NCBI GenBank assembly: GCA_031552145.1
Contig: JAVBMV010000007.1
Coordinates: 34,486-98,485, forward strand
Source of the DNA: Myxococcales bacterium
GTDB lineage: Bacteria; Myxococcota; Myxococcia; Myxococcales; UBA5297
DNA length: 64,000 nt
Reading direction: 5' to 3'
Shown: piece after piece, positions 1 through 64,000 of the stretch
Position numbering within the stretch: position 1 is the first letter of the stretch
Layout of the letters: the number at the start of each line of letters is the position of its first letter
Position numbers and translations under genes: made by a program
The notes under the pieces: generated by a model
The model's input: only the letters and a program-made list of their open reading frames with translations
Told to the model about the DNA's origin: nothing
Databases searched by the model: none

Positions 1-1289
1 CCCGATGCCTTCACCCCACCGAAGGGGAGCCGGGGGTCGGATTTGACGATGGCATTCACGAAGACGGCGCCAACCTCCAACTGCTCGCTGAGTGCACTGC
101 CCTTCGTGACGTCGCCGGTCCAGAGACTGGCGCCCAAGCCGAAGCGGCTCTGGTTCGCGAGGCGCACGGCGTCCTCCGTGTCTCGTGCCTTGACGATCGC
201 GGCCACGGGGCCGAAGGTCTCTTCGTCGAAGACCGCCATCCCTGGCGTAACGTCGGCCAGGACCGTCGGCGCGTAATAGAACCCCGGCCTTTCGAGCCGC
301 GCGCCGCCCAGGAGTAGCCGCGCGCCCGACTCCACGGAGCGCCGCACCAACGAATGAAGGTCATCGAGCAGATCTTCGCGCGCGAGCGGCCCAATCCGAG
401 TGGCGCGCTCCATCGGATGGCCCACCCGCAGGGCCGCCATGCGCGCGACCAGGGCCTGCTCGAACTTCGTCGCGATTCGCTGATCGACGATGAAGCGCTT
501 GGCAGCGATGCAGGACTGGCCACTGTTCTGGCAGCGCGCCTTGACCGCCGCGTCGCTCGCCGCGTCCAGGTCCGCGTCGGCCAGGACAATGAATGGATCC
601 GACCCACCCAGCTCCAGGACCGTCTTCTTGAGCGCCGCCCCTGCCGCGGAGGCCACCGCCCGCCCCGCGGCGTCGCTCCCCGTGAGCGTCACGGCCTGGA
701 TCGCCGGATGGCGGATCAAGGACTCCACCTCTCGGCCCGAGACGAGCAACGACGTGAAGACGCCAGCGGGTGCTCCCGCCGCGTGGAAGACCTCCTCGAT
801 CGCCAGCGCACAGCCGGGCACATTGGAGGCGTGTTTCAGGAGACCCACGTTTCCGGCCATCAAGGCGGGCGCGGCAAACCGGAAGACCTGCCACAGAGGG
901 AAGTTCCAAGGCATCACAGCGAGCACGGGCCCCAGGGGATCGAAGCGGACGAAGCTGGTCGAGGCTTCGGTGGAGATCTCCTGCGGCGCGAGATAATGCT
1001 CCGCGTGGTCCGCGTAGAAGTCGCAGACGGTCGCGCATTTCGCCACCTCGGCCTCGGACTCCACGATCGGCTTGCCCATCTCCTGCGTGACAAGGCTGGC
1101 AAGCTCGTCGAGGCGCTCGCGGAGAACTTCGGCTGCGCACCGTAGGACGAGCCCTCGTTGCTGGATCGGAGTTCGGTGCCAGCCCTCGAACGCCCGTTGC
1201 GCCTCGGAGAGGCGTACGGCGATCTCTTGGGACGACGGCTCGGGGTACTCGCGCAACACTCGGCCGGTTGCTGGGTCGACGGATATCAT
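1..1289 (-). CDS. NAD(P)+-dependent aldehyde dehydrogenase, succinate-semialdehyde dehydrogenase-like (C-terminus runs off the left edge)
   Basis: This gene is absent from the ORF track because it has no stop codon inside the window. My own minus-strand translation from the ATG at 1289 gives MISVDPATGRVLREYPEP... It contains the ALDH hallmarks ...KKTVLELGGSDPFIV... and ...CQNSGQSCIAAKRFIV... (catalytic Cys region, around 490-540). Confidence 0.85.
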   Translation of the reverse strand, partial: MISVDPATGRVLREYPEPSSQEIAVRLSEAQRAFEGWHRTPIQQRGLVLRCAAEVLRERLDELASLVTQEMGKPIVESEAEVAKCATVCDFYADHAEHYLAPQEISTEASTSFVRFDPLGPVLAVMPWNFPLWQVFRFAAPALMAGNVGLLKHASNVPGCALAIEEVFHAAGAPAGVFTSLLVSGREVESLIRHPAIQAVTLTGSDAAGRAVASAAGAALKKTVLELGGSDPFIVLADADLDAASDAAVKARCQNSGQSCIAAKRFIVDQRIATKFEQALVARMAALRVGHPMERATRIGPLAREDLLDDLHSLVRRSVESGARLLLGGARLERPGFYYAPTVLADVTPGMAVFDEETFGPVAAIVKARDTEDAVRLANQSRFGLGASLWTGDVTKGSALSEQLEVGAVFVNAIVKSDPRLPFGGVKAS

Positions 1290-1400
1290 CGAAGAAGTAT
1301 ATCAAGCCGGCCTGTTGAGCGTTTGCTGACCGTCAATCGATGGGAAGCACGGACGCATGGTCCAGATGTACGCTCCCGAAAACCGTAACGAGAACGTGAC

Positions 1401-4400
1401 ATGAACGTGCGATTCCCGAACAGCTTTGCGCTGACTGCTCTCCTCTGTGCCTTGCTCAATGTTGGGTGTGAATCGCCCACATCTCGCCCACTGCAGCGCC
1501 CCCTCATCCTCCTCACTTCGTCGCTTCCCGCCGGAATAATCGCGGCTCCATATCGAGCGACCCTCGCGGCTCGGGGAGGAACGTTCCCATACTCTTGGAC
1601 GGTGACGAATCTTCCGCCGGGGCTAACTGCGGACAGCGCGGGGAGCATCACCGGAGCACCGACCGCCGCGGGGACCTTCGCGGTGGTCGTCGCGGTCGCC
1701 GATGACTCGGCGCCGCCCCGGTCGGCCCAGGTGTCTTTGACGCTGGTGGTCTCACCATCGCCTCTCGCCATATGCACCTCGTCGCTTCCGTCCCGCGCGG
1801 TGGGCGCGGCATATATGGCGACTCTCGAAGCGATAGGGGGAACGCCGCCCTACGTCTGGGCCACGACGGGGCTTCCGCCGGGGCTCGCCGCGGACATCGA
1901 GGGGAGCATCACCGGAATACCGACCTCGGCGGGGACCTTCACGGTGGCCGCCGTGGTCGCCGACGCCTCCCTCCCGATTCAATCGGCCCACGCGTCGTTG
2001 ACGCTGGTGATCTCCCCACCGCCTCTCGTCATCACGACCTCGTCGCTTCCGCCCAAGGCGATCGACGCGACCTACTGGGTGCTGCTCGAAGCGACAGGAG
2101 GAACGCCGCCCTACGTCTGGAGCGCGACGGGGATTCCGCCGGGGCTCTTTGTGAGCAACGCGGGGCACCTCTCTGGAACGCCGACCGCCGCGGGAACCTA
2201 CACGGTAGTGGTCGGTGTCACCGACGCCTCGGTCCCGATCATGAACGCCCAGGCCTCGCTGACACTCGAGGTGCCGAAGTGCGACTTCCCCTCCTATCTG
2301 AGCGGTGCTGTCCTGCGCGCGGTCGCCAACGGCGATGCGACCGTCGTCGCTCAGTCGAACACACTCCTCGACGCCGCCCTCCTCGCGCTTGGGAGCGAGA
2401 CACGTCGGTACAAGCAGGACCTCGCCGCGCTCTTCGGCTGGAATCCAGATGGCACACCCAAACCATCGAGCCTCACCTCCATCGACTGGAATCCTTCCCG
2501 CGACGCCGCCGTGCTCCGCTCCACGCTCGGCGAGAACGCCGCCCTGCTCACGGCGAATACCAACGTGAACGGCTCGACGAACGGCCCCGCGCTCGCGCTC
2601 TTCGGACGCAAGGCGACCGTCCCCTATGCGATCTTCGCGTCCAACCCTTTCCGAACCGAGCGCAACGAACAGATGCAGCAGCTCCTGTTGAACCTCATGG
2701 GCCGGCTCACAGGGGGCAAGGCCGCCCTCCGAATCACCATCGCCGAGCTCGAGGAAAGCACCTACTTCCGCGACGAGAGCGCCACCCGCGCATGGCTCAC
2801 AGCGGCGCTCCCGGACGCGACGTTCAACGCCGCGGACCTGTGCGATGGCTCCGCGCTCGCTGAATGCCTCGCGCGAACCGATCTGCTCATTCTTTCGAAT
2901 AGCAAGCGCGCAGCGGACGACGCCGACCAAATCGTTGCCTCCATCAGAGGCGCAATGAAGAGGGGCGTTCCGGTCGTCTATTTCCACTTCGATGGCGGCG
3001 AGACAGAGCTCAGCCAGAAGCTCTTCGCCGCCTTGGACGTGACCTATGTGGGCGACAACTACTGGCAGAAATACAGGCTCGTGGGCCTCGATCTAGGAAC
3101 AGTGCTCGAGGGTATGTCTCCCGAACAGGCGAAGATCGCGGTCCTCCTCGAGCACCTGCAGAGCGGGCAGTACGACTTCGCGCTCGCCGAGGCACCCGGC
3201 CACCCGAAGTATGTCGAGCAATTCAAGGATGGCGCCGAGGCCGTCCGGAACATGATGCTCGCCTACGATCAGTCGGCGACCGACATCTTCGGGACCTGCG
3301 GCAACTATGTGCCCCGGCTGCTCGCGCTCGCGGGCGATAGGCTCCGGATGGACATTCGATACCCCCTGAAGGTCGAGGGCCCCGGGACAAACCTCCAGAC
3401 CTTCCTGCGCGCCTATTACGCCGATCATGCCGTCCTCAACGTCCGCCGCGTCGCGCCCGCGCAGCCAGATCGGGGATCCTTCGATCCCCGCGATCTCTCC
3501 CAGGTCGTGGCGACCACGCGCATCGTCGACCTGACCAGTCGCGCCGCGTTCCGGTCCACGGGCGCCTACGCACTTCCGGGGCGCCCGATGACCGTCACGC
3601 GGCTCGATAGCGGAGCAGGGCGGGTCTCGGTCTTCGTCAACACTCTGCGAGCGGGCTCCACCCACGAATGGGAGGACACCAATTACGGTGGGTACGCGCG
3701 CCCCAAGTTTCTCCAGAGCGCGCATGTGCCTCTCACTCCGGGGAAGCCCGTCGTCCTGACCAGCGTCTATGGCGGCCCCGTCCAGCTCGAGTTCGATCAG
3801 AACGACGTTCAGGTCCAGGTGAAGTTCCAGAACGTTGGCGAGCACCCCTATTGGACCCATCCGTCCGACGACGCAAAGTTCGAGGCGGCGATCGCCACCA
3901 ATATCTACAACTGGGTCGAGATCGCCACCGAGGGGTTCGAGGTCCACAGCGCGATGTTGCGATATGAAGCGACCGCAAAGGACCCGCGGTGGAATACGCC
4001 GGCGAAACTCACGGCGGCCATTCGGCGCTATACCTACGACGTCACGTTCCGTCTTGCGGGCTACCGGGGCGAGGGCATCACGGAGATCCCGGAGATCGTC
4101 GATTGGGCAAATGGACTGGGGCTGGCCCGGCCGACGCTCGACAAAATGATCCACGGCAATTTCGACCAGCCCCTGTGTGGCGCGGGTTGTTCGGGAAATC
4201 CTTACGACGCGGGCTGGGGGTTCTCGCCGGTCGGGCATGGCGACATCCATGAGTTGGGACATAGCCTCCAGAGCGCGCGGTTCCAGTTGACGCACCACAA
4301 CGGGACCCTCTCCCACGCCAACCATTCCGTCACCAATTGGTGGGCGTTCTACGTCGCCAACACGTGGAACGATGAGAACCCCGAGCTACCTGGCGCGTCC

Positions 4401-5000
4401 ACTTGGGCAGTCAACCACCAGAGCAGCTTCGACGCACTCCAGAGAGCGTTTGTCGAGGCGCCCGGCGAACGCGCCGGCTTCTCCACAGTCATGGACGACT
4501 TCGTCGCGGAGAAGCTCGCGGCGGACGCGGAGGGGGCGCTCGAGTACAACTACACCTTCTTCCAGCAAGCGATGATGGTCGCGAAGCGGCGGGGCGTGTT
4601 GGAGAATGGCTGGCACCTCGTGGCGCGTCTCCACCTTCTGCTGCGCGCGTTCGACGGCGCGCGGGCCAGCGCCGCGGCCTGGGATGCGGCTAAGGAGCGG
4701 CTGGGATTCGGAGATTACTCTCTCGACGAGGCCTCGAAGATTTCAAACAATGACTTCACCGCGATCGCACTCTCCTATGTGAACGGGCTGGATTTCCAAG
4801 ACTTCTTCGATATGTACGGACTCGCCGTCGGCGCCAAGGCGAAGGCGCAGATCCAGGGCTTCTCCTTCCCGGTCGTCGAGCGGGTCTTCTTCGCGCTCGC
4901 CCCTCTGTCGTACCAGCGGGGAGCCATGACGAGCAGGGCGGCGAGCTTTCAGGAGATCCCCATCGACGGGGCGACGCCATGGCCGGCGACGATCCCTTAG
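1401..5000 (+). CDS. Secreted, probably lipoprotein, M60-like/ImpA-family zinc metalloprotease with three N-terminal He_PIG-type Ig repeats
   Basis: 1199-aa ORF. The N-terminus is a hydrophobic leader ending ...LLNVGCES. It has three ~87-aa repeats of the form TSSLP..Y...L.A.GGTPPY.W...G.PPGL......G.I.G.PT.AGTF. The C-terminal region carries the HEXXH motif in ...GDIHELGHSLQ.... Confidence 0.8.
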   Translation: MNVRFPNSFALTALLCALLNVGCESPTSRPLQRPLILLTSSLPAGIIAAPYRATLAARGGTFPYSWTVTNLPPGLTADSAGSITGAPTAAGTFAVVVAVADDSAPPRSAQVSLTLVVSPSPLAICTSSLPSRAVGAAYMATLEAIGGTPPYVWATTGLPPGLAADIEGSITGIPTSAGTFTVAAVVADASLPIQSAHASLTLVISPPPLVITTSSLPPKAIDATYWVLLEATGGTPPYVWSATGIPPGLFVSNAGHLSGTPTAAGTYTVVVGVTDASVPIMNAQASLTLEVPKCDFPSYLSGAVLRAVANGDATVVAQSNTLLDAALLALGSETRRYKQDLAALFGWNPDGTPKPSSLTSIDWNPSRDAAVLRSTLGENAALLTANTNVNGSTNGPALALFGRKATVPYAIFASNPFRTERNEQMQQLLLNLMGRLTGGKAALRITIAELEESTYFRDESATRAWLTAALPDATFNAADLCDGSALAECLARTDLLILSNSKRAADDADQIVASIRGAMKRGVPVVYFHFDGGETELSQKLFAALDVTYVGDNYWQKYRLVGLDLGTVLEGMSPEQAKIAVLLEHLQSGQYDFALAEAPGHPKYVEQFKDGAEAVRNMMLAYDQSATDIFGTCGNYVPRLLALAGDRLRMDIRYPLKVEGPGTNLQTFLRAYYADHAVLNVRRVAPAQPDRGSFDPRDLSQVVATTRIVDLTSRAAFRSTGAYALPGRPMTVTRLDSGAGRVSVFVNTLRAGSTHEWEDTNYGGYARPKFLQSAHVPLTPGKPVVLTSVYGGPVQLEFDQNDVQVQVKFQNVGEHPYWTHPSDDAKFEAAIATNIYNWVEIATEGFEVHSAMLRYEATAKDPRWNTPAKLTAAIRRYTYDVTFRLAGYRGEGITEIPEIVDWANGLGLARPTLDKMIHGNFDQPLCGAGCSGNPYDAGWGFSPVGHGDIHELGHSLQSARFQLTHHNGTLSHANHSVTNWWAFYVANTWNDENPELPGASTWAVNHQSSFDALQRAFVEAPGERAGFSTVMDDFVAEKLAADAEGALEYNYTFFQQAMMVAKRRGVLENGWHLVARLHLLLRAFDGARASAAAWDAAKERLGFGDYSLDEASKISNNDFTAIALSYVNGLDFQDFFDMYGLAVGAKAKAQIQGFSFPVVERVFFALAPLSYQRGAMTSRAASFQEIPIDGATPWPATIP
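1515..2280 (+). repeat. Three in-frame tandem copies (period 261 bp) encoding the Ig-like repeats of the metalloprotease
   Basis: The repeat units start at 1515, 1776 and 2037, each at the codons for TSSLP. Nucleotide blocks such as acctcgtcgcttcc and ggaacgccgccctacgtctgg recur between units. Confidence 0.8.
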
Positions 5001-5254
5001 TTCGCAGCGCGGTCGAAGCCTTCATGGGTGGCAAGGCCACCGCACGACGAAGGCACGGGGCGGATATCGAAGGAGGTGGCCATGTTGGGAGTCTCCGGGA
5101 GCGTCATCTCGATCAGCGCCGCCGCAAGGGAGGGGGCCAGGTAGACCTCTCGGAAGTGCTTCCGGTCCTTGAGGGACAGGGCCTCTTGGAGCTGGGTCCG
5201 GGACATCTCTCCGCGCAGTACCCGGATGAGATCATTGAAGATAGGGTAGTTTGA
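4997..5254 (-). pseudogene. Orphan C-terminal winged-helix fragment of a Fic/AlbA_2-HATPase_c_4-type regulator (remnant)
   Basis: The tail of ORF 4997..5686(-) reads ...IFNDLIRVLRGEMSRTQLQEALSLKDRKHFREVYLAPSLAAALIEMTLPETPN.... This is the conserved C-terminal module seen at the end of those proteins. No upstream catalytic domain is present, and only a GTG start is available. Confidence 0.4.
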
Positions 5255-5368
5255 CACATGCGGGAGCCCTCCACCGAGGGAGCATTTGGGCCAGTTGATG
5301 AGCACCTTCAACCTCGCCGTGAACATGACGAACGAAGGACCGGGCGAGATGTGGAAGAAGGAGCGCAC

Positions 5369-8044
5369 ATGCAACGGCTTGCCGTCCTCTTCCTGTCGGT
5401 CGCCCTGTTCGCAACCTCTCGCTACGGGCCAGCCCATGCTGCGGCCCCCCTCCCCGGGCCCGACATGGAGGCTCTCTTGCACGACGGCTATATCCGCGCG
5501 ATCGCCCAGATGGCGTACGTCTGGGGCTGGCCGTTGGTGAATATGATCAACCGGCGCCACAAGATCACCCAGGCTCCGCATCCAGGCCTGCTGGGCGGCG
5601 TAATGCCGGGTGCCCCACGTGGCCAGATCGCCATGCTCCATGACTACATGGACGCGACCGAGACCTTCATCGCTTGCCCCAACCAAGACGTGGTCTACGG
5701 TCTCGGCTTCCTATCGCTCGATGAAGAGCCGGTGGTCGTTCAAGTTCCCGCCTTCAGAGACCGATTCTGGATCTACGCGCTGTACGACGCCCGCACCAAT
5801 CAGTTCGGCCAAATCGGCCGGCCCTATTCCAGCAAGCCTGGGTTCTATTTGCTGGTCGGCCCTCACTGGAAGGGCACAGTCCCCAAAGGCATCACCGAGG
5901 TCGTTCGCAGCCCAACCGAATTGGCGAGCCTCGTCCCGCGCGTATTCATGGACGACACCGACGCGGACCGCCAAGCGATCCAGCCAATCATCAATCAGAT
6001 CGCGGCCTACCCGCTGACCCAATTCGACGGCCGAATAAAGACGATCGATTGGGCCAAGGCGCCGACGATCCCGACCCCGGCCCCGAAGCACGGAGGCGAA
6101 ACCCAATGGGTCGTCCCCGAAACATTCTTTGACCAGGACCAATTCGGCAGGGCGCTCGATATCGTCCCCCCGCTGCCCGGCGAAGAAGCGCTGTATGCCC
6201 AGTTCCGCGCGTTGATGGCCGCCGCGGAGCGGGACCCGGCGATCAGACAGCACCTGATCGAGATCGCGCGGGAGACGGAGGAGACCGCCATCAAACCGTT
6301 CTTCCTATGGAAGCACAACGGCAAGCCGGCCGGCAACCAATGGAACCGGTCGGTGCACAACGCCGAGACCGGCCTGGACTACTTCAACCGCACCGCCACG
6401 GCCAAATCGAACATGTTCGAAAACCGCCCGAACGAGACCCAGTACTACTACACCGATGTCGACGTGGAGAGACGGCCATTAACGGGCGACTCGACCTACG
6501 AAATCACTTTTCCGGCCGGCCAAGAGCCACCGGTGAATGGCTTCTGGTCGCTGACACTCTACAACGACAAGCACCTGTTTCACCCCAACACGCTCAAGCG
6601 CTACTCGCTGGGCACCAAGAACAAGACCCTAAAGCGTAACGCGGATGGGTCACTCACCCTCTATGCCGGAGCGAAATCGCCAGGCGGCGATAAAGAACCC
6701 AACTGGCTACCGGCGCCGAACGGCCCCTTCTCGCTGTACCTCCGGGCCTATTGGGGCAAGGAGGCTATCGCCAACGGCAACTGGAAACCACCGTCCATCA
6801 CCTCGACAACCTCGGATCACGACATCACCGATGCCTATCACTATTTATTGGGGCGCCTGCTCGTCCTGCGCCAAATGCAACTCGACTTCCAAAAAGAAGG
6901 ATTCCAGTGGAACGAACTCGTCCACCGCGATATCGGCGGCGTGGCATGGGCCAACCCCAACCTCGACGTGGCCTACAGCGAAGCCTGGATCGCTGTCGAC
7001 CCAACCAGTTGCACCATTGTCCGCGTGCCCAAAATCCAGGGGCGTTACTACACCGTGCAGTTTCTCAATGGATGGGGAGAGACGACCGCCAACATCAATG
7101 AGCGCACCTATCCCGAGCGCCCATCCGGCGATTTCTGGGTGTGCCTGAAGGGTGCCCCCGTCCAGGTCCCCGCCGACGCGCAGCGCGTCGACTTGCCGGC
7201 CAGAACGGCGCGCGTGCTCGCGCGCGTGGAGCTGGGCTCTACCCCGAGGCAAGCGTCGGCTTTGCAGCACCAGATCACGTTCCGGCCAAGCGGTACGCCG
7301 ACGTCACCGAAGCTGCCCCATACGCCGAACTTCGGCAACAACGAGCTGCCAGGAGTCGAGGCGTTCGACGCGGACACGGTGAACGCCGCCCTCGCCGAAC
7401 AGGACATCAACCCGGGCATGGAGCCGCTGCAAGCCAAAGTGCGCGCGATCTCGCGGGCCGTCCAGGACCCCACCGAACGCCAACGCGTGGCCGGGGTCAT
7501 CCGGGAGCAGGCAGAGCCCGCGCTGAAGAAGGCGATCGCCGATCTCGGGACATCCCGCAACGGCTGGAATCGACCCGACACGATCGGCCGCTATGGTAGC
7601 GACTACCGGACGCGGACGATCGTCGATCTACTCGGGATTTGGGCCAACGACACCACGGAAGCGCTCTATTTCGTGACCGACACCGACGGCGCTGGCGCAC
7701 CGCTGGACGGCAGCCACACCTACGCCATGAAGTTCGAGAAAGGAAACCGCCCCGAGGAGAATGTTCGGTATTTCTGGTCGGTCGTCGCGGTCGACGGTGT
7801 GAAGTTCCAGGTCATCCCCAATCCCCAACAGCGCTTCCTGATCAATCAGGAATCCAACTTGGCCTATGGCGACGACGGATCGCTGACACTTTACTTTGCG
7901 CCAGTCAGACCCAAGGGCGCCCCCGATGGCAACTGGCTGCCGACGCCCAAAGGACAGACCTACCGGCTGACTTTCCGCGCTTACGGCCCGGGCGAGGCGC
8001 TGCGCTCCGGCCAGTGGTTTCCCGCGCCGCTGGTAAAACATTGA
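5369..8044 (+). CDS. Exported DUF1254/DUF1214 protein, two tandem DUF1254-DUF1214 modules fused
   Basis: The ATG at 5369 is preceded by gaaggag and gives the signal-like MQRLAVLFLSVALFATS... DUF1214-like ...NGFWSLTLYNDKH... and ...RYFWSVVAVDG... occur in the first and second halves. DUF1254-like ...GRYYTVQFLNGWGETT... is also present. Confidence 0.8.
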   Translation: MQRLAVLFLSVALFATSRYGPAHAAAPLPGPDMEALLHDGYIRAIAQMAYVWGWPLVNMINRRHKITQAPHPGLLGGVMPGAPRGQIAMLHDYMDATETFIACPNQDVVYGLGFLSLDEEPVVVQVPAFRDRFWIYALYDARTNQFGQIGRPYSSKPGFYLLVGPHWKGTVPKGITEVVRSPTELASLVPRVFMDDTDADRQAIQPIINQIAAYPLTQFDGRIKTIDWAKAPTIPTPAPKHGGETQWVVPETFFDQDQFGRALDIVPPLPGEEALYAQFRALMAAAERDPAIRQHLIEIARETEETAIKPFFLWKHNGKPAGNQWNRSVHNAETGLDYFNRTATAKSNMFENRPNETQYYYTDVDVERRPLTGDSTYEITFPAGQEPPVNGFWSLTLYNDKHLFHPNTLKRYSLGTKNKTLKRNADGSLTLYAGAKSPGGDKEPNWLPAPNGPFSLYLRAYWGKEAIANGNWKPPSITSTTSDHDITDAYHYLLGRLLVLRQMQLDFQKEGFQWNELVHRDIGGVAWANPNLDVAYSEAWIAVDPTSCTIVRVPKIQGRYYTVQFLNGWGETTANINERTYPERPSGDFWVCLKGAPVQVPADAQRVDLPARTARVLARVELGSTPRQASALQHQITFRPSGTPTSPKLPHTPNFGNNELPGVEAFDADTVNAALAEQDINPGMEPLQAKVRAISRAVQDPTERQRVAGVIREQAEPALKKAIADLGTSRNGWNRPDTIGRYGSDYRTRTIVDLLGIWANDTTEALYFVTDTDGAGAPLDGSHTYAMKFEKGNRPEENVRYFWSVVAVDGVKFQVIPNPQQRFLINQESNLAYGDDGSLTLYFAPVRPKGAPDGNWLPTPKGQTYRLTFRAYGPGEALRSGQWFPAPLVKH

Positions 8045-8081
8045 TGATCGGCGGCCGGGTCGGCTCTGCGAGGCCGCTCAC

Positions 8082-8300
8082 GGGCTCTACTACTCGCCGA
8101 TCTCTTCCAAGTTCGGGCCAGCGCCCGTGCCCGACGAGGTGCTGTTGGAGGCGCTCCTGGACGGGGAACCGTTCATTATCTCTGGGCCACAGATGTGGAA
8201 CGCCCTCGGTCTCGGCTCGACCGCGATGTTCGCCGCGACGCTCGTCTACAACACGCGGCGAACCGGGGAGTACACGCTGGACGGGCGGCGGTTCCTCTGA
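8082..8300 (+). pseudogene. Start-less fragment of an AbiEi/DUF6088-like antitoxin
   Basis: My own translation gives GLYYSPISSKFGPAPVPDEVLLEALLDGEPFIISGPQMWNALGLGSTAMFAATLVYNTRRTGEYTLDGRRFL*. It has no usable start codon and abuts the stop of the preceding gene. Confidence 0.45.
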
Positions 8301-8431
8301 ACTCATCCGACGCGCTCTGGTCTTCGCCCGTTGGAAGGTCGTCGGCTGACACTGCGTTGCTCGGAACGGCTGATTCAGACAACTTTGTTGGTCCGCCGGA
8401 GCCTCGGCAGTGACCGCAATCATACCGTGCG

Positions 8432-9115
8432 CTAACAGGCGCACCTCTTTCCCTTCCATGCGTTCCGTCCTTCCCGAAGGATGAGCGCCGCAATGACGAG
8501 CGCTGCGACCGGATCCGCCCACCACCAACCTAGGGTTCCGTTCAAGACTACGCCCAGGAGCGCGGTAACGGACAGCCACCAGCAGGCGGTGGTCTGGAAC
8601 GCATCTGCTTCCATGGCCCCGCTGTCGAGAGCGCGAGCGATCCTCCGTTTGGCCCGTGCGAGCCATAGCATCACTGCGATGGAGATTGCGAGGAGCGCGA
8701 CTCCGATCGTCGTGAAGGCCGGATGCTCTCCCGTCCAGAGCGTCGATATCGCGTCGAACGCGATATAGCCCGCGAGGCCGACCAGCGAGACAGCCACGAG
8801 CCGTCGTGCGCGGTGTTCCAGTGCGTCGAGGCGCTGTTCGGAATGGCGGTGGCGGCGTTCGGAGCGCAAGCGCCAGATCATCACCAGGGCAGAGGCGCAC
8901 TCGACGAAGCTGTCGATGCCGAAGCCGAGGACGGCTACGCTCCCCGCAGTCAGAGCGGCGGAAATGGCGACCACCCCCTCGATGACGTTCCAGGCAACCG
9001 TCAGGTACTCAAGTCGCAGCGCCTGGTCGACGAGGTCGCTGCGCAGCCTCCGTTCGGCACAGCCTCCACGACAATGGCATACGGCGTCGACCCGAGTGTC
9101 GAGTTCAGTGTTCAT
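8432..9115 (-). CDS. Cation-efflux (CDF-like transmembrane domain) protein with Cys-rich termini
   Basis: The internal ATG at 9115 gives MNTELDTRVDAVCHCRGGC.... This is followed by ...LEYLTVAWNVIEGVVAISAALTAGSVAVLGFGIDSFVECASALVMIWRL.... The protein has multiple TM segments and ends ...KGKRCAC. Confidence 0.7.
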   Translation of the reverse strand: MNTELDTRVDAVCHCRGGCAERRLRSDLVDQALRLEYLTVAWNVIEGVVAISAALTAGSVAVLGFGIDSFVECASALVMIWRLRSERRHRHSEQRLDALEHRARRLVAVSLVGLAGYIAFDAISTLWTGEHPAFTTIGVALLAISIAVMLWLARAKRRIARALDSGAMEADAFQTTACWWLSVTALLGVVLNGTLGWWWADPVAALVIAALILREGRNAWKGKRCAC

Positions 9116-9428
9116 GGCATTCCCGGCGGATGAAGGTGTCGGCGATGAAAGATTTCGCTCCCCCGACCCCTGAGATGTGGAGCCAGGGAGTGGCGTCTCC
9201 ACCATGCCACTCGAGCGAGAAGTCGAGGAAGGAGCAGCCGCGATGTTCGAGGCAGATGAATTCCGCCATCCGGACGAAGCGAACAGGGTCAGGCGCAAAC
9301 CGGAAGGAAAATCCAACAGCCGACTCTCGGACCTCGAGAATCGTGTTCAGGTGCTCGCTCAAGAGCATCTGTTCGCGTTCGCGCTCGTTCGGGGCGAGGG
9401 CGCCGAGGCAACAGCAGATCGATTTCAT
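9105..9428 (-). CDS. Small Cys-rich hypothetical protein, first gene of the MerR-controlled operon
   Basis: The ATG at 9428 gives MKSICCCLGALAPNE...FICLEHRGCSFLDF...RRECHEH (107 aa). Its 3' end overlaps the start of the efflux gene by 11 nt. Confidence 0.5.
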   Translation of the reverse strand: MKSICCCLGALAPNEREREQMLLSEHLNTILEVRESAVGFSFRFAPDPVRFVRMAEFICLEHRGCSFLDFSLEWHGGDATPWLHISGVGGAKSFIADTFIRRECHEH

Positions 9429-9504
9429 AGTCTCCTCGAGCCAAGGTGGGCCAAGGGCCGCGAGGACGGTTTTCAGGGCACTTCGAAGTCTCGTCTCGAG
9501 TGTA

Positions 9505-9530
9505 GAGTCTTGACCTGACTCAAGAGTCAA
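9505..9530 (-). promoter_or_regulatory. MerR-type operator/promoter in the divergent intergenic region
   Basis: The minus strand reads TTGACTCTTGAGTCAGGTCAAGACTCTACAC. It has a TTGACT -35 followed by the imperfect dyad GACTCTTGA-N6-TCAAGACTC inside a long (about 19-20 bp) spacer. This architecture resembles ZntR/MerR-class promoters. Confidence 0.5.
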
Positions 9531-9546
9531 TGCTAGCGAATCGAAG

Positions 9547-9945
9547 ATGCGAACGTTGAAGATTGGCGAGGTCGCTCGCTTGGCAGGCGTCGGAATCGAC
9601 ACAGTCCGCTACTACGAGCGTCGCGGCCTTCTTCCGATGCCCGAGCGTCGGCCTTCAGGGTACCGGCTCTATCGTGAATCGAGCGTCGAACGGCTGAAGG
9701 CAGTGAAGGACCTTCAGGCGCTGGGCCTGACGTTGGACGAGATCGCGGGGCTCGTCGATGCTGTCGTCGATCGTGGCGCGGGGTGCCTCGAGGTCCAGGA
9801 GGAGCTCCAATCCGCTCTCGGGAGGGTTGAGACCAGGATCACGGCCCTTCAGGCAATCCGGAAGCAACTGAAGGCGGCGCTCGGGCGCTGCACGTCCGGC
9901 ACCTGCGACTTGGCCGATCGGGTGAAACGGTCCGCGCGGAGGTAG
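9547..9945 (+). CDS. MerR-family heavy-metal-responsive transcriptional regulator
   Basis: MRTLKIGEVARLAGVGIDTVRYYERRGLLPMPERRPSGYRLY... with C-terminal Cys residues (GAGCLEV, GRCTSGTCDL). It is divergent from the efflux operon. Confidence 0.9.
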   Translation: MRTLKIGEVARLAGVGIDTVRYYERRGLLPMPERRPSGYRLYRESSVERLKAVKDLQALGLTLDEIAGLVDAVVDRGAGCLEVQEELQSALGRVETRITALQAIRKQLKAALGRCTSGTCDLADRVKRSARR

Positions 9946-10097
9946 CACGCCCGGAGGTGTTGCCCGGCCCCCCAAGGGACGGCACACCTGGGAGTGGGGA
10001 CAGGCAGGACAACCGGGGGACAGATGCTCTGTCCCGCATCTTCCAAAGCAATTTCAGCCACTTAGATATAGGTCTCTTATGCAGGACAGCTTTTTGA

Positions 10098-10769
10098 AAG
10101 CAGGTCTACGAGGCAGTCTCTCGAGGGGTATACCGCCTCGTGTCGCTCGAGCCGCTCGCACACCCGGACCTCGTCACGGTGGCGAAGCGCGTCCCGCAGG
10201 GTGTGCTCTGTCTCATCTCGACGCTCTCGTTCCATGAACTGACGACGCAGGTGCCGCACATGACCGACATCGCGCTCGAGAACCTCGAGCGCGTTATCCG
10301 CGAGGTGTGCGCCGCCGATGTAGAGGCCGACGGCATGGAGTTCGATCCGGCCACAGTGAAGACCGAGCGCATCAAGGAGGACGCAGACTACGAGGGCGTG
10401 CGTGTCCGATTCGTCGGCCTGCTCGGCAAGGCGCGCGTCGCGATGCAGATCGATGTCGGGTTCGGCGATGTCATCACGCCGGGCGCGCAGGACATCACCT
10501 ATCCGGTGCTGCTCGACTTCCTCGCGCCCGCGCTCTCGGGATACCCCCGCGAGACTGTTGTCGCCGAGAAGTTTCAGGCGATGGTCTACCTGAGCACGCT
10601 GAACAGCCGCATGAAGGACTTCTACGACGTGTGGCTGCTCGCGAGGCAGTTCGCTTTTGATGGCGCACTGCTCGCAAAGGCCATCGCCGCCACCTTCGCA
10701 AACCGCGAGACCGCGATCGACGTCGCGCCGATCGCGTTCACCCCGAAGTTCACCGAGCAGCGTCTATAG
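10098..10769 (+). pseudogene. AbiEi antitoxin fragment fused in frame to the C-terminal part of an AbiEii/AbiGii nucleotidyltransferase toxin (deletion remnant)
   Basis: The reading frame gives ...RGVYRLVSLEPLAHPDLVTVAKRVPQGVLCLISTLSFHELTTQVPH (AbiEi-like). It runs directly into ...DGMEFDPATVKTERIKEDADYEGVRVRFVGLLGKARVAMQIDVGFGDVITPG...YPRETVVAEKFQAMVYLSTLNSRMKDFYDVWLL (AbiEii-like). The AbiEi N-terminal wHTH and the AbiEii N-terminal NTase motif are missing. Confidence 0.6.
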
Positions 10770-10823
10770 GTACGACGCGATGGGGGACTTGACGGCCTAG
10801 TACGAATGTCCTAGTCTGGCTTC

Positions 10824-11444
10824 ATGAGCTCTGTGACGAAGGACGAAATTCTCCAAGCAGCCCAGGCGCTCTTCCTGCAGAAGGGGCTCGAGAGCGTCGG
10901 GATGCGCGATATTTCTCAGGTGTTGGGGATCAGTGTTGGCAACCTGACCTACCATTTCAATAAGAAGGAAACGCTAATCGAAGAAGTCGTGACGCGCATG
11001 TTCGCCAGATATCAGCGCTTTCCCGCAGCATGCACCCTACAGACGCTGGACGAGTGGCTTGGGTTGCTCGAGAACCTGGTGGTGGAGAACGCGCTCTACT
11101 TTCGAGATTTTGCGCTTTTTGCCAGGCTGAGCGAGAAGGTGAGAGAGATCCAACTGTACGTCTGTAAGGACAACGACCGGTTTTGGGCGGAAACGTTTTC
11201 GCTGCTAATCGATGCCAAACTGGTGCAGCCAGAAGGTTTTCGGGGTCACCACCAACGCGTATGGCGAACACTGCACTTCATGAAGAATCACTGGGGCCAA
11301 CGCCAGGCTGCGGAGAAGAACCTTGGAGAGCCCCCTTCCAGTTATCGCATTGAGGCGTGGGCGTTGCTGTTCCCCCTTCTGACCGAGGAGGGGCAGGCCG
11401 TATACCTGAATAAAATCCGACGGCGAAAGAGAGGGCGGACATGA
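10824..11444 (+). CDS. TetR/AcrR-family transcriptional regulator
   Basis: ...KDEILQAAQALFLQKGLESVGMRDISQVLGISVGNLTYHFNKKETL... Confidence 0.9.
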   Translation: MSSVTKDEILQAAQALFLQKGLESVGMRDISQVLGISVGNLTYHFNKKETLIEEVVTRMFARYQRFPAACTLQTLDEWLGLLENLVVENALYFRDFALFARLSEKVREIQLYVCKDNDRFWAETFSLLIDAKLVQPEGFRGHHQRVWRTLHFMKNHWGQRQAAEKNLGEPPSSYRIEAWALLFPLLTEEGQAVYLNKIRRRKRGRT

Positions 11445-11917
11445 GCACCCCCATGAAGGAGGCCAGACGATTCTTTCCAGTTCCATTCGTGTTTGTTTTG
11501 ATCAGTCTGCTCGCGAGCTGCGTTGCTCATGAACAGCCCCATGCGCGGATCGAGAGGATGAATTATGAAAAGCTGGGTCCGCCGCTAGGGACGATCTCTC
11601 AAGCGGTCAGACATGGGAACGTCCTGTATGTCTCCGGAATGACAGCGCACGGTACCCCAGCACAGGGCAAAGGCATGGCTGAGCAGGCCTCAGAGGTATG
11701 GAAGAAAATTAGGATGATCGCGGAAGCTGAAGGCGCCGATCTGCGGTCTCTGGTCAAGGTGACGATGTTCGTTACAGACATGTCCCAAGCCTCGGTCCTA
11801 AGAGAAGAACTGCTTCGCCAATATGCTGGTCGGCCTCCTGCCAGTGCCTTGGTGGAGGTGAGCCGTCTGTTTTCGCCTGACGCTGTCGTGGAGATTGAGG
11901 CCATTTTTGGCCTATGA
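11441..11917 (+). CDS. RidA/YjgF/UK114-family protein with a lipoprotein signal
   Basis: It has an ATGA overlap with the tetR stop. The leader is ...FVFVLISLLASCVAHE. The body reads ...AVRHGNVLYVSGMTA...VKVTMFVTDM...ASALVEVSRL...VEIEAIF. Confidence 0.8.
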   Translation: MSTPMKEARRFFPVPFVFVLISLLASCVAHEQPHARIERMNYEKLGPPLGTISQAVRHGNVLYVSGMTAHGTPAQGKGMAEQASEVWKKIRMIAEAEGADLRSLVKVTMFVTDMSQASVLREELLRQYAGRPPASALVEVSRLFSPDAVVEIEAIFGL

Positions 11918-11938
11918 GCGCAGCAATAGGAGGAAGAC

Positions 11939-12721
11939 ATGATTCGATGGATTCTGTGTATCGCGCTGCTCGCCGCAGGGGTGTTGATCGGCGTACGGGC
12001 GTTTTGGACCTCCAGCAGCCTGGCCGTGGGGGCGCCGATTGTCGCGATGGAGCTCATCGAGATGCCCGCGCAGGACATTGACGGCTTTGTCGCGGACTGG
12101 AACAAGCACGCGGCGGTCATAAGGCAAGCTCCCGGCCATATTACCACGACGCTCTATCGGTCGTTGTTGGCGGGGGTTCGGTACCAGCTGATCCAGATCG
12201 CTCAATGGCAATCACTCGATGCATGGGCGAACTCGCAGGGAGAAAAGAGCGCGTCGACCGCGATCTATCGGCCCGCCGCATGGTCGACCAATACGTATGC
12301 GGATTTGGCTGCCCACGAGGCCCACGAGCGGCGCAAGCCATTGGAACGGGTTCAGAAGGATCCCGAGATTACGTTTCCCGAGTGGCCGTTTATGTTTATC
12401 AACCTGATGGAGATAAACCCATCAGAGGTCGATTCGTTCGTCTCGGACTGGCGGATACGCTCGAAGGTCATGGGCCAGATGCCGGCCGCCATGGGCTCTA
12501 CGCTGTATCGTTCGGTACATCCCGACCAGAGGTTCCAGATCGTGAACGTGAGTCAATGGCAGTCCTACGACGGGTTCATCGATGCAAATAACAACCCGGA
12601 CTACGCTGAGAAATTGGAATCCGACCTGGGGCATGTGCCCAGCATCAAGCTCCTGCGAGGATTCTATCGCCCCGTTGCCACTCAGACGCATACCTATGGA
12701 GACGCCCGTGAAGACAAATAG
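11939..12721 (+). CDS. Membrane-anchored protein with two ABM (dimeric alpha-beta barrel monooxygenase-like) domains
   Basis: It has the N-terminal hydrophobic MIRWILCIALLAAGVLIGV. Two similar modules follow: ...ELIEMPAQDIDGFVADWNKH...LIQIAQWQSLDAW and ...INLMEINPSEVDSFVSDWRIR...IVNVSQWQSYDGF. Confidence 0.65.
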   Translation: MIRWILCIALLAAGVLIGVRAFWTSSSLAVGAPIVAMELIEMPAQDIDGFVADWNKHAAVIRQAPGHITTTLYRSLLAGVRYQLIQIAQWQSLDAWANSQGEKSASTAIYRPAAWSTNTYADLAAHEAHERRKPLERVQKDPEITFPEWPFMFINLMEINPSEVDSFVSDWRIRSKVMGQMPAAMGSTLYRSVHPDQRFQIVNVSQWQSYDGFIDANNNPDYAEKLESDLGHVPSIKLLRGFYRPVATQTHTYGDAREDK

Positions 12722-13817
12722 TTCAGCCACGAGAGCCTTCGCCATCGCGCTGGTCGCCTTGGCCGGCGTCCCGCTGGCATGCCGACCCACTGAGTCGGGC
12801 AGGAGCCCCGAAAAGATGAAAATCATCACAGTCGAAGAGCATTTTCTCAATGCGACCATCACAGACGCGACTCGTGATGAGGTCGATAAGATCGCGCCCA
12901 GCCATGCCCGTGCATTCGTCGCGAACTTCGGCACCCGCCAGACGATGCAGCCGGGTCAGTTGACCGATATCGGAGCGGGAAGAATTGCGAGCATGGATGC
13001 AAATGGCATCGACGTGCAGATGCTATCGTACAACGCTCCAGCCACGGAGTTGCTGCCGTCGCCGCTCGCCGTGGAAATGGCCCGGCAGGCCAACGATCAG
13101 CTCGCTGCGGCGACCGTGGCCTACGCGGGCCGGTTCCTGGGATTCGCCAGTCTACCTCTGTCCGATCCCGAGGCAGCGGCGGCGGAATTGAAGAGATGTG
13201 TTCGGGAGTTGGGGTTCAAGGGTGGCATGATCAATGGGACGGCGCATGGGCGCTTTCTGGATGCCCCGGAGTTCGAGGTGCTCTTCGCTGCGGCTGCCGA
13301 GCTGGACGTCCCGCTCTATTTCCATCCATCGATCATCAACTCGCAGGTGCGGGAGGCCTATTACAATAACGCCGACCCCGCGTTCGCCGCGCGATTCGCT
13401 TCGGCGGGAATCGGCTGGCATCTCGAGGTGGGGATCCATGTGATGAGGCTGGTCTTCGCGGGCGTATTTGATCGCCACCCTGACCTGCAAATCATCCTGG
13501 GTCACTGGGGAGAGATGCTTCCGTATTACATGGATCGCATCAATACGTTCTTCCCAGCATCGGCGTCGCCCATGAAGAAGGACTTCAAGCATTACATGCT
13601 CAACAATATCTACATTACGCCTAGTGGCATGTTCAATTTGCCTCAGCTCCAGTTCGCCCTTCAGACCGTGGGGGCGGACCGGATTATGTATTCTGCCGAC
13701 TATCCTTACTATCCCAACGAAGGCGCGCGAGCGTTCTTGGAAAATGCGCCCATTAGTCAAGCTGACAAAGAAAAAATTGCCCATGGCAATGCGGAGAGAC
13801 TGTTCAAGCTGAAATAG
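12696..13817 (+). CDS. Amidohydrolase_2 (ACMSD/LigW-type decarboxylase/hydratase family) with a lipoprotein-like signal
   Basis: The internal ATG at 12696 gives METPVKTNSSATRAFAIALVALAGVPLACRP.... This is followed by KIITVEEHF..., ...LYFHPS..., ...ILGHWGEMLPY... and ...IMYSADYPY.... Confidence 0.8.
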   Translation: METPVKTNSSATRAFAIALVALAGVPLACRPTESGRSPEKMKIITVEEHFLNATITDATRDEVDKIAPSHARAFVANFGTRQTMQPGQLTDIGAGRIASMDANGIDVQMLSYNAPATELLPSPLAVEMARQANDQLAAATVAYAGRFLGFASLPLSDPEAAAAELKRCVRELGFKGGMINGTAHGRFLDAPEFEVLFAAAAELDVPLYFHPSIINSQVREAYYNNADPAFAARFASAGIGWHLEVGIHVMRLVFAGVFDRHPDLQIILGHWGEMLPYYMDRINTFFPASASPMKKDFKHYMLNNIYITPSGMFNLPQLQFALQTVGADRIMYSADYPYYPNEGARAFLENAPISQADKEKIAHGNAERLFKLK

Positions 13818-14049
13818 CAGCGCAGCGATTCAACAGGCAGCGAATCTCAAGGAGATGGCTATGAGACGGATGACACGAACGGTGGAGCGGGCGATGGGGT
13901 TCGGGTTGTTGAGCGTGGCACCTTCCCGCAAGCAGCGCACGCCCCAGCAGTCCAGGGGGTGGGCAAGAGCCCGAAGAAATAGAGTGATTGAGGTGCTCGT
14001 CCGTGCCGTCCGTGCTCGTCCTTGTAGTTGCTTCTACGGAGATTCCAAA

Positions 14050-14754
14050 ATGAAAGCTCAGACTTTTCTTGCCCTGATTCTTCTGTCGATCCTCTCCGCA
14101 TCGTGCGCCGGCAATTCGAACATAGTCGCCGACAACTCGATCTTGAAACGGCCCGTGGCCAACACCTCTCAGACCATCATCGAGAAAGCCAACGTCCGAG
14201 AGCTTATCGAGTTCGAGCGCTTCAGCCGTGACAGCGGACTCTGGGACGAGATGAAAGGCTGTTACGCCGACAACTCCCGCGTGAATATCTCCTGGTTTCA
14301 GGGGACCGGGCACGGGTTTGTCGATGCGACCGCGGCCTTGCAAGGCATGCCCTCTGCCCACAAAATCTACAGCACCGAGATTTGGCTCAATGGAGGGAAG
14401 GCGGTAGCTATCATGCAGGCCAACGTCCAGATGCGCTATGTGATCGACCGGATTCCGGTTGAGCTCAAGTCCGACGTCAAGTTGATCTTCCGCACGCAGA
14501 AGATCGATGGTCGATGGTACATCGTCCACTTCGAGTCCATCTACGAGAAGGACATGGTCGCGCCCATCTTCCCGACCAACGATCTCAACATCCCGGTGGA
14601 CGAGATCGCAAAGCTCCGTTCAAGCTACGGGAGCATGATCTATCTGGCCACGAAACACGGTATCAAGGTCGACGAGAACCTCGCCGGGACCGACAGGCCC
14701 GACTTGGTCGAGAAATTGTATCGGGCGACCAACGAGTGGTTCACGCAGGAGTAG
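14050..14754 (+). CDS. SnoaL/NTF2-like fold lipoprotein
   Basis: The ATG at 14050 follows ggag and gives MKAQTFLALILLSILSASCAGN... The body ...RELIEFERFSRDSGLWDEMKGCYADNSRVNISWFQG...GRWYIVHFESIYEKD... resembles SnoaL_4-type proteins. Confidence 0.6.
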   Translation: MKAQTFLALILLSILSASCAGNSNIVADNSILKRPVANTSQTIIEKANVRELIEFERFSRDSGLWDEMKGCYADNSRVNISWFQGTGHGFVDATAALQGMPSAHKIYSTEIWLNGGKAVAIMQANVQMRYVIDRIPVELKSDVKLIFRTQKIDGRWYIVHFESIYEKDMVAPIFPTNDLNIPVDEIAKLRSSYGSMIYLATKHGIKVDENLAGTDRPDLVEKLYRATNEWFTQE

Positions 14755-14763
14755 GGGGGCGAT

Positions 14764-15030
14764 ATGAGCTTGTCCGTGAGAGAGATGCTGCAGACGTCTG
14801 ACGAGCTGAAGAGGAATCTAGAGATCTCCGGCCTGTCAGATGCCGAGGTGCGAGCGGCCTTGGGGTTCACTCAGCAGAGGTACGAGAGATCGCTTACTCT
14901 TTCCAGCGTCCATGACCCGACCGACGTGTGGCGCCTGAGGGATTATCTGGAGAAACGGATTCTCGAGCAGGGTAGGAGGCCCCACCCCTACAGCAAGCTG
15001 ATCTCCAATATCTGGTACCGATACGACTGA
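14764..15030 (+). CDS. DUF2316-family small protein
   Basis: MSLSVREMLQTSDELKRNLEISGLSDAEV...DVWRLRDYLEKRILEQGRRPHPYSKL...W matches my recollection of the DUF2316 pattern. Confidence 0.55.
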   Translation: MSLSVREMLQTSDELKRNLEISGLSDAEVRAALGFTQQRYERSLTLSSVHDPTDVWRLRDYLEKRILEQGRRPHPYSKLISNIWYRYD

Positions 15031-15048
15031 GGACCCGGGAGCTTCCGT

Positions 15049-16083
15049 ATGTGCATGACTAAGAGGCTGCTGCTCGTGGCGCTGGCATTCATGATGCCAA
15101 CTGTCGGGCGCGCGCAGACTATTCTGAAATACACAGATCATGAGCCGTTGGGTGGAATGCGGACGCGCTTCATTCAAGACGTCCTTTTCCCAGCCATCGA
15201 AAAGGAGTCCAAGGGACGCCTGAAAGTCGACGCGCATTGGGATGGCGAGATCGGGACCGGATACCAGGCGCTCGGGAAGATTGGCAAGGAGCGCGCAGCC
15301 GACATGGGCATTGTTGTCCCAGAATATGCTCCCAAGGAACTCCCGCTGCAGCAGCTCTTCAAGAGCTTCCCGGTCGGCCCTGTCGAGAGCAAACAACTTT
15401 CGTTTTTCCGACGCGCCTATGCGGAGGTGGCCGCCTTTCCAGCCGAACTGGAGAAAGAAAACGTCGTACCGTTGTTTTTCGCCACGGGCTTCCCTGTGGC
15501 CTTCTTTAGCGCGCTGCCCCTCGACACCCTAAAAGACATCAAGGGCGAGACCTGGCGTTCGGCGAGCTTCTGGCATCAGGGCTTCTTGAAAAACGCCGGG
15601 GCCACGCCCGTGTCCATGCCCTGGGGAACGGAGACCTTCAATGCCCTGCGGGCCAAGACCTTGGACGGGCTCATGGTCAACGTAGACAGCGGGTATGCGC
15701 TCAAGGCCCATGAGCTCGCTCCGAATGTGCTTCTATCCAAGAGCCTGTGGCTGGGGCATGTGTACATTTTGGTGATGAATCGGGACACATGGGGTGGTCT
15801 GGCGAAGGAAGACCAGCAGGCCATCCAGCGCGCCGCGAAGAAAGCATACAAGGTTCTCGGTACCCTGATGGAGAGCAGCTGGAATACCCAGATCGAGGCG
15901 CTGAAGAATGGGGGCGCGAGGGTTCGGGTCTTGTCCCAGGGCGAGGTCACTCGGTGGGAGCGTGCCACGAAGTATCGAGAGCTACAGACGGCTTGGGTGA
16001 AAGAGCAGGAAGAGAAGGGGCTGAAGGGTGCCGCCGTGGCCCTGAAAAAGGTCAGGGAGCTTTTGAACAGCGCAATGAGGTAG
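15049..16083 (+). CDS. TRAP-transporter (DctP-like) periplasmic solute-binding protein, orphan (no DctQ/M nearby)
   Basis: It has the signal MCMTKRLLLVALAFMMPTVGRAQT. The body reads ...LKYTDHEPLGGMRTRFIQDVLFPAIEKESKGRLKVDAHWDGEIG.... Confidence 0.6.
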   Translation: MCMTKRLLLVALAFMMPTVGRAQTILKYTDHEPLGGMRTRFIQDVLFPAIEKESKGRLKVDAHWDGEIGTGYQALGKIGKERAADMGIVVPEYAPKELPLQQLFKSFPVGPVESKQLSFFRRAYAEVAAFPAELEKENVVPLFFATGFPVAFFSALPLDTLKDIKGETWRSASFWHQGFLKNAGATPVSMPWGTETFNALRAKTLDGLMVNVDSGYALKAHELAPNVLLSKSLWLGHVYILVMNRDTWGGLAKEDQQAIQRAAKKAYKVLGTLMESSWNTQIEALKNGGARVRVLSQGEVTRWERATKYRELQTAWVKEQEEKGLKGAAVALKKVRELLNSAMR

Positions 16084-16411
16084 TGTTCATGTTTGGAAAG
16101 GAGCCGTATACATGGATAAGAGAATCATGCTGATCACGGGGGAGACAGGGGGCTAGGATCCTTGTGGGGTCGGTGTCGAGCTGGGTTGCGGCCTTCTCAA
16201 AAGGCTCTCGCCCATGACCGATCCGAAGACGCGATGGAATTGGTGGTACTCCGTGACCCGATGAGTCGCGAACTGTTGCACCTCTGGAGAGAAACGCGCT
16301 GCTCTCGCGAGCCTCTTCACCTCGAACTCCTGGCCAATGACGAGCACAAATCCGTCGAGCACGGGCGAGACGACGGCGAGATGGCGTACAAAGCCTCGGG
16401 TGGGCTGTCGG

Positions 16412-16726
16412 TCAACGACAAAGCAGCGCCTCGCAGTGCCGGACAACCGCTTGCAAGACATCATCAGGGCAGCAGGGGTCGGCCACAAAGAACCAGTAGT
16501 CGCCAAATTGGTTATTGATGGTGAACTGGTGGCCCCGGAAGGTGAAGTCGATCCATGTTTCGGTCACATCATCCGAGAGAAATCCTGTGATGGCCACTCC
16601 GCCGAGACCCGCGATGTGGTCACGCATCCGGTCGAACGAAGCGGATTCAGGAAGCTCCACGAACTGTCGAGAGCCGCCGTGCGTCAGGTGATTGAGCATT
16701 GTCTGTGGCTTGGAGCGGGTAGCCAT
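16412..16726 (-). CDS. Hypothetical small cytoplasmic protein (immunity-protein-like context)
   Basis: The internal ATG at 16726 gives MATRSKPQTMLNHLTHGGSRQFVELPESASFDRMRDHIAGLGG...FTINNQFGDYWFFVADPCCPDD... Only 2 nt separate this start from the stop codon of the upstream gene (16729-16731). Confidence 0.5.
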   Translation of the reverse strand: MATRSKPQTMLNHLTHGGSRQFVELPESASFDRMRDHIAGLGGVAITGFLSDDVTETWIDFTFRGHQFTINNQFGDYWFFVADPCCPDDVLQAVVRHCEALLCR

Positions 16727-16728
16727 GC

Positions 16729-17055
16729 CTACTGATCCACGGTGAAGACCACTGCCCTCCCAACCTCGGCAGCACGTTGGACAAACGAGCCGATGTAGTC
16801 GTCGCCCTTGCAAAGGTGTTGCCCGCCAAGGATGGCGCGGTGGAGGGGCGCTTCGCCACCGTCCCCGCCGAGGATGGCGTCAGACAAGGCTCCGTGGATC
16901 GCCTCCCACGCCTGGTCCGTCTCGGAGACGAAAGGCTGTTCCCACGCCTCCTCGACCTCTTCGAGGATCTCCGTCGGATCGCCGTCGTATGGCACGGCGA
17001 GCAGGGCCGCAACGGTCTCGTCAGTAGTTGCGAAGAGGACGCCTCGGCAGCTCAT
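16729..17055 (-). CDS. DUF1877 (YfbM-like) family protein
   Basis: The ATG at 17055 gives MSCRGVLFATTDETVAALLAVP...ETDQAWEAIHGALSDAILGGDGGEAPLHRAILGGQHL.... This matches the D-K/Q-AW-x-x-H-x-x-L/GG pattern of DUF1877. Confidence 0.55.
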   Translation of the reverse strand: MSCRGVLFATTDETVAALLAVPYDGDPTEILEEVEEAWEQPFVSETDQAWEAIHGALSDAILGGDGGEAPLHRAILGGQHLCKGDDYIGSFVQRAAEVGRAVVFTVDQ

Positions 17056-17385
17056 GGGGCCAGTATGGCGGTGGCGCGGGGTTGCTGTCCATGGCGGCAC
17101 CCTCCATCCACTGCCGATGCCCGATGAGGCTCTGGGGTGGTCTTACGGCGGGGGTGTCGAGCGGGGCAGCGGGAAGTGCGCCGGGCTTGAAGAGGAGAGA
17201 CGTGGCCGGTATGAGGTTGGGGATGGACCGCACGCTCAAGGTCAATACCGTGAAGTGCAGAACTTACTCCTTCTTTCGCCAGGGCCGCGCGTACTTGCGT
17301 GGCGCCATCGGAAAGCTCCGGAACGGCGATGCTGCTCTGTGGAACACCTTCAGACAACTCTTTTCCTCTCACCCAGAGTGCCGCA

Positions 17386-17694
17386 ATGACTACGCCATTC
17401 TTTGAGGGGATAACTCAGCCCGGCGACGCCGACGCCGCCCACGTTCAGCAGAAGCCGCGACTCTCCGAGCTGGATGCCGCCGCACAGAAGGCGCTGATCG
17501 TCGCCCTATTCAACTTCTTCATCCTCTTGCTGCCCGCGCTCTGGTCCACTCTCTTGCTGATGCGAGTCTGGAAGCAGCCAGGGCGATTGAGTCGCCGAGG
17601 ACAGCGGTTCGCCTTCCTCGCGCTCACAATCGACCTCTTCGCCTTGGCCATCGCCGCGCTTTTTGTCTACGCGATGAGTGGTGGCGCCCATTAA
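17386..17694 (+). CDS. Small two-TM membrane protein, hypothetical
   Basis: The ATG at 17386 gives MTTPFFEGITQPGD...ALIVALFNFFILLLPALWSTLLLMRVW...FAFLALTIDLFALAIAALFVYAM. Confidence 0.45.
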   Translation: MTTPFFEGITQPGDADAAHVQQKPRLSELDAAAQKALIVALFNFFILLLPALWSTLLLMRVWKQPGRLSRRGQRFAFLALTIDLFALAIAALFVYAMSGGAH

Positions 17695-17895
17695 TTGATC
17701 GGCGTGCTCCGCAATCAGGGACTCGTGCGAACTGCGGCCAAGCTACGTTTTCTGATGGGGTAGTGGTCCCACCCATAGCCCCCACACCATCTGGCTCCAG
17801 AGCGGCCTGCGCGAAGAGCGCCCATCCGAATTTCTCCTGACGCCTGGAAAGGCGAACATACGGCGTCTCCGGAAGAGCTGCTCTTCGTCCTCGCG

Positions 17896-18111
17896 GAGGG
17901 CGCCTCCGCGCGTCTTCACGACCTCGATCCCGAGACCTACCTGCGAGATATCTTCCGCGTCTTGGCTCATTGGCCGAAGGACCGTTGCCTCGAACTCGCC
18001 CCCAAGTACTGGGCCGCTACCCGCGCTTGTCTCGACCACGACCAGCTCGCCAACGAGTACGGGCCGCTCTCGATCCCGGCGCCGCTCCTCGGTGCGCAAA
18101 CCGCCTCGTAA
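17896..18111 (+). pseudogene. IS66-family transposase, C-terminal remnant only
   Basis: My own translation gives ...GASARLHDLDPETYLRDIFRVLAHWPKDRCLELAPKYWAATRACL...PLLGAQTAS*. This matches the conserved IS66 C-terminal motif (L.g.dP..YLrdv...i..hp..r..eL.P..W). No upstream DDE domain is present. Confidence 0.6.
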
Positions 18112-18172
18112 CGCGCGGCGCAGCAGCGCCTGCCGTGCGGCTCGGAAGTGGACCTCTGTGCAGGGTGCGGGG
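18079..18172. repeat. Left copy of a 94-bp inverted repeat (IS66 3'-end sequence); partner at 22857-22950
   Basis: By my manual alignment, the reverse complement of 18079-18172 matches 22857-22950 at 88/94 positions. Confidence 0.85.
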
Positions 18173-18537
18173 TTCGCCATGTCGCCCACTTTCGGTGATC
18201 AGCTCTGCACTGGGTAGACGTGGCTCGTGCAGCGGATACATTACGCCAGAAGCCTGCCACCGCTCGCATCTGGTCTTTCGAGGCTCCACGGGGAGTCGCT
18301 GGAATTCCTATGAAGGATCAAGGGCTTGCGCCCTGAACTGGTCTTGCACCATCCGAACGGAGAGTCGCCAGATGCAGCATGGGCGAGGACGACACACGGA
18401 TCGCGGAGCCATCGCTCCACTCAATCCGCGGCCGCGCCTCTTGGCAGCTTTCTTGACGCGACGGGCGCCTCACGCACCCCGGCGTCACGCCCCTGGACAA
18501 CTTCTCGAGAGCAGTCTCCCATCTGCGGGCAAAAAAG

Positions 18538-18585
18538 AGGCCGCAATCTCGGGCTCTAACCTCTCGAAATTGCGGCCTTTTCTCT
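18538..18585 (-). terminator. Rho-independent terminator immediately 3' of the displaced tRNA-Pro fragment
   Basis: The minus strand reads AGGCCGCAAT-(21 nt loop)-ATTGCGGCCT followed by CTTTTTT. The stem is a perfect 10 bp. Confidence 0.6.
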
Positions 18586-18630
18586 AGTCAGGGAGACAGG
18601 ATTTGAACCAGCGACCCCTTGGACCCGAAC
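18586..18630 (-). repeat. Displaced 3' fragment of tRNA-Pro; island-distal att direct repeat
   Basis: agtcagggagacaggatttgaaccagcgaccccttggacccgaac matches 24197-24241 at 43/45 positions. That span covers the 3' 43 nt of the intact tRNA-Pro. Confidence 0.85.
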
Positions 18631-18821
18631 GCGCCCGAGAGGCTTGGGAAGGAGTGGCAGGGGATGGCACGGTTTCGCAAGCAGCGGATATTGCTGGGGA
18701 TGCGAAGCAGGAGAAGGCAACAGGAAGAGGCCGTGCCACGCGGTCCGAGGCAGGATTTGGTCCAACTGTGGTCCAAGGGTCGCGGGCGATCCGAGGGCTG
18801 AAGACGCTGCCGGAGCTGCTC

Positions 18822-18992
18822 TTGTCGGTGGGCGAGGTGGCCGAGTCGTTGGGACTGTGTCGGGCGACGGTGTACCGGCTTTGCGAGGACGGGGAGCTGA
18901 GGCACTCGCGAGTTGGAAATTCGATCCGGATCGCAGCGGCGGACGTGAGGACTCTCCTTGAGGAGAGCGGAAAGGGAGGTGGGCGAAAGTGA
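18822..18992 (+). CDS. Excisionase-family/HTH_17 DNA-binding protein (start uncertain; a TTG at 18822 is proposed)
   Basis: ...SVGEVAESLGLCRATVYRLCEDGELRHSRVGNSIRIAAADVRTLL... It lies at the island end next to the att repeat. Confidence 0.6.
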   Translation: MSVGEVAESLGLCRATVYRLCEDGELRHSRVGNSIRIAAADVRTLLEESGKGGGRK

Positions 18993-19202
18993 TGGGCTTG
19001 GGGTTGCGGGGATGGTAGAATCCGTCCCTGACGACGTTCTCGGAGGCATCTTGCTTTCGTTGGTACCACTACTCATGTCAACCCTGACCACTTGGCGCGC
19101 AGTGGCCAGTGAGCCGTCGACCACGCACTCGGCAGAGAGAGGCCGACTCGACCTCCTAGGCAACTCCCGGATTCTCCTGGGGTGCGGAGCCGGAGCCCTA
19201 AC

Positions 19203-19223
19203 GTCGAGGGGCTCGACTTTTTT
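19203..19223 (+). terminator. Short hairpin plus T6, about 85 nt upstream of the deaminase start codon
   Basis: GTCGAG-GGG-CTCGAC followed by TTTTTT. Confidence 0.4.
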
Positions 19224-19306
19224 CTCAAGTAATCTCACTGCTGGAGAAATTTTTGGCGACCGACATTTCGCCAAGGCATTGACTACACCGGAAAGGTATT
19301 CCCCCT

Positions 19307-20878
19307 ATGTCTGCTCTGCCTGCTAGTACTATCCAGTCTTCCCGGGATTCGAGAACGACAGTAAACGAATTTCGTTCAAATCTGTTAGTGATTGGGATGG
19401 TGGGTCCAATTGGAGCAGGCGTGACAACGACCGCGCAGGCCCTAAAGACGAGGCTGAGCAATCCGGAAATTGCCCCCGACTTTAAATTTGATGTTCAAGT
19501 CATCAAGGCGAGCGATTGTATAAGGGAGTGGGCGGGCGATATTGGCGATGACAATATGGGATCGGTGGAGCGTCGGATGCGGTTTCAGGCGCTCGGGAAT
19601 AAGATGCGTTCTAAGGACCCTGCTGCCTTGGCCGCTCGTTTGTTTCTGAGAATTCATGAGCCAATAGAGACGGCGCCAAGACGAGCGTACATTCTGGATT
19701 CTCTGAAGAACCCAATAGAGATAAATTTCCTTAGAACAATATTTGGCAGTTCCTTTTTTGTTGTCGGCGTCATGTGTGCCTCCGAGCGCATTGTAGAGCG
19801 ATTGAGCGCAAAGTTTGGCGAAGAGGAAAGAAAGCGAAAGGGCGGAAAGATCGTAAGTCGAGCGTCGATAGAAGAGCTGTGTGAGCGGGACGTAAAACCA
19901 CAAGATCCTAAGGCCAAGCATTCGCAGAGGATGGCAGATGCGTTGGAGTTATCCGACTATTTTATTGACAACTCCGTTGAGCATCAACCGAGAAACAGTC
20001 TGGGGCTCATAGCAGGTGCCGAGCTTGATCGGTTCTGCTCAATAATCAGAAACGAAGACATTAGACGCCCAACGGAATCAGAAAGCGCGATGCATGCAGC
20101 ATATTCCGCGAAACACCGTAGCTCCTGTCTGTCAAGACAGGTTGGAGCCGCGCTCATAAACTCAGATGGCGATATTGTTGCCACAGGGACGAACGAGGCC
20201 CCCTGTTCGACGGGCGGCGTGTATCGAGAGGGGCGAAATTGTTGCGTCAAAAACAAGTTTGGGAGGTGCTTCGAGCGAGGTGAGGGGCAATGTCAAAGCG
20301 AAAAAATGCGAGGTGAGATTATAAATGAAGCAATAGCAGGGCTCGAGCTACCAGAAGGCAGCTCGGTGGACGCCATTAAAACGGTGTTGAATGACAGTGG
20401 AATCAAAGCTCTTACGGAGTTTGGCAGGGCTGTTCATGCCGAAATGGATGCGGTGCTTTGCGCTGCTAGGCTAGGGGTTAAGACCGGCGGAACTCGCATG
20501 TATGTCACCACATTCCCATGCCATACCTGTGCTCGCCATATCGTTGCAGCTGGTGTTTGGGAGGTTCAGTACATTGAGCCGTATTCGAAAAGCAAAGCAT
20601 TGGAGCTTCACAGTGATGCAATTGTGTGTGGGTTAGATCGCCCAGCAGATCGAAAACAGGTGCTGTTTAGGCCATTTTCCGGTGTTGCTCCTAGGTTTTA
20701 CGAGCGCGCTTTCGCGTTGCAGGCTGGCATTAAAGACGAGTCCGGATATTACAAAATCCAAGAACCCGAATGGGGAGAGAAGTGGAACTCTTTGCTCAAT
20801 GTTGACCTTCCAACATTGCGCGATGAAATCGGAAGGTCTCTAAGGGGTTGCCAGGAAGAAGAGTCGAGGGAGTCATGA
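19307..20878 (+). CDS. P-loop-kinase-like / deoxycytidylate (CDA-fold) deaminase fusion, anti-phage dCTP deaminase (DcdV/DCD) type
   Basis: The N-terminus has the Gly-rich loop LLVIGMVGPIGAGVTTTA. The C-terminus has ...SSCLSRQVGAALINSDGDIVATGTNE..., the zinc ligand motifs ...RAVHAEMDAV... (HAE) and ...TTFPCHTCARHIV... (PCxxC). GC is low, about 45-50% by eye. Confidence 0.85.
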   Translation: MSALPASTIQSSRDSRTTVNEFRSNLLVIGMVGPIGAGVTTTAQALKTRLSNPEIAPDFKFDVQVIKASDCIREWAGDIGDDNMGSVERRMRFQALGNKMRSKDPAALAARLFLRIHEPIETAPRRAYILDSLKNPIEINFLRTIFGSSFFVVGVMCASERIVERLSAKFGEEERKRKGGKIVSRASIEELCERDVKPQDPKAKHSQRMADALELSDYFIDNSVEHQPRNSLGLIAGAELDRFCSIIRNEDIRRPTESESAMHAAYSAKHRSSCLSRQVGAALINSDGDIVATGTNEAPCSTGGVYREGRNCCVKNKFGRCFERGEGQCQSEKMRGEIINEAIAGLELPEGSSVDAIKTVLNDSGIKALTEFGRAVHAEMDAVLCAARLGVKTGGTRMYVTTFPCHTCARHIVAAGVWEVQYIEPYSKSKALELHSDAIVCGLDRPADRKQVLFRPFSGVAPRFYERAFALQAGIKDESGYYKIQEPEWGEKWNSLLNVDLPTLRDEIGRSLRGCQEEESRES

Positions 20879-21795
20879 GCCGGTCTCGAACAATATTTGA
20901 ACTGATTAATGGAGAAGGCGGGGTGAATCGTGAAGGCAAGAATACGATTCATTGCAAGCCTAGCCTTTTGGAGGAACGCGACGGCCTGGAAGTATCAGGG
21001 TCTTGTGTAGATGACTCGTCCTTCACGCTCCCCACTCCTGAGTCTGAGTCGCTGAGGAACAGTTCCCGTTCGCCATTTCCGAGGACCTCCGAAGTCACAT
21101 TGTCAGAGAAGGCCGCATGGTGCTCAGGGGGGGGGCTAAAAGCGCCGGAAGAATGCCCCTGGTCCAATGACCTCGTGACAATAGCCTCGGTGTCCGTGGA
21201 CGGCAATAGCCTACCTCCGCGATTTGGCAAAGACCTAAGTTTGGATCGCGCTTTGCCGCCAGGTGTTACAATGCTTCCTGTGCCTGCTCTAGCTCAACCA
21301 AAAGTTGCTCCTGAATTGAGGCAGGGGCATTTATTTCCTGAGTATTTTATAAACCGGGCGTGGGTTGTGTTTGCTCCCAGTATGCGTGGGCATGACATTT
21401 TTAGCCTGTTCGAGCGTGACGAGACTGCTCATGTGTTTGACGTTAGGGTGCTTCGACGATTTGATTTTGCTCCTTGGCGGAGGGAAAACTGGGAGAAGAT
21501 TTCCGAGGATTTCAAAATTAAATACTACGGCGTTGTGGGCAGAGAAAAGGCCCGCGATTGGAACGACCGATGGCTCCTGTCTCAAGAAGCAAGGGGGCTC
21601 TTGTCGAAATTGTTGAGCGATGTGAAGACAGCGCGATCTGTTGTGTTTTTGGTGGACGACCGCTATGACTTCAGGATTGCGAGGCTTCTTCTTCCCGGCG
21701 CGCTGCCTCCGCCCCCTCCTTTGTGCAGATGGGAGGTCCTGTCAGTTGAATCGCCCGAGGATTTGGAGCGCACCATGTCCTTGTATTTGCGATGA
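20875..21795 (+). CDS. Uncharacterised protein translationally coupled to the deaminase (S/P/E-rich N-terminal half plus a ~170-aa C-terminal domain)
   Basis: The ATG at 20875 overlaps the deaminase TGA (gtcATGAgc). An alternative TTG at 20848 would give a 31-nt overlap. The C-terminal domain reads ...FINRAWVVFAPSMRGHDIFSLFERDETAHVFDVRVLRRFDFAPWRRENWEKISEDFKIKYYGVVGREKARDW... I do not recognise a family. Confidence 0.6.
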   Translation: MSRSRTIFELINGEGGVNREGKNTIHCKPSLLEERDGLEVSGSCVDDSSFTLPTPESESLRNSSRSPFPRTSEVTLSEKAAWCSGGGLKAPEECPWSNDLVTIASVSVDGNSLPPRFGKDLSLDRALPPGVTMLPVPALAQPKVAPELRQGHLFPEYFINRAWVVFAPSMRGHDIFSLFERDETAHVFDVRVLRRFDFAPWRRENWEKISEDFKIKYYGVVGREKARDWNDRWLLSQEARGLLSKLLSDVKTARSVVFLVDDRYDFRIARLLLPGALPPPPPLCRWEVLSVESPEDLERTMSLYLR

Positions 21796-22024
21796 AAGCA
21801 CGATGCTTCTCCGCGTTGCTTTGCTATGTTGAATGGTTGAATCAAGTGGCGAGGTTTCGACGGAGAGCGCTGGCCGTTCTGGCCCGGTTGTCCTCGTCGC
21901 GGGAGTGGCGATCTCGGGGGATCACTAACCCGGGCCAAAGGACCTTGATGAGGTCCGATGGATGCGACGTTGACCGTAAATAACCACGGCCGATGGATCG
22001 AGACTCCTGTCAAAATGGTATTAG

Positions 22025-22684
22025 TCACGCAAATGTGTCGCATGTGGGGCAGTAGAAGTTCCCTCGATGTTTTGTCTTTAGCGGTGTTTTGCTCATTGGG
22101 CCACAGCAGTTGCTGCATCGGGGAGGCGGCAAATATCTGGACGTAAGGTTTCCGTCGTACGGCTTTGTATTTTCGCCTGCTTGTTTTGATGGGGCGGGCC
22201 CCTTCAGTAACGACGGAAGGATTTCGAGAAATTCATCACGTCGTTCGCTCCAACGCGCAGTGGGAAGCGGCTTCGGAACCGGCAGGCGCTCAGTGATAGC
22301 GTAGTGGAGGTCATCAAGACCACTGTTCGTCTCGATCTTTAATGCTTGCATGCCTGCGAGCACCGCTTTCATATTCGAATAACTTACTGGAGGAACGATT
22401 ACGGGGATGAAATCTTTCGATGCAAACCAGGCGCCCCCAAGCTCGCACATGCAGAATGGGCTTTGGTAAAAGTCGTCAGACACGAGTGCGAGGACGAGCG
22501 TGGAGTCCCCCAGAGTCTCCTTGATGTACGACTTGAAGTCCTTGCCCGGCGGGATCCCCTGTCCTTTCGTAGACGAGCAAAATATTTCGCTCGGGGGGAC
22601 GCCAATTCCGCCTTCCAGCAACTTGGTGAATTCGGTCACGAGACGTTTGTCTTCCGACGCGTGACTGATGAAGAGCTTCGCCAT
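22025..22684 (-). CDS. TIR-domain protein with a C-terminal CxxC...CxxC zinc ribbon
   Basis: The ATG at 22684 is preceded by AGGAGG and gives MAKLFISHASEDKRLV... ...DDFYQSPFCMCELGGAW... contains the conserved TIR Glu. The C-terminus reads ...RCSNCCGPMSK...FYCPTCDTFA. An extended -10 (TGATATGAT) lies at 22717-22725 on the minus strand. Confidence 0.8.
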   Translation of the reverse strand: MAKLFISHASEDKRLVTEFTKLLEGGIGVPPSEIFCSSTKGQGIPPGKDFKSYIKETLGDSTLVLALVSDDFYQSPFCMCELGGAWFASKDFIPVIVPPVSYSNMKAVLAGMQALKIETNSGLDDLHYAITERLPVPKPLPTARWSERRDEFLEILPSLLKGPAPSKQAGENTKPYDGNLTSRYLPPPRCSNCCGPMSKTPLKTKHRGNFYCPTCDTFA

Positions 22685-22856
22685 GTGGTCCTCCTGCAAT
22701 GAACGTTGGTCGCTCGATCATATCAGAACTAGGCAGCGCTTCGGGTCGGAATCGCACAGGGTACGCTCCTTGACCTGCCCCCAGGAAGAAGGTCCGTTGA
22801 AAATGTGAGAGACTGGGCTCCTAGAGGAGCCTGAGATGAAGAAGAGTCTGACCTGC

Positions 22857-22950
22857 CCCCGCACCCTGCACAGAGGTCCACCTTCGAGCCGCACGGCAGG
22901 CGCTGCTGCGCCGCGCGCTACGAGGCAATTTGCGCGCCGAGGAGCGGCGC
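22857..22950. repeat. Right copy of the 94-bp inverted repeat (IS66 3' end: last ~10 codons ...APLLGAQIAS* on the minus strand plus downstream sequence)
   Basis: Matches the reverse complement of 18079-18172 at 88/94 positions. Confidence 0.85.
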
Positions 22951-23041
22951 AGCGCCGCCCTGGTGTGACGTAGCCGTGCCCGAGAAGAATGGTGCTCGAT
23001 GACCGTCTCGACTGCGGCCTCTGAGTGCCGGGGCTAGCTCG

Positions 23042-24082
23042 TTACGGCTCCTCCTCCCTCTTCTTGGGGCGCTTCGACTCGATGCGCTTCACCTCAGCCT
23101 CGAAGTCGCTCTCGAACTCACGGTCCTGGCGCACGCGAAACTTGTCGTACTGCTCCTCGGCGAGGCGCTTGGCCACCTCCGCGGAGACCTTGCCGGCGTT
23201 CACGAGCACCTCGTACTCGTTGAACTGCAGGAACGCGTCCAGCTTCGCGACCCAGTTCGCCATCTTCATCGGGATCTGCCGCGCGGCCTGGTTCTCGGCG
23301 TAGTCGAGGTACATCGACACGATGCGCTCGAGCCCCTTGATCTCGCGCTCGATCAGGTAGTTCTTGGCGACGCTGACGTCGCTCTTGAGGATCTTCCCCT
23401 TGGGTGCGTTCTTCCACGTTGTGAGCCCCATCGAGGGCTTCTCGGCGTCAGCGCGCTCGGCGATCAGCTCCGCGGCGGTCTTGCCCGTGACCGCCCAGTG
23501 CAGCTTGTTCTGCACCGTCTTGAAGAACGTCTGCGTCGTCTCGGCCTGCTTGTCGTAGTCGACGCTGCACTGCTCGTAGATGTCGGTGATCTTCAGGTAG
23601 AACCGCCGCTCGCTGGCGCGGATCTCCCGGATCCGCTCGAGCAACTCGTCAAAGTAGTCCCTGCCGAAGCGCTTGTTCAGCTTGAGCCGCTCGTCGTCGA
23701 GGACGTAGCCCTTGACGATGAACTCGCGCAGTGTCTGGGTCGCCCATATGCGGAACTGGGTGGCCTGCGTGCTGTTGACGCGGTAGCCAACCGAGATGAT
23801 CGCGTCGAGATTGTAGAACTCGATCTCGCGCCTAACATCGCGATTTCCCTCGCGTTGAACCCTCCAAATTCTTTGGAGAGTTGCCTCCGGGTTCAGCTCC
23901 CCCGAGGCGTAGACCTCCTTCAGATGGTAGCTGACGGTGCGGATGTCGACGCCGAACAGCTCGGCCATGCGCCGCTGGTCGAGCCAGAAGGTCTCGGACT
24001 CGTAGAGCACCTCGACGCGCACGGCGTCATCGGCGGTGCGGTAGAGGATCAGCTCGCCTTCCTGCGAGGTCTGGTCGGTCAT
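23042..24082 (-). CDS. RhuM-family (virulence/Fic-related) protein
   Basis: The internal ATG at 24082 gives MTDQTSQEGELILYRTADDAVRVEVLYESETFWLDQRRMAELFGVDIRTVSYHLKEVY...NLDAIISVGYRVNSTQATQFRIWATQTLREFIVKGYVLDDERLK.... The longer track ORF reads through the tRNA and is not real. Confidence 0.85.
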   Translation of the reverse strand: MTDQTSQEGELILYRTADDAVRVEVLYESETFWLDQRRMAELFGVDIRTVSYHLKEVYASGELNPEATLQRIWRVQREGNRDVRREIEFYNLDAIISVGYRVNSTQATQFRIWATQTLREFIVKGYVLDDERLKLNKRFGRDYFDELLERIREIRASERRFYLKITDIYEQCSVDYDKQAETTQTFFKTVQNKLHWAVTGKTAAELIAERADAEKPSMGLTTWKNAPKGKILKSDVSVAKNYLIEREIKGLERIVSMYLDYAENQAARQIPMKMANWVAKLDAFLQFNEYEVLVNAGKVSAEVAKRLAEEQYDKFRVRQDREFESDFEAEVKRIESKRPKKREEEP

Positions 24083-24145
24083 ATCGTGCTCCGTGCGAGG
24101 CGCTGGTCCAGCCACCAGACGGCCACGGGATCGAAGGCGGTGGAC

Positions 24146-24192
24146 CGGACATAAAGAAAGCCCCCGAAATCCTGAATGATTTCGAGGGCTTC
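24146..24192 (-). terminator. Rho-independent terminator 3' of the intact tRNA-Pro
   Basis: The minus strand reads GAAGCCCTCGAAATC-ATTCAG-GATTTCGGGGGCTTTC followed by TTTAT. Confidence 0.6.
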
Positions 24193-24196
24193 CCTC

Positions 24197-24241
24197 AGTC
24201 GGGGAGACAGGATTTGAACCTGCGACCCCTTGGACCCGAAC
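24197..24241 (-). repeat. tRNA-proximal att direct repeat (within tRNA-Pro)
   Basis: Identical to 18586-18630 at 43/45 positions. Confidence 0.85.
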
Positions 24242-24272
24242 CAAGTGCTCTACCAGGCTGAGCCACTCCCCG
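24199..24272 (-). tRNA. tRNA-Pro (anticodon CGG), CCA not encoded
   Basis: The reverse complement folds as a cloverleaf: CGGGGAG-TG-GCTC-AGCCTGGTA-GAGC-A-CTTGG-TTCGGGT-CCAAG-GGGTC-GCAGG-TTCAAAT-CCTGT-CTCCCCG-A. Anticodon-loop positions 34-36 are CGG. Confidence 0.9.
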
Positions 24273-24444
24273 ATTGCTGCTTTTCCACTCGCTGGCTAGG
24301 CACTCCAACGGCAAGTCCCTTCACGAGCGAGGGCGATGGTCTACAGCGCAGGCCCAAGGGTGTCAACTCGGGTCGCTCGCTCGCCCCGCGACCCTCCCTT
24401 TTCTTGCGGTGGCCGCCGCGCCGCCGTTAGGGTCGCCTCTGCCC

Positions 24445-26775
24445 ATGAGACCGCTGATACTCGCTCTGCCTCTTCTCTTTGCTGCTCCCTCTTCGCATGG
24501 GGCGCCGCCTCGTCTCGCTCCGATCGTCCCGGTGACGCAGAGCGCTGTCGCTCCGGAGCGTCGCGCGGCGGAGCGGACTGAGCTGAAGGCCGCGATCGAT
24601 GAGGTCTTCAAGACGGCGGCCTACAATGGTGCACGCGTCGGCGCGAAGGTGGTGAGCCTGGATGATGGCTCGACGCTCTATGAGCGCAACGCCGATGATC
24701 TGCTCAACCCCGCCTCCAACGTGAAGCTCTTCTCTTCGGCGGCGGCGCTGGCACGCCTTGGCTCCGACTATCGTTTCACTACCGACTTTCTGGTGGATAA
24801 GGGCGCCAGGGAGCGTGGTGGCAATGTGCTGGGCGCGGCGGGCGAGGTGCGCGGCAATCTCTATGTGGTCGGGCGCGGCGACCCCACCATCACCACCGAG
24901 GTGCTCTATGGCCTGGCGCTGCAGCTGCGCTACCATGGCCTGCGCTCGGTCTCGGGCGACCTGGTGCTCGACGACAGCTACTTCGATGGGCAGCGCATTG
25001 GCCCGGGTTACGATCAGGAGAAGACCGACAGGGCCTACCTGGCGCCCACCGGCGCGCTCTCGCTCAACTGGAACAGCGCGGGGATCGTCATCGCCCCGGG
25101 CGAGCGCGAGGGGCGCCCGGCGCAGGTGGAGCTGAGCCCAGCCTCCCCCTACTTCGTGGTCGAGAACCGCGTGGTCACCGTGGCCAGCAAGAAGCTGCGC
25201 CGCCTCTCGGTGAGCTCTACCCCCGCGCCGGGGGGCAAACAGCGCATTGTCGTGACGGGACGCATCGCCCTGGGCGATGAGCCGATGCAGCTCTGGAAGA
25301 AGATCGACAACCCTCCCCTCTATTTCGGCGAGTCGCTCAAGGCGATGCTCGCGGCCAACGGCGTGAGGGTGAAGGGCAAGGTCCGCGTGGGGCTGGCGCC
25401 CAAGGATGGGGCCGTCTTCTATGTGCGCCGCAGCGACTCGCTCGACCTGGTGCTCAAGCGCGTAAACAAGAACTCCTCTAACTTCACTGCCGAACAGCTG
25501 GTGAAGACGCTGGGCGCGCAGGTGAGTGGCGCCCAGGGCTCGTGGTCCAATGGCCTGGCAGCTGTGGAGGGCTTCCTCGCCGAGGCCGGGATCCCGCGCG
25601 GCACGTACATCATGAAGAATGGGTCGGGCCTCAACGACGCCAACCGCTTCTCGGCCTCGCAGCTCTGCACTCTGCTGCGCGCGATGTGGGAGCGCTCCAC
25701 TTCTTCGCCCGAGTTTCTCTCTTCGCTGGGCATCGCCGGGCGCGACGGCACCCTCGCCTTTCGCATGAGCAGCACCGAGGCCGCCGGCCGGCTGCGCGCC
25801 AAGACGGGCACGCTGGAGAATGTCTCCGCGCTCTCGGGCGTGGTCGAGACCGTGGGCGGCGAGCACTTCGCCTTCGCGCTGATGGTGAATGACTTCGCGC
25901 AGCGCACCGTGGGCATCAACCGCGGCCTCGACGCCATCGGCGCCGCGCTGGCCGAGCTGGGCACTCCGGGTGGCCCCGCCGCGGGGTTGGCCAAGGCGCG
26001 CGGGGACGCGCCCCTCGCCGCGCCCATCGACGAACTGCGGGCGCGCCTCACCACCTACGAGTCGCTCGCCCTGGCGAAGGATCCGCGCAACGCGCAGCTG
26101 CTCCGGACCGCTCTGGCTACCACCCGCGATCCCGCTCTGAAGGTGGCCATCGCCGATGCGCTCTACCGCAGCGATCCCGAGGGGTCGGGAGCGCGCGAGC
26201 TGCTCGAGTCCTTCAGCGCCACTCCCGAGGTGCTGGGGAGGCTGTTCCAGGGCGCGCCGCGGGGAGAGGCCGTGGAGGGGGCGGTGGAGCCGCTTGCTCC
26301 CCAGACTCTAGGCACCAAAGAGGCCGCCAGCGCTGCCGCTATCTCCCACCTGCCGCTCGCGCTCCAGTCGCTGCTGGCGCTCTCGGCCGAAGGGGATCGC
26401 GACGCACTGAACCATCTGGTGGGCATCATCGCCGCAGCGGGGCTCGACGACGCGCTGCGCCGCGAACTCACCTTTCCGCTGGCCGAGGTGCTGGCGATCG
26501 CTCCCGATGAGCTGCTGCTCGCGCTCAATGGCGCCGCAGAGGCGGTGCAGCGCCCCGCGCTGATGGTGCTGGCGCAGCTGATCGACTCGCTGCCCGAGGC
26601 GGAGCGGGCGCCGCTCGCGACCGCGCTCGAGCGAGCAAAGGGCGGCGTCGATCCTTTCCTCTCGGCATTGGCGAAGCGCATCGACGAACAGGTGGCCGCC
26701 GCCGCCTCGGCGCGCCAGCAGGGAACGCTGGCGGGCGGCGCGGAGAGCCCGGCACCCTCCCCTGCCGGCCCGTAG
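24445..26775 (+). CDS. dacB: D-alanyl-D-alanine carboxypeptidase/endopeptidase (PBP4, peptidase S13) with a long Ala/Leu-rich C-terminal extension
   Basis: The ATG at 24445 gives the signal MRPLILALPLLFAAPSSHG. ...LLNPASNVKLFSSAAALARLGSDYRFTT... contains the SxxK motif. ...MKNGSGLND... and ...AKTGTLENVSALSG... are PBP4-like. Confidence 0.85.
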   Translation: MRPLILALPLLFAAPSSHGAPPRLAPIVPVTQSAVAPERRAAERTELKAAIDEVFKTAAYNGARVGAKVVSLDDGSTLYERNADDLLNPASNVKLFSSAAALARLGSDYRFTTDFLVDKGARERGGNVLGAAGEVRGNLYVVGRGDPTITTEVLYGLALQLRYHGLRSVSGDLVLDDSYFDGQRIGPGYDQEKTDRAYLAPTGALSLNWNSAGIVIAPGEREGRPAQVELSPASPYFVVENRVVTVASKKLRRLSVSSTPAPGGKQRIVVTGRIALGDEPMQLWKKIDNPPLYFGESLKAMLAANGVRVKGKVRVGLAPKDGAVFYVRRSDSLDLVLKRVNKNSSNFTAEQLVKTLGAQVSGAQGSWSNGLAAVEGFLAEAGIPRGTYIMKNGSGLNDANRFSASQLCTLLRAMWERSTSSPEFLSSLGIAGRDGTLAFRMSSTEAAGRLRAKTGTLENVSALSGVVETVGGEHFAFALMVNDFAQRTVGINRGLDAIGAALAELGTPGGPAAGLAKARGDAPLAAPIDELRARLTTYESLALAKDPRNAQLLRTALATTRDPALKVAIADALYRSDPEGSGARELLESFSATPEVLGRLFQGAPRGEAVEGAVEPLAPQTLGTKEAASAAAISHLPLALQSLLALSAEGDRDALNHLVGIIAAAGLDDALRRELTFPLAEVLAIAPDELLLALNGAAEAVQRPALMVLAQLIDSLPEAERAPLATALERAKGGVDPFLSALAKRIDEQVAAAASARQQGTLAGGAESPAPSPAGP

Positions 26776-26846
26776 GGCACGGGGCGCAGCGGGCGGCGCC
26801 CCTGTTCCAACGCCCCATGGGCCCGCCCTAGTGCTATTTGTTGGCC

Positions 26847-27605
26847 ATGTCCAATAGCGCCATCGCCATTATCCCCGCCCGCTTCGCCTCCACCCGCTTT
26901 CCCGGAAAGCCGCTCGCGCTGCTCGCCGGGCGCCCCATGATCCAGCACGTGGTGGAGCGCGTGCGCCGGGCGCGTGGCCTCTCCCGCGTTCTGGTCGCCA
27001 CCGACGACGAACGCATCGCCAGCGCGGTGCGCGCCTTTGGCGGCGAAGTGGCCATGACCGGCGACTGCCGCACCGGCACCGATCGCGTCTGGCAGGCGGC
27101 GCGCTCCATTACGCCTGCCCCCGAGGTAGTGCTCAACGTCCAAGGTGATGAGCCGCTGATCGATCCCACCTGCCTGGAGGCGCTGCTCTCCGCCTTCGCC
27201 GACCCGGCCGTACAGATGGCGACGCTGCGCCGGCCGATTGCACGCGAGAAGAGGCGCGAGGCGGCGCAGAACCCCAATGTGGTGAAGGTGGTCTGCGCGC
27301 AAAATGGCGACGCCCTCTACTTCTCGCGCGCAGCCATCCCCTTCGATCGAGACGGGCGGGGAGACGAGGGCAAGGGCGAAAGCGACGGCCTCTTTGCTCA
27401 TGTGGGCGTCTACGCCTATCGCACACCCTTCCTCGCCCGCGTCGCGGCGATGGAGAGCACGCCGCTGGAGCGGCTGGAGAGCCTGGAGCAGCTGCGCGTG
27501 CTGGAGAACGGGCACCGCATCCGCACCGTTGAGACGCTGGCCGAGAGCCATGGGGTGGATACTCCCGAGGATCTGGCGCGCGTAGCCGCCCTGCTCGACG
27601 GGTAG
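26847..27605 (+). CDS. kdsB: 3-deoxy-manno-octulosonate cytidylyltransferase (CMP-KDO synthetase)
   Basis: MSNSAIAIIPARFASTRFPGKPLALLAGRPMIQHVVERV...VLVATDDERI...NVQGDEPLI... Confidence 0.9.
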   Translation: MSNSAIAIIPARFASTRFPGKPLALLAGRPMIQHVVERVRRARGLSRVLVATDDERIASAVRAFGGEVAMTGDCRTGTDRVWQAARSITPAPEVVLNVQGDEPLIDPTCLEALLSAFADPAVQMATLRRPIAREKRREAAQNPNVVKVVCAQNGDALYFSRAAIPFDRDGRGDEGKGESDGLFAHVGVYAYRTPFLARVAAMESTPLERLESLEQLRVLENGHRIRTVETLAESHGVDTPEDLARVAALLDG

Positions 27606-27730
27606 CGGCCCATTTCAGATCTGCCTCGTTTTTCACGATTGCATTCCAGAGATGAAATGAGGGACCCTTCCGCGCGGGCACCCTGCGCGTCAGAGCCCCT
27701 GTTTTCAGTGGGTTACACGATCGTCATCTT

Positions 27731-27746
27731 TGGCACACCCCCTGCA
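27731..27746 (+). promoter_or_regulatory. Sigma-54 (-24/-12) type promoter candidate
   Basis: TGGCAC-ACCCC-CTGCA compared with the consensus TGGCAC-N5-TTGCW. The GG and GC elements are spaced exactly 12 nt apart. Confidence 0.45.
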
Positions 27747-27758
27747 ATAGGTTCCTGT

Positions 27759-27829
27759 GCGAAGCGCTGTGCGCGAAGTTGAAGTTGGCCCCCCCCCACT
27801 TCTTCATCCCCTGCGCTTCGCTTTTTTTT
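27759..27829 (+). terminator. Long hairpin plus T8: intrinsic-terminator-like element (possible sRNA 3' end or leader attenuator)
   Basis: GCGAAGCGC (27759-67) pairs with GCGCTTCGC (27813-21). GAAGT/ACTTC inner pairing flanks a C9 loop. TTTTTTTT follows immediately (27822-29). Confidence 0.45.
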
Positions 27830-27849
27830 CGCCAACGCCGCAGCCAAAT

Positions 27850-28281
27850 ATGTGCCCTTCGAAACGCACAGTTCTGCTCGCAGATCCCGATCGCTGCTTC
27901 CGCAGCTCGATGGCAATCGCCTTGCGTCTCGAGGGGTACAACGTGCTCGAGGCCGCCACGGCCGGTGACGCGTTGGAGCACATCTGGCGCGAGCCCATTT
28001 CGGTGGCGCTGGTCGACCTGCTGATGGCGGAGGATCGGGGCGACTCGCTACTCGCGGCGGTAGCGAAGGTGAACCCCGAGGCACGGCTCTTCTCGCTGAG
28101 CACCATCAGCGGCGTCAGCTCCAGCACCGCCGCCAGCGGCCGCGCCATAGCCCTGGAGAAGCCAGTGAGCAGCACGAAGCTGGTCGATCTGCTCGCGCGC
28201 CCCACGCCCTTCGCGCTGGGGCGCCGTATCGCGACGCCCGTACCGGCGCCCACCGAGAACCTCCTCGGCGGACGCCTCTGA
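27850..28281 (+). CDS. Single-domain (CheY-like) response regulator receiver protein
   Basis: The ATG at 27850 gives MCPSKRTVLLADPDRCFRSSMAIALRLEGYNVLEAATAGDALEHIWREPISVALVDLLMAED... Confidence 0.75.
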   Translation: MCPSKRTVLLADPDRCFRSSMAIALRLEGYNVLEAATAGDALEHIWREPISVALVDLLMAEDRGDSLLAAVAKVNPEARLFSLSTISGVSSSTAASGRAIALEKPVSSTKLVDLLARPTPFALGRRIATPVPAPTENLLGGRL

Positions 28282-28327
28282 TGTAGGGGCGCCGCTTGCC
28301 GCGCCCTATGCGCATTTCCGATACATC

Positions 28328-29848
28328 CTAGAACAACGACGCGGCCCCGCGCTGGGCGAGGGCGATGAGCGGCTGCGGCATGAGCCCCATCGCAAGCACG
28401 AGCAGCAGCGCCAGCCCCGCGACCCAGCGGAAGCCGCCGGGCGCGCCCATATCTTCTCCTGGCGCTCCCAGCTCGGCCGCGCTCTCGGAGGGCTCTCGGA
28501 AATAGAGATAGACCACCACCCGCAGGTAGTACCAGGCGCCGATGGCCGAGGTGGCGATGCCGATGATGGCGAGCCAGAGCTGCCCCGCGTCGAGCGCGGA
28601 ACGGAAGATGAGCAGCTTGGCGATGAAACCTCCCGTGGGCGGGATCCCCGCGAGCGAAAGCATGAAGAACGCCATCGCGAAGGCGAGGCCGGGGCTGCGC
28701 TTGCCTAGGCCGGCGAAGCGCTCCAGATCCCAGGCGTTGGCGGCATCGAGCTCCTTCCCCTCGACGTAGGCGGCGAGCCCGAAGGCCCCAAGCGCCGTCA
28801 CCGCGTAGGAGGCGAGGTAAAAGAGCAGCCCCTGCCCGCCCGAGACGAAGCCGCGCCCGCCGCTCGCCGCCGAGAGACCGATGAGCAGATAGCCGGCGTG
28901 CGCGATGGAGGAGTAGGCCAGCATCCGCTTCACGTTGCGCTGCGGCAAAGCGAGCAGGTTGCCCCCCAACATGGTGACGATGGCGAGCAGCGTGATGAGC
29001 ATCCCCCAATGCTCGCCCGCGGGGCCAAAGCCCACCGCCAGCACGCGGAAGAAGGCGGCGAAGGCGGCTGCCTTCACGCCGATGGCCATAAAGGCAGTGA
29101 CCGGCGTGGGCGCTCCCTCGTAGACGTCGGGCGCCCACATATGAAAAGGGACAGCCGCGACTTTGAAGGCGAAGCCGGCGACGAGCAGGGCGACGGCGGC
29201 CATCGGCAAGAGCGGCAGGGCCCCGCCCGGCGCGCCCCGTACCAGCTTCGCCAGCTCGACCGCGATGACATCGAGGCGCGTGGAGCCCGTGGCGCCATAA
29301 GCGAGCGCCGCGCCATAGAGGAAGAGGCCGCTCGAGAGCGCGCCGAGGATGAAGTACTTGAAGGCGGCCTCGGTGGAGCGCTTGGTGCGCCGCAGCCACG
29401 CCGCGAGCGCATAAGTGGAGAGGGACATCACCTCGAGCGAGACGAAGAGCATGATCAGGTCGCTCGCCATCGCGAGCAGCATCATGCCGCTGCCGGCGAA
29501 GAGGAGCAGCGCGTAGTACTCCCCCCGCTCCGCCTCGAGACGGCGCAGAAACGAGGCGGAGAGCGGTACGGCGATGAGAAGCCCCGCCGCGATGATGGCC
29601 CCGACGAAGGCGCCGAAGAGGTCGGCGCGCGCCATGCCGCCATAGATGAGGGACGCCTGCGCGCCCAGCGCCCGGGAGATGGGGATGAGCAGGAGCGCCA
29701 GCGCCGCGCTCGCGGCGGCGAGGGGGGCCTGATGCGCTCGGTTGCCACCCGAAGTGAAGGCTTCGGAGAGCAGCAGCGCGCAGCCGCCCAGGGCGAGCGC
29801 GATTGCGGGGAAGAGTGGGATGAGATCGAGTGCGCCTGGCATGGTCAC
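28328..29848 (-). CDS. nuoN: NADH-quinone oxidoreductase subunit N
   Basis: Polytopic antiporter-like protein containing ...LEVMSLSTYALAA..., ...EAAFKYFILGALSSGLFLYG... and ...RMLAYSSIAHAGY.... Confidence 0.9.
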   Translation of the reverse strand: MTMPGALDLIPLFPAIALALGGCALLLSEAFTSGGNRAHQAPLAAASAALALLLIPISRALGAQASLIYGGMARADLFGAFVGAIIAAGLLIAVPLSASFLRRLEAERGEYYALLLFAGSGMMLLAMASDLIMLFVSLEVMSLSTYALAAWLRRTKRSTEAAFKYFILGALSSGLFLYGAALAYGATGSTRLDVIAVELAKLVRGAPGGALPLLPMAAVALLVAGFAFKVAAVPFHMWAPDVYEGAPTPVTAFMAIGVKAAAFAAFFRVLAVGFGPAGEHWGMLITLLAIVTMLGGNLLALPQRNVKRMLAYSSIAHAGYLLIGLSAASGGRGFVSGGQGLLFYLASYAVTALGAFGLAAYVEGKELDAANAWDLERFAGLGKRSPGLAFAMAFFMLSLAGIPPTGGFIAKLLIFRSALDAGQLWLAIIGIATSAIGAWYYLRVVVYLYFREPSESAAELGAPGEDMGAPGGFRWVAGLALLLVLAMGLMPQPLIALAQRGAASLF

Positions 29849-29849
29849 G

Positions 29850-31445
29850 TCACTTCGCCCGTTGAGCGGTGGGGGCGGGTTGAGCGGGGAGGATCGAGGG
29901 CACGGCCACCGGGCCGACCGTCACGCGCTGCACGAAGCGCTGCGCCGAGGGCTCGAGCCGGGTGAGGAAGGGCTGCGGGAAGAGCCCCATACCCACGGCG
30001 AGGAGCATGAGCGGCAGCACCGTCGCCCACTCGCGCACGGTCAGGTCGCGCAGGTGGCGGTTCCCTTCGTGGCGCACGGGGCCGAGCATGACGCGCTGGT
30101 ACATCCGCAACATGTAGACGGCACCGAGCAGCACGCCCAGCGAGGCGAGGCCCGCGACGAGCGGCGTGTTGATGGGCGCGCCGCTGCCGACGCCGACGGG
30201 CGCGGTGAAGGTGCCCGAGAGGATGAGGAACTCGCCGACGAAGCCGTTGGTGAGCGGCAGACCGATGGAGCTGAGCGTGATGACGAGGAGCGCGACGGCG
30301 ATGCCCGGCGTCAGCTTCGCCAGCCCGCCATAGTCGGCCATCACACGCGTGTGGGTGCGCTCGTAGAGGATGCCGATGAGGAGGAAGAGCGCGCCCGTCG
30401 AGATGCCGTGGTTGATCATCTGCAGGATGGAGCCCGCCGCCGCCGTCACCGTCAGCGCGAAGACGCCCAGCATCACGAAGCCCAGGTGGGCCACCGAGGA
30501 GTAGGCGACGAGCCGCTTCATGTCGCGCTGCGCGAAGGACATGAGCGACCCATAGAGAATGCCGATGACGGCGAGCGCCACGAAGAGCGGGCGGTAGAAG
30601 GCGGCCGCCTCGGGGAAGAGGGGCATCGCGAAGCGCAGGAAACCGTAGACGCCCATCTTGAGCAGCACGCCAGCCAGCACGATGGAGCCCGCCGCCGGCG
30701 CCTCGGTGTGGGCATCGGGCAGCCAGGTGTGAAGTGGAAAGAGCGGCACCTTCACGGCGAAGGCCAGCGCGAAGGCGAGGAAGAGCCACCGCTTCGTCTC
30801 GAGCGAGAGGGCCGCCGCCGAGGCGGGATCGTTCAGTGTGTTGAGCAGCGCCACATAGTCGAAGGTGCGCGCCCCCTCGCTGCCCGAGGCGAGGTGCAGC
30901 CAGAGGATGGCGACGAGCATCATCAGCGAGCCGACGAAGGTGAAGACGAAGAACTTCACCGCCGCGTAGATGCGGTTCTCGCTGCCCCAGAGCCCCACCA
31001 AGAGGTACATCGGGACGAGCAGCGCCTCCCAGAAGACGAAGAAGAGGGCCAGGTCGAGCGCCGCGAAGGTGCCGAGCATGGCGCTCTGCAGCACCATGAG
31101 CGCCACCGAGAGCTCGCGCGTGCGCGCCTGGATGGCGCTCATCGTCGAGAGGAGCACGATGGGCGAGAGCGCCGCGGTGAGCAGCATGAGCGAGACGGAG
31201 AGGCCGTCGACGCCGACGTGGTAGCCGATGCCCAGGCTCTCGATCCAGGGCACATATTGCTCGAACTGGAACTCGCGCGCGCCGGGCGCGGCGTCGAAGG
31301 CCAGGTAGAGCCAGAGCGTCAGCCCGAGCGAGGCGAAGGAGCCGACGAGGGCGGCGATGCGCGACTGCGCGCCAGGCAGCAGCGCGGCCAGGAGCGCGAA
31401 GCCGAGCGGGGCGAAGATGACGAGGGTGAGCAAGTGGTCGGACAT
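29850..31445 (-). CDS. nuoM: NADH-quinone oxidoreductase subunit M
   Basis: ...FAFAVKVPLFPLHTWLPDAHTEAPAAGSIVLAGVLLKMG... and ...KRLVAYSSVAHLGFVMLG... Confidence 0.9.
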   Translation of the reverse strand: MSDHLLTLVIFAPLGFALLAALLPGAQSRIAALVGSFASLGLTLWLYLAFDAAPGAREFQFEQYVPWIESLGIGYHVGVDGLSVSLMLLTAALSPIVLLSTMSAIQARTRELSVALMVLQSAMLGTFAALDLALFFVFWEALLVPMYLLVGLWGSENRIYAAVKFFVFTFVGSLMMLVAILWLHLASGSEGARTFDYVALLNTLNDPASAAALSLETKRWLFLAFALAFAVKVPLFPLHTWLPDAHTEAPAAGSIVLAGVLLKMGVYGFLRFAMPLFPEAAAFYRPLFVALAVIGILYGSLMSFAQRDMKRLVAYSSVAHLGFVMLGVFALTVTAAAGSILQMINHGISTGALFLLIGILYERTHTRVMADYGGLAKLTPGIAVALLVITLSSIGLPLTNGFVGEFLILSGTFTAPVGVGSGAPINTPLVAGLASLGVLLGAVYMLRMYQRVMLGPVRHEGNRHLRDLTVREWATVLPLMLLAVGMGLFPQPFLTRLEPSAQRFVQRVTVGPVAVPSILPAQPAPTAQRAK

Positions 31446-31488
31446 TTTGTCTACCTAGTATCTAGCTTCTTGGCCGCGCCGCCGCGCG

Positions 31489-33558
31489 TCAGGTGAGCAC
31501 CCACAGGAGGAGGACCGCGCCCAGCACCATCGCCGCCGCGTAGCGCTGCACATCGCCGTTCTGAAGGTAGCGCAGCGCGGCGCCCGCCCAGCCGGTGAGG
31601 CGCGCCGAACCCTGGATGAGGAGGCGATCGATCACGAAGGTGTCGACGATGCGCCAGAGCATGAAGGCGAGCGCCTTGAAGGGGCGCACGATGAGGAAGG
31701 CGTAGAGCTCGTCGACGTAGAAGCGATTCTCGGCGAGCGCGCGCAGCTGCTTCATGGGCGCCCTCTCGAAGAGCGGCGCGAGCTTCGCGATGAGCCCCTT
31801 CCAATAGAGGAGCGCCGCCGCCGCGCCGCCGACCCAGGCGAGGAGCAGCGCCACCCCCATGGCCGCGAGGAGGCCGCCGTGCGCCTCGCCATGCTGCCCC
31901 ACGTCGAGCGTGCGGCGCGCCAGCGCGAAGGCGCCGCGCGTGAAGTTCTGGAAGAGCGCCTCGAGCTCGCCCGTGGGCGCGGTGAGCGCGAAGGGGCGCC
32001 AGGGCAGTCCCCAGAAGAGCGCCACTACCGAGAGGATGGCGAGCGTCCAGAGCGGGAAGGTGACGGCGGGCCCGCACTCGTGCGCGTGGGCCGCGTGGTC
32101 GGAGCGCGCCTTCCCGGCGAAGACCAGGAAGAAGAGGCGGAACATGTAGAAGGCGGTGCCCAGCGCCGCGAGCGAGCCGAGCCAATAGGCCGTGGGGCCC
32201 ACCCACTCGAACCCTTGGAGGTGCGCGCCGTGGGCATAGTGGAGGATGGCGTCCTTCGAGAAGAAACCCGAGAGCGGCGCGAGGCCGGTGATGGCCATAC
32301 AGCCAATGAGGAACGTGATGGCCGTCGAGGGCATGCGGCGCCAGAGGCCACCCATCTTGCGGATGTCCTGCTCGTGGTGACACCCCATGATGACCGCGCC
32401 GGCGCCGAGGAAGAGGCAGGCCTTGAAGAAGGCGTGGGTGAGCAGATGGAAGGTGCCCTGCCAGTAGGCGCCGATGCCCACGCCGATCATCATGAAGCCG
32501 AGCTGCGAGATGGTGGACCAGGCGAGCACCTTCTTGATGTCGTTCTGGGCGAAGCCGACGAGCGCCGCGAAGAGCGCGGTGGCGGCGCCGACGAGCGTGA
32601 CGACCGCCATGGTGGCGGGCGCCAGCGCGAAGAGGAAGGAGAGGCGCGCGATGAGATAGACGCCGGCCGTCACCATGGTGGCGGCGTGGATGAGCGCCGA
32701 GACGGGCGTGGGGCCCGCCATCGCGTCGGGGAGCCAGACGAAGAGCGGCAGCTGCGCGCTCTTGCCGGTGGCCCCGACGAAGAGAGCCAGCGTCGCGACG
32801 GTGAGCGCCTGACCATAGGTGAGCCCCAGCGAGGCGAGCGGACCACCCGGCACCAGCGCGTCGAGCGAGTAGCCCGCGGTGGCGAGCGTCTGAAGCGCGG
32901 CGCCGTCGCCCACGCTCAGCATGTCGAGCGAACCGAAGAGGGCGAAGAGCGTGAAGAGACCGATGAGCATGCCGACGTCGCCGATGCGATTGACGATGAA
33001 GGCCTTGCGCCCCGCCGAGGCCTTCGCGTCATCCTCGAACCAGAAGCCGATGAGCAGATAGCTGCAGAGCCCCACGCCCTCCCAGCCCACGAAGAGGAGC
33101 ACCAGGTTGTTGGCGAGGACCAGCGTCAGCATGAAGCCGACGAAGAGGTTGAGGTAGGCGAAGAAGCGGGCGAAGCTCCTGTCTTCGCGCATGTACTCTG
33201 TCGAATAGATGTGGATGAGGAGGCTGACGCCCGTGATCATGGCGACCAGGACGGCCGAGAGCCGATCCATCACGAGCGAAGCCTTGATCGTGAGCGCGCC
33301 CGAGGCGAACCAGGTGCCCAGCTCCTGCGAGAGCAGGCGCGGTGGCCTCCCCTCGGAGAGCACCGGCAAGGCCATCGGCAGGAGGGCGAGCAGCGCGACG
33401 GCGAAGGCGCCGAAGATGGCGCCGCAGGCTATGAGCGCCACGCTCTGACGGCTCATGAAGCGCCCGAGCAGCCCCAGGATCGCCGCGCCCACGAAGGGGA
33501 GCAGCGGGATGAGGAAGAGCCAGGGCTCCACGTCTCGTGCATCTAGGAAGTGCGTCAT
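31489..33558 (-). CDS. nuoL: NADH-quinone oxidoreductase subunit L
   Basis: ...VGWEGVGLCSYLLIGFWF..., ...GKSAQLPLFVWLPDAMAGPTPVSALIHAATMVTAGVYL... and ...KKVLAWSTISQLGFM... Confidence 0.92.
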   Translation of the reverse strand: MTHFLDARDVEPWLFLIPLLPFVGAAILGLLGRFMSRQSVALIACGAIFGAFAVALLALLPMALPVLSEGRPPRLLSQELGTWFASGALTIKASLVMDRLSAVLVAMITGVSLLIHIYSTEYMREDRSFARFFAYLNLFVGFMLTLVLANNLVLLFVGWEGVGLCSYLLIGFWFEDDAKASAGRKAFIVNRIGDVGMLIGLFTLFALFGSLDMLSVGDGAALQTLATAGYSLDALVPGGPLASLGLTYGQALTVATLALFVGATGKSAQLPLFVWLPDAMAGPTPVSALIHAATMVTAGVYLIARLSFLFALAPATMAVVTLVGAATALFAALVGFAQNDIKKVLAWSTISQLGFMMIGVGIGAYWQGTFHLLTHAFFKACLFLGAGAVIMGCHHEQDIRKMGGLWRRMPSTAITFLIGCMAITGLAPLSGFFSKDAILHYAHGAHLQGFEWVGPTAYWLGSLAALGTAFYMFRLFFLVFAGKARSDHAAHAHECGPAVTFPLWTLAILSVVALFWGLPWRPFALTAPTGELEALFQNFTRGAFALARRTLDVGQHGEAHGGLLAAMGVALLLAWVGGAAAALLYWKGLIAKLAPLFERAPMKQLRALAENRFYVDELYAFLIVRPFKALAFMLWRIVDTFVIDRLLIQGSARLTGWAGAALRYLQNGDVQRYAAAMVLGAVLLLWVLT

Positions 33559-33582
33559 CGAAAGTTTCCTTGCGCGGCCGCT

Positions 33583-33909
33583 CTAGAGCTTGAGGGCGCG
33601 AACTTCATCGGCGTTGACGGTCCCGCGCGCCCTGAAGAGCGCGATGACGATGGCGAGCCCGATGGCCGCCTCGGCCGCCGCCACGGCCATGACGATGAGC
33701 GCGATGGCGTGACCCGAGAGGTCGGCTCGATGGCGGGCGAAGGCCATGAAGGAGAGGTTGGCGGCGTTGAGGATGAGCTCGACGCTCATGAAGACGGTGA
33801 GCGCGTTCCTGCGCACCACCACGCCGCAGAGCCCCAACGCGAAGAGCGCCGCGGCGAGCATGAGGTAGTGCTCGAGCGGGACCGAGCCAATCATTTGTGC
33901 TGCGACCAT
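33583..33909 (-). CDS. nuoK: NADH-quinone oxidoreductase subunit K
   Basis: 108 aa containing ...RRNALTVFMSVELILNAANLSFMAF... and ...VAAAEAAIGLAIV... Confidence 0.92.
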   Translation of the reverse strand: MVAAQMIGSVPLEHYLMLAAALFALGLCGVVVRRNALTVFMSVELILNAANLSFMAFARHRADLSGHAIALIVMAVAAAEAAIGLAIVIALFRARGTVNADEVRALKL

Positions 33910-33931
33910 TTGAACCCTCTCTGCGTAAACC

Positions 33932-34465
33932 TCAGATGCGGCGCTTGGCCACTACGACCGCGCCGGCGATGGCGACCAGGAGCAGGAGCGAGACCACCTC
34001 GAACGGGAGCAGGTAGTCGACGAAGAGGAGCCTGCCGACGGCCGCGGCCGTGCCGAAGTCGTCGGGGAGCGGCCTCGCGGCGGCGGCGAGCGTGGGGGCG
34101 CCGAAGAGTCCGAAGACCCGCCCCAGCGAGAAGAGGAGCAGCAGCGTGGAGAGCGCCGCGAAGAGCTTGAAGAGCGCGGTCCGCCGCCGCCCGAGCTCCA
34201 TTTCATTGAGCGCGAGCAGCATGATGACGAAGAGGAAGAGCACCATGATGGCGCCCGCGTAGACCAGGATCTGCAGGATGCCGATCAGGTGGCCGGCGAG
34301 CAGCACGAAGATACCGGCCAGGAAGAAGAAGCTGCAGACCAAGGAGAGCGCGCTGTAGAGCGGGCTCCGGGCGATGATCACCGCCGCCGCGCTGCCGAGG
34401 CAGAGCGCGGCCATGGGGTAGAAGAAGAGCTGTTCGGCACCGAGGCCGCCCAATAGTTCAGACAC
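33932..34465 (-). CDS. nuoJ: NADH-quinone oxidoreductase subunit J
   Basis: The GTG at 34465 is preceded by AGGAG and gives VSELLGGLGAEQLFFYPMAALCLGSAAAVIIARSPLYSALSLVCSFFFLAGIFVLLAGHLIGILQILVYAGAIMVLFLFVIMLL... Confidence 0.85.
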   Translation of the reverse strand: MSELLGGLGAEQLFFYPMAALCLGSAAAVIIARSPLYSALSLVCSFFFLAGIFVLLAGHLIGILQILVYAGAIMVLFLFVIMLLALNEMELGRRRTALFKLFAALSTLLLLFSLGRVFGLFGAPTLAAAARPLPDDFGTAAAVGRLLFVDYLLPFEVVSLLLLVAIAGAVVVAKRRI

Positions 34466-34493
34466 CGTTGCTACTCCTCGCGCCCGTGCGCGC

Positions 34494-35816
34494 TCATGCT
34501 GCGGCCTCGTCGGCCAGCGCGCCCCAGGGGGTTGGGAAGGGGCAGGCGTGGCCGTTGATGTGCGCCTCGAACTCGGCGCGGAACTTCGAAAGGAAGGAGT
34601 GGACCGGCATGGCGCCGGCGTCGCCCAGGGCGCAGATGGTGTTGCCAAGCCCCATCGGCGGGAAGGGGCAGATGGCGCTCGCCACGCTCTGGAGCATCGA
34701 GAGGTCGGCGGGGGTCGCGCGCCCCTCCTCGATGAGGCGCAAAAGGCGCGTCATCCAGGGCATCCCCTCGCGGCAGGGCGTGCACTGCCCGCAGCTCTCC
34801 TCCGCATAGAAGCGCGTGATGCGCCATAGGGCGCGCACCAGGCAGGTCGAGTCGTCGAAGACGATGACGCCGCCCGAGCCGGCCATGGAGCCCACCTTCT
34901 TGATCGCCTCGAACTCCGCCGCCACGTCCAGCTCGTCAGCGGTGAGGACGGGGCAGGAGGAGCCACCCGGGATGAGCGCCTTCACCTTGCGCCCGCCTGG
35001 CACACCTCCGGCGATGACCTCGACGATCTCCCGGAAGGTGGTGTCGAGGGTGATCTCGTAGACGCCAGGGCGATTGACCGCGCCCGAGACGCTGATGAGG
35101 CGCGTGCCGCCGGAGCGCTCGGTGCCGAGCTTTGCGTACCACTCGCCCCCTTTCATCACGATGGGTGGGAGCGAGGCGACCGTCTCGACGTTGTTGATGA
35201 TGGTGGGGCAGCCGAAGAGACCGACCACCGCCGGGAAGGGAGGCTTCAGCCTGGGCCACCCCTTGCCTCCCTCGAGCGCGTTGAGCAGCCCCGTCTCCTC
35301 GCCGCAGATGTAGGCGCCGGCGCCGCGGTGCACATGGAGCTCCAGCGTGAAGGTGCTCCCCATCACCGATGGGCCGATGATTCCCGCCGCGCGCGCCTCT
35401 TCGAGGGCCCGCTCCAGCAGCTTCGCCTGCTCGGCGAACTCGCCGCGGATGAAGATATAGGCCGTGTGAGCGCCGATGGCGTGTGCGGCGATGGCCGTCC
35501 CTTCGATGAGCTGATGGGGCGCCCGCTCGATGATGTGGCGATCCTTGAAGGTGCCCGGCTCCGACTCGTCGGCGTTGATGCAGAGATAGCGCGGCTTGCT
35601 CTGGTCCTTGGGCAGAAAACTCCACTTCATGCCCGTGGGGAAGCCGGCGCCGCCGCGCCCGCGCAGGTTGGAGCGCTTCACCTCGTCGACGAGCGCCGCG
35701 GGCTCCATCGAGAGCGCCTTCCTGAGCGCCTCGTACCCTCCCAGCTTTTGGTAGCCGGCGAGCCCCCGGTAGGCGGGGTCGTTCCAGTGTTCTGTCAGGA
35801 CGGTTGCTAGTGGCAT
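34494..35816 (-). CDS. nuoF: NADH-quinone oxidoreductase subunit F (NADH/FMN-binding)
   Basis: ...SNLRGRGGAGFPTGMKWSF..., ...CGEETGLLNALEG... and ...ESCGQCTPCREG... Confidence 0.95.
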   Translation of the reverse strand: MPLATVLTEHWNDPAYRGLAGYQKLGGYEALRKALSMEPAALVDEVKRSNLRGRGGAGFPTGMKWSFLPKDQSKPRYLCINADESEPGTFKDRHIIERAPHQLIEGTAIAAHAIGAHTAYIFIRGEFAEQAKLLERALEEARAAGIIGPSVMGSTFTLELHVHRGAGAYICGEETGLLNALEGGKGWPRLKPPFPAVVGLFGCPTIINNVETVASLPPIVMKGGEWYAKLGTERSGGTRLISVSGAVNRPGVYEITLDTTFREIVEVIAGGVPGGRKVKALIPGGSSCPVLTADELDVAAEFEAIKKVGSMAGSGGVIVFDDSTCLVRALWRITRFYAEESCGQCTPCREGMPWMTRLLRLIEEGRATPADLSMLQSVASAICPFPPMGLGNTICALGDAGAMPVHSFLSKFRAEFEAHINGHACPFPTPWGALADEAAA

Positions 35817-35837
35817 GGTCTCTCTTCCTCGCGCCCT

Positions 35838-36353
35838 CTAGGCCCGCTGGCCCGGCTTGCCCAGCAGCTGCTCGACCAGCGCGTCGAGCTTCGCCGGCGT
35901 GGCGTCTTCCAGATAGCGCCCCTCGTCCACCTGCACGCAGGGCGCCGTGCCGCACGAGGCGAGGCACTCCACCTCGCGGAGCGTGATGGCCTTGTCGCTC
36001 GTCGTCTGGCCGGCGCGGATACCGAGCCGCTTCTCCAGATGCGCGAGGAGCCGCTCCGCTCCGCGCAGCGAGCAAGAGACGTTGGTGCAGAGATCGATGA
36101 AGTGGCGGCCGCACTCCTCGGGATGGAGCATCGTGTAGAAGGTGGCCACCTCGGCGGCCGCGGCGGGCTCGACGCCCAAGCGGTCCGCCACGAAGGCCAT
36201 CGCCTCGGGCGTGAGTCGCCCCAGCCGCTCTTGGCAGAGCCGAAGCGCCGGGATCATCGCCGCGCGCCGATGCTCGGCGGGGTATTTGGGAAGCAGCGCC
36301 TCCAGCTCGCGATCGAGCTCGGCCTGCCAGCTGGCGGAGGATGGGCCTGCCAT
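35838..36353 (-). CDS. nuoE: NADH-quinone oxidoreductase subunit E ([2Fe-2S] thioredoxin-like)
   Basis: The ATG at 36353 gives MAGPSSASWQAELDRELEALLPKYPAEHRRAAMIPALRLCQE.... Also ...CTNVSCSLRGAE... and ...ECLASCGTAPCVQVD.... Confidence 0.9.
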   Translation of the reverse strand: MAGPSSASWQAELDRELEALLPKYPAEHRRAAMIPALRLCQERLGRLTPEAMAFVADRLGVEPAAAAEVATFYTMLHPEECGRHFIDLCTNVSCSLRGAERLLAHLEKRLGIRAGQTTSDKAITLREVECLASCGTAPCVQVDEGRYLEDATPAKLDALVEQLLGKPGQRA

Positions 36354-36531
36354 CGAGGGTCCTTTCGCGCGCGTCTGCGCGCAGAGCCCGGCGGGGCGCC
36401 TGGCCGCGCATCGGGCAACGCCTTGAGACAATTCGAGAAACCTTATGGTGGCGCCACGCTAGGGGTGGCCAGAGGGGGATGTCAAGGAGCGGAAGGGCCA
36501 GAACTACATCTTGTGACTTGAGCCAACGGTT

Positions 36532-38328
36532 ATGGCGATTCCCATTACGGCCGCCTCGCGTCCTTGCTTCTTGGTGAGGCAGGTGCAGAATCGGCTGTCG
36601 ATACAATCCGCTCCACAGAAAGAGGAAGAGGCCGTGACTCTCGCTTCCCTAATCTCGGATGGGGAGACACTCACCGTCGAGTTCAAGAGCGACGTCAATG
36701 ATACGGAGCTGGTCGAGACCGTCGTCTGCCTTGCCAACGGCGGTGGCGGCACGTTGCTCGTGGGTGTGCATGACGATGGGCGCGTCGTAGGGGTGCGACC
36801 TCGCCACGGCAAAACAACCGATCCGCGGCGAGTCGAAGCGCTCGTGTCCAACTCCACACGTCCCTCCCTCGCGGTCCGGGCCGAGATCGAACAGCACGAG
36901 GAGCACCTGATACTCGTGGTGCGTGTACCAAGGTCCTGCATCCCAGCTGCCACATCCACCGGCCGCTATCTGCGCCGTACATTGGGCGGAGATGGCAAGC
37001 CTGCTTGTGTCCCGTTCTTCATCTACGAGACGGGGCACGTCCTCGCCCAGGACCCTTCTGCGGCGGTCGTTCCGGGCGCGACATGGAAGGATCTCGATCC
37101 CATTGAGATCGAGCGCTTTCGGCGCCTCGCCCGCGAAGGCGGTGGTCGTGGAGATGCTTCGCTGCTCCACCTCTCGGACGAGGAGCTATGCCGTGCGCTC
37201 GGAGGCGTCGAGCCACGACCCGATGGAGCGCCCGGCATTCGTCGTGTGGCGCTCCTCCTGTTCGGTCGCGAAGAGTCACTCAGGACACTTCTGCCCACCC
37301 ATGAAGTCGCGTGGCAGGTCTTGGAGAGACACGCCGTCCTCGAAAACGAGATCTACCGCCTGCCGCTCCTGCGCTGCTTCGAGTTGCTCATCGAGAAATT
37401 TCGTGCCCACAATCGCTCGTCGGAGCTCGTCGATCTCTTCCGCACTGAAGTGCCCGACTTCTCCGAGGAGTCGTTCCGTGAGGCGCTCGCCAACGCGCTC
37501 ACCCATCGCGACTACACCGCTCTCGGCGCAGTGCATACTCAGTGGAGCGACGAGGGTATCGTTCTCTCGAGCCCCGGTGCTCTCCCCGAGGGTGTCCGCG
37601 TCGACAACCTGCTCTCGACTCCACCAAGGCCGCGCAACCCGACGCTGGCCGATGCCTTCAAGCGCGCGGGCATCGTCGAGCGTACTGGCCGCGGTGTCGA
37701 CACCATCTACTACGGTCAACTCCGCTACGGTCGTCCGCTGCCCCGCTATGATGTTACGAGCGCTTCGGTCTCGGTCACCTTACCCGGAAGCTCGGCCAAC
37801 CTCGCGTTCGTACGTTGGCTCGTCAGCGAAGGCCGTGCGGGACGGAACTGGCCGCTGCCCGATCTCCTCTCCTTGCGTGCGATCGCGGAGGCACGCAGCC
37901 TGAACGCCGAGGCCACCGCCGTCGTACTCCAAACCGATACCGATCGCGCTCGCAGTGTCCTTGCGCGGCTGGTCGATGCCGGCATCGTCGAAGCGCGCGG
38001 CGCGGGACGCGGTCGCGCATACCACCTGTCGGCGGCCATGTATCGGGTGCTCGATGATCGCGCGGGCTATGTCCGCGTTCGCGGCTTCGAGCCTGCGCAG
38101 CAGGAGCAGATGGTCCTCCAATACGCCCAAGAGCACGGTCAGATAACGCGACGGGAGGCAACCGAGCTGTGCAAGCTCTCGGCCGATCAGGCGAGTCGAC
38201 TGCTTCGACGCCTCGCGAGCGAGCACTCCGAATTACACCTCGAAGGTGAACGACGTGGTGCACGCTATGTCTGGCATGGCCCTCGACGAACTCCACGGAG
38301 AGCTACTCCGGGGAGGGGGAAGAAATAG
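36532..38328 (+). CDS. AlbA_2 (Schlafen-like) / HATPase_c_4 / C-terminal wHTH protein ('RecG-like' putative regulator); an alternative GTG start at 36634 has a better RBS
   Basis: ...LISDGETLTVEFKSDVNDTELVETVVCLANGGGGTLLVGVHDDGRVVGV... (AlbA_2), ...REALANALTHRDY... and ...RTGRGVDTIY... (HATPase_c_4-like). Confidence 0.75.
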   Translation: MAIPITAASRPCFLVRQVQNRLSIQSAPQKEEEAVTLASLISDGETLTVEFKSDVNDTELVETVVCLANGGGGTLLVGVHDDGRVVGVRPRHGKTTDPRRVEALVSNSTRPSLAVRAEIEQHEEHLILVVRVPRSCIPAATSTGRYLRRTLGGDGKPACVPFFIYETGHVLAQDPSAAVVPGATWKDLDPIEIERFRRLAREGGGRGDASLLHLSDEELCRALGGVEPRPDGAPGIRRVALLLFGREESLRTLLPTHEVAWQVLERHAVLENEIYRLPLLRCFELLIEKFRAHNRSSELVDLFRTEVPDFSEESFREALANALTHRDYTALGAVHTQWSDEGIVLSSPGALPEGVRVDNLLSTPPRPRNPTLADAFKRAGIVERTGRGVDTIYYGQLRYGRPLPRYDVTSASVSVTLPGSSANLAFVRWLVSEGRAGRNWPLPDLLSLRAIAEARSLNAEATAVVLQTDTDRARSVLARLVDAGIVEARGAGRGRAYHLSAAMYRVLDDRAGYVRVRGFEPAQQEQMVLQYAQEHGQITRREATELCKLSADQASRLLRRLASEHSELHLEGERRGARYVWHGPRRTPRRATPGRGKK

Positions 38329-38332
38329 GCGC

Positions 38333-38388
38333 AAATGCGCGGGTTATGCGCGCGCGCATATCGAAATGCGCGACTTATGCGCGCGCAT
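38333..38388. repeat. Tandem ~31-bp unit, each copy containing AAATGCGCG plus a perfect ATG(CG)nCAT palindrome
   Basis: AAATGCGCG-GGTT-ATGCGCGCGCGCAT-ATCG-AAATGCGCG-ACTT-ATGCGCGCGCAT. The palindromes lie at 38346-38359 (14 bp) and 38377-38388 (12 bp). Confidence 0.8.
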
Positions 38389-38586
38389 CTCCTCTCCTCG
38401 CACTCGGCATGAGCCATCTGGTCGGTCGGAAAGAGAGGGCGCTCCTCCCGGCGTACGTGGAGGGACATCCCCTCCAGTCCAGGCGCTGAACTGGAGGCGC
38501 CCGCGGCGCTGGGCTATCCTCGCGGCAATTATTTTCGCTGCTTTCACGCCCGCCACCCATGGCCGGGCATTTACGGAGGGTCGTCC

Positions 38587-39171
38587 ATGACCACCTTGAT
38601 CGTCATCGGAGCGCTGCTTGTCGTCCTCATTCTCTGGGCCGTCGCCGTCTACAACGGGCTGGTCCGCTCGAGGAATGGCTACAAGAACGCCTTCGCGCAG
38701 ATCGACGTGCAGCTGACGCGCCGCCACGACCTCATCCCCAACTTGGTCGAGGTGGCGAAGCGCTACCTGGCGCACGAGCGAGACACGCTGGAGGCCGTCA
38801 TCGCGGCCCGCGCGGCGGCGGTGAGCGGCCTGAACGCGGCGCGCGCCAACCCGGGCGGCGTCTCGGCCATGGCGCAGATGGGACAGGCCGAGACGGGTCT
38901 CAATGGCGCCCTCGCCCGCTTGATGGCGGTGAGCGAGGCCTACCCCGAGCTGAAGGGAAATCAGAACATGACGCAGCTCTCGGAGGAGCTCACCTCCACC
39001 GAGAACCGCGTCGCCTTCGCGCGCCAGGCCTTCAACGACGCCGTCTACACCTACAACAACCGGCGCGAGGTCTTCCCCACCAACATCATCGCGGGGATCT
39101 TCGCCTTCCTGCCGGCGGCCCTCTTCGAGGCGCCGCAGGCGGAGCGCGCGGCGGTAAAGGTCGCGTTCTAA
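38587..39171 (+). CDS. lemA: LemA-family membrane protein
   Basis: MTTLIVIGALLVVLILWAVAVYNGLVRSRNGYKNAFAQIDVQLTRRHDLIPNLVEVAKRY...ENRVAFARQAFNDAVYTYN... Confidence 0.9.
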   Translation: MTTLIVIGALLVVLILWAVAVYNGLVRSRNGYKNAFAQIDVQLTRRHDLIPNLVEVAKRYLAHERDTLEAVIAARAAAVSGLNAARANPGGVSAMAQMGQAETGLNGALARLMAVSEAYPELKGNQNMTQLSEELTSTENRVAFARQAFNDAVYTYNNRREVFPTNIIAGIFAFLPAALFEAPQAERAAVKVAF

Positions 39172-39190
39172 GCGAAGCGAGGGGAAGGGT

Positions 39191-41023
39191 ATGAGCGTCT
39201 TCGAACGCCAAGAGCGGGTCCAACGGCGCAGCGCGCTCTTCATCGCGCTCTTCGCCTGCGGCGTCGCCGGGGTCGTGGCGGCGCTCAACTTCCTCACCTT
39301 TCTCGCGCTCAAGGTCTTCGCGCCCGAGCTGCTCCAGACGAGGGGCTGGCTCGTCATCAGCTCCCTCGCCGCGCTGGCGATCATCTGCGGCGCGGCGCTC
39401 TGGCGCTTCTATTCGCTCCGAGGGGGGGGCTCCGCCATCGCGAAGCTGGCGGGGGGCACCCACATCAAGGATTGCCGCCCGTCAGCGGAGCTGACGCGCT
39501 ACCGAAACGTGGTGGAGGAGACGGCCATCGCCGCCGGCCTCCCAAGGCCGGCCATCTTCGTGCTCGAGAACGAAGGGGGTATCAACGCCTTCGCCGCCGG
39601 CTTCTCGCCGAGGAACGCCGCCATCGCCGTTACCCAGGGAGCGCTCGACACCTTCACCCGCGACGAGCTGCAGGCGGTGGTGGCGCACGAGTTCAGCCAC
39701 ATCCGCAACGGCGACATGGCGCTCAACGCGCGGCTCATCGGCTTCCTCTTCGGCATCTCGATCTTTCAGAAGGCGGGCGGCGCCCTCGTCTATGCGGCGG
39801 TGACCAAGCAGACGCTCTTCGGGGATCGCCAGCAGCGCCGGATTACGGTACCGAATATCCACATCTTCATCGGCGCGGCCCTGCTCTATCTGGTCGGCTC
39901 GCTGGGCGCCTTCTTCGCCAGTCTGATCCAGGCGGCCCACTGCAGGCAGCGCGAGCTTCTCGCCGACGCCTCGGCGGTGCAGTTCACGCGTAACCCCGAG
40001 GCGATGGTGAGCGCGCTGGCCGTCATCTCGACCCGGGCCTCGGGCTCGGCGCTCGCCCCGATGGCGGGCGCACAGATCAGCCACCTGCTCTTCGCGCAGG
40101 GCGCGCTCTTCTCCCTCTTCGATACCCACCCGCCCATCCTCGAGCGGATCCTGTCGCTCGATCCCAAGATGACCGAGGAGCGGCTCGAGGCGCTGACCCA
40201 TAACTTCCGCCCCAAGGCCCAGGTCCAGAGGGAGCAGCCCGCCGGGGCGGCCGCGCCCTCCGCGGCCGCGCAGAAGGGCGCGCTCAAGGCGATCCCACCC
40301 GCGCTGATGGCCGCGGCCGCGAAGCCGGAGCAGGCACTGCCCATCTGCCTCTCCCTCTTCTTCTCTGGGCAGGATGAGGTCGCCATCCAACAGCGCGAGC
40401 TGGTGGCGCAGCAGCTAGGCGGTGACGTGGCGCAGCACGCCGCGCTGCTGGCGCAGGAGATGCGGCTCCTTCCGGCCCACCTGCGGCTGCCCGTGGCGGC
40501 GCGCACCAAGAAAGGGCTGCGCACCCTTCCGCCCAAGGAGGCGCACCTCTTCGTCGGATTGCTCCAGCAGTTAGTATGGGCCGACGGCACGGTGGAACCG
40601 CACGAGTTCTATATGGCCACGCTGATGCACCGACAGGTCTGCCTGGCGCTGCAGCCCGAGCTGTCGCAGCGGCGGCGCGAGCAGAGCGCCTCTGACCTGG
40701 CGCCGCACCTCGCTACCCTCTTCTCGCAGCTCGCCTCGATGGGCGAGTCGGCGCGCGTGACGCCGGAGCAGGCCTGGCGGCGGGGGATGGCGCTCGCGGC
40801 GCCGGGCGTCGAGGGCTCCTACCAGCCCCCTCGAGATGGCCTCTTCGCGCTGGGTGAGGTCTTTAAGGCGCTCGACTCGCTCGCCGTCGGCTATCAGCGC
40901 GCGCTCATTGAAGGGATGGCGGCGACGGCGCTCGTCGAGGCGCGCGCGACCCAGGAGCAGATCGACCTCGTCCGGACGGTCTGCATGTTGCTCGAGCAGC
41001 GGCCGCCGCTCGTATTCTCATGA
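39191..41023 (+). CDS. M48-family (HtpX-like) zinc metalloprotease with a ~280-aa C-terminal extension
   Basis: It has N-terminal TM segments and the HEXXH motif in ...LQAVVAHEFSHIRNGDM.... It is adjacent to lemA, which is a common pairing. Confidence 0.85.
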   Translation: MSVFERQERVQRRSALFIALFACGVAGVVAALNFLTFLALKVFAPELLQTRGWLVISSLAALAIICGAALWRFYSLRGGGSAIAKLAGGTHIKDCRPSAELTRYRNVVEETAIAAGLPRPAIFVLENEGGINAFAAGFSPRNAAIAVTQGALDTFTRDELQAVVAHEFSHIRNGDMALNARLIGFLFGISIFQKAGGALVYAAVTKQTLFGDRQQRRITVPNIHIFIGAALLYLVGSLGAFFASLIQAAHCRQRELLADASAVQFTRNPEAMVSALAVISTRASGSALAPMAGAQISHLLFAQGALFSLFDTHPPILERILSLDPKMTEERLEALTHNFRPKAQVQREQPAGAAAPSAAAQKGALKAIPPALMAAAAKPEQALPICLSLFFSGQDEVAIQQRELVAQQLGGDVAQHAALLAQEMRLLPAHLRLPVAARTKKGLRTLPPKEAHLFVGLLQQLVWADGTVEPHEFYMATLMHRQVCLALQPELSQRRREQSASDLAPHLATLFSQLASMGESARVTPEQAWRRGMALAAPGVEGSYQPPRDGLFALGEVFKALDSLAVGYQRALIEGMAATALVEARATQEQIDLVRTVCMLLEQRPPLVFS

Positions 41024-41074
41024 AACATGCCCGGGGCTGGCGCACCCCGGGCCTCGACCCGGAGGGTCCTTGAC

Positions 41075-43198
41075 ATGAGCGACACTCTCTTTCGATGGAC
41101 TGGCGAGTTCGCCTCTCCCGAACGAGAGCGCGCCTTCCTGGACTTCGACTGGCCCAAGACGGCGATGATGCTGCGCCGAATGGCGGCCATCGCCACGGGC
41201 GTCGTCACCTTCATCTGGATCTCCGTCTCGCTCTACAACGGCGTGCGGTGGGGCTCGGCTCCCTTCTGGCTGGGGACCCTGGCCATCTTGCTCGTCGTCA
41301 ACGCGCTCTCGCGGCGCGCGGCGAGCCCCGCGCTCCTGCCCTGGGTCATCATGGCCCTGGAGCTGTGCACCATCGCCATGCTGACGGTCGATTTCTATCT
41401 GGCCTCGGAGCTGCCCGACTATCGAAGCCCTCCCGTTCAGCTCGGCCTCTATTGGGTGCTCTTCCTCACCTTCTTGCCGGGACGGCTCACGCTCTCGATC
41501 GGCGCCTGTCTGGCCACCTTTGCGTTCGACATCGCGTGGGAGCTCTCGAGGCCGGCGCCGAACCATCATTGGCTCCTCGATTTCTCCTTCGTCGGCGTGC
41601 TGGTGGTCGCCTTCAGCATCAGCTACCTGCGCGTGGTCAACCGCAACAAGCGGCGCGACTATCTCAACCAGGTCGCGCTGGAGCGGGCGCGCGTCGAGGC
41701 CGAGGCGGCCAACAGCGCCAAGAGCCGCTTCCTCGCGACGATGAGCCACGAGATGCGGACGCCGCTCGCTGGCGCCATGAGCGGCATGGAGCTGATGCGC
41801 GTCGAGCGCAGCCCGATTCGCCGAGAGCACCTGCAGAGCCAGGTCCAGGCCTGCCACGCGCGGCTGAAGCGCTCGATCGAGGATGTCCTGGACATCGCCA
41901 GCGTCGAGGCCGGCAAGCTCCACCTTCTCCCCGTGGCGGTCGACCTGCGCGCGCTCCTCGAGCATGTACGCTGGTTGCTGGCCGACAGCGCCCGGGCGCG
42001 CAGCCTCGCCTTCGAGCTGACGCTCGGCGACGGGCTTCCTGACTGGGTCCAGGTCGATCCCGATCGCCTCCAGCAAGTCCTCTTGAACCTGGGTGGCAAC
42101 GCGGTGAAGTACACCGACCGGGGAAGCGTCACGCTCGCGGTGGAGGCGGCGCCCGCGGGCGAAGGGCGCGTCGCCTGCGGCTTCCGCTTCCGTGACACGG
42201 GGATCGGCATCGCGCCCGAGGTGAGCGCGCGGATCTTCGAGCCCTTCTTCCAGGTCGACGACACGCTCCGAGGGCGGCGGGGAGGGATCGGCATCGGCCT
42301 CTCCCTCTGCAAGGAGATCGCCCGCGTCATGGGAGGAACGCTGACGCTCGAGAGCGCGGCCGGCGAGGGGACGCAGGTGACGCTCGAGCTCACGCTCCCC
42401 ATCGCGCAGGAGCCGGTCGCCGAGAGCGATCTCGAGAGCCACAAGCCGCTCCCCTCCCCCATCCTCCTCGTCGACGACAACGAGGTGACGCTCGCGACGA
42501 CGCGCGCCATCCTCGAGCGCCACAGCGTCGGGGTGATCGCCGCGGCCTCGGGCGAGGCGGCCCTTCGGTCGCTCACGGGGGGGATGCGCCCCGTGCTGGC
42601 ACTGATGGATCTGCACCTCCCCGACACCGACGGCGTCGTGTTGACGCGCCAGCTCCACGCGCTTCAAGGCTACGAGACGCTCCCCGTGCTGGCCTTCACG
42701 GCCGACGCCACCTCCGAGCAGGTGGCGCAGTGCCGCGAGGCGGGGATGCGCGGCTTCCTGGTGAAGCCCGTGGGGACGGCGAGCCTCCTGCGCGCGCTCC
42801 GCCAGGTGGGGAAGGGCGTCCCGTGGATCGAGCAGCTGCGCGAGAGCCCAACGGCGCTCACCTACTCGGCGATCGATCCCGAGCGGCTCTGCGAGATCGC
42901 CGCGACGATGAGCGCGAACGAGATGGCGCGCCTCTTCCAGATGCTGCGCACCTCGGTGGAGAAGCTCCTCTTAGACCTCGAGGGGTACGCGGCGCGCGGG
43001 GACGAGGCGGCGCTCTCGAAGGCGGCGCACACCCTCAAGGGCGTGGCGGCGACCGGCGGCATGACGCGGATGAACCTCCTGGCCGCCGAGCTGGAGCGTC
43101 CCGCCGAGGAGCATCGCCTCGCGCTGCTCGCCGAGGCGCGCGAGGTAGCGACCGCCTCCTTTGCGGAGCTCGAGAAGCATCAGGGGCAGGTGGCGTAG
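41075..43198 (+). CDS. Hybrid sensor histidine kinase / response regulator with a C-terminal HPt domain
   Basis: The ATG at 41075 follows GGAGGG. It has a membrane N-terminus. The H-box is ...SRFLATMSHEMRTPLAG.... The G-boxes are ...FRDTGIGI... and ...GGIGIGLSLCKE.... The receiver is ...ILLVDDNEV...LALMDLHLPDTDG.... The HPt domain is ...AHTLKGVAATGGM.... Confidence 0.9.
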   Translation: MSDTLFRWTGEFASPERERAFLDFDWPKTAMMLRRMAAIATGVVTFIWISVSLYNGVRWGSAPFWLGTLAILLVVNALSRRAASPALLPWVIMALELCTIAMLTVDFYLASELPDYRSPPVQLGLYWVLFLTFLPGRLTLSIGACLATFAFDIAWELSRPAPNHHWLLDFSFVGVLVVAFSISYLRVVNRNKRRDYLNQVALERARVEAEAANSAKSRFLATMSHEMRTPLAGAMSGMELMRVERSPIRREHLQSQVQACHARLKRSIEDVLDIASVEAGKLHLLPVAVDLRALLEHVRWLLADSARARSLAFELTLGDGLPDWVQVDPDRLQQVLLNLGGNAVKYTDRGSVTLAVEAAPAGEGRVACGFRFRDTGIGIAPEVSARIFEPFFQVDDTLRGRRGGIGIGLSLCKEIARVMGGTLTLESAAGEGTQVTLELTLPIAQEPVAESDLESHKPLPSPILLVDDNEVTLATTRAILERHSVGVIAAASGEAALRSLTGGMRPVLALMDLHLPDTDGVVLTRQLHALQGYETLPVLAFTADATSEQVAQCREAGMRGFLVKPVGTASLLRALRQVGKGVPWIEQLRESPTALTYSAIDPERLCEIAATMSANEMARLFQMLRTSVEKLLLDLEGYAARGDEAALSKAAHTLKGVAATGGMTRMNLLAAELERPAEEHRLALLAEAREVATASFAELEKHQGQVA

Positions 43199-43277
43199 GG
43201 CGTGGGAGAGGTGCGGGGACTTAGGGACTCGCGCTGAAGGCGTGCGGCGTCAGACCCATCTGCTCTACTCTCCCTCC

Positions 43278-44636
43278 ATGAAGACCAAGACCCTCTTTTC
43301 GTGTGAGTCCTGCGGCCGCAAAGAGCCGAAGTGGCTGGGGCGCTGCCCCGACTGCGGCGAGTGGAACTGCTTCGTCGAGGAGCTGGCGCCCAGGGCGGGC
43401 GAGAAGAACCCGGCCTGGGCGAGCGGCGCCAGCGGCGGGAAGCCGGTGCCGCTCTCCGAGGTGAGCTTCGAAGCGGAGGAGCGGCTCCACACGGGCATCG
43501 CTGAGCTCGACCGCGTGCTGGGCGGCGGCGTCGTGCCGGGGGCGCTGATGCTTTTGGGCGGCGACCCGGGCATCGGAAAGAGCACGCTGCTCATCGCGGC
43601 GCTCGACCGGCTGGCGAAGGGGCGCCCCGCGCTCTACGTGACGGGCGAGGAGTCACTGCGTCAGACGCGGATGCGCGCGGAGCGGCTCGGCATCACCAAC
43701 CCCGCGCTTCATCTGCTCTCCGAGACCGACGCCGCGCGCGTGCTGGCCGAGGCGGAGGCGATGCGCCCGAGCGCGCTGGCGATCGACTCGATTCAGACGC
43801 TCTTTCTTCCAGAGCTGGGCAGCGCGCCGGGTACCTTGAGCCAGGTGCGCGAGGTCTCGGGGCGCCTGATGGCCTTCGCCAAGCGCAACGAGATACCGAC
43901 ATTTATTGTCGGACACGTCACCAAGGATGGCGCCATCGCGGGCCCCCGGGTCCTCGAGCACATGGTCGATACGGTGCTCTATTTCGAGGGCGACCGCGGC
44001 CATCCCTTCCGCGTGCTGCGTGCCCACAAGAACCGCTTCGGCTCCACCAACGAGGTGGGCGTCTTCGAAATGAAGGCGGGAGGGCTGGCCGAGGTAGCCG
44101 ATCCCTCTTCGCTCTTCCTCGCCGAGCGACCCAAGGGGGCCTCGGGCTCGGCGGTGACCGCGACGCTCTCGGGCACGCGCCCGCTGCTGGTCGAGGTACA
44201 GGCGCTGGTGGCGCCGACGGGCTACGGCACCGCGCGCCGCACCACTATGGGCGTCGACCACGCGCGCGTGGCGCTGCTCGCCGCGGTGCTGGAGAAGAAA
44301 CAGGGCGTCGACCTCGTCGGCTGCGATCTCTTCGTGAATGTCGCGGGCGGGATCGAGCTGGGAGAGCCCGCCGCCGACCTCGCCATCCTGGCGGCGCTCG
44401 TCTCGAGCGTGCGCGATCTACCGCTCGAACCCACCACTCTCGTCATGGGTGAAGTGGGCCTTGCGGGGGAGGTGCGCGCCATCGGCCAGGTCGAGCAACG
44501 CCTCGTCGAGGCGGCCAAAATGGGCTTCAAGCGCGCCGTGCTCCCCGCCGCGAGCGCGCGCCGCCTGGAGCGCGCGCCCCTGGAGCTCTTCCCGGTGGAG
44601 AGCGTCTCGGCGGCGCTGGCGGGACTCTTTGACTAG
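43278..44636 (+). CDS. radA: DNA repair protein RadA/Sms
   Basis: MKTKTLFSCESCGRKEPKWLGRCPDCGEWN... (zinc finger), ...LLGGDPGIGKSTLL... (Walker A) and ...KNRFGSTNEVGVFEM.... Confidence 0.95.
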   Translation: MKTKTLFSCESCGRKEPKWLGRCPDCGEWNCFVEELAPRAGEKNPAWASGASGGKPVPLSEVSFEAEERLHTGIAELDRVLGGGVVPGALMLLGGDPGIGKSTLLIAALDRLAKGRPALYVTGEESLRQTRMRAERLGITNPALHLLSETDAARVLAEAEAMRPSALAIDSIQTLFLPELGSAPGTLSQVREVSGRLMAFAKRNEIPTFIVGHVTKDGAIAGPRVLEHMVDTVLYFEGDRGHPFRVLRAHKNRFGSTNEVGVFEMKAGGLAEVADPSSLFLAERPKGASGSAVTATLSGTRPLLVEVQALVAPTGYGTARRTTMGVDHARVALLAAVLEKKQGVDLVGCDLFVNVAGGIELGEPAADLAILAALVSSVRDLPLEPTTLVMGEVGLAGEVRAIGQVEQRLVEAAKMGFKRAVLPAASARRLERAPLELFPVESVSAALAGLFD

Positions 44637-46510
44637 GGACATGTGACCCCCACGGCATCGGGCTCGACGGCGACGCTCTCGCCCGCCCCCGCCAGGTTCT
44701 CGATCGCGACGCGCCAGGGGCGGCCGCCGGCGCAGAGCTCTATCGCCATCCCCGTGGGGGTCGGCGTGGCCTGGGCGCGCGCCGGGAGCGCCGCGAAGGG
44801 CCCGGTAGCGAAGAGCGTGGCGAAGTCGGCGCTGGGCGCGTCCTTGGTGTAGCGGAGCACCTGATTCGGTACCTTCACTTGGTATTCTTCGGAGTACCAA
44901 CCATCGATCGGGGCCGTGGCGCCGCGCACGCTCTCCACTGTCTGCCCCTCGGGTAGCGCCTGCCGCAGCGCCAAGACGGGACCCGTGGCATCGGTGCCGT
45001 CCCCCTCGGCGCTCACTGTCACGTCGGGCGGGAAGTGCCACATCTGGGTATAGCGGTGTGGTGCGGCGCTCGTGAGGCGGTCGAGCACCAGCACCAGATC
45101 GCGCTGCAGCATCAGCACCGCGCGCGCGTGGCGCACGCCCGCGTAGAGCTCGTGGTAGCCGGATTGGTAGAGCCAGCCCTCGCCCTGCTGCGCCAACGCC
45201 GGGATCGCCGCGCCCTCGCCCTGATTCACGCCGTCGACCAGCACGGTGTTATGGGCGCTGGTGCCGATGAAGTATTCGCGCTCGGGCCCTTCGACGTAGC
45301 TGTAGAGCCCCGAGTCCGCGAGCAGCGTGCGCCCCGCGGAGTAGAGGTTGATGCTGAGGGCATCGTGCTGGCTCTGGATGGTGCGGTAGGGGCTCAAATC
45401 AAAGACGAGGTGGGTCTGCGCCTCGAACTCCTCTCCCGCGCCGAAGCCGCTGCGCAGAATGGCGAAGCTGGACGAGGGGAAGAAGAGGTAGCGCTCCGTC
45501 GGCTCGTGCCCTCGCTCACCGGCCGTCATCACATAGTCGAACTCGGGGCTGCGGCCGCGGATCTCGTCGTAGACCTCCCGCTCGTAGGACCGCATGTTGC
45601 GGACCAGGCTCGCAGCGATCATCGGGATGTAGCCGTTGGGTTGCACAATATAGGTGCCGAAGCGGATCATCGAATCGACCGTCGGCTCCAGGCGCGCCGT
45701 CACCTCGATGTCGTTGATCTTCCCCCATGCCAAGACCTGCCAGAGCGCCGTGAGGATATAGAAGTGGTAGTAGGGCGAGAGCTCGTTCGCCACGCCGTCG
45801 GTACCCACGGCGTCGTTCATCAGCGAGTCGAGGCGCGCGCGCCCCAGCAGCCCCCACTCCGCGGCCCCTTCCATCTTGGGGAAGTTGGCCGCGATGAGCA
45901 CCAGCGCCGCCGCCTCGGTGATACCGTGGTTGTAGTCGCGGTCGAAGTGATCGGGGTCGGCGAGAAAGAGGCCGGTGTTGGAGATGAGCGTGCGCAGCAT
46001 CGCCTCCTCTCCTTTACGGAAGGCGTCGGCGCGCGCCAGCTTCGCGTAGATGTTGGTGAGCACCATCGCTCGGTAGGCGGTGGAGTGCTTATCCCGGCTG
46101 AAGCTGCTCTCCTGGCCGCGCTCGTAGAAGCTGGTCACCACCTCCATGAGCTTGTCGCGGTAGACGCGCTTTCCCGTCTCGCGCCACGCCGCGAGCAAGG
46201 GGGCCGTGGCGCGCATGCTGTAGAACATGAAGCGCCAATATTTCTCCTCAAAGGGATTCTCCGTCCAGGTGAGCTGCTCCGGCAGCACCACTGGCTCGTA
46301 GCGGGGCACCGGCCAGAGGTTCTTCAAGATGGCGTCGGCGTCGGCGAGCTCCCCCCTGTCGAGGAAGAGGTACATGAGCTCCAGCTTGGGCGGCCCTTCG
46401 CGCGAGCACCCCGGCGAGCCGCAGAGCTTCTCGTACTCCGGCGTCTCACATCCTGTGGGCAGCGCGAGCGCGCAGAGCGCGGCGATCCCCCATCGTGCAG
46501 CTCGGCGCAT
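44633..46510 (-). CDS. Heparinase II/III-like (polysaccharide lyase-like) lipoprotein
   Basis: It has the leader MRRAARWGIAALCALALPTGCE. The body contains ...SPYYHFYIL... and ...GTSAHNTVLVDGVNQ.... Confidence 0.7.
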   Translation of the reverse strand: MRRAARWGIAALCALALPTGCETPEYEKLCGSPGCSREGPPKLELMYLFLDRGELADADAILKNLWPVPRYEPVVLPEQLTWTENPFEEKYWRFMFYSMRATAPLLAAWRETGKRVYRDKLMEVVTSFYERGQESSFSRDKHSTAYRAMVLTNIYAKLARADAFRKGEEAMLRTLISNTGLFLADPDHFDRDYNHGITEAAALVLIAANFPKMEGAAEWGLLGRARLDSLMNDAVGTDGVANELSPYYHFYILTALWQVLAWGKINDIEVTARLEPTVDSMIRFGTYIVQPNGYIPMIAASLVRNMRSYEREVYDEIRGRSPEFDYVMTAGERGHEPTERYLFFPSSSFAILRSGFGAGEEFEAQTHLVFDLSPYRTIQSQHDALSINLYSAGRTLLADSGLYSYVEGPEREYFIGTSAHNTVLVDGVNQGEGAAIPALAQQGEGWLYQSGYHELYAGVRHARAVLMLQRDLVLVLDRLTSAAPHRYTQMWHFPPDVTVSAEGDGTDATGPVLALRQALPEGQTVESVRGATAPIDGWYSEEYQVKVPNQVLRYTKDAPSADFATLFATGPFAALPARAQATPTPTGMAIELCAGGRPWRVAIENLAGAGESVAVEPDAVGVTCP

Positions 46511-46730
46511 TGGGTCTTCTCCTCCCTAAGTGCTTCGAGCGGTGCCCTTACTGAGAAAGAAGGTTGCGGCGCCGGGAAAAGTGGTGACAGCCGCTCGAAG
46601 GGTGCCGCTCCCCCGAGGCGCACCCGCCCGCCCGCGCGGGGCGCCCCTGTTGACATCGGCCCTCCTATGGGGGGAAGGATGAAAGCGGTCGTCACTCGGG
46701 CGGCCGCTGTCCACTCATACGAGGATGTCC

Positions 46731-48206
46731 ATGCGAATCGCTCATCTCTCCGCGGAGGCCTCTCCGCTCGCGAAGACAGGTGGACTGGGTGACGTCGTCG
46801 GCGCGCTGCCGGAGGCGCAGCGCGCGCTGGGACACGAGGCGACCGTCTGGATCCCGCTCTATCGACAGGCGCGCGAAGAGCTGCGCCGCCGCTCGATCGA
46901 TCCCGAGTGGGTCACCGAGCCCTTCGCGCTCGACCTGGGCTTCGCGCGCTATCAGATCGGCCTGCTCAAGGCGACGCTCCCCGACACCCGCGTGAGCGTC
47001 TATATGATCGGCTGCGACGAGCTCTTCGATCGCCCGGGGCTCTACAGCCGCGACGCGGCGGGGCGCGATGACAGCCACCGCCGCTACTCCGTCTTCGTGC
47101 GCGCGGCGCTCGAGGCGATGCGACGCATCGGTTGGATCCCCAACGTCCTCCACGCCCACGATTGGCACGCCGCGCTGGCTCCCATGGCGCTCGCCTGGGA
47201 CAGCCCCGTTGACTGGCACTTCGCGCAGACCTCCACGGTGCTCACGCTCCACAACTTGGCCTATCAGGGCGTCTATCCCGTCAGCGAGTTCGTCCACATG
47301 GGCCTACCGACCGCGGCGCGGGGCAGCGTCACCGCGCTCGGCTCGCTCAACTTCCTGAAGGGCGGCCTCTTGGCGGCGGATGCCATCACCGCCGTCTCTC
47401 CCAACTATGCCTGGGAGATCACGACGCCCGAAGGCGGCTTCGGGCTCGACGCCGTCATGCGAAGCCGCACCGCCGACCTGCACGGCATCCTCAATGGCAT
47501 CGATCTGAGCATCTGGGATCCGGCCATCGACCGCAAGCTCCCCTACCGGTACACCCCCTGTGATCTGCGTGGGAAAGAAGAGAACCGGCGCACCCTCCTC
47601 ACCATGGCGGGAATGGACGAAGCCGACCCGGGGATGGTGGTGGGGATCATCGGCCGACTCGTCGAGCAGAAGGGGTACGACCTACTCTTCCCTGTGCTGG
47701 ACGAGCTCTTCGCCGACGGCATCCGCTTTATCTTCCTCGGCTCGGGGGAGCCCCACTACGAGGCGGCCGTGCGTGCCTTTAGCCAGCGCGCGCGCGGTCG
47801 CTTCTGGGGACATGTGGGCTTCGACGATCTGCTCGCGCACCTGATCGAGGCGGGCTGCGACACCTTCCTGATGCCATCGCGCTTCGAGCCCTGCGGGCTC
47901 AATCAGCTCTACTCGCTCAAGTATGGCACCTTGCCCATCGTGCGGCGCGTGGGCGGGCTGGCCGACACGGTGATCGCCTACGAGGGCACCAACGCCGAGA
48001 GCGCCACCGGCTTCGGCTTCGACGCGCCCGAGCCGAGCGCACTGCGCGAGACGGTGCGCTGGGCCAACAAGTGTTTCAAGGCGCCCGCGCTCTGGCGGCA
48101 GCTGATGCTCAACGCCATGGCGCAGGACTACAGCTGGGAGCGTTCGGCGAAGCGCTATGTGGCGCTCTATGAGGAGCTGGTGGCGCGCAGGAAGGGCGCA
48201 CGCTGA
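46731..48206 (+). CDS. glgA: Glycogen synthase (ADP-glucose type)
   Basis: MRIAHLSAEASPLAKTGGLGDVVGALPEA..., ...HAHDWHAA... and ...MPSRFEPCGLNQLYSLKYGTLPIVRRVGGLADTV.... Confidence 0.9.
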   Translation: MRIAHLSAEASPLAKTGGLGDVVGALPEAQRALGHEATVWIPLYRQAREELRRRSIDPEWVTEPFALDLGFARYQIGLLKATLPDTRVSVYMIGCDELFDRPGLYSRDAAGRDDSHRRYSVFVRAALEAMRRIGWIPNVLHAHDWHAALAPMALAWDSPVDWHFAQTSTVLTLHNLAYQGVYPVSEFVHMGLPTAARGSVTALGSLNFLKGGLLAADAITAVSPNYAWEITTPEGGFGLDAVMRSRTADLHGILNGIDLSIWDPAIDRKLPYRYTPCDLRGKEENRRTLLTMAGMDEADPGMVVGIIGRLVEQKGYDLLFPVLDELFADGIRFIFLGSGEPHYEAAVRAFSQRARGRFWGHVGFDDLLAHLIEAGCDTFLMPSRFEPCGLNQLYSLKYGTLPIVRRVGGLADTVIAYEGTNAESATGFGFDAPEPSALRETVRWANKCFKAPALWRQLMLNAMAQDYSWERSAKRYVALYEELVARRKGAR

Positions 48207-48263
48207 AGGGGCCCGCCTCTGCCCCATTGCCAAGGCGGGCGCGAGGGTGTCTCCTCCAGGCCC

Positions 48264-51200
48264 ATGGAAAGCTCACCTCGACAGGCGCCCGCGGCGCCGC
48301 CGCCGAAGAACGCCTTCGTGGCGAAGATGCTCGACAGGCTCTATGCCTCGATGGCGACGGGCCCGAGCATCAACTGCAGGCCCGGCAATAGCCGCCAGCG
48401 GCTCGATCTGACGCTGCTGCGGGAGCTGGAGGGGCCGACGCCAGAGGAGCTGATCGCCACGCTGCTCGGCGATGGGCGCAAGGTGACCTACAAGGCACCG
48501 CTGGCGAGAGCCCCGGGAGCCGCGCAGGAGGAAGAGGGCGAAGAGCGCTCCCCCGAGGCGCGCGCGCTGAGGGCGCGGGCGCGCGCCCAGGCCTCGGTCC
48601 TGCGCAAGCTCTCCGTCATCGCCGACGACGCGCTCACCTTCGAGAACGAGACGGGCGCGCAGGTGCTCTTCATTGGATTACCGCTGCTCTCCATCCCCCC
48701 GGGCGGCGCGGGCGCCAACGCGCTTCTCTCTCGGCGCGTCTTGGCACCGATCGCCTTCATCCCCGTCAAGCTCACCGTCAAGGCGGGGCGCGTCCCGGTG
48801 ATCGAGCTGGAGTCCTGTGGCGCGGGACTCGATCGCATCTTTTCGAATAGCGCGCTGATGACCTGGCTGGAACAGCAGACAGGGCACGCGCTGCGGGAAC
48901 TCTATTCGGCCGACGAGGAAGTAGAACCTTGGGAGGAGCTGAACGGGCTCCTCTCGGCGCTGGCCGCTGCGCTCGAGCTGCCGGCACCGGCGGCGCTGAC
49001 GCCTGTAACGCTGCGCCTTCTCCCCGCCACCAGCGCAGGGGAAGAGGAGGGAGAGTCGGCGGCGGAGCTGCCCATACCCACGATCGCGCAGAGCGCCGTG
49101 CTGGGGCTCTTCCCTCTGCCGAACCAGAACCTGATCAAGGACATGGAGGCGCTCGCCGAAGGAGAGGCGCACCAGGGTCCCATCGAGAGTTTCCTCAAAG
49201 CCAATTCCTCCTTCGACGCGGAGGCGCAGAGCGCGGGCGCGGCGCGGCGGCTCCATGACGACCGGCTCGTCACCGTTGCCGACCCCTGCCAGGCGCGGGC
49301 CGTACGGCTGGCGCGCACGTCGCGGAGCCTCGTGATTCACGGACCTCCGGGCAGCGGCAAGTCACAGACCATCGCCAACATGATCGGCGATCACCTCTGC
49401 CGGGGTGAGCGGGTGCTCTTCGTCTGTGACAAGCGCACCGCCCTCGACGTGGTGAAGAACCGGCTCGACGCGCTGGGGCTCGGCGGTCTTTGCGCGGTGG
49501 TGCATGACGCCCGACGCGATCAGCGCGAGCTCTACCTGGCCATCCGCGAGCAGCTCGACGCGCTGCCGGAGCGCAGCGCCCAGGGCGCCCAAGGCAGCGG
49601 CGCGGCCGAGCGGCTCGCGCGCCTCGACCATGAGCTGACGGCGCTCCACGGCGAGCTGGCCGCGCACGACCGCGCGCTGGCGGAGCGCCCCACGCCAGCG
49701 GAGCATTCCTTCCGCGAACTGGCGGGGCTCTGGCTCTCCACGAAGGTGGAAGAGGGATTGGCCGCCGCGACTGCGCCGCTCTCGCAGGCGCGCCTCCCCT
49801 TCTCCGCGCTCGGCGGCTGGGAGCTGCGGTGCCGAGAACTCTTGGCGCGCGCTCAGGCCGCCGCCTGGCCCAAGAGCCCGCTGCGCGAGCGCTTCGCCTT
49901 CGAACCGAAGCTGGCGCGCCTGCTGCATACTTCGCGGGGACAGAGCGAGCCCGCGCGGCTCAGGAGCACTCTGGAGGCCTACAGTTCCGCGTCGCGCACC
50001 TGGCACGCGGTCTTCCATTTCATAAAGCGGCGCCGTGCCATCTTCGCGCTGCTGCGGTTCGGCCTGGAGCTCACGGACGAGAACCTGGCCCGCGCGCTGC
50101 GCTACTTGAAGGGGTTGGAGGAGCGAGAACAACAGCCGCTCGCCGGCGGAGAGACAGTGAAGCGGCTCGAGGAGGGACTCGCGGCGCTACCCGAACCCCT
50201 GGGCGACGCGCTCTGTGCGCTCTTCGAAATAGGCGTAGGCGAAGAGGAGGGATGGCAGGCGCTGCGGCGCGCGGTCGCCACGGGCGAGCTGGCGCGCAGG
50301 CTCGAGGAGAACCCCGCGCTCGTCTCGCTCGACTCCCAGCGGCTGCAGGCGCTCCACAACCGTTACCGCGACCTGGAAAATGCTCGCGCGGCGCTCGTGC
50401 GCGAGGCGGTGGCGGACCGCTGGTTCGTTAGACAGCGCGCGCGGCTCCTCGCCGCCACCGGCAGCAGACTCAACGCCACGGCGACCGAGGTGAAGCGGCG
50501 GCTGATGCTCCGAGGCGAGCGCGCCATGAAGGTGCGGCAGGTGATCGCGGCGGGCGCGGGCATCGAAGGAGGCGATCCGCTCTTCGATCTGCGCCCCGTC
50601 TGGATGGCGAGTCCGGGGACCGTCGCACAGCTCTTCCCGCGCGCACCGCTCTTCGACGTGGTGATCTTCGACGAGTCATCCCAGTGCCGGTTGGAGGAGG
50701 CCATCCCGGTGCTGACGCGCGCGCGCCGCACGGTGATCGCCGGCGATCCGAAGCAGCTCCCTCCCACGCGCTTCTTCGAGTCAGCCATCGCGCAGAGCGA
50801 GGCGGCGCAGAACGTGGCGGAAGATGAGCAGTCGCTCTTCGAGGAGCAGCAGGGTGACGTGGAGGATCTTCTGGGCGCCGCGCTCAACCTGGAGACGGAG
50901 CAGGCCTTTCTCGATGTCCACTACCGCTCCGAAAATGGAGACCTGATCGCCTTCTCCAATCAGCACTTCTACGAGTCGCGCCTGCAGCCGCTGCCAGCGC
51001 GCCCCGGCGCGCGGCCACCCGAGCCCCCGGTGCGCCTGATCCACGCGGGTGGCACCTATGAAAAGCGCGCCAATCCCCGCGAGGCGGAGGTGGTGGTCAA
51101 TATCGTGCGCGCGCTGCTCGAGCGCCCCACTCCACCCTCCATCGGCATCGCCTGCTTCAACCTGACGCAGCGCGACGCCATCGCCGAGGCGCTCGACGAG

Positions 51201-51971
51201 GCCGCGTTGGCCGAGCCCGCCTTCGGCGCCCGCCTGGCGGAGGCGCGGGCGCGCAGGAGCGCCTCCTCGTTCGAGGGGCTCTTCGTGAAAAATCTCGAGA
51301 ACGTCCAGGGCGACGAGCGCGACCACCTCATCATCAGCACCACCTATGGACCCGACGCAAAGGGGAAGTTCAGGCGGCAGTTCGGGCCGCTGGGGCAGGC
51401 GGGCGGCGGGCGGCGACTCAACGTGCTCATCACGCGCGCGCGCAAGGAGGTGCACCTGGTCACCTCCATCCCGCGGGAGCTCTACCGCGCGCTGCCGCCG
51501 CTCGAGCCGGGGCAGACCCCCGGCGGCGGCTACCTGCTGCTCGCCTATCTGAAGTGGGCGGAGGAGCTGGCGTGTTCGTATGGGCACATACCTTCGGTCA
51601 CGCCCACGGGCGTCCACCTCGCGTCGCTCACCGCCGCGCCGGCGGTCGAGACGAGCGACTTCCCCTCGGCGCTCGCCAGCGAGCTGGCGCGGGTGGAGGC
51701 CTATCTGCCCGCGCTGAACGTCGGGAATGAAGGGTTTCGCATCGACATCGCGCTGCGCGACCCCGCGCGCGCCGAGCTGGCGCCGCTGGGTCTCCTCTGC
51801 GACCGCACGCGCTACGCCAAGGCGCCCGATCGGATCGAGTGGGATCTCTTCCGCGCCGCGACCCTGGAGCGGCAAGGGTGGCGCGTGATGCGCCTCTGGA
51901 CGCCCGAGTTCTTCCGCGACCCCCCCAACCAGCTCAAGCAGATCCGCCAGGCGCTCTCGGGCGGGCGATGA
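48264..51971 (+). CDS. Large SF1 Upf1-like helicase (DUF4011/AAA_11/AAA_12) with a C-terminal DUF559/restriction-endonuclease-like domain
   Basis: Motif I is VIHGPPGSGKSQTI. Motif II is FDVVIFDESSQC. Motif III is VIAGDPKQLPPT. YRS is present. Motif V is ...VQGDERDHLIIS.... Motif VI is ...RRLNVLITRARKEV.... The tail reads ...RIEWDLFRAATLERQGWRVMRLWTPEFF.... Confidence 0.85.
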   Translation: MESSPRQAPAAPPPKNAFVAKMLDRLYASMATGPSINCRPGNSRQRLDLTLLRELEGPTPEELIATLLGDGRKVTYKAPLARAPGAAQEEEGEERSPEARALRARARAQASVLRKLSVIADDALTFENETGAQVLFIGLPLLSIPPGGAGANALLSRRVLAPIAFIPVKLTVKAGRVPVIELESCGAGLDRIFSNSALMTWLEQQTGHALRELYSADEEVEPWEELNGLLSALAAALELPAPAALTPVTLRLLPATSAGEEEGESAAELPIPTIAQSAVLGLFPLPNQNLIKDMEALAEGEAHQGPIESFLKANSSFDAEAQSAGAARRLHDDRLVTVADPCQARAVRLARTSRSLVIHGPPGSGKSQTIANMIGDHLCRGERVLFVCDKRTALDVVKNRLDALGLGGLCAVVHDARRDQRELYLAIREQLDALPERSAQGAQGSGAAERLARLDHELTALHGELAAHDRALAERPTPAEHSFRELAGLWLSTKVEEGLAAATAPLSQARLPFSALGGWELRCRELLARAQAAAWPKSPLRERFAFEPKLARLLHTSRGQSEPARLRSTLEAYSSASRTWHAVFHFIKRRRAIFALLRFGLELTDENLARALRYLKGLEEREQQPLAGGETVKRLEEGLAALPEPLGDALCALFEIGVGEEEGWQALRRAVATGELARRLEENPALVSLDSQRLQALHNRYRDLENARAALVREAVADRWFVRQRARLLAATGSRLNATATEVKRRLMLRGERAMKVRQVIAAGAGIEGGDPLFDLRPVWMASPGTVAQLFPRAPLFDVVIFDESSQCRLEEAIPVLTRARRTVIAGDPKQLPPTRFFESAIAQSEAAQNVAEDEQSLFEEQQGDVEDLLGAALNLETEQAFLDVHYRSENGDLIAFSNQHFYESRLQPLPARPGARPPEPPVRLIHAGGTYEKRANPREAEVVVNIVRALLERPTPPSIGIACFNLTQRDAIAEALDEAALAEPAFGARLAEARARRSASSFEGLFVKNLENVQGDERDHLIISTTYGPDAKGKFRRQFGPLGQAGGGRRLNVLITRARKEVHLVTSIPRELYRALPPLEPGQTPGGGYLLLAYLKWAEELACSYGHIPSVTPTGVHLASLTAAPAVETSDFPSALASELARVEAYLPALNVGNEGFRIDIALRDPARAELAPLGLLCDRTRYAKAPDRIEWDLFRAATLERQGWRVMRLWTPEFFRDPPNQLKQIRQALSGGR

Positions 51972-52693
51972 GCGCGAAGAGACCTACCCTGCCGATTCTC
52001 TTTCGCGACGAGCGGCTCGTCGCGGTCGACAAGCCCTCGGGCCTCCTCGTCCACAGGGGTGGCTGGGGCAACGACCGCGTCGTCGCCATGACGCTGGTGC
52101 GCGACCAGCTCGGGCGCCACGTCTTCCCGCTGCATCGCCTCGACCGCGCGACGAGCGGGGTGCTGCTCTTCGCCCTCTCGTCGGAAGAGGCGGCGCTGCT
52201 CTGCCCGCTCTTCGAGCAGGGCCTGATCGAGAAGCGCTATGTGGCGCTGGTGCGCGGAGTACCCCCCGCCGAGGGCCTCATCGACAGCCCCGTGCCCGGC
52301 TCGCCCTCGGGGCAGCGCCTGCCCGCCGTCACGCGCTTTCGACTCCTTAGCGCCCTCGAGAACCTGTCGGGGCGCTTCTCGCTGGTGGAGGCGATACCGC
52401 TCACCGGCCGGCTCCACCAGATCCGGCGCCACCTGAAGCACCTGGGCCACCCGCTCATCGGCGACGTCAACTACGGTAAGGGCGACCTCAACCGGCTCTT
52501 CCGTGAGCGCTACGGGCTCCGCCGCTTGGCGCTGCACGCGTGCTCGGCGGCCTTCGCCCATCCCGCGACGGGCGAGCGCATCTTTGCAAAGGCGCCGCTG
52601 CCAGAGGACCTGGCGGGGCCCCTCCTCGCTCTAGGAGTGCCCGCAGCGGTGTTGGAGCCGCTGGGCCACGGAGCAGCGGGCGGACCGCGGTGA
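51968..52693 (+). CDS. RluA-family pseudouridine synthase (TruC/RluA-like)
   Basis: It has an ATGA overlap with the helicase stop. The protein reads MSAKRPTLPILFRDERLVAVDKPSGLLVH...HRLDRATSGVLLFA...GRLHQIRRHLKHLGHPLIGD... Confidence 0.85.
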   Translation: MSAKRPTLPILFRDERLVAVDKPSGLLVHRGGWGNDRVVAMTLVRDQLGRHVFPLHRLDRATSGVLLFALSSEEAALLCPLFEQGLIEKRYVALVRGVPPAEGLIDSPVPGSPSGQRLPAVTRFRLLSALENLSGRFSLVEAIPLTGRLHQIRRHLKHLGHPLIGDVNYGKGDLNRLFRERYGLRRLALHACSAAFAHPATGERIFAKAPLPEDLAGPLLALGVPAAVLEPLGHGAAGGPR

Positions 52694-52768
52694 CACGGAG
52701 CGTCACGGACCCTCGTTCACATGGCCAGCCCCAAGGACCGATGATAACCTCGGCGAGAGGAGTGACCT

Positions 52769-53953
52769 TTGGACCTGTCTCTGAACATTGAAAGACTCTT
52801 GACCGGCCTCGAGTCCGATCGGGTCGAGCGAACGATCGGTACAGACAAGACGAGCAAGTTCGCGAAGGCAATCTGTGCTTTCGCCAATGACTATCCCAAC
52901 CATCGACAACCGGGATACCTCGTCATTGGCGCCAACGACGACGGCTCCATCGCGGGACTAGAAGTAACAGAGCAATTACTCCAATCGTTGGCGGCGATAC
53001 GCTCGGATGGGCATGTCCTCCCTCCCCCCGCGATGTCGATCCACAGGGTTTCGCTCCCAGGGGGCGACCTGGCGGTCGTCGAGGTTCAACCGTCGTTAGC
53101 ACCTCCAGTCCGCTATCGCGGAAGAGTCTGGATACGGATCGGAGCGCGGCGCGCCGTCGCCAATGAGCAAGAAGAGCACATTCTCTCGGAGCGGCGCTCC
53201 TTCAACTCCGCTTCCTTCGATGCGACACCCGTCCAGGGGGCGGTCCTCAGCAATCTGAGCATGCGCCATTTCGAAGACTATCGAGCCCTCACCGTCGACC
53301 CGGAAATTATCGCGGCCAACCATCGAACCGTCGAGGAGTGTCTCGCATCTCTCAGGTGCTACGACCTGGTGAACCACCTTCCGACGGTCGCTGGTATCCT
53401 ATTATTTGGCAACAATCCCAGGCACTTCCTTCCCTGTGCGTATGTCCAGTTCCTGAAGTTCCCAGGGACAGCAGCGAGCGATACGCCCGAAGACCAGCTC
53501 GAGATCGACGGTGATCTTCGGTTCGTCGTCGAGACTCTGCGCGGCAAAATACTGGCATACAACAAGATCCCGCTGATACAGGGTGAACAGCTGCGAGAGC
53601 GCTCGATTCCCGATTATCCCGAGTGGGCGGTGCGAGAGCTACTCCACAATGCGCTGATGCATCGAGATTACCGGGCACAAGCACCCGTACGTTTCTATTG
53701 GTACGCCGACCGAATCGAGATCCAGAGCCCCGGTGGGCTCTATGGAAATGTGACACCAACGACCATGACGCGGCGCAGCGCCTACCGAAACCCCACCATC
53801 GCCGAGGCAATGAAGGCGATGGATTACGTCAACCGATATGGCTACGGAATTCAGCGCGCCTTGGCCCTGCTCGAGGCGAACGGCAACCCCAAGCCCGAAT
53901 ATGAGATCGACGAGGCAGAGGTCCGGGTGACGCTCCGGCCGCGTCCCCGATGA
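52769..53953 (+). CDS. AlbA_2 / HATPase_c_4 ATP-binding protein (second paralogue)
   Basis: A TTG start follows GAGAGGAG. The protein contains ...ESDRVERT...KAICAFANDYPNHRQPGYLVIGANDDGSIAGL..., ...RELLHNALMHRDY... and ...RYGYGIQRA.... Confidence 0.75.
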   Translation: MDLSLNIERLLTGLESDRVERTIGTDKTSKFAKAICAFANDYPNHRQPGYLVIGANDDGSIAGLEVTEQLLQSLAAIRSDGHVLPPPAMSIHRVSLPGGDLAVVEVQPSLAPPVRYRGRVWIRIGARRAVANEQEEHILSERRSFNSASFDATPVQGAVLSNLSMRHFEDYRALTVDPEIIAANHRTVEECLASLRCYDLVNHLPTVAGILLFGNNPRHFLPCAYVQFLKFPGTAASDTPEDQLEIDGDLRFVVETLRGKILAYNKIPLIQGEQLRERSIPDYPEWAVRELLHNALMHRDYRAQAPVRFYWYADRIEIQSPGGLYGNVTPTTMTRRSAYRNPTIAEAMKAMDYVNRYGYGIQRALALLEANGNPKPEYEIDEAEVRVTLRPRPR

Positions 53954-54038
53954 CGGCCATGCCTCCTTCGCTCGACAGCGACAGCTACCCCCCATAGGTC
54001 ATGGGCAGCCGCTCGCCGAGGCGATTAGCGATCTCGCC

Positions 54039-54713
54039 ATGCTCCGGGCGCCCAACCTCCTGCTTCTCCTCCTCTGCGCAGGGGCGCTCCATCCTCGCGC
54101 CGCCCTCGGCGCAACCCCCGAAGAGCCCCCGCCCGCGCGACCCACGCCACAGGAGGAGCCCTCTGCCGAGCCATCCGCTCCGAAGCCATCCCACGATTTC
54201 GATCTCTTCGGCGACACCTCGGAGCGGGCCGATGCGCTCTCGAGCCCCGACCTCTCCAAGGCCATCGCGAGGCGCCACCATGCGCTGAAGGCGCATCAGA
54301 TCCTCGGCCTCTCGACCTTGGCCCTTACGGCCGCCACCGTCCTCGTCGGTCAGTTCAACTACGACCGCCTCTATACCTCCGGCGCCAGCGGCAACGACTC
54401 GCTCCAGCTCACCCACCGCATCCTCGCCTACTCCACGGTGGGCGCCTTCGCGACGACCGCCGGCTTCGCGCTCTTCGCACCCAAGCCCGTCGAACGCAGC
54501 GACCCTGGTTTCTCGACCATCGACTTCCACAAGCTCGCGGTGGCGGGCGCATCGGCTGGGATGCTGACGCAGCTCGCGCTCGGCTTCGTCGCGGCGCAGG
54601 CGGCGCAGGCGGGAAATGGGCACCTCTCCTCCAACATGGCCGGCGCGCATCAGCTCGTGGGCTGGACCACCCTGGGACTGCTCTCGGCGGCCGGCATATC
54701 GTTGCTCTTCTAA
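54039..54713 (+). CDS. Hypothetical exported/membrane protein
   Basis: It has the signal-like MLRAPNLLLLLLCAGALHPRAALG, a Pro/Glu-rich linker and then about 4 hydrophobic segments. Confidence 0.45.
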   Translation: MLRAPNLLLLLLCAGALHPRAALGATPEEPPPARPTPQEEPSAEPSAPKPSHDFDLFGDTSERADALSSPDLSKAIARRHHALKAHQILGLSTLALTAATVLVGQFNYDRLYTSGASGNDSLQLTHRILAYSTVGAFATTAGFALFAPKPVERSDPGFSTIDFHKLAVAGASAGMLTQLALGFVAAQAAQAGNGHLSSNMAGAHQLVGWTTLGLLSAAGISLLF

Positions 54714-54731
54714 CCAATAGGAGCGAATCTC

Positions 54732-55283
54732 TTGGGCACGCCACTCTGCCTCTTTTTCGCCGCGAGTCTCCTCGCCGCCGCCCCATCCACCCAATGGTCC
54801 GGAGGCGGCCGCGTCGAATATGTATTGATCCACAAGTTTCACGAGGTGGTCGGGGTCTGCAAAGAGGTGGAGGCCCGAGCGAAAGTGGAGGGCGAGGGCC
54901 CGGCGACGATTCAGGTGATGGCGCGCGCGCCGATACGCTGCTTCGACTCGGGCAACACCAACCGCGACACCAACGCGATGGCCGCGGTCGACGCGGCGCA
55001 CCATCCGCTGGTGGTCGTGAAAGGCACGGCGAGCGGCGCGCTGCCGCCGCCTGGCCAGAGCGCCACCTTCACACTCGACGCGGCGGTCGAGCTGAAGGGA
55101 GAGACAGTCTTTCATCCGATCGAGCTGACGGTCGAACGGAGCACTGACGGCGAGCTGCGCGCCACCTTCTCCTTCGAAGAGCTGCTGACCGCGCACAAAA
55201 TCGAGCGGCCCAGCCTGCTCATGGTTCCCGTCGAAGATGCGCTGAAGCTGCGCGGATTGCTCACGCTGAGGAGGGCACCGTGA
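54732..55283 (+). CDS. YceI-like domain protein (TTG start)
   Basis: ...RVEYVLIHKFHEVVGV... and ...IRCFDSGNTNRDTNAM... resemble the YceI signature. Confidence 0.55.
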   Translation: MGTPLCLFFAASLLAAAPSTQWSGGGRVEYVLIHKFHEVVGVCKEVEARAKVEGEGPATIQVMARAPIRCFDSGNTNRDTNAMAAVDAAHHPLVVVKGTASGALPPPGQSATFTLDAAVELKGETVFHPIELTVERSTDGELRATFSFEELLTAHKIERPSLLMVPVEDALKLRGLLTLRRAP

Positions 55284-55651
55284 GAGGACCTCTTCGGTGT
55301 GCCGCGCTCGCCTCGCTCCTCGCCTCCGCGGCGGGCTGCAGCTTCGGGGTGGAGGACATCACCTCGGTGCCGGAGCACCCGACCTGGGAGAATGACGTGG
55401 CGCCGCTCCTCGCCAACCACTGCACGCTCTGCCATGGGGAGCGCGCGTCTCGTGGAGCTCCAAGCTATTTCCGGCTCGATCGTTTCGATGATGCCGGAGG
55501 GCGGCTCGGGGCCGGCTCGATGGCCGCCGCCGCCCTGCGCCAGGTCGAGGCCGACCGAATGCCCCCCGCCGCTGCGTGGGGCGACGGAATGGGGAGCAAG
55601 GGCAAGGAGCTCCTCAGGCGCTGGGTGGAGCAGGGCGCGCCGGCGCGGTGA
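55280..55651 (+). CDS. Small lipoprotein with a single CxxCH haem-binding motif (cytochrome c-like)
   Basis: The GTG start overlaps the preceding stop (GTGA). It has the leader ...LLASAAGCS. The motif occurs in ...LLANHCTLCHGER... and a distal ...DRMPP.... Confidence 0.5.
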   Translation: MRGPLRCAALASLLASAAGCSFGVEDITSVPEHPTWENDVAPLLANHCTLCHGERASRGAPSYFRLDRFDDAGGRLGAGSMAAAALRQVEADRMPPAAAWGDGMGSKGKELLRRWVEQGAPAR

Positions 55652-55713
55652 GCCCGCTCGCCAAGGAGCGGGCTCGCGATTGAACAAGGACGCCTCGCCG
55701 CTCTGGACGCCCT

Positions 55714-57192
55714 CTAGTAGGCGCGGCCGAAGAGCGCCATATGCGTCGCGGGGCGCCCCGAGGCGAAGCAGGTGGCCCCCTTCGCCTCTTCCTGTCCTTC
55801 GAGCGGGAAGCAACGGATGGTGGCGCGCGTCTCTTCTTTGATCTTCGCCTCCCACTGGGCGTCGTCGTGCCAGGGCACCAGGAAGAGGCCGCCCTGCTCC
55901 AGCTTCGCCTTGAGCTCATCGTAGGAGGCGACGCGCACGATGCTCTGGTCGAGCCGCTCCTTCGCGCGCGCGAGCAGCGTGGCCTGCAGCTCGGCCAGCT
56001 TCGCGACCACGCTCTCCTCGATGCCGGCGAAGGCGATGGGGAACTTCTTCCCCCCCGTCCTTGGCGCCGCGAAGACCTGCCCCGACTGGACGTCGCGGGG
56101 ACCTATCTCGAGGCGCAGCGGGACGCCCTTGCGCTCCCACTCGAAGTATTTGGCGCCCGGCTTCAGCGTGTCGCGATCGTCGAGCTTCACGCGCACCTTC
56201 GGCGAGAGCGCCGCCAGCACCTGCTGCGCGAAGGCCATCACGGTGCCGCGCTCCTCGTCCGTCTTCCAGATGGGGGTGATCACCACCTGCGTGGGCGCCA
56301 AGGTCGGCGGCAGCACCAGGCCGTTGTCGTCGCTGTGGGTCATGATGACCGCGCCGACCAGGCGCGTCGAGACGCCCCAGCTGGTAGCCCACACGAACTC
56401 ACGTTCGCCCGCCTGGGTCTGGAAGGTGACGTCGAAGGCCTTGGCGAAGTTCTGGCCCAGAAAGTGGCTGGTGCCCGCCTGGAGCGCCCAGCCGTTCTGC
56501 ATCAGCGCCTCGATGGTGAAGGTCTCGACCGCGCCGGCGAAGCGCTCGGAGGCGCTCTTCACGCCGGGGATGACCGGGATGGCGAGCATATCGCGCGCGA
56601 AGTCGCAGTAGACGCCGAGCATCTTCTTGGCCTCGACGAGCGCCTCCTCCGCGGTGGCGTGCGCCGTATGCCCCTCTTGCCAGAGAAACTCGGCCGTCCT
56701 GAGGAAGGGGCGGGTCTTCATCTCCCAGCGCACGACGTTGGCCCACTGGTTGATCAGGAGCGGCAGGTCGCGCCATGACTGGATCCAGCGCCGGTACATG
56801 TCCCAGATGATCGTCTCGGAGGTGGGCCGGACGATGAGCGGCTCCTCGAGCTTGCTGGCGGGATCGGGCTCCACGCCTCCACCCTCGGCGGCACGCAGAC
56901 GATGGTGCGTCACCACCGCGCACTCCTTGGCGAACCCCTCGACGTGCTGCGCCTCCTTCGAGAGGAAGGACATGGGGATGAAGAGCGGGAAGTAGGCGTT
57001 GACGTGGCCCGTCGCCTTGAAGCGGCGATCGAGGTCGTCGCGGATCGACTCCCAAATGGAGTAGCCGCTGGGGCGCAGCACCATCGAGCCCTTCACGGGC
57101 GAGTAGTCCGCGAGCTCAGCGGAGCTGATGACGTCGAGGTACCACTGCGAATAGTCCTGCGCTCTTGGAGTGATCTTGGCTTCGCTGGCCAC
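55714..57192 (-). CDS. proS: Proline--tRNA ligase (archaeal/eukaryote-like class II type)
   Basis: MASEAKITPRAQDYSQWYLDVISSAELADYSPVKGSMVLRPSGYSIWE..., ...RPTSETIIW... and ...WQEGHTAH... Confidence 0.95.
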   Translation of the reverse strand: MASEAKITPRAQDYSQWYLDVISSAELADYSPVKGSMVLRPSGYSIWESIRDDLDRRFKATGHVNAYFPLFIPMSFLSKEAQHVEGFAKECAVVTHHRLRAAEGGGVEPDPASKLEEPLIVRPTSETIIWDMYRRWIQSWRDLPLLINQWANVVRWEMKTRPFLRTAEFLWQEGHTAHATAEEALVEAKKMLGVYCDFARDMLAIPVIPGVKSASERFAGAVETFTIEALMQNGWALQAGTSHFLGQNFAKAFDVTFQTQAGEREFVWATSWGVSTRLVGAVIMTHSDDNGLVLPPTLAPTQVVITPIWKTDEERGTVMAFAQQVLAALSPKVRVKLDDRDTLKPGAKYFEWERKGVPLRLEIGPRDVQSGQVFAAPRTGGKKFPIAFAGIEESVVAKLAELQATLLARAKERLDQSIVRVASYDELKAKLEQGGLFLVPWHDDAQWEAKIKEETRATIRCFPLEGQEEAKGATCFASGRPATHMALFGRAY

Positions 57193-57279
57193 GGCATCTT
57201 CCTCGGTGGAAATGGGGACGGGCTGGGCGTAGCACAGGAGATGGGCGGTGAGGAAGAGCAGATGCAGGGCCCGCGTGGG

Positions 57280-57888
57280 CTAGACGATTCTGCAGGCCTC
57301 TTCGAAGGAGAGGCGGGGGTTACGCGGGAAGAGCTTGGCGCTGTCGCCGTGCCCCAGGTTCACCAGCAGAATGGCGCGCCACTTCGTCCCTTGGTGAAAG
57401 GCCGCGTCCACCTTTTCGTGATCGAAGCCCCCCATCGGGCCGCAATCGAGGCCGAGCGCGCGCGCCGCGATGAGCAGATAGGCCGCCTGCAACGAGCCGT
57501 TCTGAAGGAGCGCCCAGTCGCGATCCTCCTTGGAGAGGGAAGCAAAGATCTTCGGGGCTTGCGGAAAGAGCTTGGGCAGCTTCTCGTCGAAGGCCTCGTC
57601 ATAGGCGACGATGGCGGTCACGGGCGCGGCCATCGTCTTCTCGACGTTGCCCGGCGAGAGCGCCGGGCGCAGCCGCTCCTTTGCCTCGGCGCCCCGCACG
57701 AAGGTGATTCGCGCCGGCTGGCAATTGGCCGAGGTGGGCGCCATCCGCAGCAGCTCGTAGAGCTTCACGAGCGTCGCATCCTCGACCGGCTGGTCGAGCC
57801 AACCCTGGTGGGTCCTCGCCTCTAGGAAAAGGCTCTCCAGCGTAATCTTTGGCTCTGCCGCGCTCCGCCCATCGATTTTGTTTTCCAT
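57280..57888 (-). CDS. Nitroreductase-family protein (RutE/malonic semialdehyde reductase-like)
   Basis: ...ESLFLEARTHQGWLDQPVEDATLVKLYELLRMAPTSANCQPARITFV... Confidence 0.8.
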   Translation of the reverse strand: MENKIDGRSAAEPKITLESLFLEARTHQGWLDQPVEDATLVKLYELLRMAPTSANCQPARITFVRGAEAKERLRPALSPGNVEKTMAAPVTAIVAYDEAFDEKLPKLFPQAPKIFASLSKEDRDWALLQNGSLQAAYLLIAARALGLDCGPMGGFDHEKVDAAFHQGTKWRAILLVNLGHGDSAKLFPRNPRLSFEEACRIV

Positions 57889-58055
57889 CTTCTTCTCCGT
57901 TCCCCTTTTGGATGCACCGAGCCGACGAGCGATGCTCCAAATGGTAGATCGAACGCACTTTCGGAGCGGCCCGCTCCTGCGAATCGCCCCACGGACCCTG
58001 CCGAGCCAGTAGGACGGGGGCGCACATCGGCAACCCTGCGACTAATATCTTCCTC

Positions 58056-58844
58056 ATGCGAAAATCAGCTCGAACAGCGCTGGTCACGGGGGCCAACCGA
58101 GGGCTCGGACTGGAGACCTGCAGACAGCTCCTCAATCGGGATTACCGAGTCTACCTCACGAGCAGGAGCAGCGAGGGAGCGCGTGCCGCCCGCGCGTTGA
58201 ATCTGGCGGGTGGCGATGTCTCGTTCCATCGCCTCGATGTCTCCGATCCCGGCAGCGTCAACGCGCTGGCGGGGAGGCTCGAGGTCGATGGCATCTTGCT
58301 CGATGCGCTGGTCAACAACGCCGGAATCTACATCGATAGCCCCGACGCGGAGAGCGCCGCCCAGACCATCGACACCAATTTCTTCGGCGCGCTGCGCGTC
58401 ACCGAGGCGCTGCAAGGGCGCATGCGCGATGGTGGAAATGTCGTCATGGTCTCGAGCGGGCTCGGCGAACTCACCGGCTTCTCCGCGATGTTGCGCGACC
58501 GTCTCTTGGATCCCTCGCTCTCGAAGACAACTCTCGTCGCGATGATGCGTGCCTACGTCGACGCCGTCGGGAAAGGCACCTCCGAGGCCGAGGGGTGGCC
58601 CTCGTCGGCCTACAAAGTCTCGAAAGCGGGACTGAACGCGCTGACGCGAGTTCTCTCGCACGAGTGGGCGGGGCGCGGGGTCCGGGTAAACTCCGTCTCC
58701 CCAGGCTGGGTCCAAACCGACATGGGCGGCGCGAACGCGCCCCGCAAAATCGAAGAGGGCGCGTCCTCCATCGTCTGGGCGGCGGTGCTCCAGGAACATA
58801 AGAGCGGCGGTTTCTACGAGGATGGCGTGTCGATTGGTTGGTGA
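58056..58844 (+). CDS. Short-chain dehydrogenase/reductase (carbonyl-reductase-like)
   Basis: ...ALVTGANRGLGLET..., ...LVNNAGI... and ...SAYKVSKAGLNAL... Confidence 0.9.
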   Translation: MRKSARTALVTGANRGLGLETCRQLLNRDYRVYLTSRSSEGARAARALNLAGGDVSFHRLDVSDPGSVNALAGRLEVDGILLDALVNNAGIYIDSPDAESAAQTIDTNFFGALRVTEALQGRMRDGGNVVMVSSGLGELTGFSAMLRDRLLDPSLSKTTLVAMMRAYVDAVGKGTSEAEGWPSSAYKVSKAGLNALTRVLSHEWAGRGVRVNSVSPGWVQTDMGGANAPRKIEEGASSIVWAAVLQEHKSGGFYEDGVSIGW

Positions 58845-58854
58845 ACTAGCGTCT

Positions 58855-59361
58855 TCATGGCTCGCTCCTCGCGCTCGGCGTTCGGACGAGGCGCTTGATG
58901 TAGAGAGCACCGATAACGATCACTGCAGCCAGCGCGAGTAGAAAGAGGGCGATGGCTCCAAAGAAAATGGCACCTAGACGCGGCAAGCCGATACCAAAAG
59001 TCATGAAGGCGGCCAGGCCGAACATCAGGAGCACCTTTAGGGAGAGGAGCATCGTTCGAGTGGCGCTATCGGCGGCGCCTCTCTTCTCCTCGGGAATGGG
59101 CTTCGATCCGTAGTTGCAAAGTTCTGGCAGGAATCCCACAACGGTCATGAGGAAATAGACGATCCCCATGACGCAGGGAATCGCGATAACCTCTTTCTTG
59201 GAGCCCCAGCGGTCGGGCTCGCCCAAGGTCCCATAGTGGACGGGGATCAGATCCGGCAGCTTCGAGAAGCGCCAGAGCATTCCCGCGATGCTCGCGAGGA
59301 GGGCAAGGAATGCGAGGAGCTCGAGGCTCTTATGGAGGCGCGTGAAGATGACTCTCTTCAT
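58855..59361 (-). CDS. DUF1648-domain membrane protein
   Basis: ...LPDLIPVHYGTLGEPDRWGSKKEV... with four hydrophobic segments. Confidence 0.6.
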   Translation of the reverse strand: MKRVIFTRLHKSLELLAFLALLASIAGMLWRFSKLPDLIPVHYGTLGEPDRWGSKKEVIAIPCVMGIVYFLMTVVGFLPELCNYGSKPIPEEKRGAADSATRTMLLSLKVLLMFGLAAFMTFGIGLPRLGAIFFGAIALFLLALAAVIVIGALYIKRLVRTPSARSEP

Positions 59362-59383
59362 TGGCGGGCTCCTCCTGGGGCAA

Positions 59384-59815
59384 TCAGTCGTCGAGCCGCA
59401 CGAAGTGCCCGTTGGCGTCGAACTCGAGCTCTGGACCCGCGCGCAATTCGATCTCGTATCCCTTTCCCCGGCGCGCGGCCTCCTTAATCATCGCCGTGGG
59501 GTAGTGTTGCGTAAGGTATTCGGAGATTTTTTCTGGCAGCATGGTGCTCGGCAATCCTGTGCCCGCTCCCGCCTCGAGTTCGCGCCATTCTCCCTTGGCA
59601 TTGAACTCGAGCTCGCTGCCGTCGTCGAGCGTGACTTCGAACGACTTGGTACCCCAACCTTTGTCGATCGTCACCGCCGCGATTTTTTTCGCGGCGAAGT
59701 GCTTCTCGATGAAAGCGTGGGCGGCTTTCGGGAGGTCCTTCGCCGTTGCTGGCTTATCGGCATGGGCGGCGGACGCGACTGCAAGCGACGCGATGATGGC
59801 GAGCGATGCTCTCAT
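59384..59815 (-). CDS. PepSY-like (DUF2874) periplasmic protein
   Basis: It has the signal MRASLAIIASLAVASAAHA. Two similar modules are ...FEVTLDDGSELEFNAKGEW... and ...YEIELRAGPELEFDANGHF.... Confidence 0.65.
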   Translation of the reverse strand: MRASLAIIASLAVASAAHADKPATAKDLPKAAHAFIEKHFAAKKIAAVTIDKGWGTKSFEVTLDDGSELEFNAKGEWRELEAGAGTGLPSTMLPEKISEYLTQHYPTAMIKEAARRGKGYEIELRAGPELEFDANGHFVRLDD

Positions 59816-59949
59816 GAGATCCTCCTTGGATGGGGATCATCATAGCCTCAATATCTCGCGATTGAGAGGCAGCCCCGCGGCGCACCTGCTCTCGAAGGGC
59901 TCTGTACCCAAGAGCGAGAGCAGGGTCGAGGAAGACTGGAAATGGCTCT

Positions 59950-61059
59950 CTACGCGCGCATCGGCATGATCACGGCCGTGTAGCTGTCGTTCGAGGCAGG
60001 ACGCACGACACCGGGGCTCTGATCGTCGACCATCTCGAGCCTGATCTCCTCCTCGTCGAGCGCGGTCAGTACATCCATCAGATAGCGCGCGTTGAAGCCG
60101 ACATCGACGGCGGGGCCGTTGTAGGAAACGGGCAGGCTCTCCCGCGCCTCTCCAAGGATGGCGTTCTGGCTTGCGATCTTCAGCTCGTCTTCGGCGAGCT
60201 CGAACCTGACGGAGTGGCTCTTCTCGTCGGCGAGCAGCGCCACGCGTTTGATCACCGCGGCAAACTCGGCGCGCCGCAGCTTCACCTGGCTGTCGCGCTC
60301 CTTGGGGATCACATCCTCGTACGAGGGGAAGCGTCCGTCGATGAGACGCATCAGCATCGAGAGGCCGGGCTTCTTGAAGATGGCCGAGGTCTCGCCGAAG
60401 CCCAGATAGCACTCGGCCTCTGGCGCCTCATCGATCAACCGCTTCAGCTCGAGCATGCCCTTTCTCGGGAGGATGACCCCCTGGGCCAGCTTGAACTCTC
60501 CCCCCTCCATCGTCTGCTCCACCATCGAGAGGCGATGTCCGTCGGTGGCGACCGCCCGGATCTTTCCGTTATTGGCCGACTCGAAATAGAGGCCGGAGAG
60601 CGTGTAGCGCGTGTCGTCGGTCGAGATGGCGAAGGCCGTCTGGGCGATCATCTTCGAGAGCGTCGCCCCCTCGATCTTCACCATGTTCGCCTGCTCCTCC
60701 TTCGGCAGCGAAGGGTACTCGTCGGCGGGGATGCCGTAGAGCTTGAAGGCCGCCTTGCCGGAGGAGATCTCGACCGCGTTGTTGGCGAGGCGCTTCAGCT
60801 GGACGTTGGCCTCGGGGAGCGAACGGACGATGTCGAAGAGATGCTTCGCCGAGAGCGTGATCTCGCCGTCCGTCAGGACGTCGGCCGGGTGCTGGGTGAC
60901 CAGTCCGATGTCGAGGTCGTAAGAGGAGATGGAGACCTGGCCATCTCTCGCCTGGATGAGGACGTTGGCCAGCGCCGGGATGGTCGGCTTCTTCTGGACG
61001 ATTCCTTGGGCCCTGGCGAGGGCGCGGGAGAGTTCATCGACAGCGATTCGAAATTCCAT
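59950..61059 (-). CDS. dnaN: DNA polymerase III beta sliding clamp
   Basis: MEFRIAVDELSRALARAQGIVQKKPTIPALANVLIQA..., ...DDTRYTLSGLYFE... and ...ATDGHRLS... Confidence 0.95.
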   Translation of the reverse strand: MEFRIAVDELSRALARAQGIVQKKPTIPALANVLIQARDGQVSISSYDLDIGLVTQHPADVLTDGEITLSAKHLFDIVRSLPEANVQLKRLANNAVEISSGKAAFKLYGIPADEYPSLPKEEQANMVKIEGATLSKMIAQTAFAISTDDTRYTLSGLYFESANNGKIRAVATDGHRLSMVEQTMEGGEFKLAQGVILPRKGMLELKRLIDEAPEAECYLGFGETSAIFKKPGLSMLMRLIDGRFPSYEDVIPKERDSQVKLRRAEFAAVIKRVALLADEKSHSVRFELAEDELKIASQNAILGEARESLPVSYNGPAVDVGFNARYLMDVLTALDEEEIRLEMVDDQSPGVVRPASNDSYTAVIMPMRA

Positions 61060-61303
61060 TGGCCGCCTCCACGATCACTTCGTTTCGAGTGATCTCATGC
61101 TTGGTTAATCAGTCGTCTAAGTAGGGGGTGTTGGATTGGGGAAAACAGGTCTAAGTGATTGAAATGGCTGAGTAAATGAGTTCACACGGCGATGTTTGGG
61201 GCGCTCCTCGGAGCTGTTCTCTGATCCGTTGTGTGCTTCTGGCGAACTGCTCTCCAGAGGATTCCACAGAGTTCGTCGGTCGGATCCGGTGGGTTTCCCA
61301 CAT

Positions 61304-62221
61304 CTAGCGAACAGTCGTGGGCATCAGATGTTCGAGGATCCGGTCGAGCTCGGCATAGGAGTAGTAGTCGAGTTCGATTCTGCCCTTTCCATTTTTATCA
61401 AGAATTCTGACTTTGGTTCCCACGGCTCTTTGAAGTTGCTCGGTCAGGTTCTTTACTTCGGGGCTCTCGGGCTTCTTCACAGCGCCGATGGGGGCTCCTT
61501 CCTTGAGCCTCCTCACCAATTGTTCTGTCGCCCTGACGCTCATCTTCGCCGTGCTTATCTGAGCAAAAGCGCGGCGCATGGCATCATGATCGCCAAGACC
61601 TAGAAGTGCGCGCGCGTGGCCCATATCGACCTGTCGCTCCGAGAGTGCCTGCTTAATCTCGGGGGGGAGATTGAGGAGGCGAAGCGCGTTCGCGACAGAG
61701 GAACGGTCTTTTCCGACCACATTGGCGATGGCCTCTTGCGTAAGGTCGTGGTCGTCGATGAGTCGGCGATAACCCTCTGCCTCTTCGATTGGGTTCAGAT
61801 CTTCGCGCTGGAGGTTCTCGATGAGCGCCAGCTGATAGGCGTCTCGCTCCGAGAGTTGCTTGACGATGGCTGGAACTTCCTTCAGTCCAGCCAGCTGTGC
61901 AGCGCGCCAGCGACGTTCACCCGCGACAATTCTGTAGTTGGCGCCATCGGGTCTGACGGTGATCGGTTGAATGATCCCGCAGGACTTGATCGACTGGGCC
62001 AGCTCTGTGAGCTTCTCCGTCTCGAAATGTTGCCTCGGCTGAGCTTCGTCGCGCACGATTCGTTCGATCGGGAGCTGCAGAATGGCGTTCTTCTCCTCTG
62101 CACCATTGGATGATTGCTCAGGAGGAGCGACTGGAGTGGGGATTAGCGCCGAGAGCCCTCTGCCTAGGGTGTTTCGCTTCTGGCTCTTCTCTTTGGCTTT
62201 CTGTTGGACCATTTCGTACAT
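61304..62221 (-). CDS. parB: Chromosome partitioning protein ParB
   Basis: ...LGRGLSALIP..., ...QPRQHFETEKLTELAQSIKSCGIIQPITVR... and ...IVAGERRWRAAQLAGL... Confidence 0.95.
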   Translation of the reverse strand: MYEMVQQKAKEKSQKRNTLGRGLSALIPTPVAPPEQSSNGAEEKNAILQLPIERIVRDEAQPRQHFETEKLTELAQSIKSCGIIQPITVRPDGANYRIVAGERRWRAAQLAGLKEVPAIVKQLSERDAYQLALIENLQREDLNPIEEAEGYRRLIDDHDLTQEAIANVVGKDRSSVANALRLLNLPPEIKQALSERQVDMGHARALLGLGDHDAMRRAFAQISTAKMSVRATEQLVRRLKEGAPIGAVKKPESPEVKNLTEQLQRAVGTKVRILDKNGKGRIELDYYSYAELDRILEHLMPTTVR

Positions 62222-62257
62222 AGCCTCTCGAGCTGCAGATTGACGTGAGGATGGGCG

Positions 62258-63073
62258 CTACTTTGATTGCGCGGCTGGCTTCACTTCACCATTTGTTCTG
62301 TTCTGCGCGGCTCTCGTCCGGAGATGAATCTCTCTCGCCAGAGCGAAATAGGCTTCACTCCCCTTCGATCTCGGGTCATAGAGCGCGATGGGTTTTCCAA
62401 AACTGGGGCATTCGGAGAGGCGGACGTTTCGCGGGATCACCGTCTCGAAGACGCGATCGGCGAAGTGATTCCTGATCTCTCCCGCCACCTGCTGACAGAT
62501 GGTGACACGGCTGTCGAACATGGTGAGGAGAATACCCGTAATGGCCAGTTTGGGGTTCCAAGCGGCTCTCACCTTTTCGACGGTGGAGACGATCTTGGTG
62601 ATTCCTTCGAGCGCGAAGTACTCACATTGCATCGGTGTGATGACGCCATCGGCCGCAACCAGCGCATTGAGCGTCAAGAGGCCAAGTGATGGGGGGCAGT
62701 CGATGATGATGTAGTCATAGCGCTCTTGAAGCGGGGCGATCGCGCGCAGTAGGCGTTGTTCCCGTTCCTCGATCGCGACCAACTCCACTTCTGCCCCCGC
62801 AAGGTCATCGTTGGCGGGGAGAAGATGGAGCGAATCGACGGCAGTCGGCTGAATGAGATCGGCGGCGGGGGTACCATCCATGAGCAGGTCATAGACGCTC
62901 TGTTCGAGAGAGCCGGGGGCTACTCCCAAGCCGCTGCTGCTGTTCGACTGTGGGTCGATATCGACCAGGAGTGTCTCGTTACCAGAAAGCGCCAAGGAGG
63001 CGGCAAGATTGATCGCCGTGGTCGTCTTTCCGACACCACCCTTTTGAATTGCGACAGCATACGTTGAGCCCAT
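62258..63073 (-). CDS. parA: Chromosome partitioning ATPase ParA/Soj
   Basis: ...AIQKGGVGKTTTAINLAASLA... and ...YIIIDCPPSLGLLTLNAL... Confidence 0.95.
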   Translation of the reverse strand: MGSTYAVAIQKGGVGKTTTAINLAASLALSGNETLLVDIDPQSNSSSGLGVAPGSLEQSVYDLLMDGTPAADLIQPTAVDSLHLLPANDDLAGAEVELVAIEEREQRLLRAIAPLQERYDYIIIDCPPSLGLLTLNALVAADGVITPMQCEYFALEGITKIVSTVEKVRAAWNPKLAITGILLTMFDSRVTICQQVAGEIRNHFADRVFETVIPRNVRLSECPSFGKPIALYDPRSKGSEAYFALAREIHLRTRAAQNRTNGEVKPAAQSK

Positions 63074-63158
63074 TTGCGCTTCCCTCTGGTGTCGACTCTC
63101 TCGAGTGAACGAGGCGTCTTCGTAGCACGGAGGGCTGACAGCGGCAAGGAGAGGGGCC

Positions 63159-63174
63159 TATTTCACGTGGAACA
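63159..63174. promoter_or_regulatory. parS site (ParB-binding centromere-like palindrome)
   Basis: TATTTCACGTGGAACA compared with the consensus TGTTTCACGTGAAACA gives 14/16. Confidence 0.7.
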
Positions 63175-63282
63175 CGTATCTTCAGAAGCCCGCGGCCGCC
63201 TCGTTGCCGAGCGCGGACCATTGAGGCTCCTATGGCATGTAAGTATTTGATTTCACTGTGTTTATTGCCAAATCATGCTCGC

Positions 63283-63298
63283 TGTTTCACGTGGAACT
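63283..63298. promoter_or_regulatory. parS site, overlapping the rsmG stop codon
   Basis: TGTTTCACGTGGAACT compared with the consensus TGTTTCACGTGAAACA gives 14/16. Confidence 0.7.
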
Positions 63299-63994
63299 GC
63301 CCCCTGAAAGGCGCTCCCAGAGAAGGATTCGTCGGGCGGCTCTGGAGCGGGGAAGAAGGTAACGCTGCTCGTCCAACCGGCGCAGAGTGGACGGGAGCGA
63401 GGCGGGCTCCATGGTCTCCGCTCCTAGCATCGCCACGGCGAGCCCACCGGACCTTAGGTAATGCTGCGCCAGATGTGCCCATTCGGTCGGCGCCAAGAAG
63501 GCCCTGCTGACCACACAATCGGCTCCCTCGAGCTGCTCCTCGCTTGCCCTTCCTGTTGCCCTCGTTTGAAGCGCACGCAAGTTCTTCAACCCAAGGTGGG
63601 CCGCTGCGCTCTTCAAGAAGCCGATCTTTTTCCCAATGGAGTCGACTAGGGTGAAGTTCTTCTCCGGGAGAGCGATGGCGAGTACGACCCCAGGAAAGCC
63701 TCCGCCGGCCCCGATGTCGAGGATCTTCTCTCTGTTACGCCCCACGAGAGTGGCAACAAGGGAGAGAGAATCGACGAGATGCTCGTCAATGAGGCGCATT
63801 GGCTCGGTGATGGCGGTGAGATTGACCTTCCCATTCCACTCGAGGAGGAGCGAGAGGAAGGAGAGCATCTGCGCCGCCTGCTCTTGGGTGAGCGCAACAC
63901 CGAGCGTGGAGGCCCCATCGAGCAACTCCAGGAGCAGCGCGGGCCTATCGTCCAGCGCGGGCCCATGGCCGAAGTTCCTACCCATCATGTTCAC
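63287..63994 (-). CDS. rsmG: 16S rRNA (guanine527-N7)-methyltransferase RsmG (GidB)
   Basis: ...LLEWNGKVNLTAI... and ...ILDIGAGGGFPGVVLAIA.... The start is near the window edge and is uncertain. Confidence 0.9.
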   Translation of the reverse strand: MNMMGRNFGHGPALDDRPALLLELLDGASTLGVALTQEQAAQMLSFLSLLLEWNGKVNLTAITEPMRLIDEHLVDSLSLVATLVGRNREKILDIGAGGGFPGVVLAIALPEKNFTLVDSIGKKIGFLKSAAAHLGLKNLRALQTRATGRASEEQLEGADCVVSRAFLAPTEWAHLAQHYLRSGGLAVAMLGAETMEPASLPSTLRRLDEQRYLLPRSRAARRILLWERLSGGSST

Positions 63995-64000
63995 TCCTAT

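Follow-up and report, generated by a model that had tools for sequence, protein, structure and literature searches.

Probable relic of an integrative defence element at tRNA-Pro(CGG) in a myxobacterial genome

Results

A repeated tRNA 3' end borders the island

The window, a 64-kb stretch of DNA from a myxobacterial metagenome-assembled genome (MAG), holds a single tRNA gene according to ARAGORN, tRNA-Pro(cgg), and the 5.6 kb downstream of this gene form a small island that ends in a second copy of the tRNA 3' part (Table 1). The original prediction described a 45-bp direct repeat at 18586-18630 and 24197-24241, its right copy formed by the last 43 nt of the intact tRNA plus 2 nt and its left copy being a displaced fragment, and each of these statements was borne out. 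The copies are identical at 43 of 45 positions, with sharp edges, identity running from G31 in the anticodon loop to 2 nt beyond the tRNA 3' end. A 39-nt core pattern, allowing up to three mismatches, matched at both repeat sites only and in none of 100 dinucleotide-preserving shuffles, so that no match is expected by chance, and blastn with a word size of 7 turned up no weaker third copy anywhere in the window. Integrase att sites in tRNA genes typically span just such a stretch, from the anticodon loop to the tRNA end, and a start at the anticodon loop is what would be expected of tyrosine-integrase att sites.

The left copy carries substitutions at 18590 and 18610, one of which disrupts the T-stem. 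At both positions the intact tRNA has the bases of its relatives (seven loci from related MAGs, some being one contig fetched twice), and it is identical over 75 of 75 nt to the gene in loci L005, L006, L009, L010 and L012. By this comparison it is the displaced left copy that has the derived state at both mismatches, as fits a host fragment no longer under selection. A second functional tRNA at the left repeat was ruled out, since neither ARAGORN nor Rfam made a call there and the copy together with 35 nt upstream folds no better than shuffled sequence (z -0.34). Two core-like motifs lie in the island-side arm beside the left copy, one direct (18747-18759, 12/13; 3 of 500 shuffles score equally) and one inverted (18770-18786, 16/18; 2 of 500); these are candidate binding sites for a recombinase or RDF, or could be a relic.

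Table 1. Coordinates and supporting evidence for features of the island and its borders
Feature	Position	Strand	Basis
IS66-family remnant outside island	17860..18172	+	transposase end and IS end
Hairpin and U-run after displaced tRNA fragment	18535..18585	-	RNAfold
Displaced tRNA-Pro(CGG) 3' part, putative distal att core (attR-like)	18586..18630	-	43/45 repeat
Island-side arm beside distal core	18631..18794	.	two core-like motifs
Excisionase-family HTH gene (RDF-like)	18795..18992	+	HTH_17, TIGR01764
Divergent anti-phage dCTP deaminase	19307..20878	+	PADLOC, NCBIfam
306-aa orphan partner	20875..21795	+	start overlaps deaminase stop (ATGA)
TIR-domain protein, SpbK-like	22025..22699	-	Pfam TIR_2 5.2e-11; PADLOC spbK 9e-31
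Truncated IS66-family end stub inside island	22857..22950	-	inverted copy of 18079-18172
hsdR stub (type I restriction), first 15 codons	22989..23033	-	tblastn
rhuM (RhuM family, PADLOC candidate PDC-S05)	23042..24082	-	Pfam 4.3e-114; PADLOC 3.4e-156
HNH-like gene stub, last 18 codons	24082..24135	-	tblastn
Hairpin and U-run directly after intact tRNA	24146..24192	-	RNAfold
Putative proximal att core (attL-like)	24197-24241	-	tRNA-Pro 3' 43 nt and next 2 nt
Intact tRNA-Pro(CGG)	24198-24272	-	ARAGORN; Rfam 24199-24272, 64 bits

Each copy of the repeat is followed by its own terminator, as had been claimed. On the minus strand, the segment 18530-18590 has a folding energy of -29.3 kcal/mol (z -5.8), and 24140-24198 one of -30.8 kcal/mol (z -5.7); both hairpins have a U-run, and a simple terminator scan called neither. 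The left form, GAAAAGGCCGCA...TGCGGCCT, resembles the tRNA-Pro terminators of loci L008/L013 and L006/L009/L034 and is presumed to be the ancestral tRNA-Pro terminator, and the likeness, being short, could also be of generic origin. The right terminator resembles neither the left one nor those of the relatives, and we propose that the element supplied it.

An excisionase-family gene is present and a recombinase is absent

At the distal end of the island lies the predicted Xis-like HTH gene, which matches Pfam HTH_17 (1.3e-14) and TIGR01764 'excise' (3.9e-13, 49.5 bits against a cut-off of 28.8); its exact start is uncertain, within 18795-18825. The reported absence of an integrase was upheld, no recombinase and no surviving integrase fragment being found among island ORFs of at least 90 aa, antisense included, or in six-frame translations of the non-coding parts, and the approximately 50 predicted genes of the window likewise include no recombinase. 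We infer purely that an integrase was ever present in the island.

A mosaic of three modules

The island is a mosaic whose parts differ in composition: an HTH module with 64% GC, a low-GC defence core with 53%, and a module around rhuM that is host-like, with 63% GC and a rhuM GC3 of 0.93. Across 19001-22856 the core has 52.8% GC, against 63-64% in the adjoining segments and 68-69% in the right-hand chromosome, and its GC3 is 0.51-0.63 against 0.86-0.94 for the chromosome; the drop of about 20 GC points first estimated was therefore too large, the measured difference being about 11-16 points.

Of the deaminase pair originally proposed for this core, one member stood, a dCTP deaminase (PADLOC dCTPase 1.5e-139; GC3 0.51) with the layout of known anti-phage dCTP deaminases (NF041025; PADLOC dCTPase), a P-loop kinase-like N-terminus followed by a zinc deaminase. 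It differs from them in being only 40-42% identical to its best non-self homologues, in scoring below the NF041025 equivalog cut-off (375.6 against 400 bits) and in its probable translational coupling to an orphan gene, which is not seen in other members. That partner, the other half of the supposed pair, is a 306-aa protein that is probably co-translated with the deaminase given the start/stop overlap; Pfam, PADLOC and NCBIfam gave no match, no feature suggests a recombinase, only four weak non-self matches occur among 1.8 billion representatives, and the AF2 model is unusable (pLDDT 39.7). The third gene of the core encodes the TIR protein, correctly anticipated.

The IS66-end remnant noted within the island is real and sits where the low-GC core gives way to the rhuM module; a 94% identical partner (94 nt, 18079-18172 against 22857-22950, inverted) lies outside the island. 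This outer remnant comprises the last ~83 codons of a transposase (17860-18108) and the IS end, with its terminus at ~18172. It matches Pfam DDE_Tnp_IS66_C (E 1.6e-6) at 28.6 bits, just below the 30-bit cut-off, and in tblastn is 65% identical to a transposase from a Sandaracinus plasmid and 37.5% identical to that of ISEc23 (IS66-like). The window contains no intact transposase, and short-read Logan contigs break at or near both IS66 stubs, although L001 crosses the inner one.

The rhuM gene, also as predicted, has metagenome homologues of up to 94% amino acid identity, and its module (22967-24137) is 87% identical in nucleotides to L095 and L105. The closest rhuM loci are intact AAA-HNH-rhuM-hsdR operons, and the island retains stubs of the two neighbouring genes. 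Upstream, where related loci have an HNH-like gene ahead of rhuM, only the last codons of that gene are left (FDPVAVWWLDQRLARSTI, tblastn 89% to a 223-aa protein of L095, E 2e-6), bounded by a tRNA-side deletion junction at ~24136-24145, about 10 nt from the terminator. Downstream, where those loci have an intact hsdR of ~1007 aa, the first codons of this gene (PRHSEAAVETVIEHH, tblastn 93% to L091 HsdR, E 0.002) end ~20-40 nt short of the truncated IS66 end that abuts them.

The site in relatives

There are no close relatives: even the nearest reach just ~52-55% identity in PBP4, the flanking gene, and the DNA that follows their tRNA is unrelated. Neither an empty site nor an integrase-bearing sibling of the island was found. 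In two more distant relatives a housekeeping gene directly follows tRNA-Pro(CGG), pyrF in L034 and a FapA-like gene in L014, showing that the site can be unoccupied. In a metagenome contig (Ga0302320_10003503, L140), tRNA-Arg(TCT) is followed by rhuM and this in turn by a 39-45-nt repeat of the tRNA 3' part. This independent 1.49-kb islet has rhuM only and no integrase, and housekeeping genes resume at once behind it. It shares with the island a tRNA and rhuM in one orientation, a repeat starting at the anticodon loop and the lack of an integrase, and differs in size, in its tRNA, in having a single gene, a rhuM 76% identical to ours, and in lacking the HTH gene, IS stub and low-GC cargo.

Discussion

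The claim that the locus bears the footprint of site-specific integration is supported by the repeat geometry, the apparently derived left-copy mismatches, the distal excisionase-family gene and the lack of a recombinase. With a probability of roughly two-thirds, we regard the island as the decayed relic of an integrative defence element once inserted at tRNA-Pro(CGG) by tyrosine-integrase-type recombination; genomic islands of this kind are well known, and the present one is an ordinary, decayed case. An integrase-made insertion is argued by a near-identical 45-nt repeat beyond chance expectation, by the strong terminator behind each copy and by the excisionase-family gene, and the GC and GC3 of the core, below those of the chromosome, favour an integrative element. 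The target would have been the segment from the anticodon loop to the 3' end: the element would have brought a new tRNA 3' half with its own terminator (24146-24241), moving the host's original half and terminator 5.6 kb away (18535-18630), and its excisionase-like gene would persist at the distal end.

Since stubs flank rhuM where the closest loci keep intact operons, a history of deletions is indicated, and these scars back the 'immobilised' look that had been remarked on. The integrase, normally directly downstream of the tRNA, may have been lost by a deletion that also took most of the AAA/HNH defence operon and left 18 codons before rhuM; the position of the junction, where integrases normally sit, points to this. 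A survey of integrase genes adjoining tRNA genes placed more than 92% of them on the downstream side of the tRNA (736 of shape STI, 438 of shape OC; PMC2951348). A second deletion would have removed hsdR past codon 15 and, to judge from the truncated IS66 end next to the hsdR stub, was probably associated with the IS66-family insertion, and the low-GC block of dCTP deaminase, partner and TIR gene may have been acquired separately as a module. Decay of this kind is a described route, by which integrated elements become att-flanked, integrase-less CIMEs (PMC5704250), and this favours a decay reading. With cores at both ends and no recombinase, the island is now CIME-like and, we infer, most likely immobile, probably functioning only as a set of anti-phage genes. 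Against this reading stand the lack of an empty site, of an integrase-bearing sibling and of any surviving integrase fragment, and the possibly generic likeness of the left terminator to those of the relatives. Moreover, that a deletion should stop ~10 nt from a terminator and yet spare it is a coincidence that needs explaining, and the recurrence of the arrangement in L140 could reflect a systematic integrase-free or trans-acting route, not repeated decay.

Such a route, in which a mini-island, be it a satellite or a CIME captured through accretion, never had its own integrase and used one from elsewhere in the genome or from a helper element, is unlikely here, although a recombinase is missing from island and window alike, an RDF-like gene was kept, L140 is a clean rhuM-only islet, and incoming elements are documented to mobilise CIMEs in cis (PMC5704250). 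The truncated stubs around rhuM show that the present content was shaped by deletions and not designed as a minimal element; the terminator, ~50 nt long, is all that separates the proximal core from the stub, leaving little space for arm-type sites; and the two distal-core substitutions speak against recent recombination. The missing integrase would also suit an origin without a site-specific recombinase, in which circular DNA from a related donor, carrying a tRNA-Pro 3' half, recombined with the identical tRNA sequence in one homologous crossover (RecA-type, Campbell-like). The tRNA, 100% identical in distant relatives, is a portable patch of homology, and in other metagenomic loci rhuM often lies between long, imperfect duplications of its neighbours (L100, L106, L118, L139 and L149; 45-289 nt, 76-94% identity), which look like homology-driven rearrangements, not att sites. 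We nevertheless consider this quite improbable, for such a crossover should duplicate any stretch of the 75-nt gene, up to the whole, whereas identity stops exactly at the anticodon loop, in L140 too; 45 nt is a poor RecA substrate; and the excisionase-family gene beside the distal core is left unexplained.

Scarcely credible is an IS66 composite transposon, by which the 4.7 kb between inward-facing ends (18173-22856) moved together with a tRNA fragment, the repeat being incidental. Two inverted right-end stubs do bracket exactly the left repeat, HTH gene and low-GC core, and one IS end is the right-hand boundary of that core; but for the segment to land in direct orientation just 1.3 kb from the matching tRNA, with the fragment's terminator outward, would be an extreme coincidence. 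Moreover, the stubs are only 94% identical and both truncated, in a window without an intact transposase, no target-site duplication was identified, and the left terminator resembles the relatives' native ones.

For the relic of an integrative defence element that we favour, the closest parallels are streptococcal CIMEs, decayed ICEs or IMEs that have shed the genes for integration and transfer but kept attL and attR (Guedon et al. 2017, PMC5704250). In both, direct repeats include the 3' end of the target gene (a tRNA in the island), accessory cargo is present without an integrase, and decay of an integrated element is the interpretation; unlike CIMEs, the island, in a myxobacterial MAG, has no relaxase or conjugation remnants, and so no evidence of ICE/IME origin, and its tRNA-side att arms appear deleted. 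KplE1/CPS-53 at E. coli argW is a 10-kb defective prophage with a duplicated 16-nt core and the RDF TorI, whose intS lies immediately downstream of the tRNA and overlaps attL, and which still excises (Panis et al. 2010, PMC2951348). Like the island, it is a small remnant lodged in a tRNA gene, with a duplicated core at its borders and an excisionase-family RDF, and the position of intS is the layout implied for the island where the deletion junction now sits; the island differs in lacking an integrase and in its 45-nt core starting at the anticodon loop. In KplE1 torI occupies the opposite, attR-side end. Salmonella SPI-3 at tRNA-selC, where rhuM was named, is likewise a mosaic island that has this gene at its edge, near the tRNA. 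RhuM-like genes occur within R-M/defence operons, and RhuM is a predicted toxin or defence component tied to type I R-M genes (Anantharaman et al. 2013, PMC3710099). The closest homologues of the island's rhuM sit in AAA-HNH-rhuM-hsdR operons, whereas its own R-M partners are reduced to the two stubs.

Structure of the proposed integration site

The only tRNA gene of the 64-kb window, a tRNA-Pro(CGG), was located with ARAGORN and corroborated by Rfam, which reported no further RNA family across the window. A repeat finder returned a 45-nt direct repeat, identical at 43 of 45 positions, with its right copy inside this gene and its left copy at the far end of the island. A 39-nt core pattern, allowing at most three mismatches, occurred at two sites only in the window (0 of 100 dinucleotide-preserving shuffles), and a word-7 blastn search of the window detected no third, weaker or degraded att copy of the kind that would signal tandem islands. 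In pairwise alignment, identity starts at the last base of the 5' anticodon stem (G31) and the anticodon loop, and stops 2 nt beyond the tRNA 3' end, with sharp edges and unrelated flanks on either side. This is the arrangement expected of an island inserted at a tRNA gene: an intact tRNA borders one side and its 3' portion recurs as a direct repeat on the opposite side, the repeat beginning at a stem-loop, running to the 3' end and restoring the tRNA.

The left copy received no tRNA call from ARAGORN or Rfam and, together with 35 nt upstream, folded no better than shuffled sequence. On the minus strand a strong hairpin with a U-run comes after each copy, and the two hairpins differ, folding at -29.3 kcal/mol (z -5.8) after the left copy and at -30.8 kcal/mol (z -5.7) after the intact tRNA; a simple consensus terminator scan missed both hairpins and folding was used instead. 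The original prediction of a 43/45 repeat with its right copy in an intact tRNA-Pro(CGG), a left copy that is a tRNA fragment and not a second functional tRNA, and two distinct terminators, one per copy, is confirmed by these results.

Gene content and composition

The island encodes an excisionase-family helix-turn-helix (HTH) protein, which provides the putative recombination directionality factor (RDF) expected of a tRNA island, followed by a set of defence-related genes (Table). The zinc-deaminase protein scores 375.6 bits against NF041025, under the curated equivalog cut-off of 400, and its closest non-self homologues are 40-42% identical, with none above 42%; it is predicted to be a divergent member of the anti-phage dCTP deaminase family. 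The 306-aa protein encoded next to it matched no family in any profile search and is in effect an orphan in a set of 1.8 billion representatives, only its C-terminal ~150 residues having a few weak, unannotated relatives of ~130-180 aa. Pfam did not bear out an initial impression of a DUF488-like C-terminal half. The ATGA overlap of the two genes suggests that the deaminase is translationally coupled to the orphan, and the pair may constitute a two-gene variant of the dCTP deaminase system. Of the cargo originally described, the Xis-like HTH gene, the TIR gene, the IS66-end remnant and rhuM were all recovered, and the supposed deaminase pair resolves into one deaminase and this orphan.

Overall, the island has a GC content of 56.1% but is mosaic. 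As expected of a tRNA island its composition differs from that of the chromosome, the rhuM and HTH modules being host-like. A fall in GC had been estimated by eye at some 20 points; the drop is real, and the computed segment values show that its size is therefore 11-16 points, not 20.

Table. Features of the island and its surroundings, with composition where computed
Feature	Coordinates	Strand	Evidence	GC	GC3
Region left of the island	9.5-17.7 kb			59%	
Immediate left flank				63.8%	
Outer IS66 remnant	18079-18172				
Left (distal) repeat copy	18586-18630				
HTH module	18631-19000			64.3%	0.77 (HTH gene)
Excisionase-family HTH	18795-18992	+	HTH_17 1.3e-14; TIGR01764 49.5 bits (cut-off 28.8)		
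Low-GC core	19001-22856			52.8%	0.51-0.63
Kinase-like and zinc-deaminase protein	19307-20878	+	PADLOC dCTPase 1.5e-139; NCBIfam anti-phage dCTP deaminase		
306-aa ORF overlapping deaminase stop	20875-21795	+	no family match		
TIR protein, SpbK-like	22025-22699	-	profile matches		
Inner IS66 stub	22857-22950				
rhuM module	22967-24140			62.9%	0.93 (host-like)
hsdR stub (first 15 codons)	23033-22989		tblastn, E 0.002		
rhuM	23042-24082	-	Pfam 4.3e-114; PADLOC PDC-S05		
HNH-like stub (last 18 codons)	24135-24082		tblastn, E 2e-6		
Right (proximal) repeat copy	24197-24241				
tRNA-Pro(CGG)	24198-24272	-	ARAGORN; Rfam		
Right-hand chromosome				68-69%	0.86-0.94

The region to the left of the island (9547-17700) is also atypical at 59% GC. 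Its genes include a MerR gene, an AbiEi/AbiEii gene (10140-10769) that seems to be fused or truncated, and a TetR/RidA/ABM/amidohydrolase/SnoaL/DctP cluster. Downstream of tRNA-Pro, the entire 9.5-24.2 kb may be a variable region of older date.

Absence of a recombinase and predicted mobility

Islands in tRNA genes are expected to carry an integrase gene, usually adjoining the tRNA, and none is present here. Pfam searches for Phage_integrase, Resolvase and Recombinase gave no match in island ORFs of at least 90 aa, annotated or antisense, and no recombinase remnant in six-frame translations of every non-coding stretch between 17390 and 24200; nor was a recombinase found among the ~50 predicted genes of the whole window. 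The claim that no integrase ORF is recognisable was therefore upheld by ORF, antisense-ORF and six-frame searches alike. The 306-aa protein was considered as a hidden recombinase and set aside, having no family match; its AF2 single-sequence model (pLDDT 39.7) was too poor for a fold search.

Cis-mobilizable elements (CIMEs) are defined as elements that keep their att sites and have lost their integration genes (PMC5704250). With both att cores present and no recombinase returned by these searches, the island matches this definition at the level of sequence. The distal core has two substitutions and only ~50 nt separate the proximal core from the nearest gene stub, such that the proximal arm sites may be gone. 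Because the distal core is mutated and almost no proximal arm is left, the island is most likely immobile. CIMEs are also expected to derive from an ICE or IME and to be mobilised by an element that integrates in tandem; no conjugation or relaxase remnants were detected here, the window contains no helper element, and no arm-type repeat longer than 8-mers is common to both arms. The island arm contains two att-core-like motifs shortly before the HTH gene (18747-18786), one a direct match at 12/13 and the other inverted at 16/18; about 0.5% of shuffles equal each of them. These could be candidate binding sites for a recombinase or RDF, or the relic of an older att.

Short-read Logan contigs of the same organism (SRR23967707, SRR23967709) are colinear with the integrated form and reveal no alternative junctions. 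They break at or near the IS66 stubs, and one (L001) reads through the inner stub.

Truncation of a defence operon around rhuM

Homologues of RhuM with 72-94% amino acid identity were obtained from metagenomes, and the closest loci are intact operons of AAA-ATPase, HNH-like, rhuM and hsdR genes, which fits the reported association of RhuM-like genes with restriction-modification (R-M) loci (PMC3710099). Nucleotide homology to two such operons (87%) is confined to 22967-24137, and within it rhuM is flanked by the last codons of the HNH-like gene and the first codons of hsdR, so that rhuM is what remains of a defence operon cut short at either end. The HNH stub ends ~10 nt from the element-side terminator after the tRNA, at a junction where an integrase gene would normally be found; in a survey of integrase genes adjoining tRNA genes, more than 92% lay downstream of the tRNA (PMC2951348).

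On the other side, a truncated IS66 end abuts the hsdR stub. This inner stub is the inverted, 94%-identical partner of a remnant that lies outside the island, after the final ~83 codons of a predicted IS66-family transposase (DDE_Tnp_IS66_C 28.6 bits, slightly below the 30-bit cut-off; tblastn to ISEc23, IS66-like, E 8e-5, and to a Sandaracinus transposase, 4e-20). Both are 3'-end stubs, their terminus being placed where the match between the two copies ends, and no intact IS66 copy occurs in the window.

We considered whether rhuM is a cassette with fixed ends and rejected it: the HNH stub motif was present before rhuM at just 2 of the 73 loci, and the long repeats at other loci vary in length, share 76-94% identity and consist of duplicated ends of hsdR or helicase genes. 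At several loci (L099, L100, L106, L109, L118, L139 and L149) long imperfect direct duplications of a neighbouring gene often lie on both sides of rhuM. In some cases 284-289 nt of the hsdR 5' end are duplicated at 81-88% identity, and a ~102-134-aa remnant of the HsdR N-terminus is left upstream of rhuM; elsewhere the duplication covers 109 nt of a helicase 3' end. Such duplications look like homology-driven shuffling or rearrangement in R-M loci rather than att sites.

An independent integrase-less islet of 1.49 kb was observed on a metagenome contig (Ga0302320_10003503; L140:9658-11225). Here tRNA-Arg(TCT) is followed by rhuM (76% amino acid identity) and then by 39-45 nt that repeat the 3' portion of the tRNA from the anticodon loop onward; FabF, a MutS-like gene and other housekeeping genes come directly after this repeat. 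At another metagenome locus (L133) a tRNA-Asn lies directly upstream of rhuM, and no repeat was found within 12 kb.

Occupancy of the site in related genomes

The PBP4-like gene adjacent to tRNA-Pro has no homologue above ~55% identity, the nearest relative being at ~54%, and a scan of genome contigs with the PBP4 flank gave no match. A profile-based scan recovered 80 PBP4 loci; tRNA-Pro(CGG) is kept upstream of PBP4 in only six species-representative loci and in duplicates of some of these. This adjacency is confined to the nearest relatives of the window: in the ~70 Myxococcaceae or Archangiaceae loci (L015-L088), no tRNA lies in the 10 kb upstream of the orthologous PBP4 gene. The left flank of the window and the repeat are absent from all six tRNA-Pro-PBP4 loci, in which the genes after the tRNA are variously housekeeping genes (immediately after it in L014 and L034), a SNF2-type helicase (L006/L009 and L010), defence-like HNH/AAA genes (L005) or caspase/WD40 genes (L008).

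The intact tRNA is identical at 75 of 75 positions to that of five relatives (L005, L006, L009, L010 and L012). All relatives agree with the intact copy at both positions where the left fragment departs from it; both differences are therefore derived in the displaced fragment, and one of them breaks the T-stem. Several relatives' terminators resemble the hairpin after the left fragment (GAAAAGGCCGCA...), a likeness which hints at the left copy as the original end of the tRNA gene. In the search for a sibling island bearing an integrase, a 65-aa HTH query produced no match, the deaminase had no homologue beyond 42% identity, the 306-aa protein proved an orphan, and tRNA genes were the sole matches in megablast searches of plasmids and phages.

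Proposed origin and decay of the island

The classical reading, insertion by a tyrosine integrase followed by decay, is the best-supported account, and the footprint of site-specific integration originally proposed at the tRNA 3' end is supported by the repeat, its anticodon-loop boundary and the RDF gene together. A tyrosine-integrase element would have recombined at the anticodon loop, supplying a new tRNA 3' half and terminator and displacing those of the host to the far end, beside its own RDF gene. The integrase and proximal arm would later have been deleted along with most of the AAA/HNH operon, hsdR removed by IS66 activity, and the low-GC defence block acquired separately.

A mini-island mobilised in trans that never had its own integrase is unlikely, if still worth weighing: the clean tRNA-Arg/rhuM/repeat islet with housekeeping genes beyond it favours such an origin, and the gene stubs around rhuM in the present island speak against it. 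Extending this idea, the integrase-less islets led by rhuM between tRNA repeats that run from anticodon loop to 3' end (at tRNA-Pro and tRNA-Arg), along with rhuM after tRNA-Asn in L133, would be recurrent minimal defence cassettes, moved between tRNA genes by trans integrases or by an unrecognised cassette-linked activity, and not independent products of decay, a proposal that we consider very doubtful. Homologous insertion of the Campbell type is comparably improbable, since the anticodon-loop boundary and the RDF gene outweigh the precedent of long imperfect duplications around rhuM elsewhere. Least credible is that an IS66 composite transposon imported the tRNA fragment, which needs an implausible coincidence of position and orientation.

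Islands integrated at tRNA genes, their decay to integrase-less relics flanked by att sites, and defence cargo at tRNA hotspots are already known, as are dCTP deaminases, TIR effectors and RhuM. The present island comes from a poorly sampled lineage, has an unusually legible history of decay, and carries among its cargo a divergent deaminase together with its orphan partner. Insertion scars, the RDF gene, the damage linked to the IS and the gene stubs can all still be read, which allows the sequence of decay events to be reconstructed under integrase-mediated insertion. To our knowledge, few integrative elements have been characterised in Myxococcota, and the locus offers a clean, well-delimited case of anti-phage genes accumulating, and then becoming fixed, at a tRNA hotspot in this phylum. 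It reveals no new mechanism of mobility and its practical value is modest: tRNA-Pro(CGG) is flagged as an integration site in the lineage, and the divergent dCTP deaminase and its orphan partner gain a bounded context that may interest researchers of defence systems.

Other features of the window

The chromosomal part of the window contains more defence-like genes (36532-38328, 48264-51971 and 52769-53953), including two Schlafen AlbA_2 and HATPase_c_4 paralogues, the second of them where GC dips locally at 53-54 kb, and a 1235-aa DUF4011/AAA_11/AAA_12/MTES_1575 helicase-nuclease. The genes dnaN, parB, parA and rsmG (gidB) are clustered on the minus strand at 59950-63994, where GC is lower (56-64%), and the chromosomal origin of replication probably lies near the window.

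Follow-up and report, generated by a model that had tools for sequence, protein, structure and literature searches.

Does the anti-phage dCTP deaminase encoded in this window (the whole 64,000-nucleotide stretch of DNA that was analysed) act alone, or is it one half of a system completed by the gene that overlaps its stop codon? In PADLOC, in NCBIfam and in the two founding papers, the anti-phage dCTP deaminase stands as a one-gene system; the only form known to differ is the RNA-regulated one of Vibrio.

The 523-aa ORF at 19307-20878 (+) was identified as an anti-phage-type dCTP deaminase by a family alignment, by the PADLOC dCTPase model (464.7 bits, E 1.5e-139, covering aa 15-513) and by the Pfam dCMP_cyt_deam_1 model PF00383 (1.9e-16, aa 257-422). 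The score against NCBIfam NF041025, an equivalog model with a cutoff of 400 bits, fell slightly under that cutoff at 375.6 bits, and close clade relatives carry the NCBI name "anti-phage dCTP deaminase". The N-terminal P-loop-kinase-like domain contains GPIGAGVTT at aa 33-41, and the C-terminal zinc CDA-fold domain contains HAE at 377-379 and PCHTC at 404-408. In an alignment of 22 sequences, G33, G36 and G38, H377, A378 and E379, and P404, C405 and C408 are all invariant, which bears out the DcdV/DCD architecture read from GPIGAGVTT, HAE and PCxxC in the preliminary description. The enzyme is of the DcdV/Tal type and is predicted to act in phage defence via dCTP deamination, an activity established for family members. 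Its C-terminus carries the motif PEWGEKW, shared by roughly half of the clade that has the partner described below. The strict expression P[ED]WGxxW matched 42 of 81 clade members and was absent from all eight partner-less deaminases examined; L006, a locus without the partner, also has the motif. On the 42/81 count and the positive L006, P[ED]WGxxW was rejected as a universal clade marker and kept as a lead.

The partner ORF (20875-21795, +) encodes 306 aa from its ATG. The junction reads ...GAGGGAGTCATGAGC..., in which the partner ATG at 20875 overlaps the deaminase TGA at 20876-20878 (ATGA, 20875-20878), with a GAGG Shine-Dalgarno-like element upstream of the overlap. Use of the TTG at 20848 would give 315 aa and a 31-nt overlap. 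Both arrangements had been proposed from the letters of the sequence and both were confirmed. The conserved domain of the partner (aa 133-306; 21271-21795, +), with a predicted alpha/beta fold, scores 170 bits against the family HMM. The preceding extension (aa 1-132; 20875-21270, +) is specific to the window and rich in Ser, Pro, Glu and Gly. Its 132 codons contain no in-frame stops compared with nine in each of the two other frames, a frame open over this length arose in 50 of 20,000 shuffles (0.25%), and the best codon log-odds across it are those of frame 0. Codon statistics, named earlier as a check on the partner, thus came out on the coding side, and the partner is a real gene. The extension is predicted to be unstructured (pLDDT ~33, no secondary structure), in agreement with the Ser/Pro/Glu-rich, probably disordered N-terminal half first described; with zero homologues in an exhaustive search, it is an add-on peculiar to the window and not a feature of the family.

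The extent of the translated product is a separate matter. Canonical family members are ~180 aa long and their usual start falls on the ATG at 21271 (aa 133), so a 174-aa product from this internal codon is also possible. It is conceivable, if the weaker of the two readings, that the ORF is mis-delimited, that the true product is the canonical 174 aa and that the ATGA coupling is incidental. An AGGTG element lies 6 nt upstream of the ATG that aligns with the family start, and the extension has neither homologues nor predicted structure; set against this are the 132 open codons, matched in so few shuffles, the codon bias of frame 0 and the fact that the stop/start overlap is the family's conserved layout.

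That layout extends far beyond this locus. Of the 80 species-level GTDB genomes with the closest deaminase relatives, 79 have a partner-family member as the next gene downstream in the same orientation, with start/stop offsets of -4 nt (34 times), -8 nt (19 times) and +1 (10 times). Exceptional loci include one in which an IS has inserted between the pair and another with a different downstream ATPase. In the reverse search, five of six independently found partner homologues (P0123, P0124, P0127, P0129 and P0132) follow a deaminase; P0131 has no adjoining deaminase and occurs instead with an Rv2179c-like gene. Partner homologues without deaminase neighbours were the outcome that the preliminary description had named as refuting its claim, and the opposite was observed in both directions. 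Plasmid samples also show the pairing, as in Rhizobium CIAT894 (deaminase WP_085739277, a typical clade member), where the genes overlap by 4 nt and the partner is annotated as "hypothetical protein". Among viral contigs, the partner was present in 4/4 loci scoring at least 640 bits against the clade profile and in 0/32 scoring at most 400 bits, and its occurrence is strictly restricted to one deaminase clade. The two proteins co-diverge (Mantel r = 0.76, 0/2000 permutations), with the partner evolving much faster than the deaminase (mean identity 22% vs 50%). A third conserved module gene was rejected, as no other gene recurred in more than 7 of 79 pair loci. Judged by homology and gene order, the pair is a large, widespread and phylum-spanning clade; the two-gene module suspected earlier was real in its pairing but is not peculiar to the window. 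Because a coupled partner accompanies 79 of 80 clade loci, the stand-alone single-gene description does not, on comparative evidence, hold for this clade; by the same evidence, what has been called single-gene dCTP deaminase defence consists of two genes throughout a large part of the family.

Homologues of the partner were obtained by exhaustive HMMER followed by profile searching; a word-indexed search with the partner alone returned only itself. Scans of 60 partners against Pfam, NCBIfam and PADLOC found no family model, and no description of the partner was found in the curated libraries or literature searched (DcdV/DifV, dCTP deaminase with Argonaute or TIR-APAZ, DUF488), so that it stays uncharacterised, as first described. 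The ~170 aa at its C-terminus represent an as yet unannotated family, marked by the motifs LFP and FD(V/L)R..(P)RFD. Only R63 and Y89 are invariant in an alignment of 60 sequences and P56 and R75 near-invariant, with no catalytic acid, His, Cys, Ser or Lys among these columns; on these grounds the pattern of conserved residues looks like binding and not catalysis. The window partner itself lacks the family's near-invariant Pro.

The structure and profile searches suggested for residues ~130-306 gave a relationship at profile level. The AF2 model of the partner domain (pLDDT 80.9, pTM 0.78) had no significant Foldseek match in PDB or BFVD (best E 0.02), the top matches being generic P-loop and Rossmann-like sandwiches with TM < 0.5, and therefore no fold family was assigned beyond a DUF488-like N-terminal half. 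By hhalign, that half matched DUF488 (PF04343) with 90.6% probability and E 1.3e-6 over 71 columns, compared with at most 1.1% for shuffled and reversed controls. At its gathering threshold the Pfam DUF488 model did not match the window partner, and 2 of 60 family members matched at E 0.07. The beta-alpha-beta "D(V/L)R..P" alpha-beta "I.Y" half of DUF488 aligns with the N-terminal half of the partner domain, whereas the C-terminal C-x-E ... C-H-R motif, invariant in six real DUF488 sequences, lies in an unaligned region and is absent from the partner alignment; there is also no convincing structural match. The N-terminal half of the conserved domain is a remote relative of DUF488, and the faint DUF488-like pattern noted by eye is upheld for this half at profile level, but not for the remainder nor at the Pfam threshold. 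No function for DUF488 was described in the literature searched.

Two characterised deaminase systems provide the closest comparisons. The enzyme of Tal et al. (E. coli AW1.7 / U09) has the same kinase-like domain with a lysine-less G-rich loop and the same zinc CDA-fold with HAE and PCxxC, is ~26% identical to the window enzyme over the deaminase half (AW1.7), and shares the defence-island context and, presumably, the mechanism of dCTP depletion. It differs from the window clade in that the latter has a translationally coupled partner and, in many members, an extra conserved C-terminal motif. The native AW1.7 locus contains no partner-family ORF, and the cloned AW1.7 gene defends alone (Tal et al.), which indicates that the partner is not intrinsically required by the deaminase fold. 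In the DcdV-DifV system of Vibrio cholerae and enterobacteria (Hsueh et al.), the ETEC, Klebsiella and Vibrio deaminases are 31-35% identical to that of the window, and the shared logic is a toxic enzyme restrained, within a two-gene operon, by a factor encoded in cis. The regulator there is a 5' untranslated RNA (or small-ORF region), whereas in the window a protein of a ~180-aa family is encoded 3', and the two layouts belong to separate deaminase clades. The DcdV-type loci of ETEC p58, Klebsiella and E. coli pRHB10 carry a 5' ORF of 60-61 aa at the difV position with no partner-family match. Since DifV homologues share no mutual sequence similarity (10.1101/2021.03.31.437871), a 5' DifV-like RNA may also be present in the window besides the 3' protein partner.

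The pair also resembles a type II toxin-antitoxin module, in that a potentially toxic enzyme and a small cognate protein that evolves fast share an overlapping two-gene operon. In classical type II modules the antitoxin gene usually lies upstream and its product has a DNA-binding domain, whereas the partner is downstream, has no HTH/RHH domain and is also found built into large immune proteins.

In the window, both genes sit in a ~52% GC block within a 5.6-kb tRNA-Pro islet. GC is 48-54% across 19.2-22.6 kb (52.7% for 19001-22700), compared with 61-66% immediately adjacent and 66-74% farther out; the contrast reported earlier is real, but the ~70% given for the flanks somewhat overstates the GC of the adjoining DNA. 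The integration target is the tRNA-Pro(cgg) gene (24198-24272, -), identified by ARAGORN and the repeats. The proximal direct repeat consists of the 45 nt at the 3' end of this gene (24197-24241), and the distal att-like copy (18586-18630) is 96% identical; this repeat family, D1, has only two copies in the window against none expected. An ORF of the HTH_17/excisionase family (18603-18992, +; Pfam HTH_17 3.7e-14, TIGR01764 "excise" 1.8e-12) has its HTH_17 domain at aa 73-121, and its true start is probably internal. No integrase was found in the islet. A RhuM-family protein (23042-24082, -; PF13310 6.7e-114) belongs to the PADLOC candidate defence family PDC-S05 (519 bits).

Convergent to the pair, and within the same low-GC block (GC 53.9%), lies a gene for a TIR-domain protein (22025-22699, -; Pfam TIR_2 5.2e-11), which the PADLOC run scored as spbK at 105 bits. 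The protein consists of a TIR domain at aa 5-160 and a C-terminal CxxC...CxxC tail, and its gene may be either a SpbK-like defence gene in its own right or one for a linked effector. As a conserved member of the module the TIR gene is unsupported, stand-alone TIR neighbours being rare at other loci; a link between TIR and the module may still exist, given that both have the same low GC here and that TIR-APAZ fusions, described next, occur elsewhere. Neither this gene nor the fusions had been noticed in the preliminary description.

At 11 loci a bona fide SPARTA TIR-APAZ protein begins with the partner domain, the short pAgo following or also being fused, and start/stop coupling to an intact deaminase is retained. 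These fusion proteins range from 650 to 1180 aa. In an NJ tree, the SPARTA-linked loci fell into 7 separate groups inside a 29-leaf subclade, which lends no clear support to one monophyletic fusion event. Known Mrr-TIR-APAZ variants likewise have an N-terminal add-on (Mrr), and no deaminase-coupled SPARTA was found in the literature searched. The window itself differs in having no APAZ or pAgo (no pAgo ORF in the islet), and its TIR protein is separate, convergent and SpbK-like.

The function that we favour for the partner, at roughly even chances, is that of a subunit, regulator or adaptor, which is dedicated to the deaminase and gates it, most likely as a protein counterpart of DifV RNA. In the mechanism that we infer, and this covers the binding of the two proteins, the sense in which one regulates the other and what triggers it, the deaminase would be the effector, which once switched on would convert dCTP to dUTP and starve phage DNA synthesis. 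The partner, produced in step with the deaminase through translational coupling, would bind it and gate its activity, a protein "safety catch" that holds a toxic enzyme inactive until the catch is removed or remodelled on infection; in the SPARTA TIR-APAZ/pAgo fusions it would tether the deaminase, as a second effector, to a guide-directed DNA sensor. The 5' small ORF at the difV position in partner-less DcdV-type enzymes favours gating. Points to the contrary are the AW1.7 enzyme, which defends without a partner; the downstream position and missing DNA-binding domain, unlike usual type II antitoxins; the size of the SPARTA fusions, which suits an adaptor or sensor better than a labile antitoxin; P0131 without a deaminase neighbour, the C-terminal motif in 42 of 81 members and L006 with that motif but no partner; and the window partner's atypical 132-aa extension and missing near-invariant Pro.

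A plausible but clearly less probable reading makes the partner an infection sensor, activator or assembly adaptor, in which a phage cue, or target-induced clustering in SPARTA fusions, would switch the deaminase on, for instance via the oligomerisation that CDA-fold deaminases need. Its N-terminal position on TIR-APAZ, where the effector-type Mrr sits in known variants, its fast divergence, typical of phage-facing components, and the conserved R/R/Y, suggestive of ligand or nucleic-acid binding, are consistent with such a role. DcdV-type enzymes, by comparison, show constitutive toxicity and depend on an inhibitor encoded in cis (10.1101/2021.03.31.437871), and most partners are just ~180 aa with no recognisable sensor domain. 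We consider it improbable that the partner is a nucleotide-binding relay that binds the dUTP/dUMP product or the substrate and feeds back on the enzyme or signals to effectors such as TIR, much as in systems whose immune messenger is a nucleotide made by a deaminase. The DUF488-like N-terminal half with conserved Arg/Arg/Tyr, the recurrent fusion to a TIR NADase module and the TIR gene adjoining the pair in the low-GC block would fit a relay, but no nucleotide-binding fold was detected by Foldseek and most loci have no effector other than the deaminase. SPARTA TIR activation, moreover, is already explained by guide/target binding. In favour of a relay, there is a reported precedent for base-modified nucleotides as immune signals (10.1101/2024.12.20.629578). 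Least probable, and by some distance from the gating subunit, is a functionally independent partner, a separate small defence or housekeeping gene co-inherited through the gene overlap. P0131 without a deaminase and the common clustering of defence genes speak for independence; the 79/80 adjacency and conserved stop/start overlap across phyla, the co-divergence, the strict restriction to one deaminase clade and the absence of a third conserved gene speak against it.

For the partner-bearing clade, heterologous assays of the deaminase alone may mislead. With a defined protein pair, it can now be asked how enzymes that deplete nucleotides are restrained and set off, and the partner offers a first way into the function of a DUF488-like domain. 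The natural fusions connect nucleotide depletion to Argonaute/TIR immunity through the partner domain and suggest multi-effector SPARTA variants. More speculatively, the domain may be an unrecognised immune adaptor or sensor module that connects a dCTP-deaminase effector to various upstream sensors, gating it in hundreds of species and, where fused to TIR-APAZ/pAgo, producing Argonaute systems that combine NAD+ and dCTP depletion or use a deaminated nucleotide as a signal. If the adaptor/sensor reading were true, catalogues would mis-specify the "single-gene" dCTP deaminase for a major clade.

The two open reading frames were found where the preliminary description had placed them, at 19307-20878 (+) for the 523-aa deaminase and 20875-21795 (+) for its 306-aa partner (315 aa if the TTG at 20848 is the start). 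Because the junction reads GAGGGAGTCATGAGC, the partner ATG at 20875 overlaps the deaminase TGA at 20876-20878. A GAGG element lies 5' of this ATG, and the partner is translationally coupled to the deaminase. The upstream gene encodes a deaminase of an already known type, matching PADLOC dCTPase with 464.7 bits (E 1.5e-139), NCBIfam NF041025 "anti-phage dCTP deaminase" with 375.6 bits (model cutoff 400) and also Pfam dCMP_cyt_deam_1. It has more than 5000 homologues, the closest ~42% identical, and the G-loop residues G33, G36 and G38, HAE (377-379) and PCxxC (404-408) were invariant in an alignment of 22 sequences.

A word-indexed search with the partner as sole query returned only the self-match. 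Exhaustive HMMER searching yielded three weak matches to small proteins, aligned to residues ~148-294, and a profile derived from them picked up 12 family members with the common motifs LFP, (V/I)FDLRPxPRFD, I-x-Y-x-D, P..L.P and GW(D/E)(I/V); two of the 12 were on contigs already among the deaminase loci. The partner HMM was then run on all ORFs of 80 species-level genome loci with the closest deaminase relatives, and a family member was located directly 3' of the deaminase on the same strand in 79. Start/stop offsets included -4 nt (34 cases), -8 nt (19) and +1 nt (10); the 82 rows counted take in the window and two assemblies duplicating it. The partner is a real gene, and conservation of the pair is deep and clade-specific. 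No third conserved gene was found beside the pair.

Exceptions were observed at two loci. In L053, an IS (rve-type) transposase at 7359-8441 lies between deaminase and partner, so mobile DNA can separate the two. L006 holds the only clade deaminase lacking a partner; in its place, directly after the stop, is a 659-aa SMC/AAA-like ATPase (7633-9612) with weak similarity to PADLOC Ppl, mad3 and LmuB, which may be an alternative partner. In the reverse check, starting from partner homologues, P0123, P0124 and P0132 were each preceded by a 538-569-aa deaminase and P0131 was not. The latter (L086 5001-5582; L087 3794-4375) has no adjacent deaminase, follows a gene for a 219-aa, weakly Rv2179c-like protein, and sits in mobile-element-like surroundings (Peptidase_M78, AEP-TOTE/helicase). 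This locus hints that the partner domain can team with other enzymes.

Presence of the partner followed deaminase relatedness. The experimentally validated E. coli AW1.7 deaminase was cloned without other genes (Tal et al., 10.1101/2021.04.26.441389); it differs from the window's enzyme, being only ~26% identical, and its native locus contains no downstream gene in the same direction and no partner-family ORF. A plasmid sample divided along the same split. The stop of the Rhizobium CIAT894 deaminase (39% identity) is overlapped by 4 nt by a 179-aa "hypothetical protein" that belongs to the partner family (144.8 bits). The partner was absent from E. coli pRHB10, ETEC H10407 p58, 4.6-kb Klebsiella plasmids, Vibrio, Zymomonas and Pararhizobium, whose deaminases are 31-35% identical. 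An independent sample of viral contigs, scored with the clade profile, gave the same boundary: the partner was present in 4/4 loci at >=640 bits, in 0/32 at <=400 bits, and not in the intermediate L106 (531 bits). A C-terminal P[ED]WGxxW...SYxELE motif occurs in 42/81 partner-clade deaminases by strict regex and in 0/8 partner-less deaminases examined, and is a lead as a candidate docking site.

The enteric partner-less deaminases have a 60-61-aa ORF just 5', the position of difV (Hsueh et al., 10.1101/2021.03.31.437871). In these DcdV-type plasmid loci the ORFs lie at 2260-2445 (L097), 2198-2383 (L098) and 124-306 (L099), 35 nt from the deaminase start in L097 and 13 nt in the other two; no similarity among the three was found.

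In 11/80 loci (L010, L012, L019, L021, L022, L023, L032, L049, L069, L077 and L081; at ~7.5-11 kb within each locus), the partner domain forms the N-terminus of a fusion with a TIR domain. PADLOC identified these proteins as Argonaute-associated TIR-APAZ (Aga_TIR-PNTD1-PNTD2, up to 452 bits), followed by a short pAgo (pAgo_I, 680 bits) or, in L032, L077 and L081, continuous with it in a single 1136-1179-aa protein. These are natural fusions to SPARTA, the short pAgo and TIR-APAZ system, and start/stop coupling between the partner and an intact deaminase is retained in them. Mrr is the sole N-terminal addition named in the founding SPARTA paper, where no deaminase is mentioned; no deaminase-SPARTA link was found in the literature searched. 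The window contains neither APAZ nor pAgo.

The window's copy is atypical, with 132 residues N-terminal to a domain whose canonical length is 165-195 aa. Exhaustive HMMER found no homologues of this extension, which is predicted to be unstructured (pLDDT ~33, no MSA coverage). It looks translated: its frame has 0 in-frame stops versus 9 and 9 in the others, stays open in 0.25% of shuffles and has the highest codon score. Since the internal ATG at 21271 matches the canonical start, both long and short products are possible.

The pair lies in a 5.6-kb islet (18586-24241) with a 45-nt direct repeat at either end; the two repeats correspond to the 3' end of tRNA-Pro(cgg) and are identical at 43/45 nt. 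The islet also encodes an excisionase-like HTH protein, a TIR protein and RhuM/PDC-S05; no integrase was found in it. Low GC is confined to the central block 19001-22700 (52.7%; 48-54% over 19.2-22.6 kb), next to which GC is 61-66%, rising to 66-74% farther out. The TIR gene (22025-22699, -), similarly low in GC and convergent with the partner 229 nt past it, encodes an SpbK-like TIR (PADLOC 105 bits) followed by a zinc-ribbon-like CxxC...CxxC tail at the C-terminus. This gene may serve defence on its own, or its function may be tied to that of the deaminase and partner. A terminator-like GC hairpin and T-run at 19193-19214 stands between the HTH gene and the deaminase, ~90 nt 5' of the deaminase ATG, and such structures in this region did not exceed shuffled expectation. 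A 94-nt inverted repeat of host-like high GC (18079-18172/22857-22950, 94% complementary) spans the islet boundary; the copy on the right duplicates, in truncated and inverted form, the 5' end of the ORF at 17743-18189(-). It is probably a rearrangement scar and may be connected with integrase loss.

No model in Pfam, NCBIfam or PADLOC covers the partner, and its relatives are labelled "hypothetical protein" at NCBI. AF2 with the family alignment predicted a confident alpha/beta domain (pLDDT 80.9, pTM 0.78) with no significant neighbour in PDB or BFVD. DUF488, suspected in the preliminary description, was the only recurring faint Pfam signal. Against a profile of six annotated DUF488 proteins, hhalign aligned 71 columns, spanning the N-terminal half, at 90.6% probability (E 1.3e-6), with reversed and column-shuffled controls at <=1.1%. 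The suspicion therefore holds for the N-terminal half, which is remotely DUF488-like, but not for the C-terminal C.E...CHR motif, which the partner does not share.

In the set of 60 partners, R63 and Y89 are the sole invariant residues, and P56 and R75 are nearly so; because a catalytic acid, His, Cys, Ser or Lys is absent from these columns, sequence conservation favours an adaptor or binding function over that of a hydrolase. A nucleotide relay appears improbable. Deaminase and partner co-diverge, their distances being strongly correlated (Mantel r = 0.76, 0/2000 permutations), and the partner diverges much faster (mean identity 22% vs 50%); that it is simply an independent gene is very improbable. 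We infer that the partner would bind the deaminase and gate its activity, most likely as a protein analogue of DifV, an inhibitor let go upon infection. A sensor or activator is a tentative alternative. In the SPARTA fusions, the partner domain would tether the deaminase as a second effector. The deaminase effector is already known; its obligate protein partner, the partner family and the partner-Argonaute fusions were found in none of the curated libraries and literature searched.

Follow-up and report, generated by a model that had tools for sequence, protein, structure and literature searches.

A tRNA-Pro island with three low-GC ORFs: an AvcD/DCD-type dCTP deaminase, a translationally coupled DUF488-like partner and a shortened TIR gene

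In AvcID (DcdV-DifV), known from VSP-1 of Vibrio cholerae and from enterobacterial homologues, a protein of about 530 aa combines a P-loop-kinase-like region with a zinc deaminase and depletes dC nucleotides on infection (PMC10511110). It is regulated by a small RNA whose gene lies upstream, and the papers on this system describe no protein partner (PMC10511110; bioRxiv 10.1101/2021.03.31.437871); DifV and dcdV share one orientation, with DifV directly 5' (bioRxiv 10.1101/2021.03.31.437871). Defensive DCD (Tal et al., bioRxiv 10.1101/2021.04.26.441389; PADLOC dCTPase; NF041025) is presented as a single defensive gene, and the searchable part of that text mentions no partner gene. The defensive dCTP deaminase is treated as a one-gene system in the databases and as a gene plus a small RNA in the literature, and its trigger is only partly understood. 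Among TIR proteins, SpbK (PDB 9phb) is an abortive-infection protein of ICEBs1, encoded by a single gene on a mobile element, and SPARTA pairs a short pAgo with a TIR-APAZ protein.

We analyzed a 64,000-nucleotide stretch of a Myxococcales contig (JAVBMV010000007.1), hereafter the window. It contains a 5.6-kb island that is edged by tRNA-Pro repeats, has no integrase, and holds three intact low-GC ORFs (Table 1). The tRNA-Pro gene and its right-flank gene keep their synteny across the family. A preliminary description of this DNA had reported three intact ORFs of shared atypical composition, and both points stand: all three are present with open frames, and their GC content is low throughout (0.506 for ORF1, about 0.53 for ORF2, and 0.536 for ORF3, i.e., 51-54%, versus about 69% in the host flanks; window, 0.645; right flank, 0.69). 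That these ORFs are the only intact cargo was nearly right, but an HTH_17 Xis-like gene and a RhuM/PDC-S05 gene also lie within the island, the latter with a host-like GC3 of 0.93. GC3 is uneven over the trio, at 0.51 and 0.55 for the deaminase pair and 0.62-0.65 for the TIR gene. Since low GC is common to the three ORFs and all lie within 3.4 kb, they could have been acquired together. We nevertheless consider it probable that the island carries two independent defence modules, a deaminase-partner operon and a separate TIR gene.

Table 1. Features of the island and its borders (window coordinates)
Feature	Position	Strand	Remarks
Left island edge, att-like 45-nt direct repeat of tRNA-Pro 3' end	18586..18630	.	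96% identity to 24197-24241, 5611 nt apart
HTH_17 (Xis/AlpA-like) gene	18819..18992	+	putative start; ORF, 18603-18992; Pfam HTH_17 3.7e-14, ORF residues 73-121; GC 0.64
Non-coding 314-nt stretch 5' of deaminase	18993..19306	+	hairpin and T6 at 19193-19225 (terminator-like)
ORF1, AvcD/DCD-type dCTP deaminase (by sequence), 523 aa	19307..20878	+	Pfam dCMP_cyt_deam_1 1.9e-16; PADLOC dCTPase 1.5e-139
ORF2, deaminase partner, 306 aa	20875-21795	+	no match in Pfam, NCBIfam, PHROGs, PADLOC
ORF2 N-terminal extension, residues 1-125	20875..21249	+	peculiar to the locus; predicted disordered, pLDDT below 50
ORF2 C-terminal domain, residues 126-306, degenerate DUF488-like alpha/beta	21250..21795	+	deaminase-partner family by HMMER/profile search and alignments
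ORF3, TIR gene, 219 aa	22025-22684	-	TIR_2 5e-11; C-terminal CxxC-x16-CxxC
ORF3 TIR domain and linker, residues 1-165	22190..22684	-	TIR_2 5e-11; PADLOC spbK 9e-31; SpbK structure 9phb 2.9e-14
ORF3 tail, residues 166-219, zinc-ribbon-like CxxC-x16-CxxC	22025..22189	-	covered by no relative found
Arm of 94-nt inverted repeat	22857..22950	.	second arm 18079-18172, outside left att repeat; 94% complementary
RhuM-family/PADLOC PDC-S05 gene, separate candidate defence gene	23042..24082	-	Pfam Virulence_RhuM 6.7e-114; PDC-S05 2e-156
Right repeat of island	24197-24241		45 nt; 3' part of tRNA-Pro
tRNA-Pro(CGG), integration target	24198..24272	-	ARAGORN; Rfam tRNA 64 bits

Judged by its sequence, ORF1 is a divergent, catalytically intact AvcD/DCD-type anti-phage dCTP deaminase. 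It resembles AvcID in size and in its layout, a P-loop-kinase-like domain at the N-terminus followed by a zinc cytidine deaminase domain at the C-terminus, and it shares with DCD the HMM family and the essential kinase-like and deaminase motifs. The PADLOC dCTPase match spans residues 15-513. V32-G33-x-x-G36-x-G38 (VGxxGxG) falls in columns that are invariant among 127 family members, and H377-A-E379 and P404-C405-x-x-C408 (HAE and PCxxC) likewise fall in invariant family columns; in the model DCD protein, mutations in the glycine-rich-loop motif abolish defence (bioRxiv 10.1101/2021.04.26.441389). Pfam, PADLOC and the kept motifs thus bear out the earlier proposal of a nucleotide-depleting deaminase and place it with the anti-phage type. 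By homology to the characterized family, ORF1 would, in the course of an infection, turn dCTP and dCMP into deoxyuridine nucleotides and so starve phage DNA synthesis. Its divergence is evident from the identity to its closest homologues (about 40%), from a score of 375.6 bits against NF041025, below the 400-bit equivalog cut-off of that model, and from a very long tree branch (1.74 versus a median of 0.2). A C-terminal "SY.ELE" deaminase tail was considered as a marker of partner-bearing members and rejected, as the tail is family-wide.

The surroundings of ORF1 resemble AvcID on one side and depart from it on the other. At both loci, untranslated sequence with a hairpin of terminator type precedes the gene in the same orientation. 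By analogy, the 314-nt stretch of the window is the place where a putative AvcI/DifV-like RNA would lie; an Rfam scan of this region gave no match, and its fold did not differ significantly from shuffled sequences (z-score, -0.65). Downstream, unlike in AvcID, a conserved and coupled protein is encoded in the window. The start codon of ORF2 and the stop codon of ORF1 overlap (ATGA), and a GAGGGAG Shine-Dalgarno site precedes the former, so that ORF2 is translationally coupled to ORF1. The preliminary description did not mention this overlap.

The family to which the ORF2 C-terminal domain belongs was invisible to a word-indexed search with ORF2 alone and was exposed by an exhaustive HMMER search and a profile; a subgroup-alignment search of metagenomes for the family returned nothing. 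The domain (the C-terminal 180 residues) occurs at over 20 loci, in at least three phyla and in metagenomes, and every one of them is directly downstream of an AvcD-type deaminase. All eight homologues from the protein database lie behind a deaminase, as does the partner at locus L015. In 401 genomes of the window's phylum, each of the nine partner matches sits behind a deaminase, and about 27 full-length deaminase loci were found, nine of them with the partner. The association also appears when starting from the enzyme: three of three deaminase homologues sampled from the match list (P0004, P0017, and P0094) and both strong Nitrospirota matches have the partner domain downstream. Of seven other loci with tight junctions, six show an overlap or a gap of a few nucleotides; the seventh, L005, has a called gap of 116 nt, and the true start of its partner is probably upstream of the called one. 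Moreover, partner and deaminase distances co-vary (Mantel r, 0.895; reached by 0 of 5,000 permutations). No paper describing this pair was found in a literature search. The unknown protein had been proposed to sense for or regulate either enzyme: at these loci it is a dedicated partner of the deaminase. From gene order alone we infer that ORF2 binds ORF1.

At the sequence level, the partner family is a degenerate relative of DUF488 (PF04343) that has lost the C..CHR motif. The relationship is seen through bridging members. True PF04343 proteins with the C..CHR motif occupy the partner slot at two loci (G185, 39.3 bits; G115, 32.5 bits), and hhalign relates the partner family to the DUF488-type slot proteins with a probability of 95.1% (E 3.3e-8), to slot proteins plus canonical DUF488 with 96.0% (E 4.2e-9), and to two canonical DUF488 sequences alone with only 25.5%. 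The partner HMM weakly matches ten canonical DUF488 proteins; ORF2 itself and the G213 and G172 partners have no match to PF04343 even at E values up to 1. Both families have a D-[VL]-R-x-x-P strand motif and a downstream Y/G motif, whereas the ORF2 family has QxxLFP and LxPxPxxxW motifs of its own, and the C-x-E...C-H-R motif of canonical DUF488 proteins is absent from all 16 aligned partner sequences. An alignment-based AlphaFold model of the ORF2 domain (pLDDT 74) has five beta-alpha units; the single-sequence model (pLDDT 39) is not usable. Foldseek with the alignment-based model against PDB and BFVD returned nothing significant (best E about 0.02; TM up to 0.45; generic P-loop kinases), and a profile search of PDB sequences with the ORF2 family returned nothing, which leaves sequence profiles as the basis of the fold assignment.

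We rate at about even the chance that ORF2 serves the deaminase as a subunit without catalysis of its own, for regulation or docking. In this role it would attach to the deaminase, possibly together with a nucleotide-like ligand, and time the firing of the enzyme. Alignment and model agree on the loss of the C..CHR motif and on the retention of a D-x-R/R/Y cluster at strand ends. These residues leave some room for a different reading, in which ORF2 is an enzyme or second effector whose DUF488-type activity still works, acting on nucleotides or nucleic acid together with or after deamination: the invariant D-x-R, R, and Y residues could form a binding site for a phosphorylated ligand, and the slot at two loci holds a bona fide DUF488 protein. 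We regard an active ORF2 as quite unlikely, given that its family lacks the DUF488 C-terminal Cys/His/Arg motif. No function of DUF488 has been established in the literature searched, and loss of activity has a precedent, since Pfam names an "inactive" subclade (DUF488-N3, PF22752).

Another possible, if rather doubtful, role is that of a labile, type II-like protein antitoxin that replaces or supplements the AvcI RNA and inhibits the deaminase until phage shut-off of host expression lets ORF2 decay. AvcD is toxic, and the labile inhibitor that restrains it disappears once transcription is shut off (PMC10511110); toxin-antitoxin pairs typically show tight translational coupling and co-divergence; and at other loci alternative small proteins, e.g., a WPxW protein of ~60 aa, occupy the slot behind the deaminase. 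However, the hairpin-bearing region 5' of ORF1 leaves space for an AvcI-like RNA, the partner domain keeps a conserved pocket-like cluster of residues, and at three loci (one of them only probable) it is fused to SPARTA TIR-APAZ, a large sensor-effector, which would be odd for a disposable antitoxin. The same fusion fits the docking or coupling role of the regulatory-subunit reading. A sizeable deaminase branch that always has a co-translated protein partner, next to other branches with alternative small proteins in the slot, points to an unrecognized layer of control.

The fusions bear directly on whether the deaminase, its partner, and the TIR protein form one system, in which the unknown protein would sense infection and trigger depletion of both dCTP and NAD+. 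In Bradyrhizobium sp. AZCC 2289 and on Rhizobium gallicum pRGM101a, a TIR-APAZ protein encoded directly behind an AvcD-type deaminase begins with the ORF2-type domain; the next gene encodes a short pAgo (PADLOC) in Bradyrhizobium and is a 531-aa ORF in Rhizobium. One metagenome contig probably carries a third fusion of the partner domain to a SPARTA-type TIR. A TIR-APAZ protein paired with a short pAgo is present only at L070 and probably also at L091. Deaminase-TIR wiring through the partner domain therefore exists, and the fusion suggests a possible physical link between two immune mechanisms that deplete nucleotides. It also provides a first concrete context of function for the widespread DUF488. 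The earlier idea of a deaminase and a TIR protein in one cassette thus holds for these operons, in which a TIR of the SPARTA TIR-APAZ type carries the partner domain as a fusion, but not for the trio of the window.

For the window, adjacency, a common low GC, and a shared island speak for a three-gene system, and several observations make it very improbable. First, ORF3 lies on the opposite strand, convergent with the pair rather than co-transcribed. Second, the trio is not found again: none of eight other genomes of the phylum that have the pair has a TIR_2 gene within 100 kb of it, and in the metagenomic pair loci with flanks no TIR_2 gene lies beside the pair. Third, relatives of ORF3 live without the deaminase, six of eight genomes having none and the other two having it megabases away. 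Fourth, the ORF3 TIR is SpbK-like and differs from the TIR-APAZ type of the fusions (22% identity; E 0.015). The window has neither APAZ nor pAgo, and the PADLOC Aga_TIR and pAgo models match none of its proteins. Functional cross-talk between the pair and the TIR protein is possible as far as genomics goes. Neighboring defence genes on one island are not necessarily one system, a caution that applies to annotation. A broader and more speculative proposal, which we hold to be doubtful, is that the DUF488-like partner is a transferable domain for both docking and regulation, wiring AvcD-type deaminases to different immune sensors. The stand-alone form would gate the deaminase, the SPARTA fusion would couple guide-directed DNA sensing to simultaneous depletion of dCTP and NAD+, and the 125-residue extension in the window would be another sensor head.

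ORF3 is a separate, atypically shortened defence gene. Its identification as a TIR protein is upheld by the TIR_2 match and by the catalytic glutamate, which lies in CMCELGG and is conserved in all relatives. SpbK is the nearest solved structure and PADLOC match, and shares with ORF3 the catalytic glutamate and its status as a single gene on a mobile element. The domain order differs: residues 5-160 of ORF3 correspond to positions 147-304 in the spbK model (308 positions), which places the TIR domain C-terminal, behind a sensor domain, in SpbK, and N-terminal, before a 54-residue zinc-ribbon tail, in ORF3. Relatives of ORF3 are proteins of about 340 aa with a TIR domain, a coiled coil, and a C-terminal domain, and they align over residues 1-165 only (30-60% identity). 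The tail also differs from the TIR part in codon-position GC. A frameshifted remnant of the coiled coil and C-terminal domain was sought in the island, and none was found. ORF3 is probably an NADase-type abortive-infection effector that works as a single protein and belongs to the SpbK-like TIR group; its activity is uncertain because a unique zinc-ribbon tail replaces the usual coiled-coil and C-terminal sensor region. As for Thoeris, ThsB model matches in the window are weak (E 0.004), and no ThsA-like gene lies between the island boundaries.

We think it unlikely that the local genes are relics in decay, in which divergence of the deaminase pair and truncation of the TIR gene have gone too far for defence. 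ORF2 retains the invariant residues D189, R191, R203, L277, and W286 but departs from its family at five otherwise conserved positions. Searches with its N-terminal extension found no homologues, and the idea that the extension is a fused copy of the ~60-aa WPxW protein was tried and gave no match. With an extension lacking relatives, five deviant positions, and the long branch of ORF1, the local pair could work differently or be decaying. The sub-cut-off NF041025 score of ORF1, the missing regions of ORF3, and the lack of an integrase also fit decay. Against it, all three frames are open, catalytic and invariant residues are all retained, and the frame of the ORF2 extension has no stops, versus nine in each of the two other forward frames. 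Low GC in a high-GC host suggests instead that the genes came recently from an unsampled lineage, and such an origin would account for the long branches as well. Separately, the 94-nt inverted repeat has a few short copies elsewhere in the genome.

The three ORFs lie in a 5.6-kb island (window 18586-24272) delimited by 45-nt tRNA-Pro repeats, the left-hand copy being 96% identical to the 3' 45 nt of the tRNA-Pro(CGG) gene on the right; no integrase gene was found between the two repeats. Their shared, atypical base composition, pointed out in the preliminary description, is confirmed as a low GC content: ORF1, ORF2 and ORF3 have a GC of 0.506, about 0.53, and 0.536, respectively, against 0.645 for the window, whose GC falls to a trough of 0.51-0.56 at 19-23 kb and is 0.65-0.73 on the right side. 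GC3 is 0.51-0.55 in the deaminase pair (ORF1 and ORF2), somewhat higher in the TIR gene (ORF3, 0.62-0.65), and 0.93 in the RhuM/PDC-S05 gene (GC 0.62). Because the deaminase pair and TIR gene, all low in GC, share the island with a RhuM/PDC-S05 gene whose GC3 resembles that of the host, the content of the island is mosaic. The arms of a 94-nt inverted repeat (94% complementary) lie on either side of the left att repeat, the right-hand one within the island, and short fragments related to it occur at two further places in the genome.

Features of the tRNA-Pro island and its flank (window coordinates)
Feature	Position	Strand	Remark
94-nt inverted-repeat arm	18079-18172		outside left att repeat
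Left-hand tRNA-Pro repeat	18586-18630		45 nt
HTH_17 Xis-like gene			leftmost gene in island
Non-coding stretch, 314 nt	18993-19306		5' of deaminase
GC-rich hairpin + T6	19193-19225		in non-coding stretch
ORF1 deaminase	19307-20878	+	
ORF2 partner	20875-21795	+	
ORF3 TIR gene	22025-22684	-	
94-nt inverted-repeat arm	22857-22950		in short region between ORF3 and RhuM gene
RhuM/PDC-S05 gene			rightmost gene in island
tRNA-Pro(CGG)	24198-24272	-	3' 45 nt = right-hand repeat

It had also been proposed that deaminase, partner and TIR-zinc-ribbon protein form one three-gene unit. This is not borne out: measured by co-occurrence elsewhere, as the preliminary description itself asked, the trio fails among the Myxococcota genomes surveyed. 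In the 8 other genomes of the phylum that carry the pair, the 100 kb around it are free of TIR_2 genes, and three of these genomes have no TIR_2 gene at all. Conversely, six of the eight Myxococcota genomes with a TIR relative lack an anti-phage deaminase, and the other two have one megabases away. Hence, the TIR gene is separate from the deaminase pair. ORF3 carries TIR_2 with the catalytic glutamate kept (in CMCELGG), and its nearest named and solved relative is SpbK, the TIR abortive-infection protein of ICEBs1 (PADLOC 9e-31; PDB 9phb 2.9e-14). Relatives come from the eight genomes of the phylum, from metagenomes, and from plasmids of Agrobacterium, Mesorhizobium, and Enterococcus. These proteins are about 340 aa long (TIR, then a coiled coil, then a C-terminal domain that closes with FW(D/E)RHL), and all align to residues 1 to about 165 of ORF3 only. 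The 54-residue zinc-ribbon tail of ORF3 was not found in any other protein, and the C-terminal region usual for the family has left no remnant in the island. In several phyla, members of the family (loci L061-L068, L072, and L078) occur on plasmids as well as on chromosomes; the gene on Agrobacterium pusense pAt2 (L078) adjoins a KAP NTPase gene.

ORF2 is the deaminase's own partner. The two genes form an operon in which the ORF1 stop and the ORF2 start overlap as ATGA, with a GAGGGAG site upstream of the ORF2 ATG. ORF2 has no match in Pfam, NCBIfam, PHROGs, or PADLOC, nor in a word-indexed protein search; an exhaustive HMMER search returned three small proteins (132-179 aa) that resemble residues about 125-294, and a profile of these three added five more. 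The genes of all eight distinct homologues immediately follow one for a roughly 540-aa dCMP_cyt_deam_1 protein, with overlaps or gaps of a few nt at most junctions, and a ninth pair locus lies in a Magnetococcales genome. In a sample of 401 genomes of the Myxococcota, a profile of the partner family (the partner domain, residues 126-306 of ORF2) matches in nine, each time immediately 3' of one of roughly 27 full-length anti-phage deaminases. Both strong matches among 351 Nitrospirota genomes also sit behind a deaminase, and the domain lies downstream of all three further deaminase homologues sampled (P0004, a Nitrospira protein, and a Bradyrhizobium protein). Pairwise distances of deaminase and partner are strongly correlated (Mantel r 0.895, reached by none of 5000 permutations); such co-divergence is expected for any jointly inherited genes and therefore shows a stable unit, not an interaction.

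Against the PADLOC dCTPase model, ORF1 has an E-value of 1.5e-139; with the NCBIfam model 'anti-phage dCTP deaminase' it scores 375.6 bits, slightly short of the 400-bit cut-off. Its closest homologues, several of which NCBI names anti-phage dCTP deaminase, are only about 40% identical, and its branch in a 127-member tree is very long. From these profile matches, ORF1 is assigned to the known anti-phage deaminase family (AvcD/DCD) as a divergent member. Its catalytic residues are intact: family-invariant columns hold the glycine-rich loop of its kinase-like domain as well as both zinc-deaminase motifs, HAE and PCxxC. Both domains are reported as essential in the model enzyme (bioRxiv 10.1101/2021.04.26.441389). 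By sequence search, no solved structure of the family was found, plain dCMP deaminases being the only matches.

During infection, enzymes of the AvcD type remove the amino group from dCTP and dCMP; otherwise they are held inactive by a labile RNA, AvcI, which is lost after transcription shut-off and whose gene lies 5' of the deaminase gene in the same orientation (PMC10511110; bioRxiv 10.1101/2021.03.31.437871). The non-coding stretch 5' of ORF1 holds a GC-rich hairpin followed by T6, at the site expected for an AvcI/DifV-like RNA; the stretch has no Rfam match and a fold z-score of -0.65, and nothing in it is specific for an AvcI-like RNA. One version of a regulatory role would make ORF2 a protein antitoxin of the enzyme, which we consider possible but rather doubtful. 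We favor, at about even confidence, a broader reading in which ORF2 would be a subunit that binds to the deaminase and serves regulation or docking, perhaps sensing a ligand.

To what family does this putative subunit belong? An AlphaFold model on the family alignment (pLDDT 74, pTM 0.69) has five beta-alpha units, and a Foldseek search with it gave nothing significant in the PDB or among viral models. At two loci of the phylum, the slot behind the deaminase is occupied by a genuine DUF488 protein, above the Pfam threshold (PF04343): L029:2933-3616 in genome G185 (39.3 bits) and L043:2200-2868 in G115 (32.5 bits). Both match the partner HMM weakly, as do ten canonical DUF488 proteins, and PF04343 itself does not match ORF2. 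In profile-profile comparisons, the partner family reached a probability of 95.1% (E 3.3e-8) against the two slot proteins, 96.0% (E 4.2e-9) against these plus canonical DUF488, and 25.5% (E 7.5e-4) against two canonical DUF488 sequences alone. The slot proteins bridge the ORF2 family to DUF488. In the alignment, the canonical DUF488 C-x-E...C-H-R motif is absent from the partner family; we therefore describe the partner, linked by profile to DUF488 yet without this motif, as a degenerate DUF488-like domain. An enzymatic role for ORF2 is improbable, and we found no paper in the searchable literature that assigns a function to DUF488. Kept in the family are the D-x-R that closes strand 2 (D189 and R191 of ORF2), an Arg present in every member (R203), a Tyr (Y217), and, towards the C-terminus, a Trp (W286). 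As a regulatory or docking subunit, ORF2 may sense a nucleotide-like ligand through this D-x-R/R/Y cluster.

ORF2 is an atypical member, with deviations at five positions conserved in at least 80% of the family and a 125-residue N-terminal extension without relatives, which is read in a frame with 0 stops, while both remaining forward frames contain 9. In sixteen partner-less loci of the phylum (L025-L028, L030-L035, L037-L039, L041, L042, and L053), an ORF of roughly 60 aa with a WP[DEQA]W[KMLR] motif and no Pfam match directly follows or overlaps the deaminase stop.

Elsewhere, deaminase and TIR are joined, in another way than in the window. A metagenomic protein behind a deaminase (P0131, 302 aa) consists of the partner domain and a TIR. 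In Bradyrhizobium sp. AZCC 2289 (L070:3001-7596), the deaminase gene overlaps, at its stop, a gene for a 656-aa protein that consists of the partner domain (residues 6-173, E 5.5e-33) and a TIR-APAZ (PADLOC Aga_TIR-PNTD1-PNTD2, 2.3e-129), and the next gene encodes a short pAgo (pAgo_I, 2.8e-125). By these matches, the locus is a SPARTA system (short pAgo + TIR-APAZ) with the partner domain as its N-terminus. The fusion TIRs are of SPARTA type and only 22% identical to the TIR in the window. The deaminase family is known. In the searchable literature, we found no description of the coupled DUF488-like partner or of its SPARTA fusions, and no PADLOC model matches the partner. Rhizobium gallicum plasmid pRGM101a (L091:2935-7898, NZ_CP092345.1) has the same layout of deaminase and partner::TIR-APAZ, followed by a 531-aa ORF; its deaminase is split across two frames. 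In a relative from the same family (G268:C11:1177899-1179923), the partner gene is kept behind a deaminase that is split into two frames; at a different site, this genome also encodes an intact deaminase, which has no partner.
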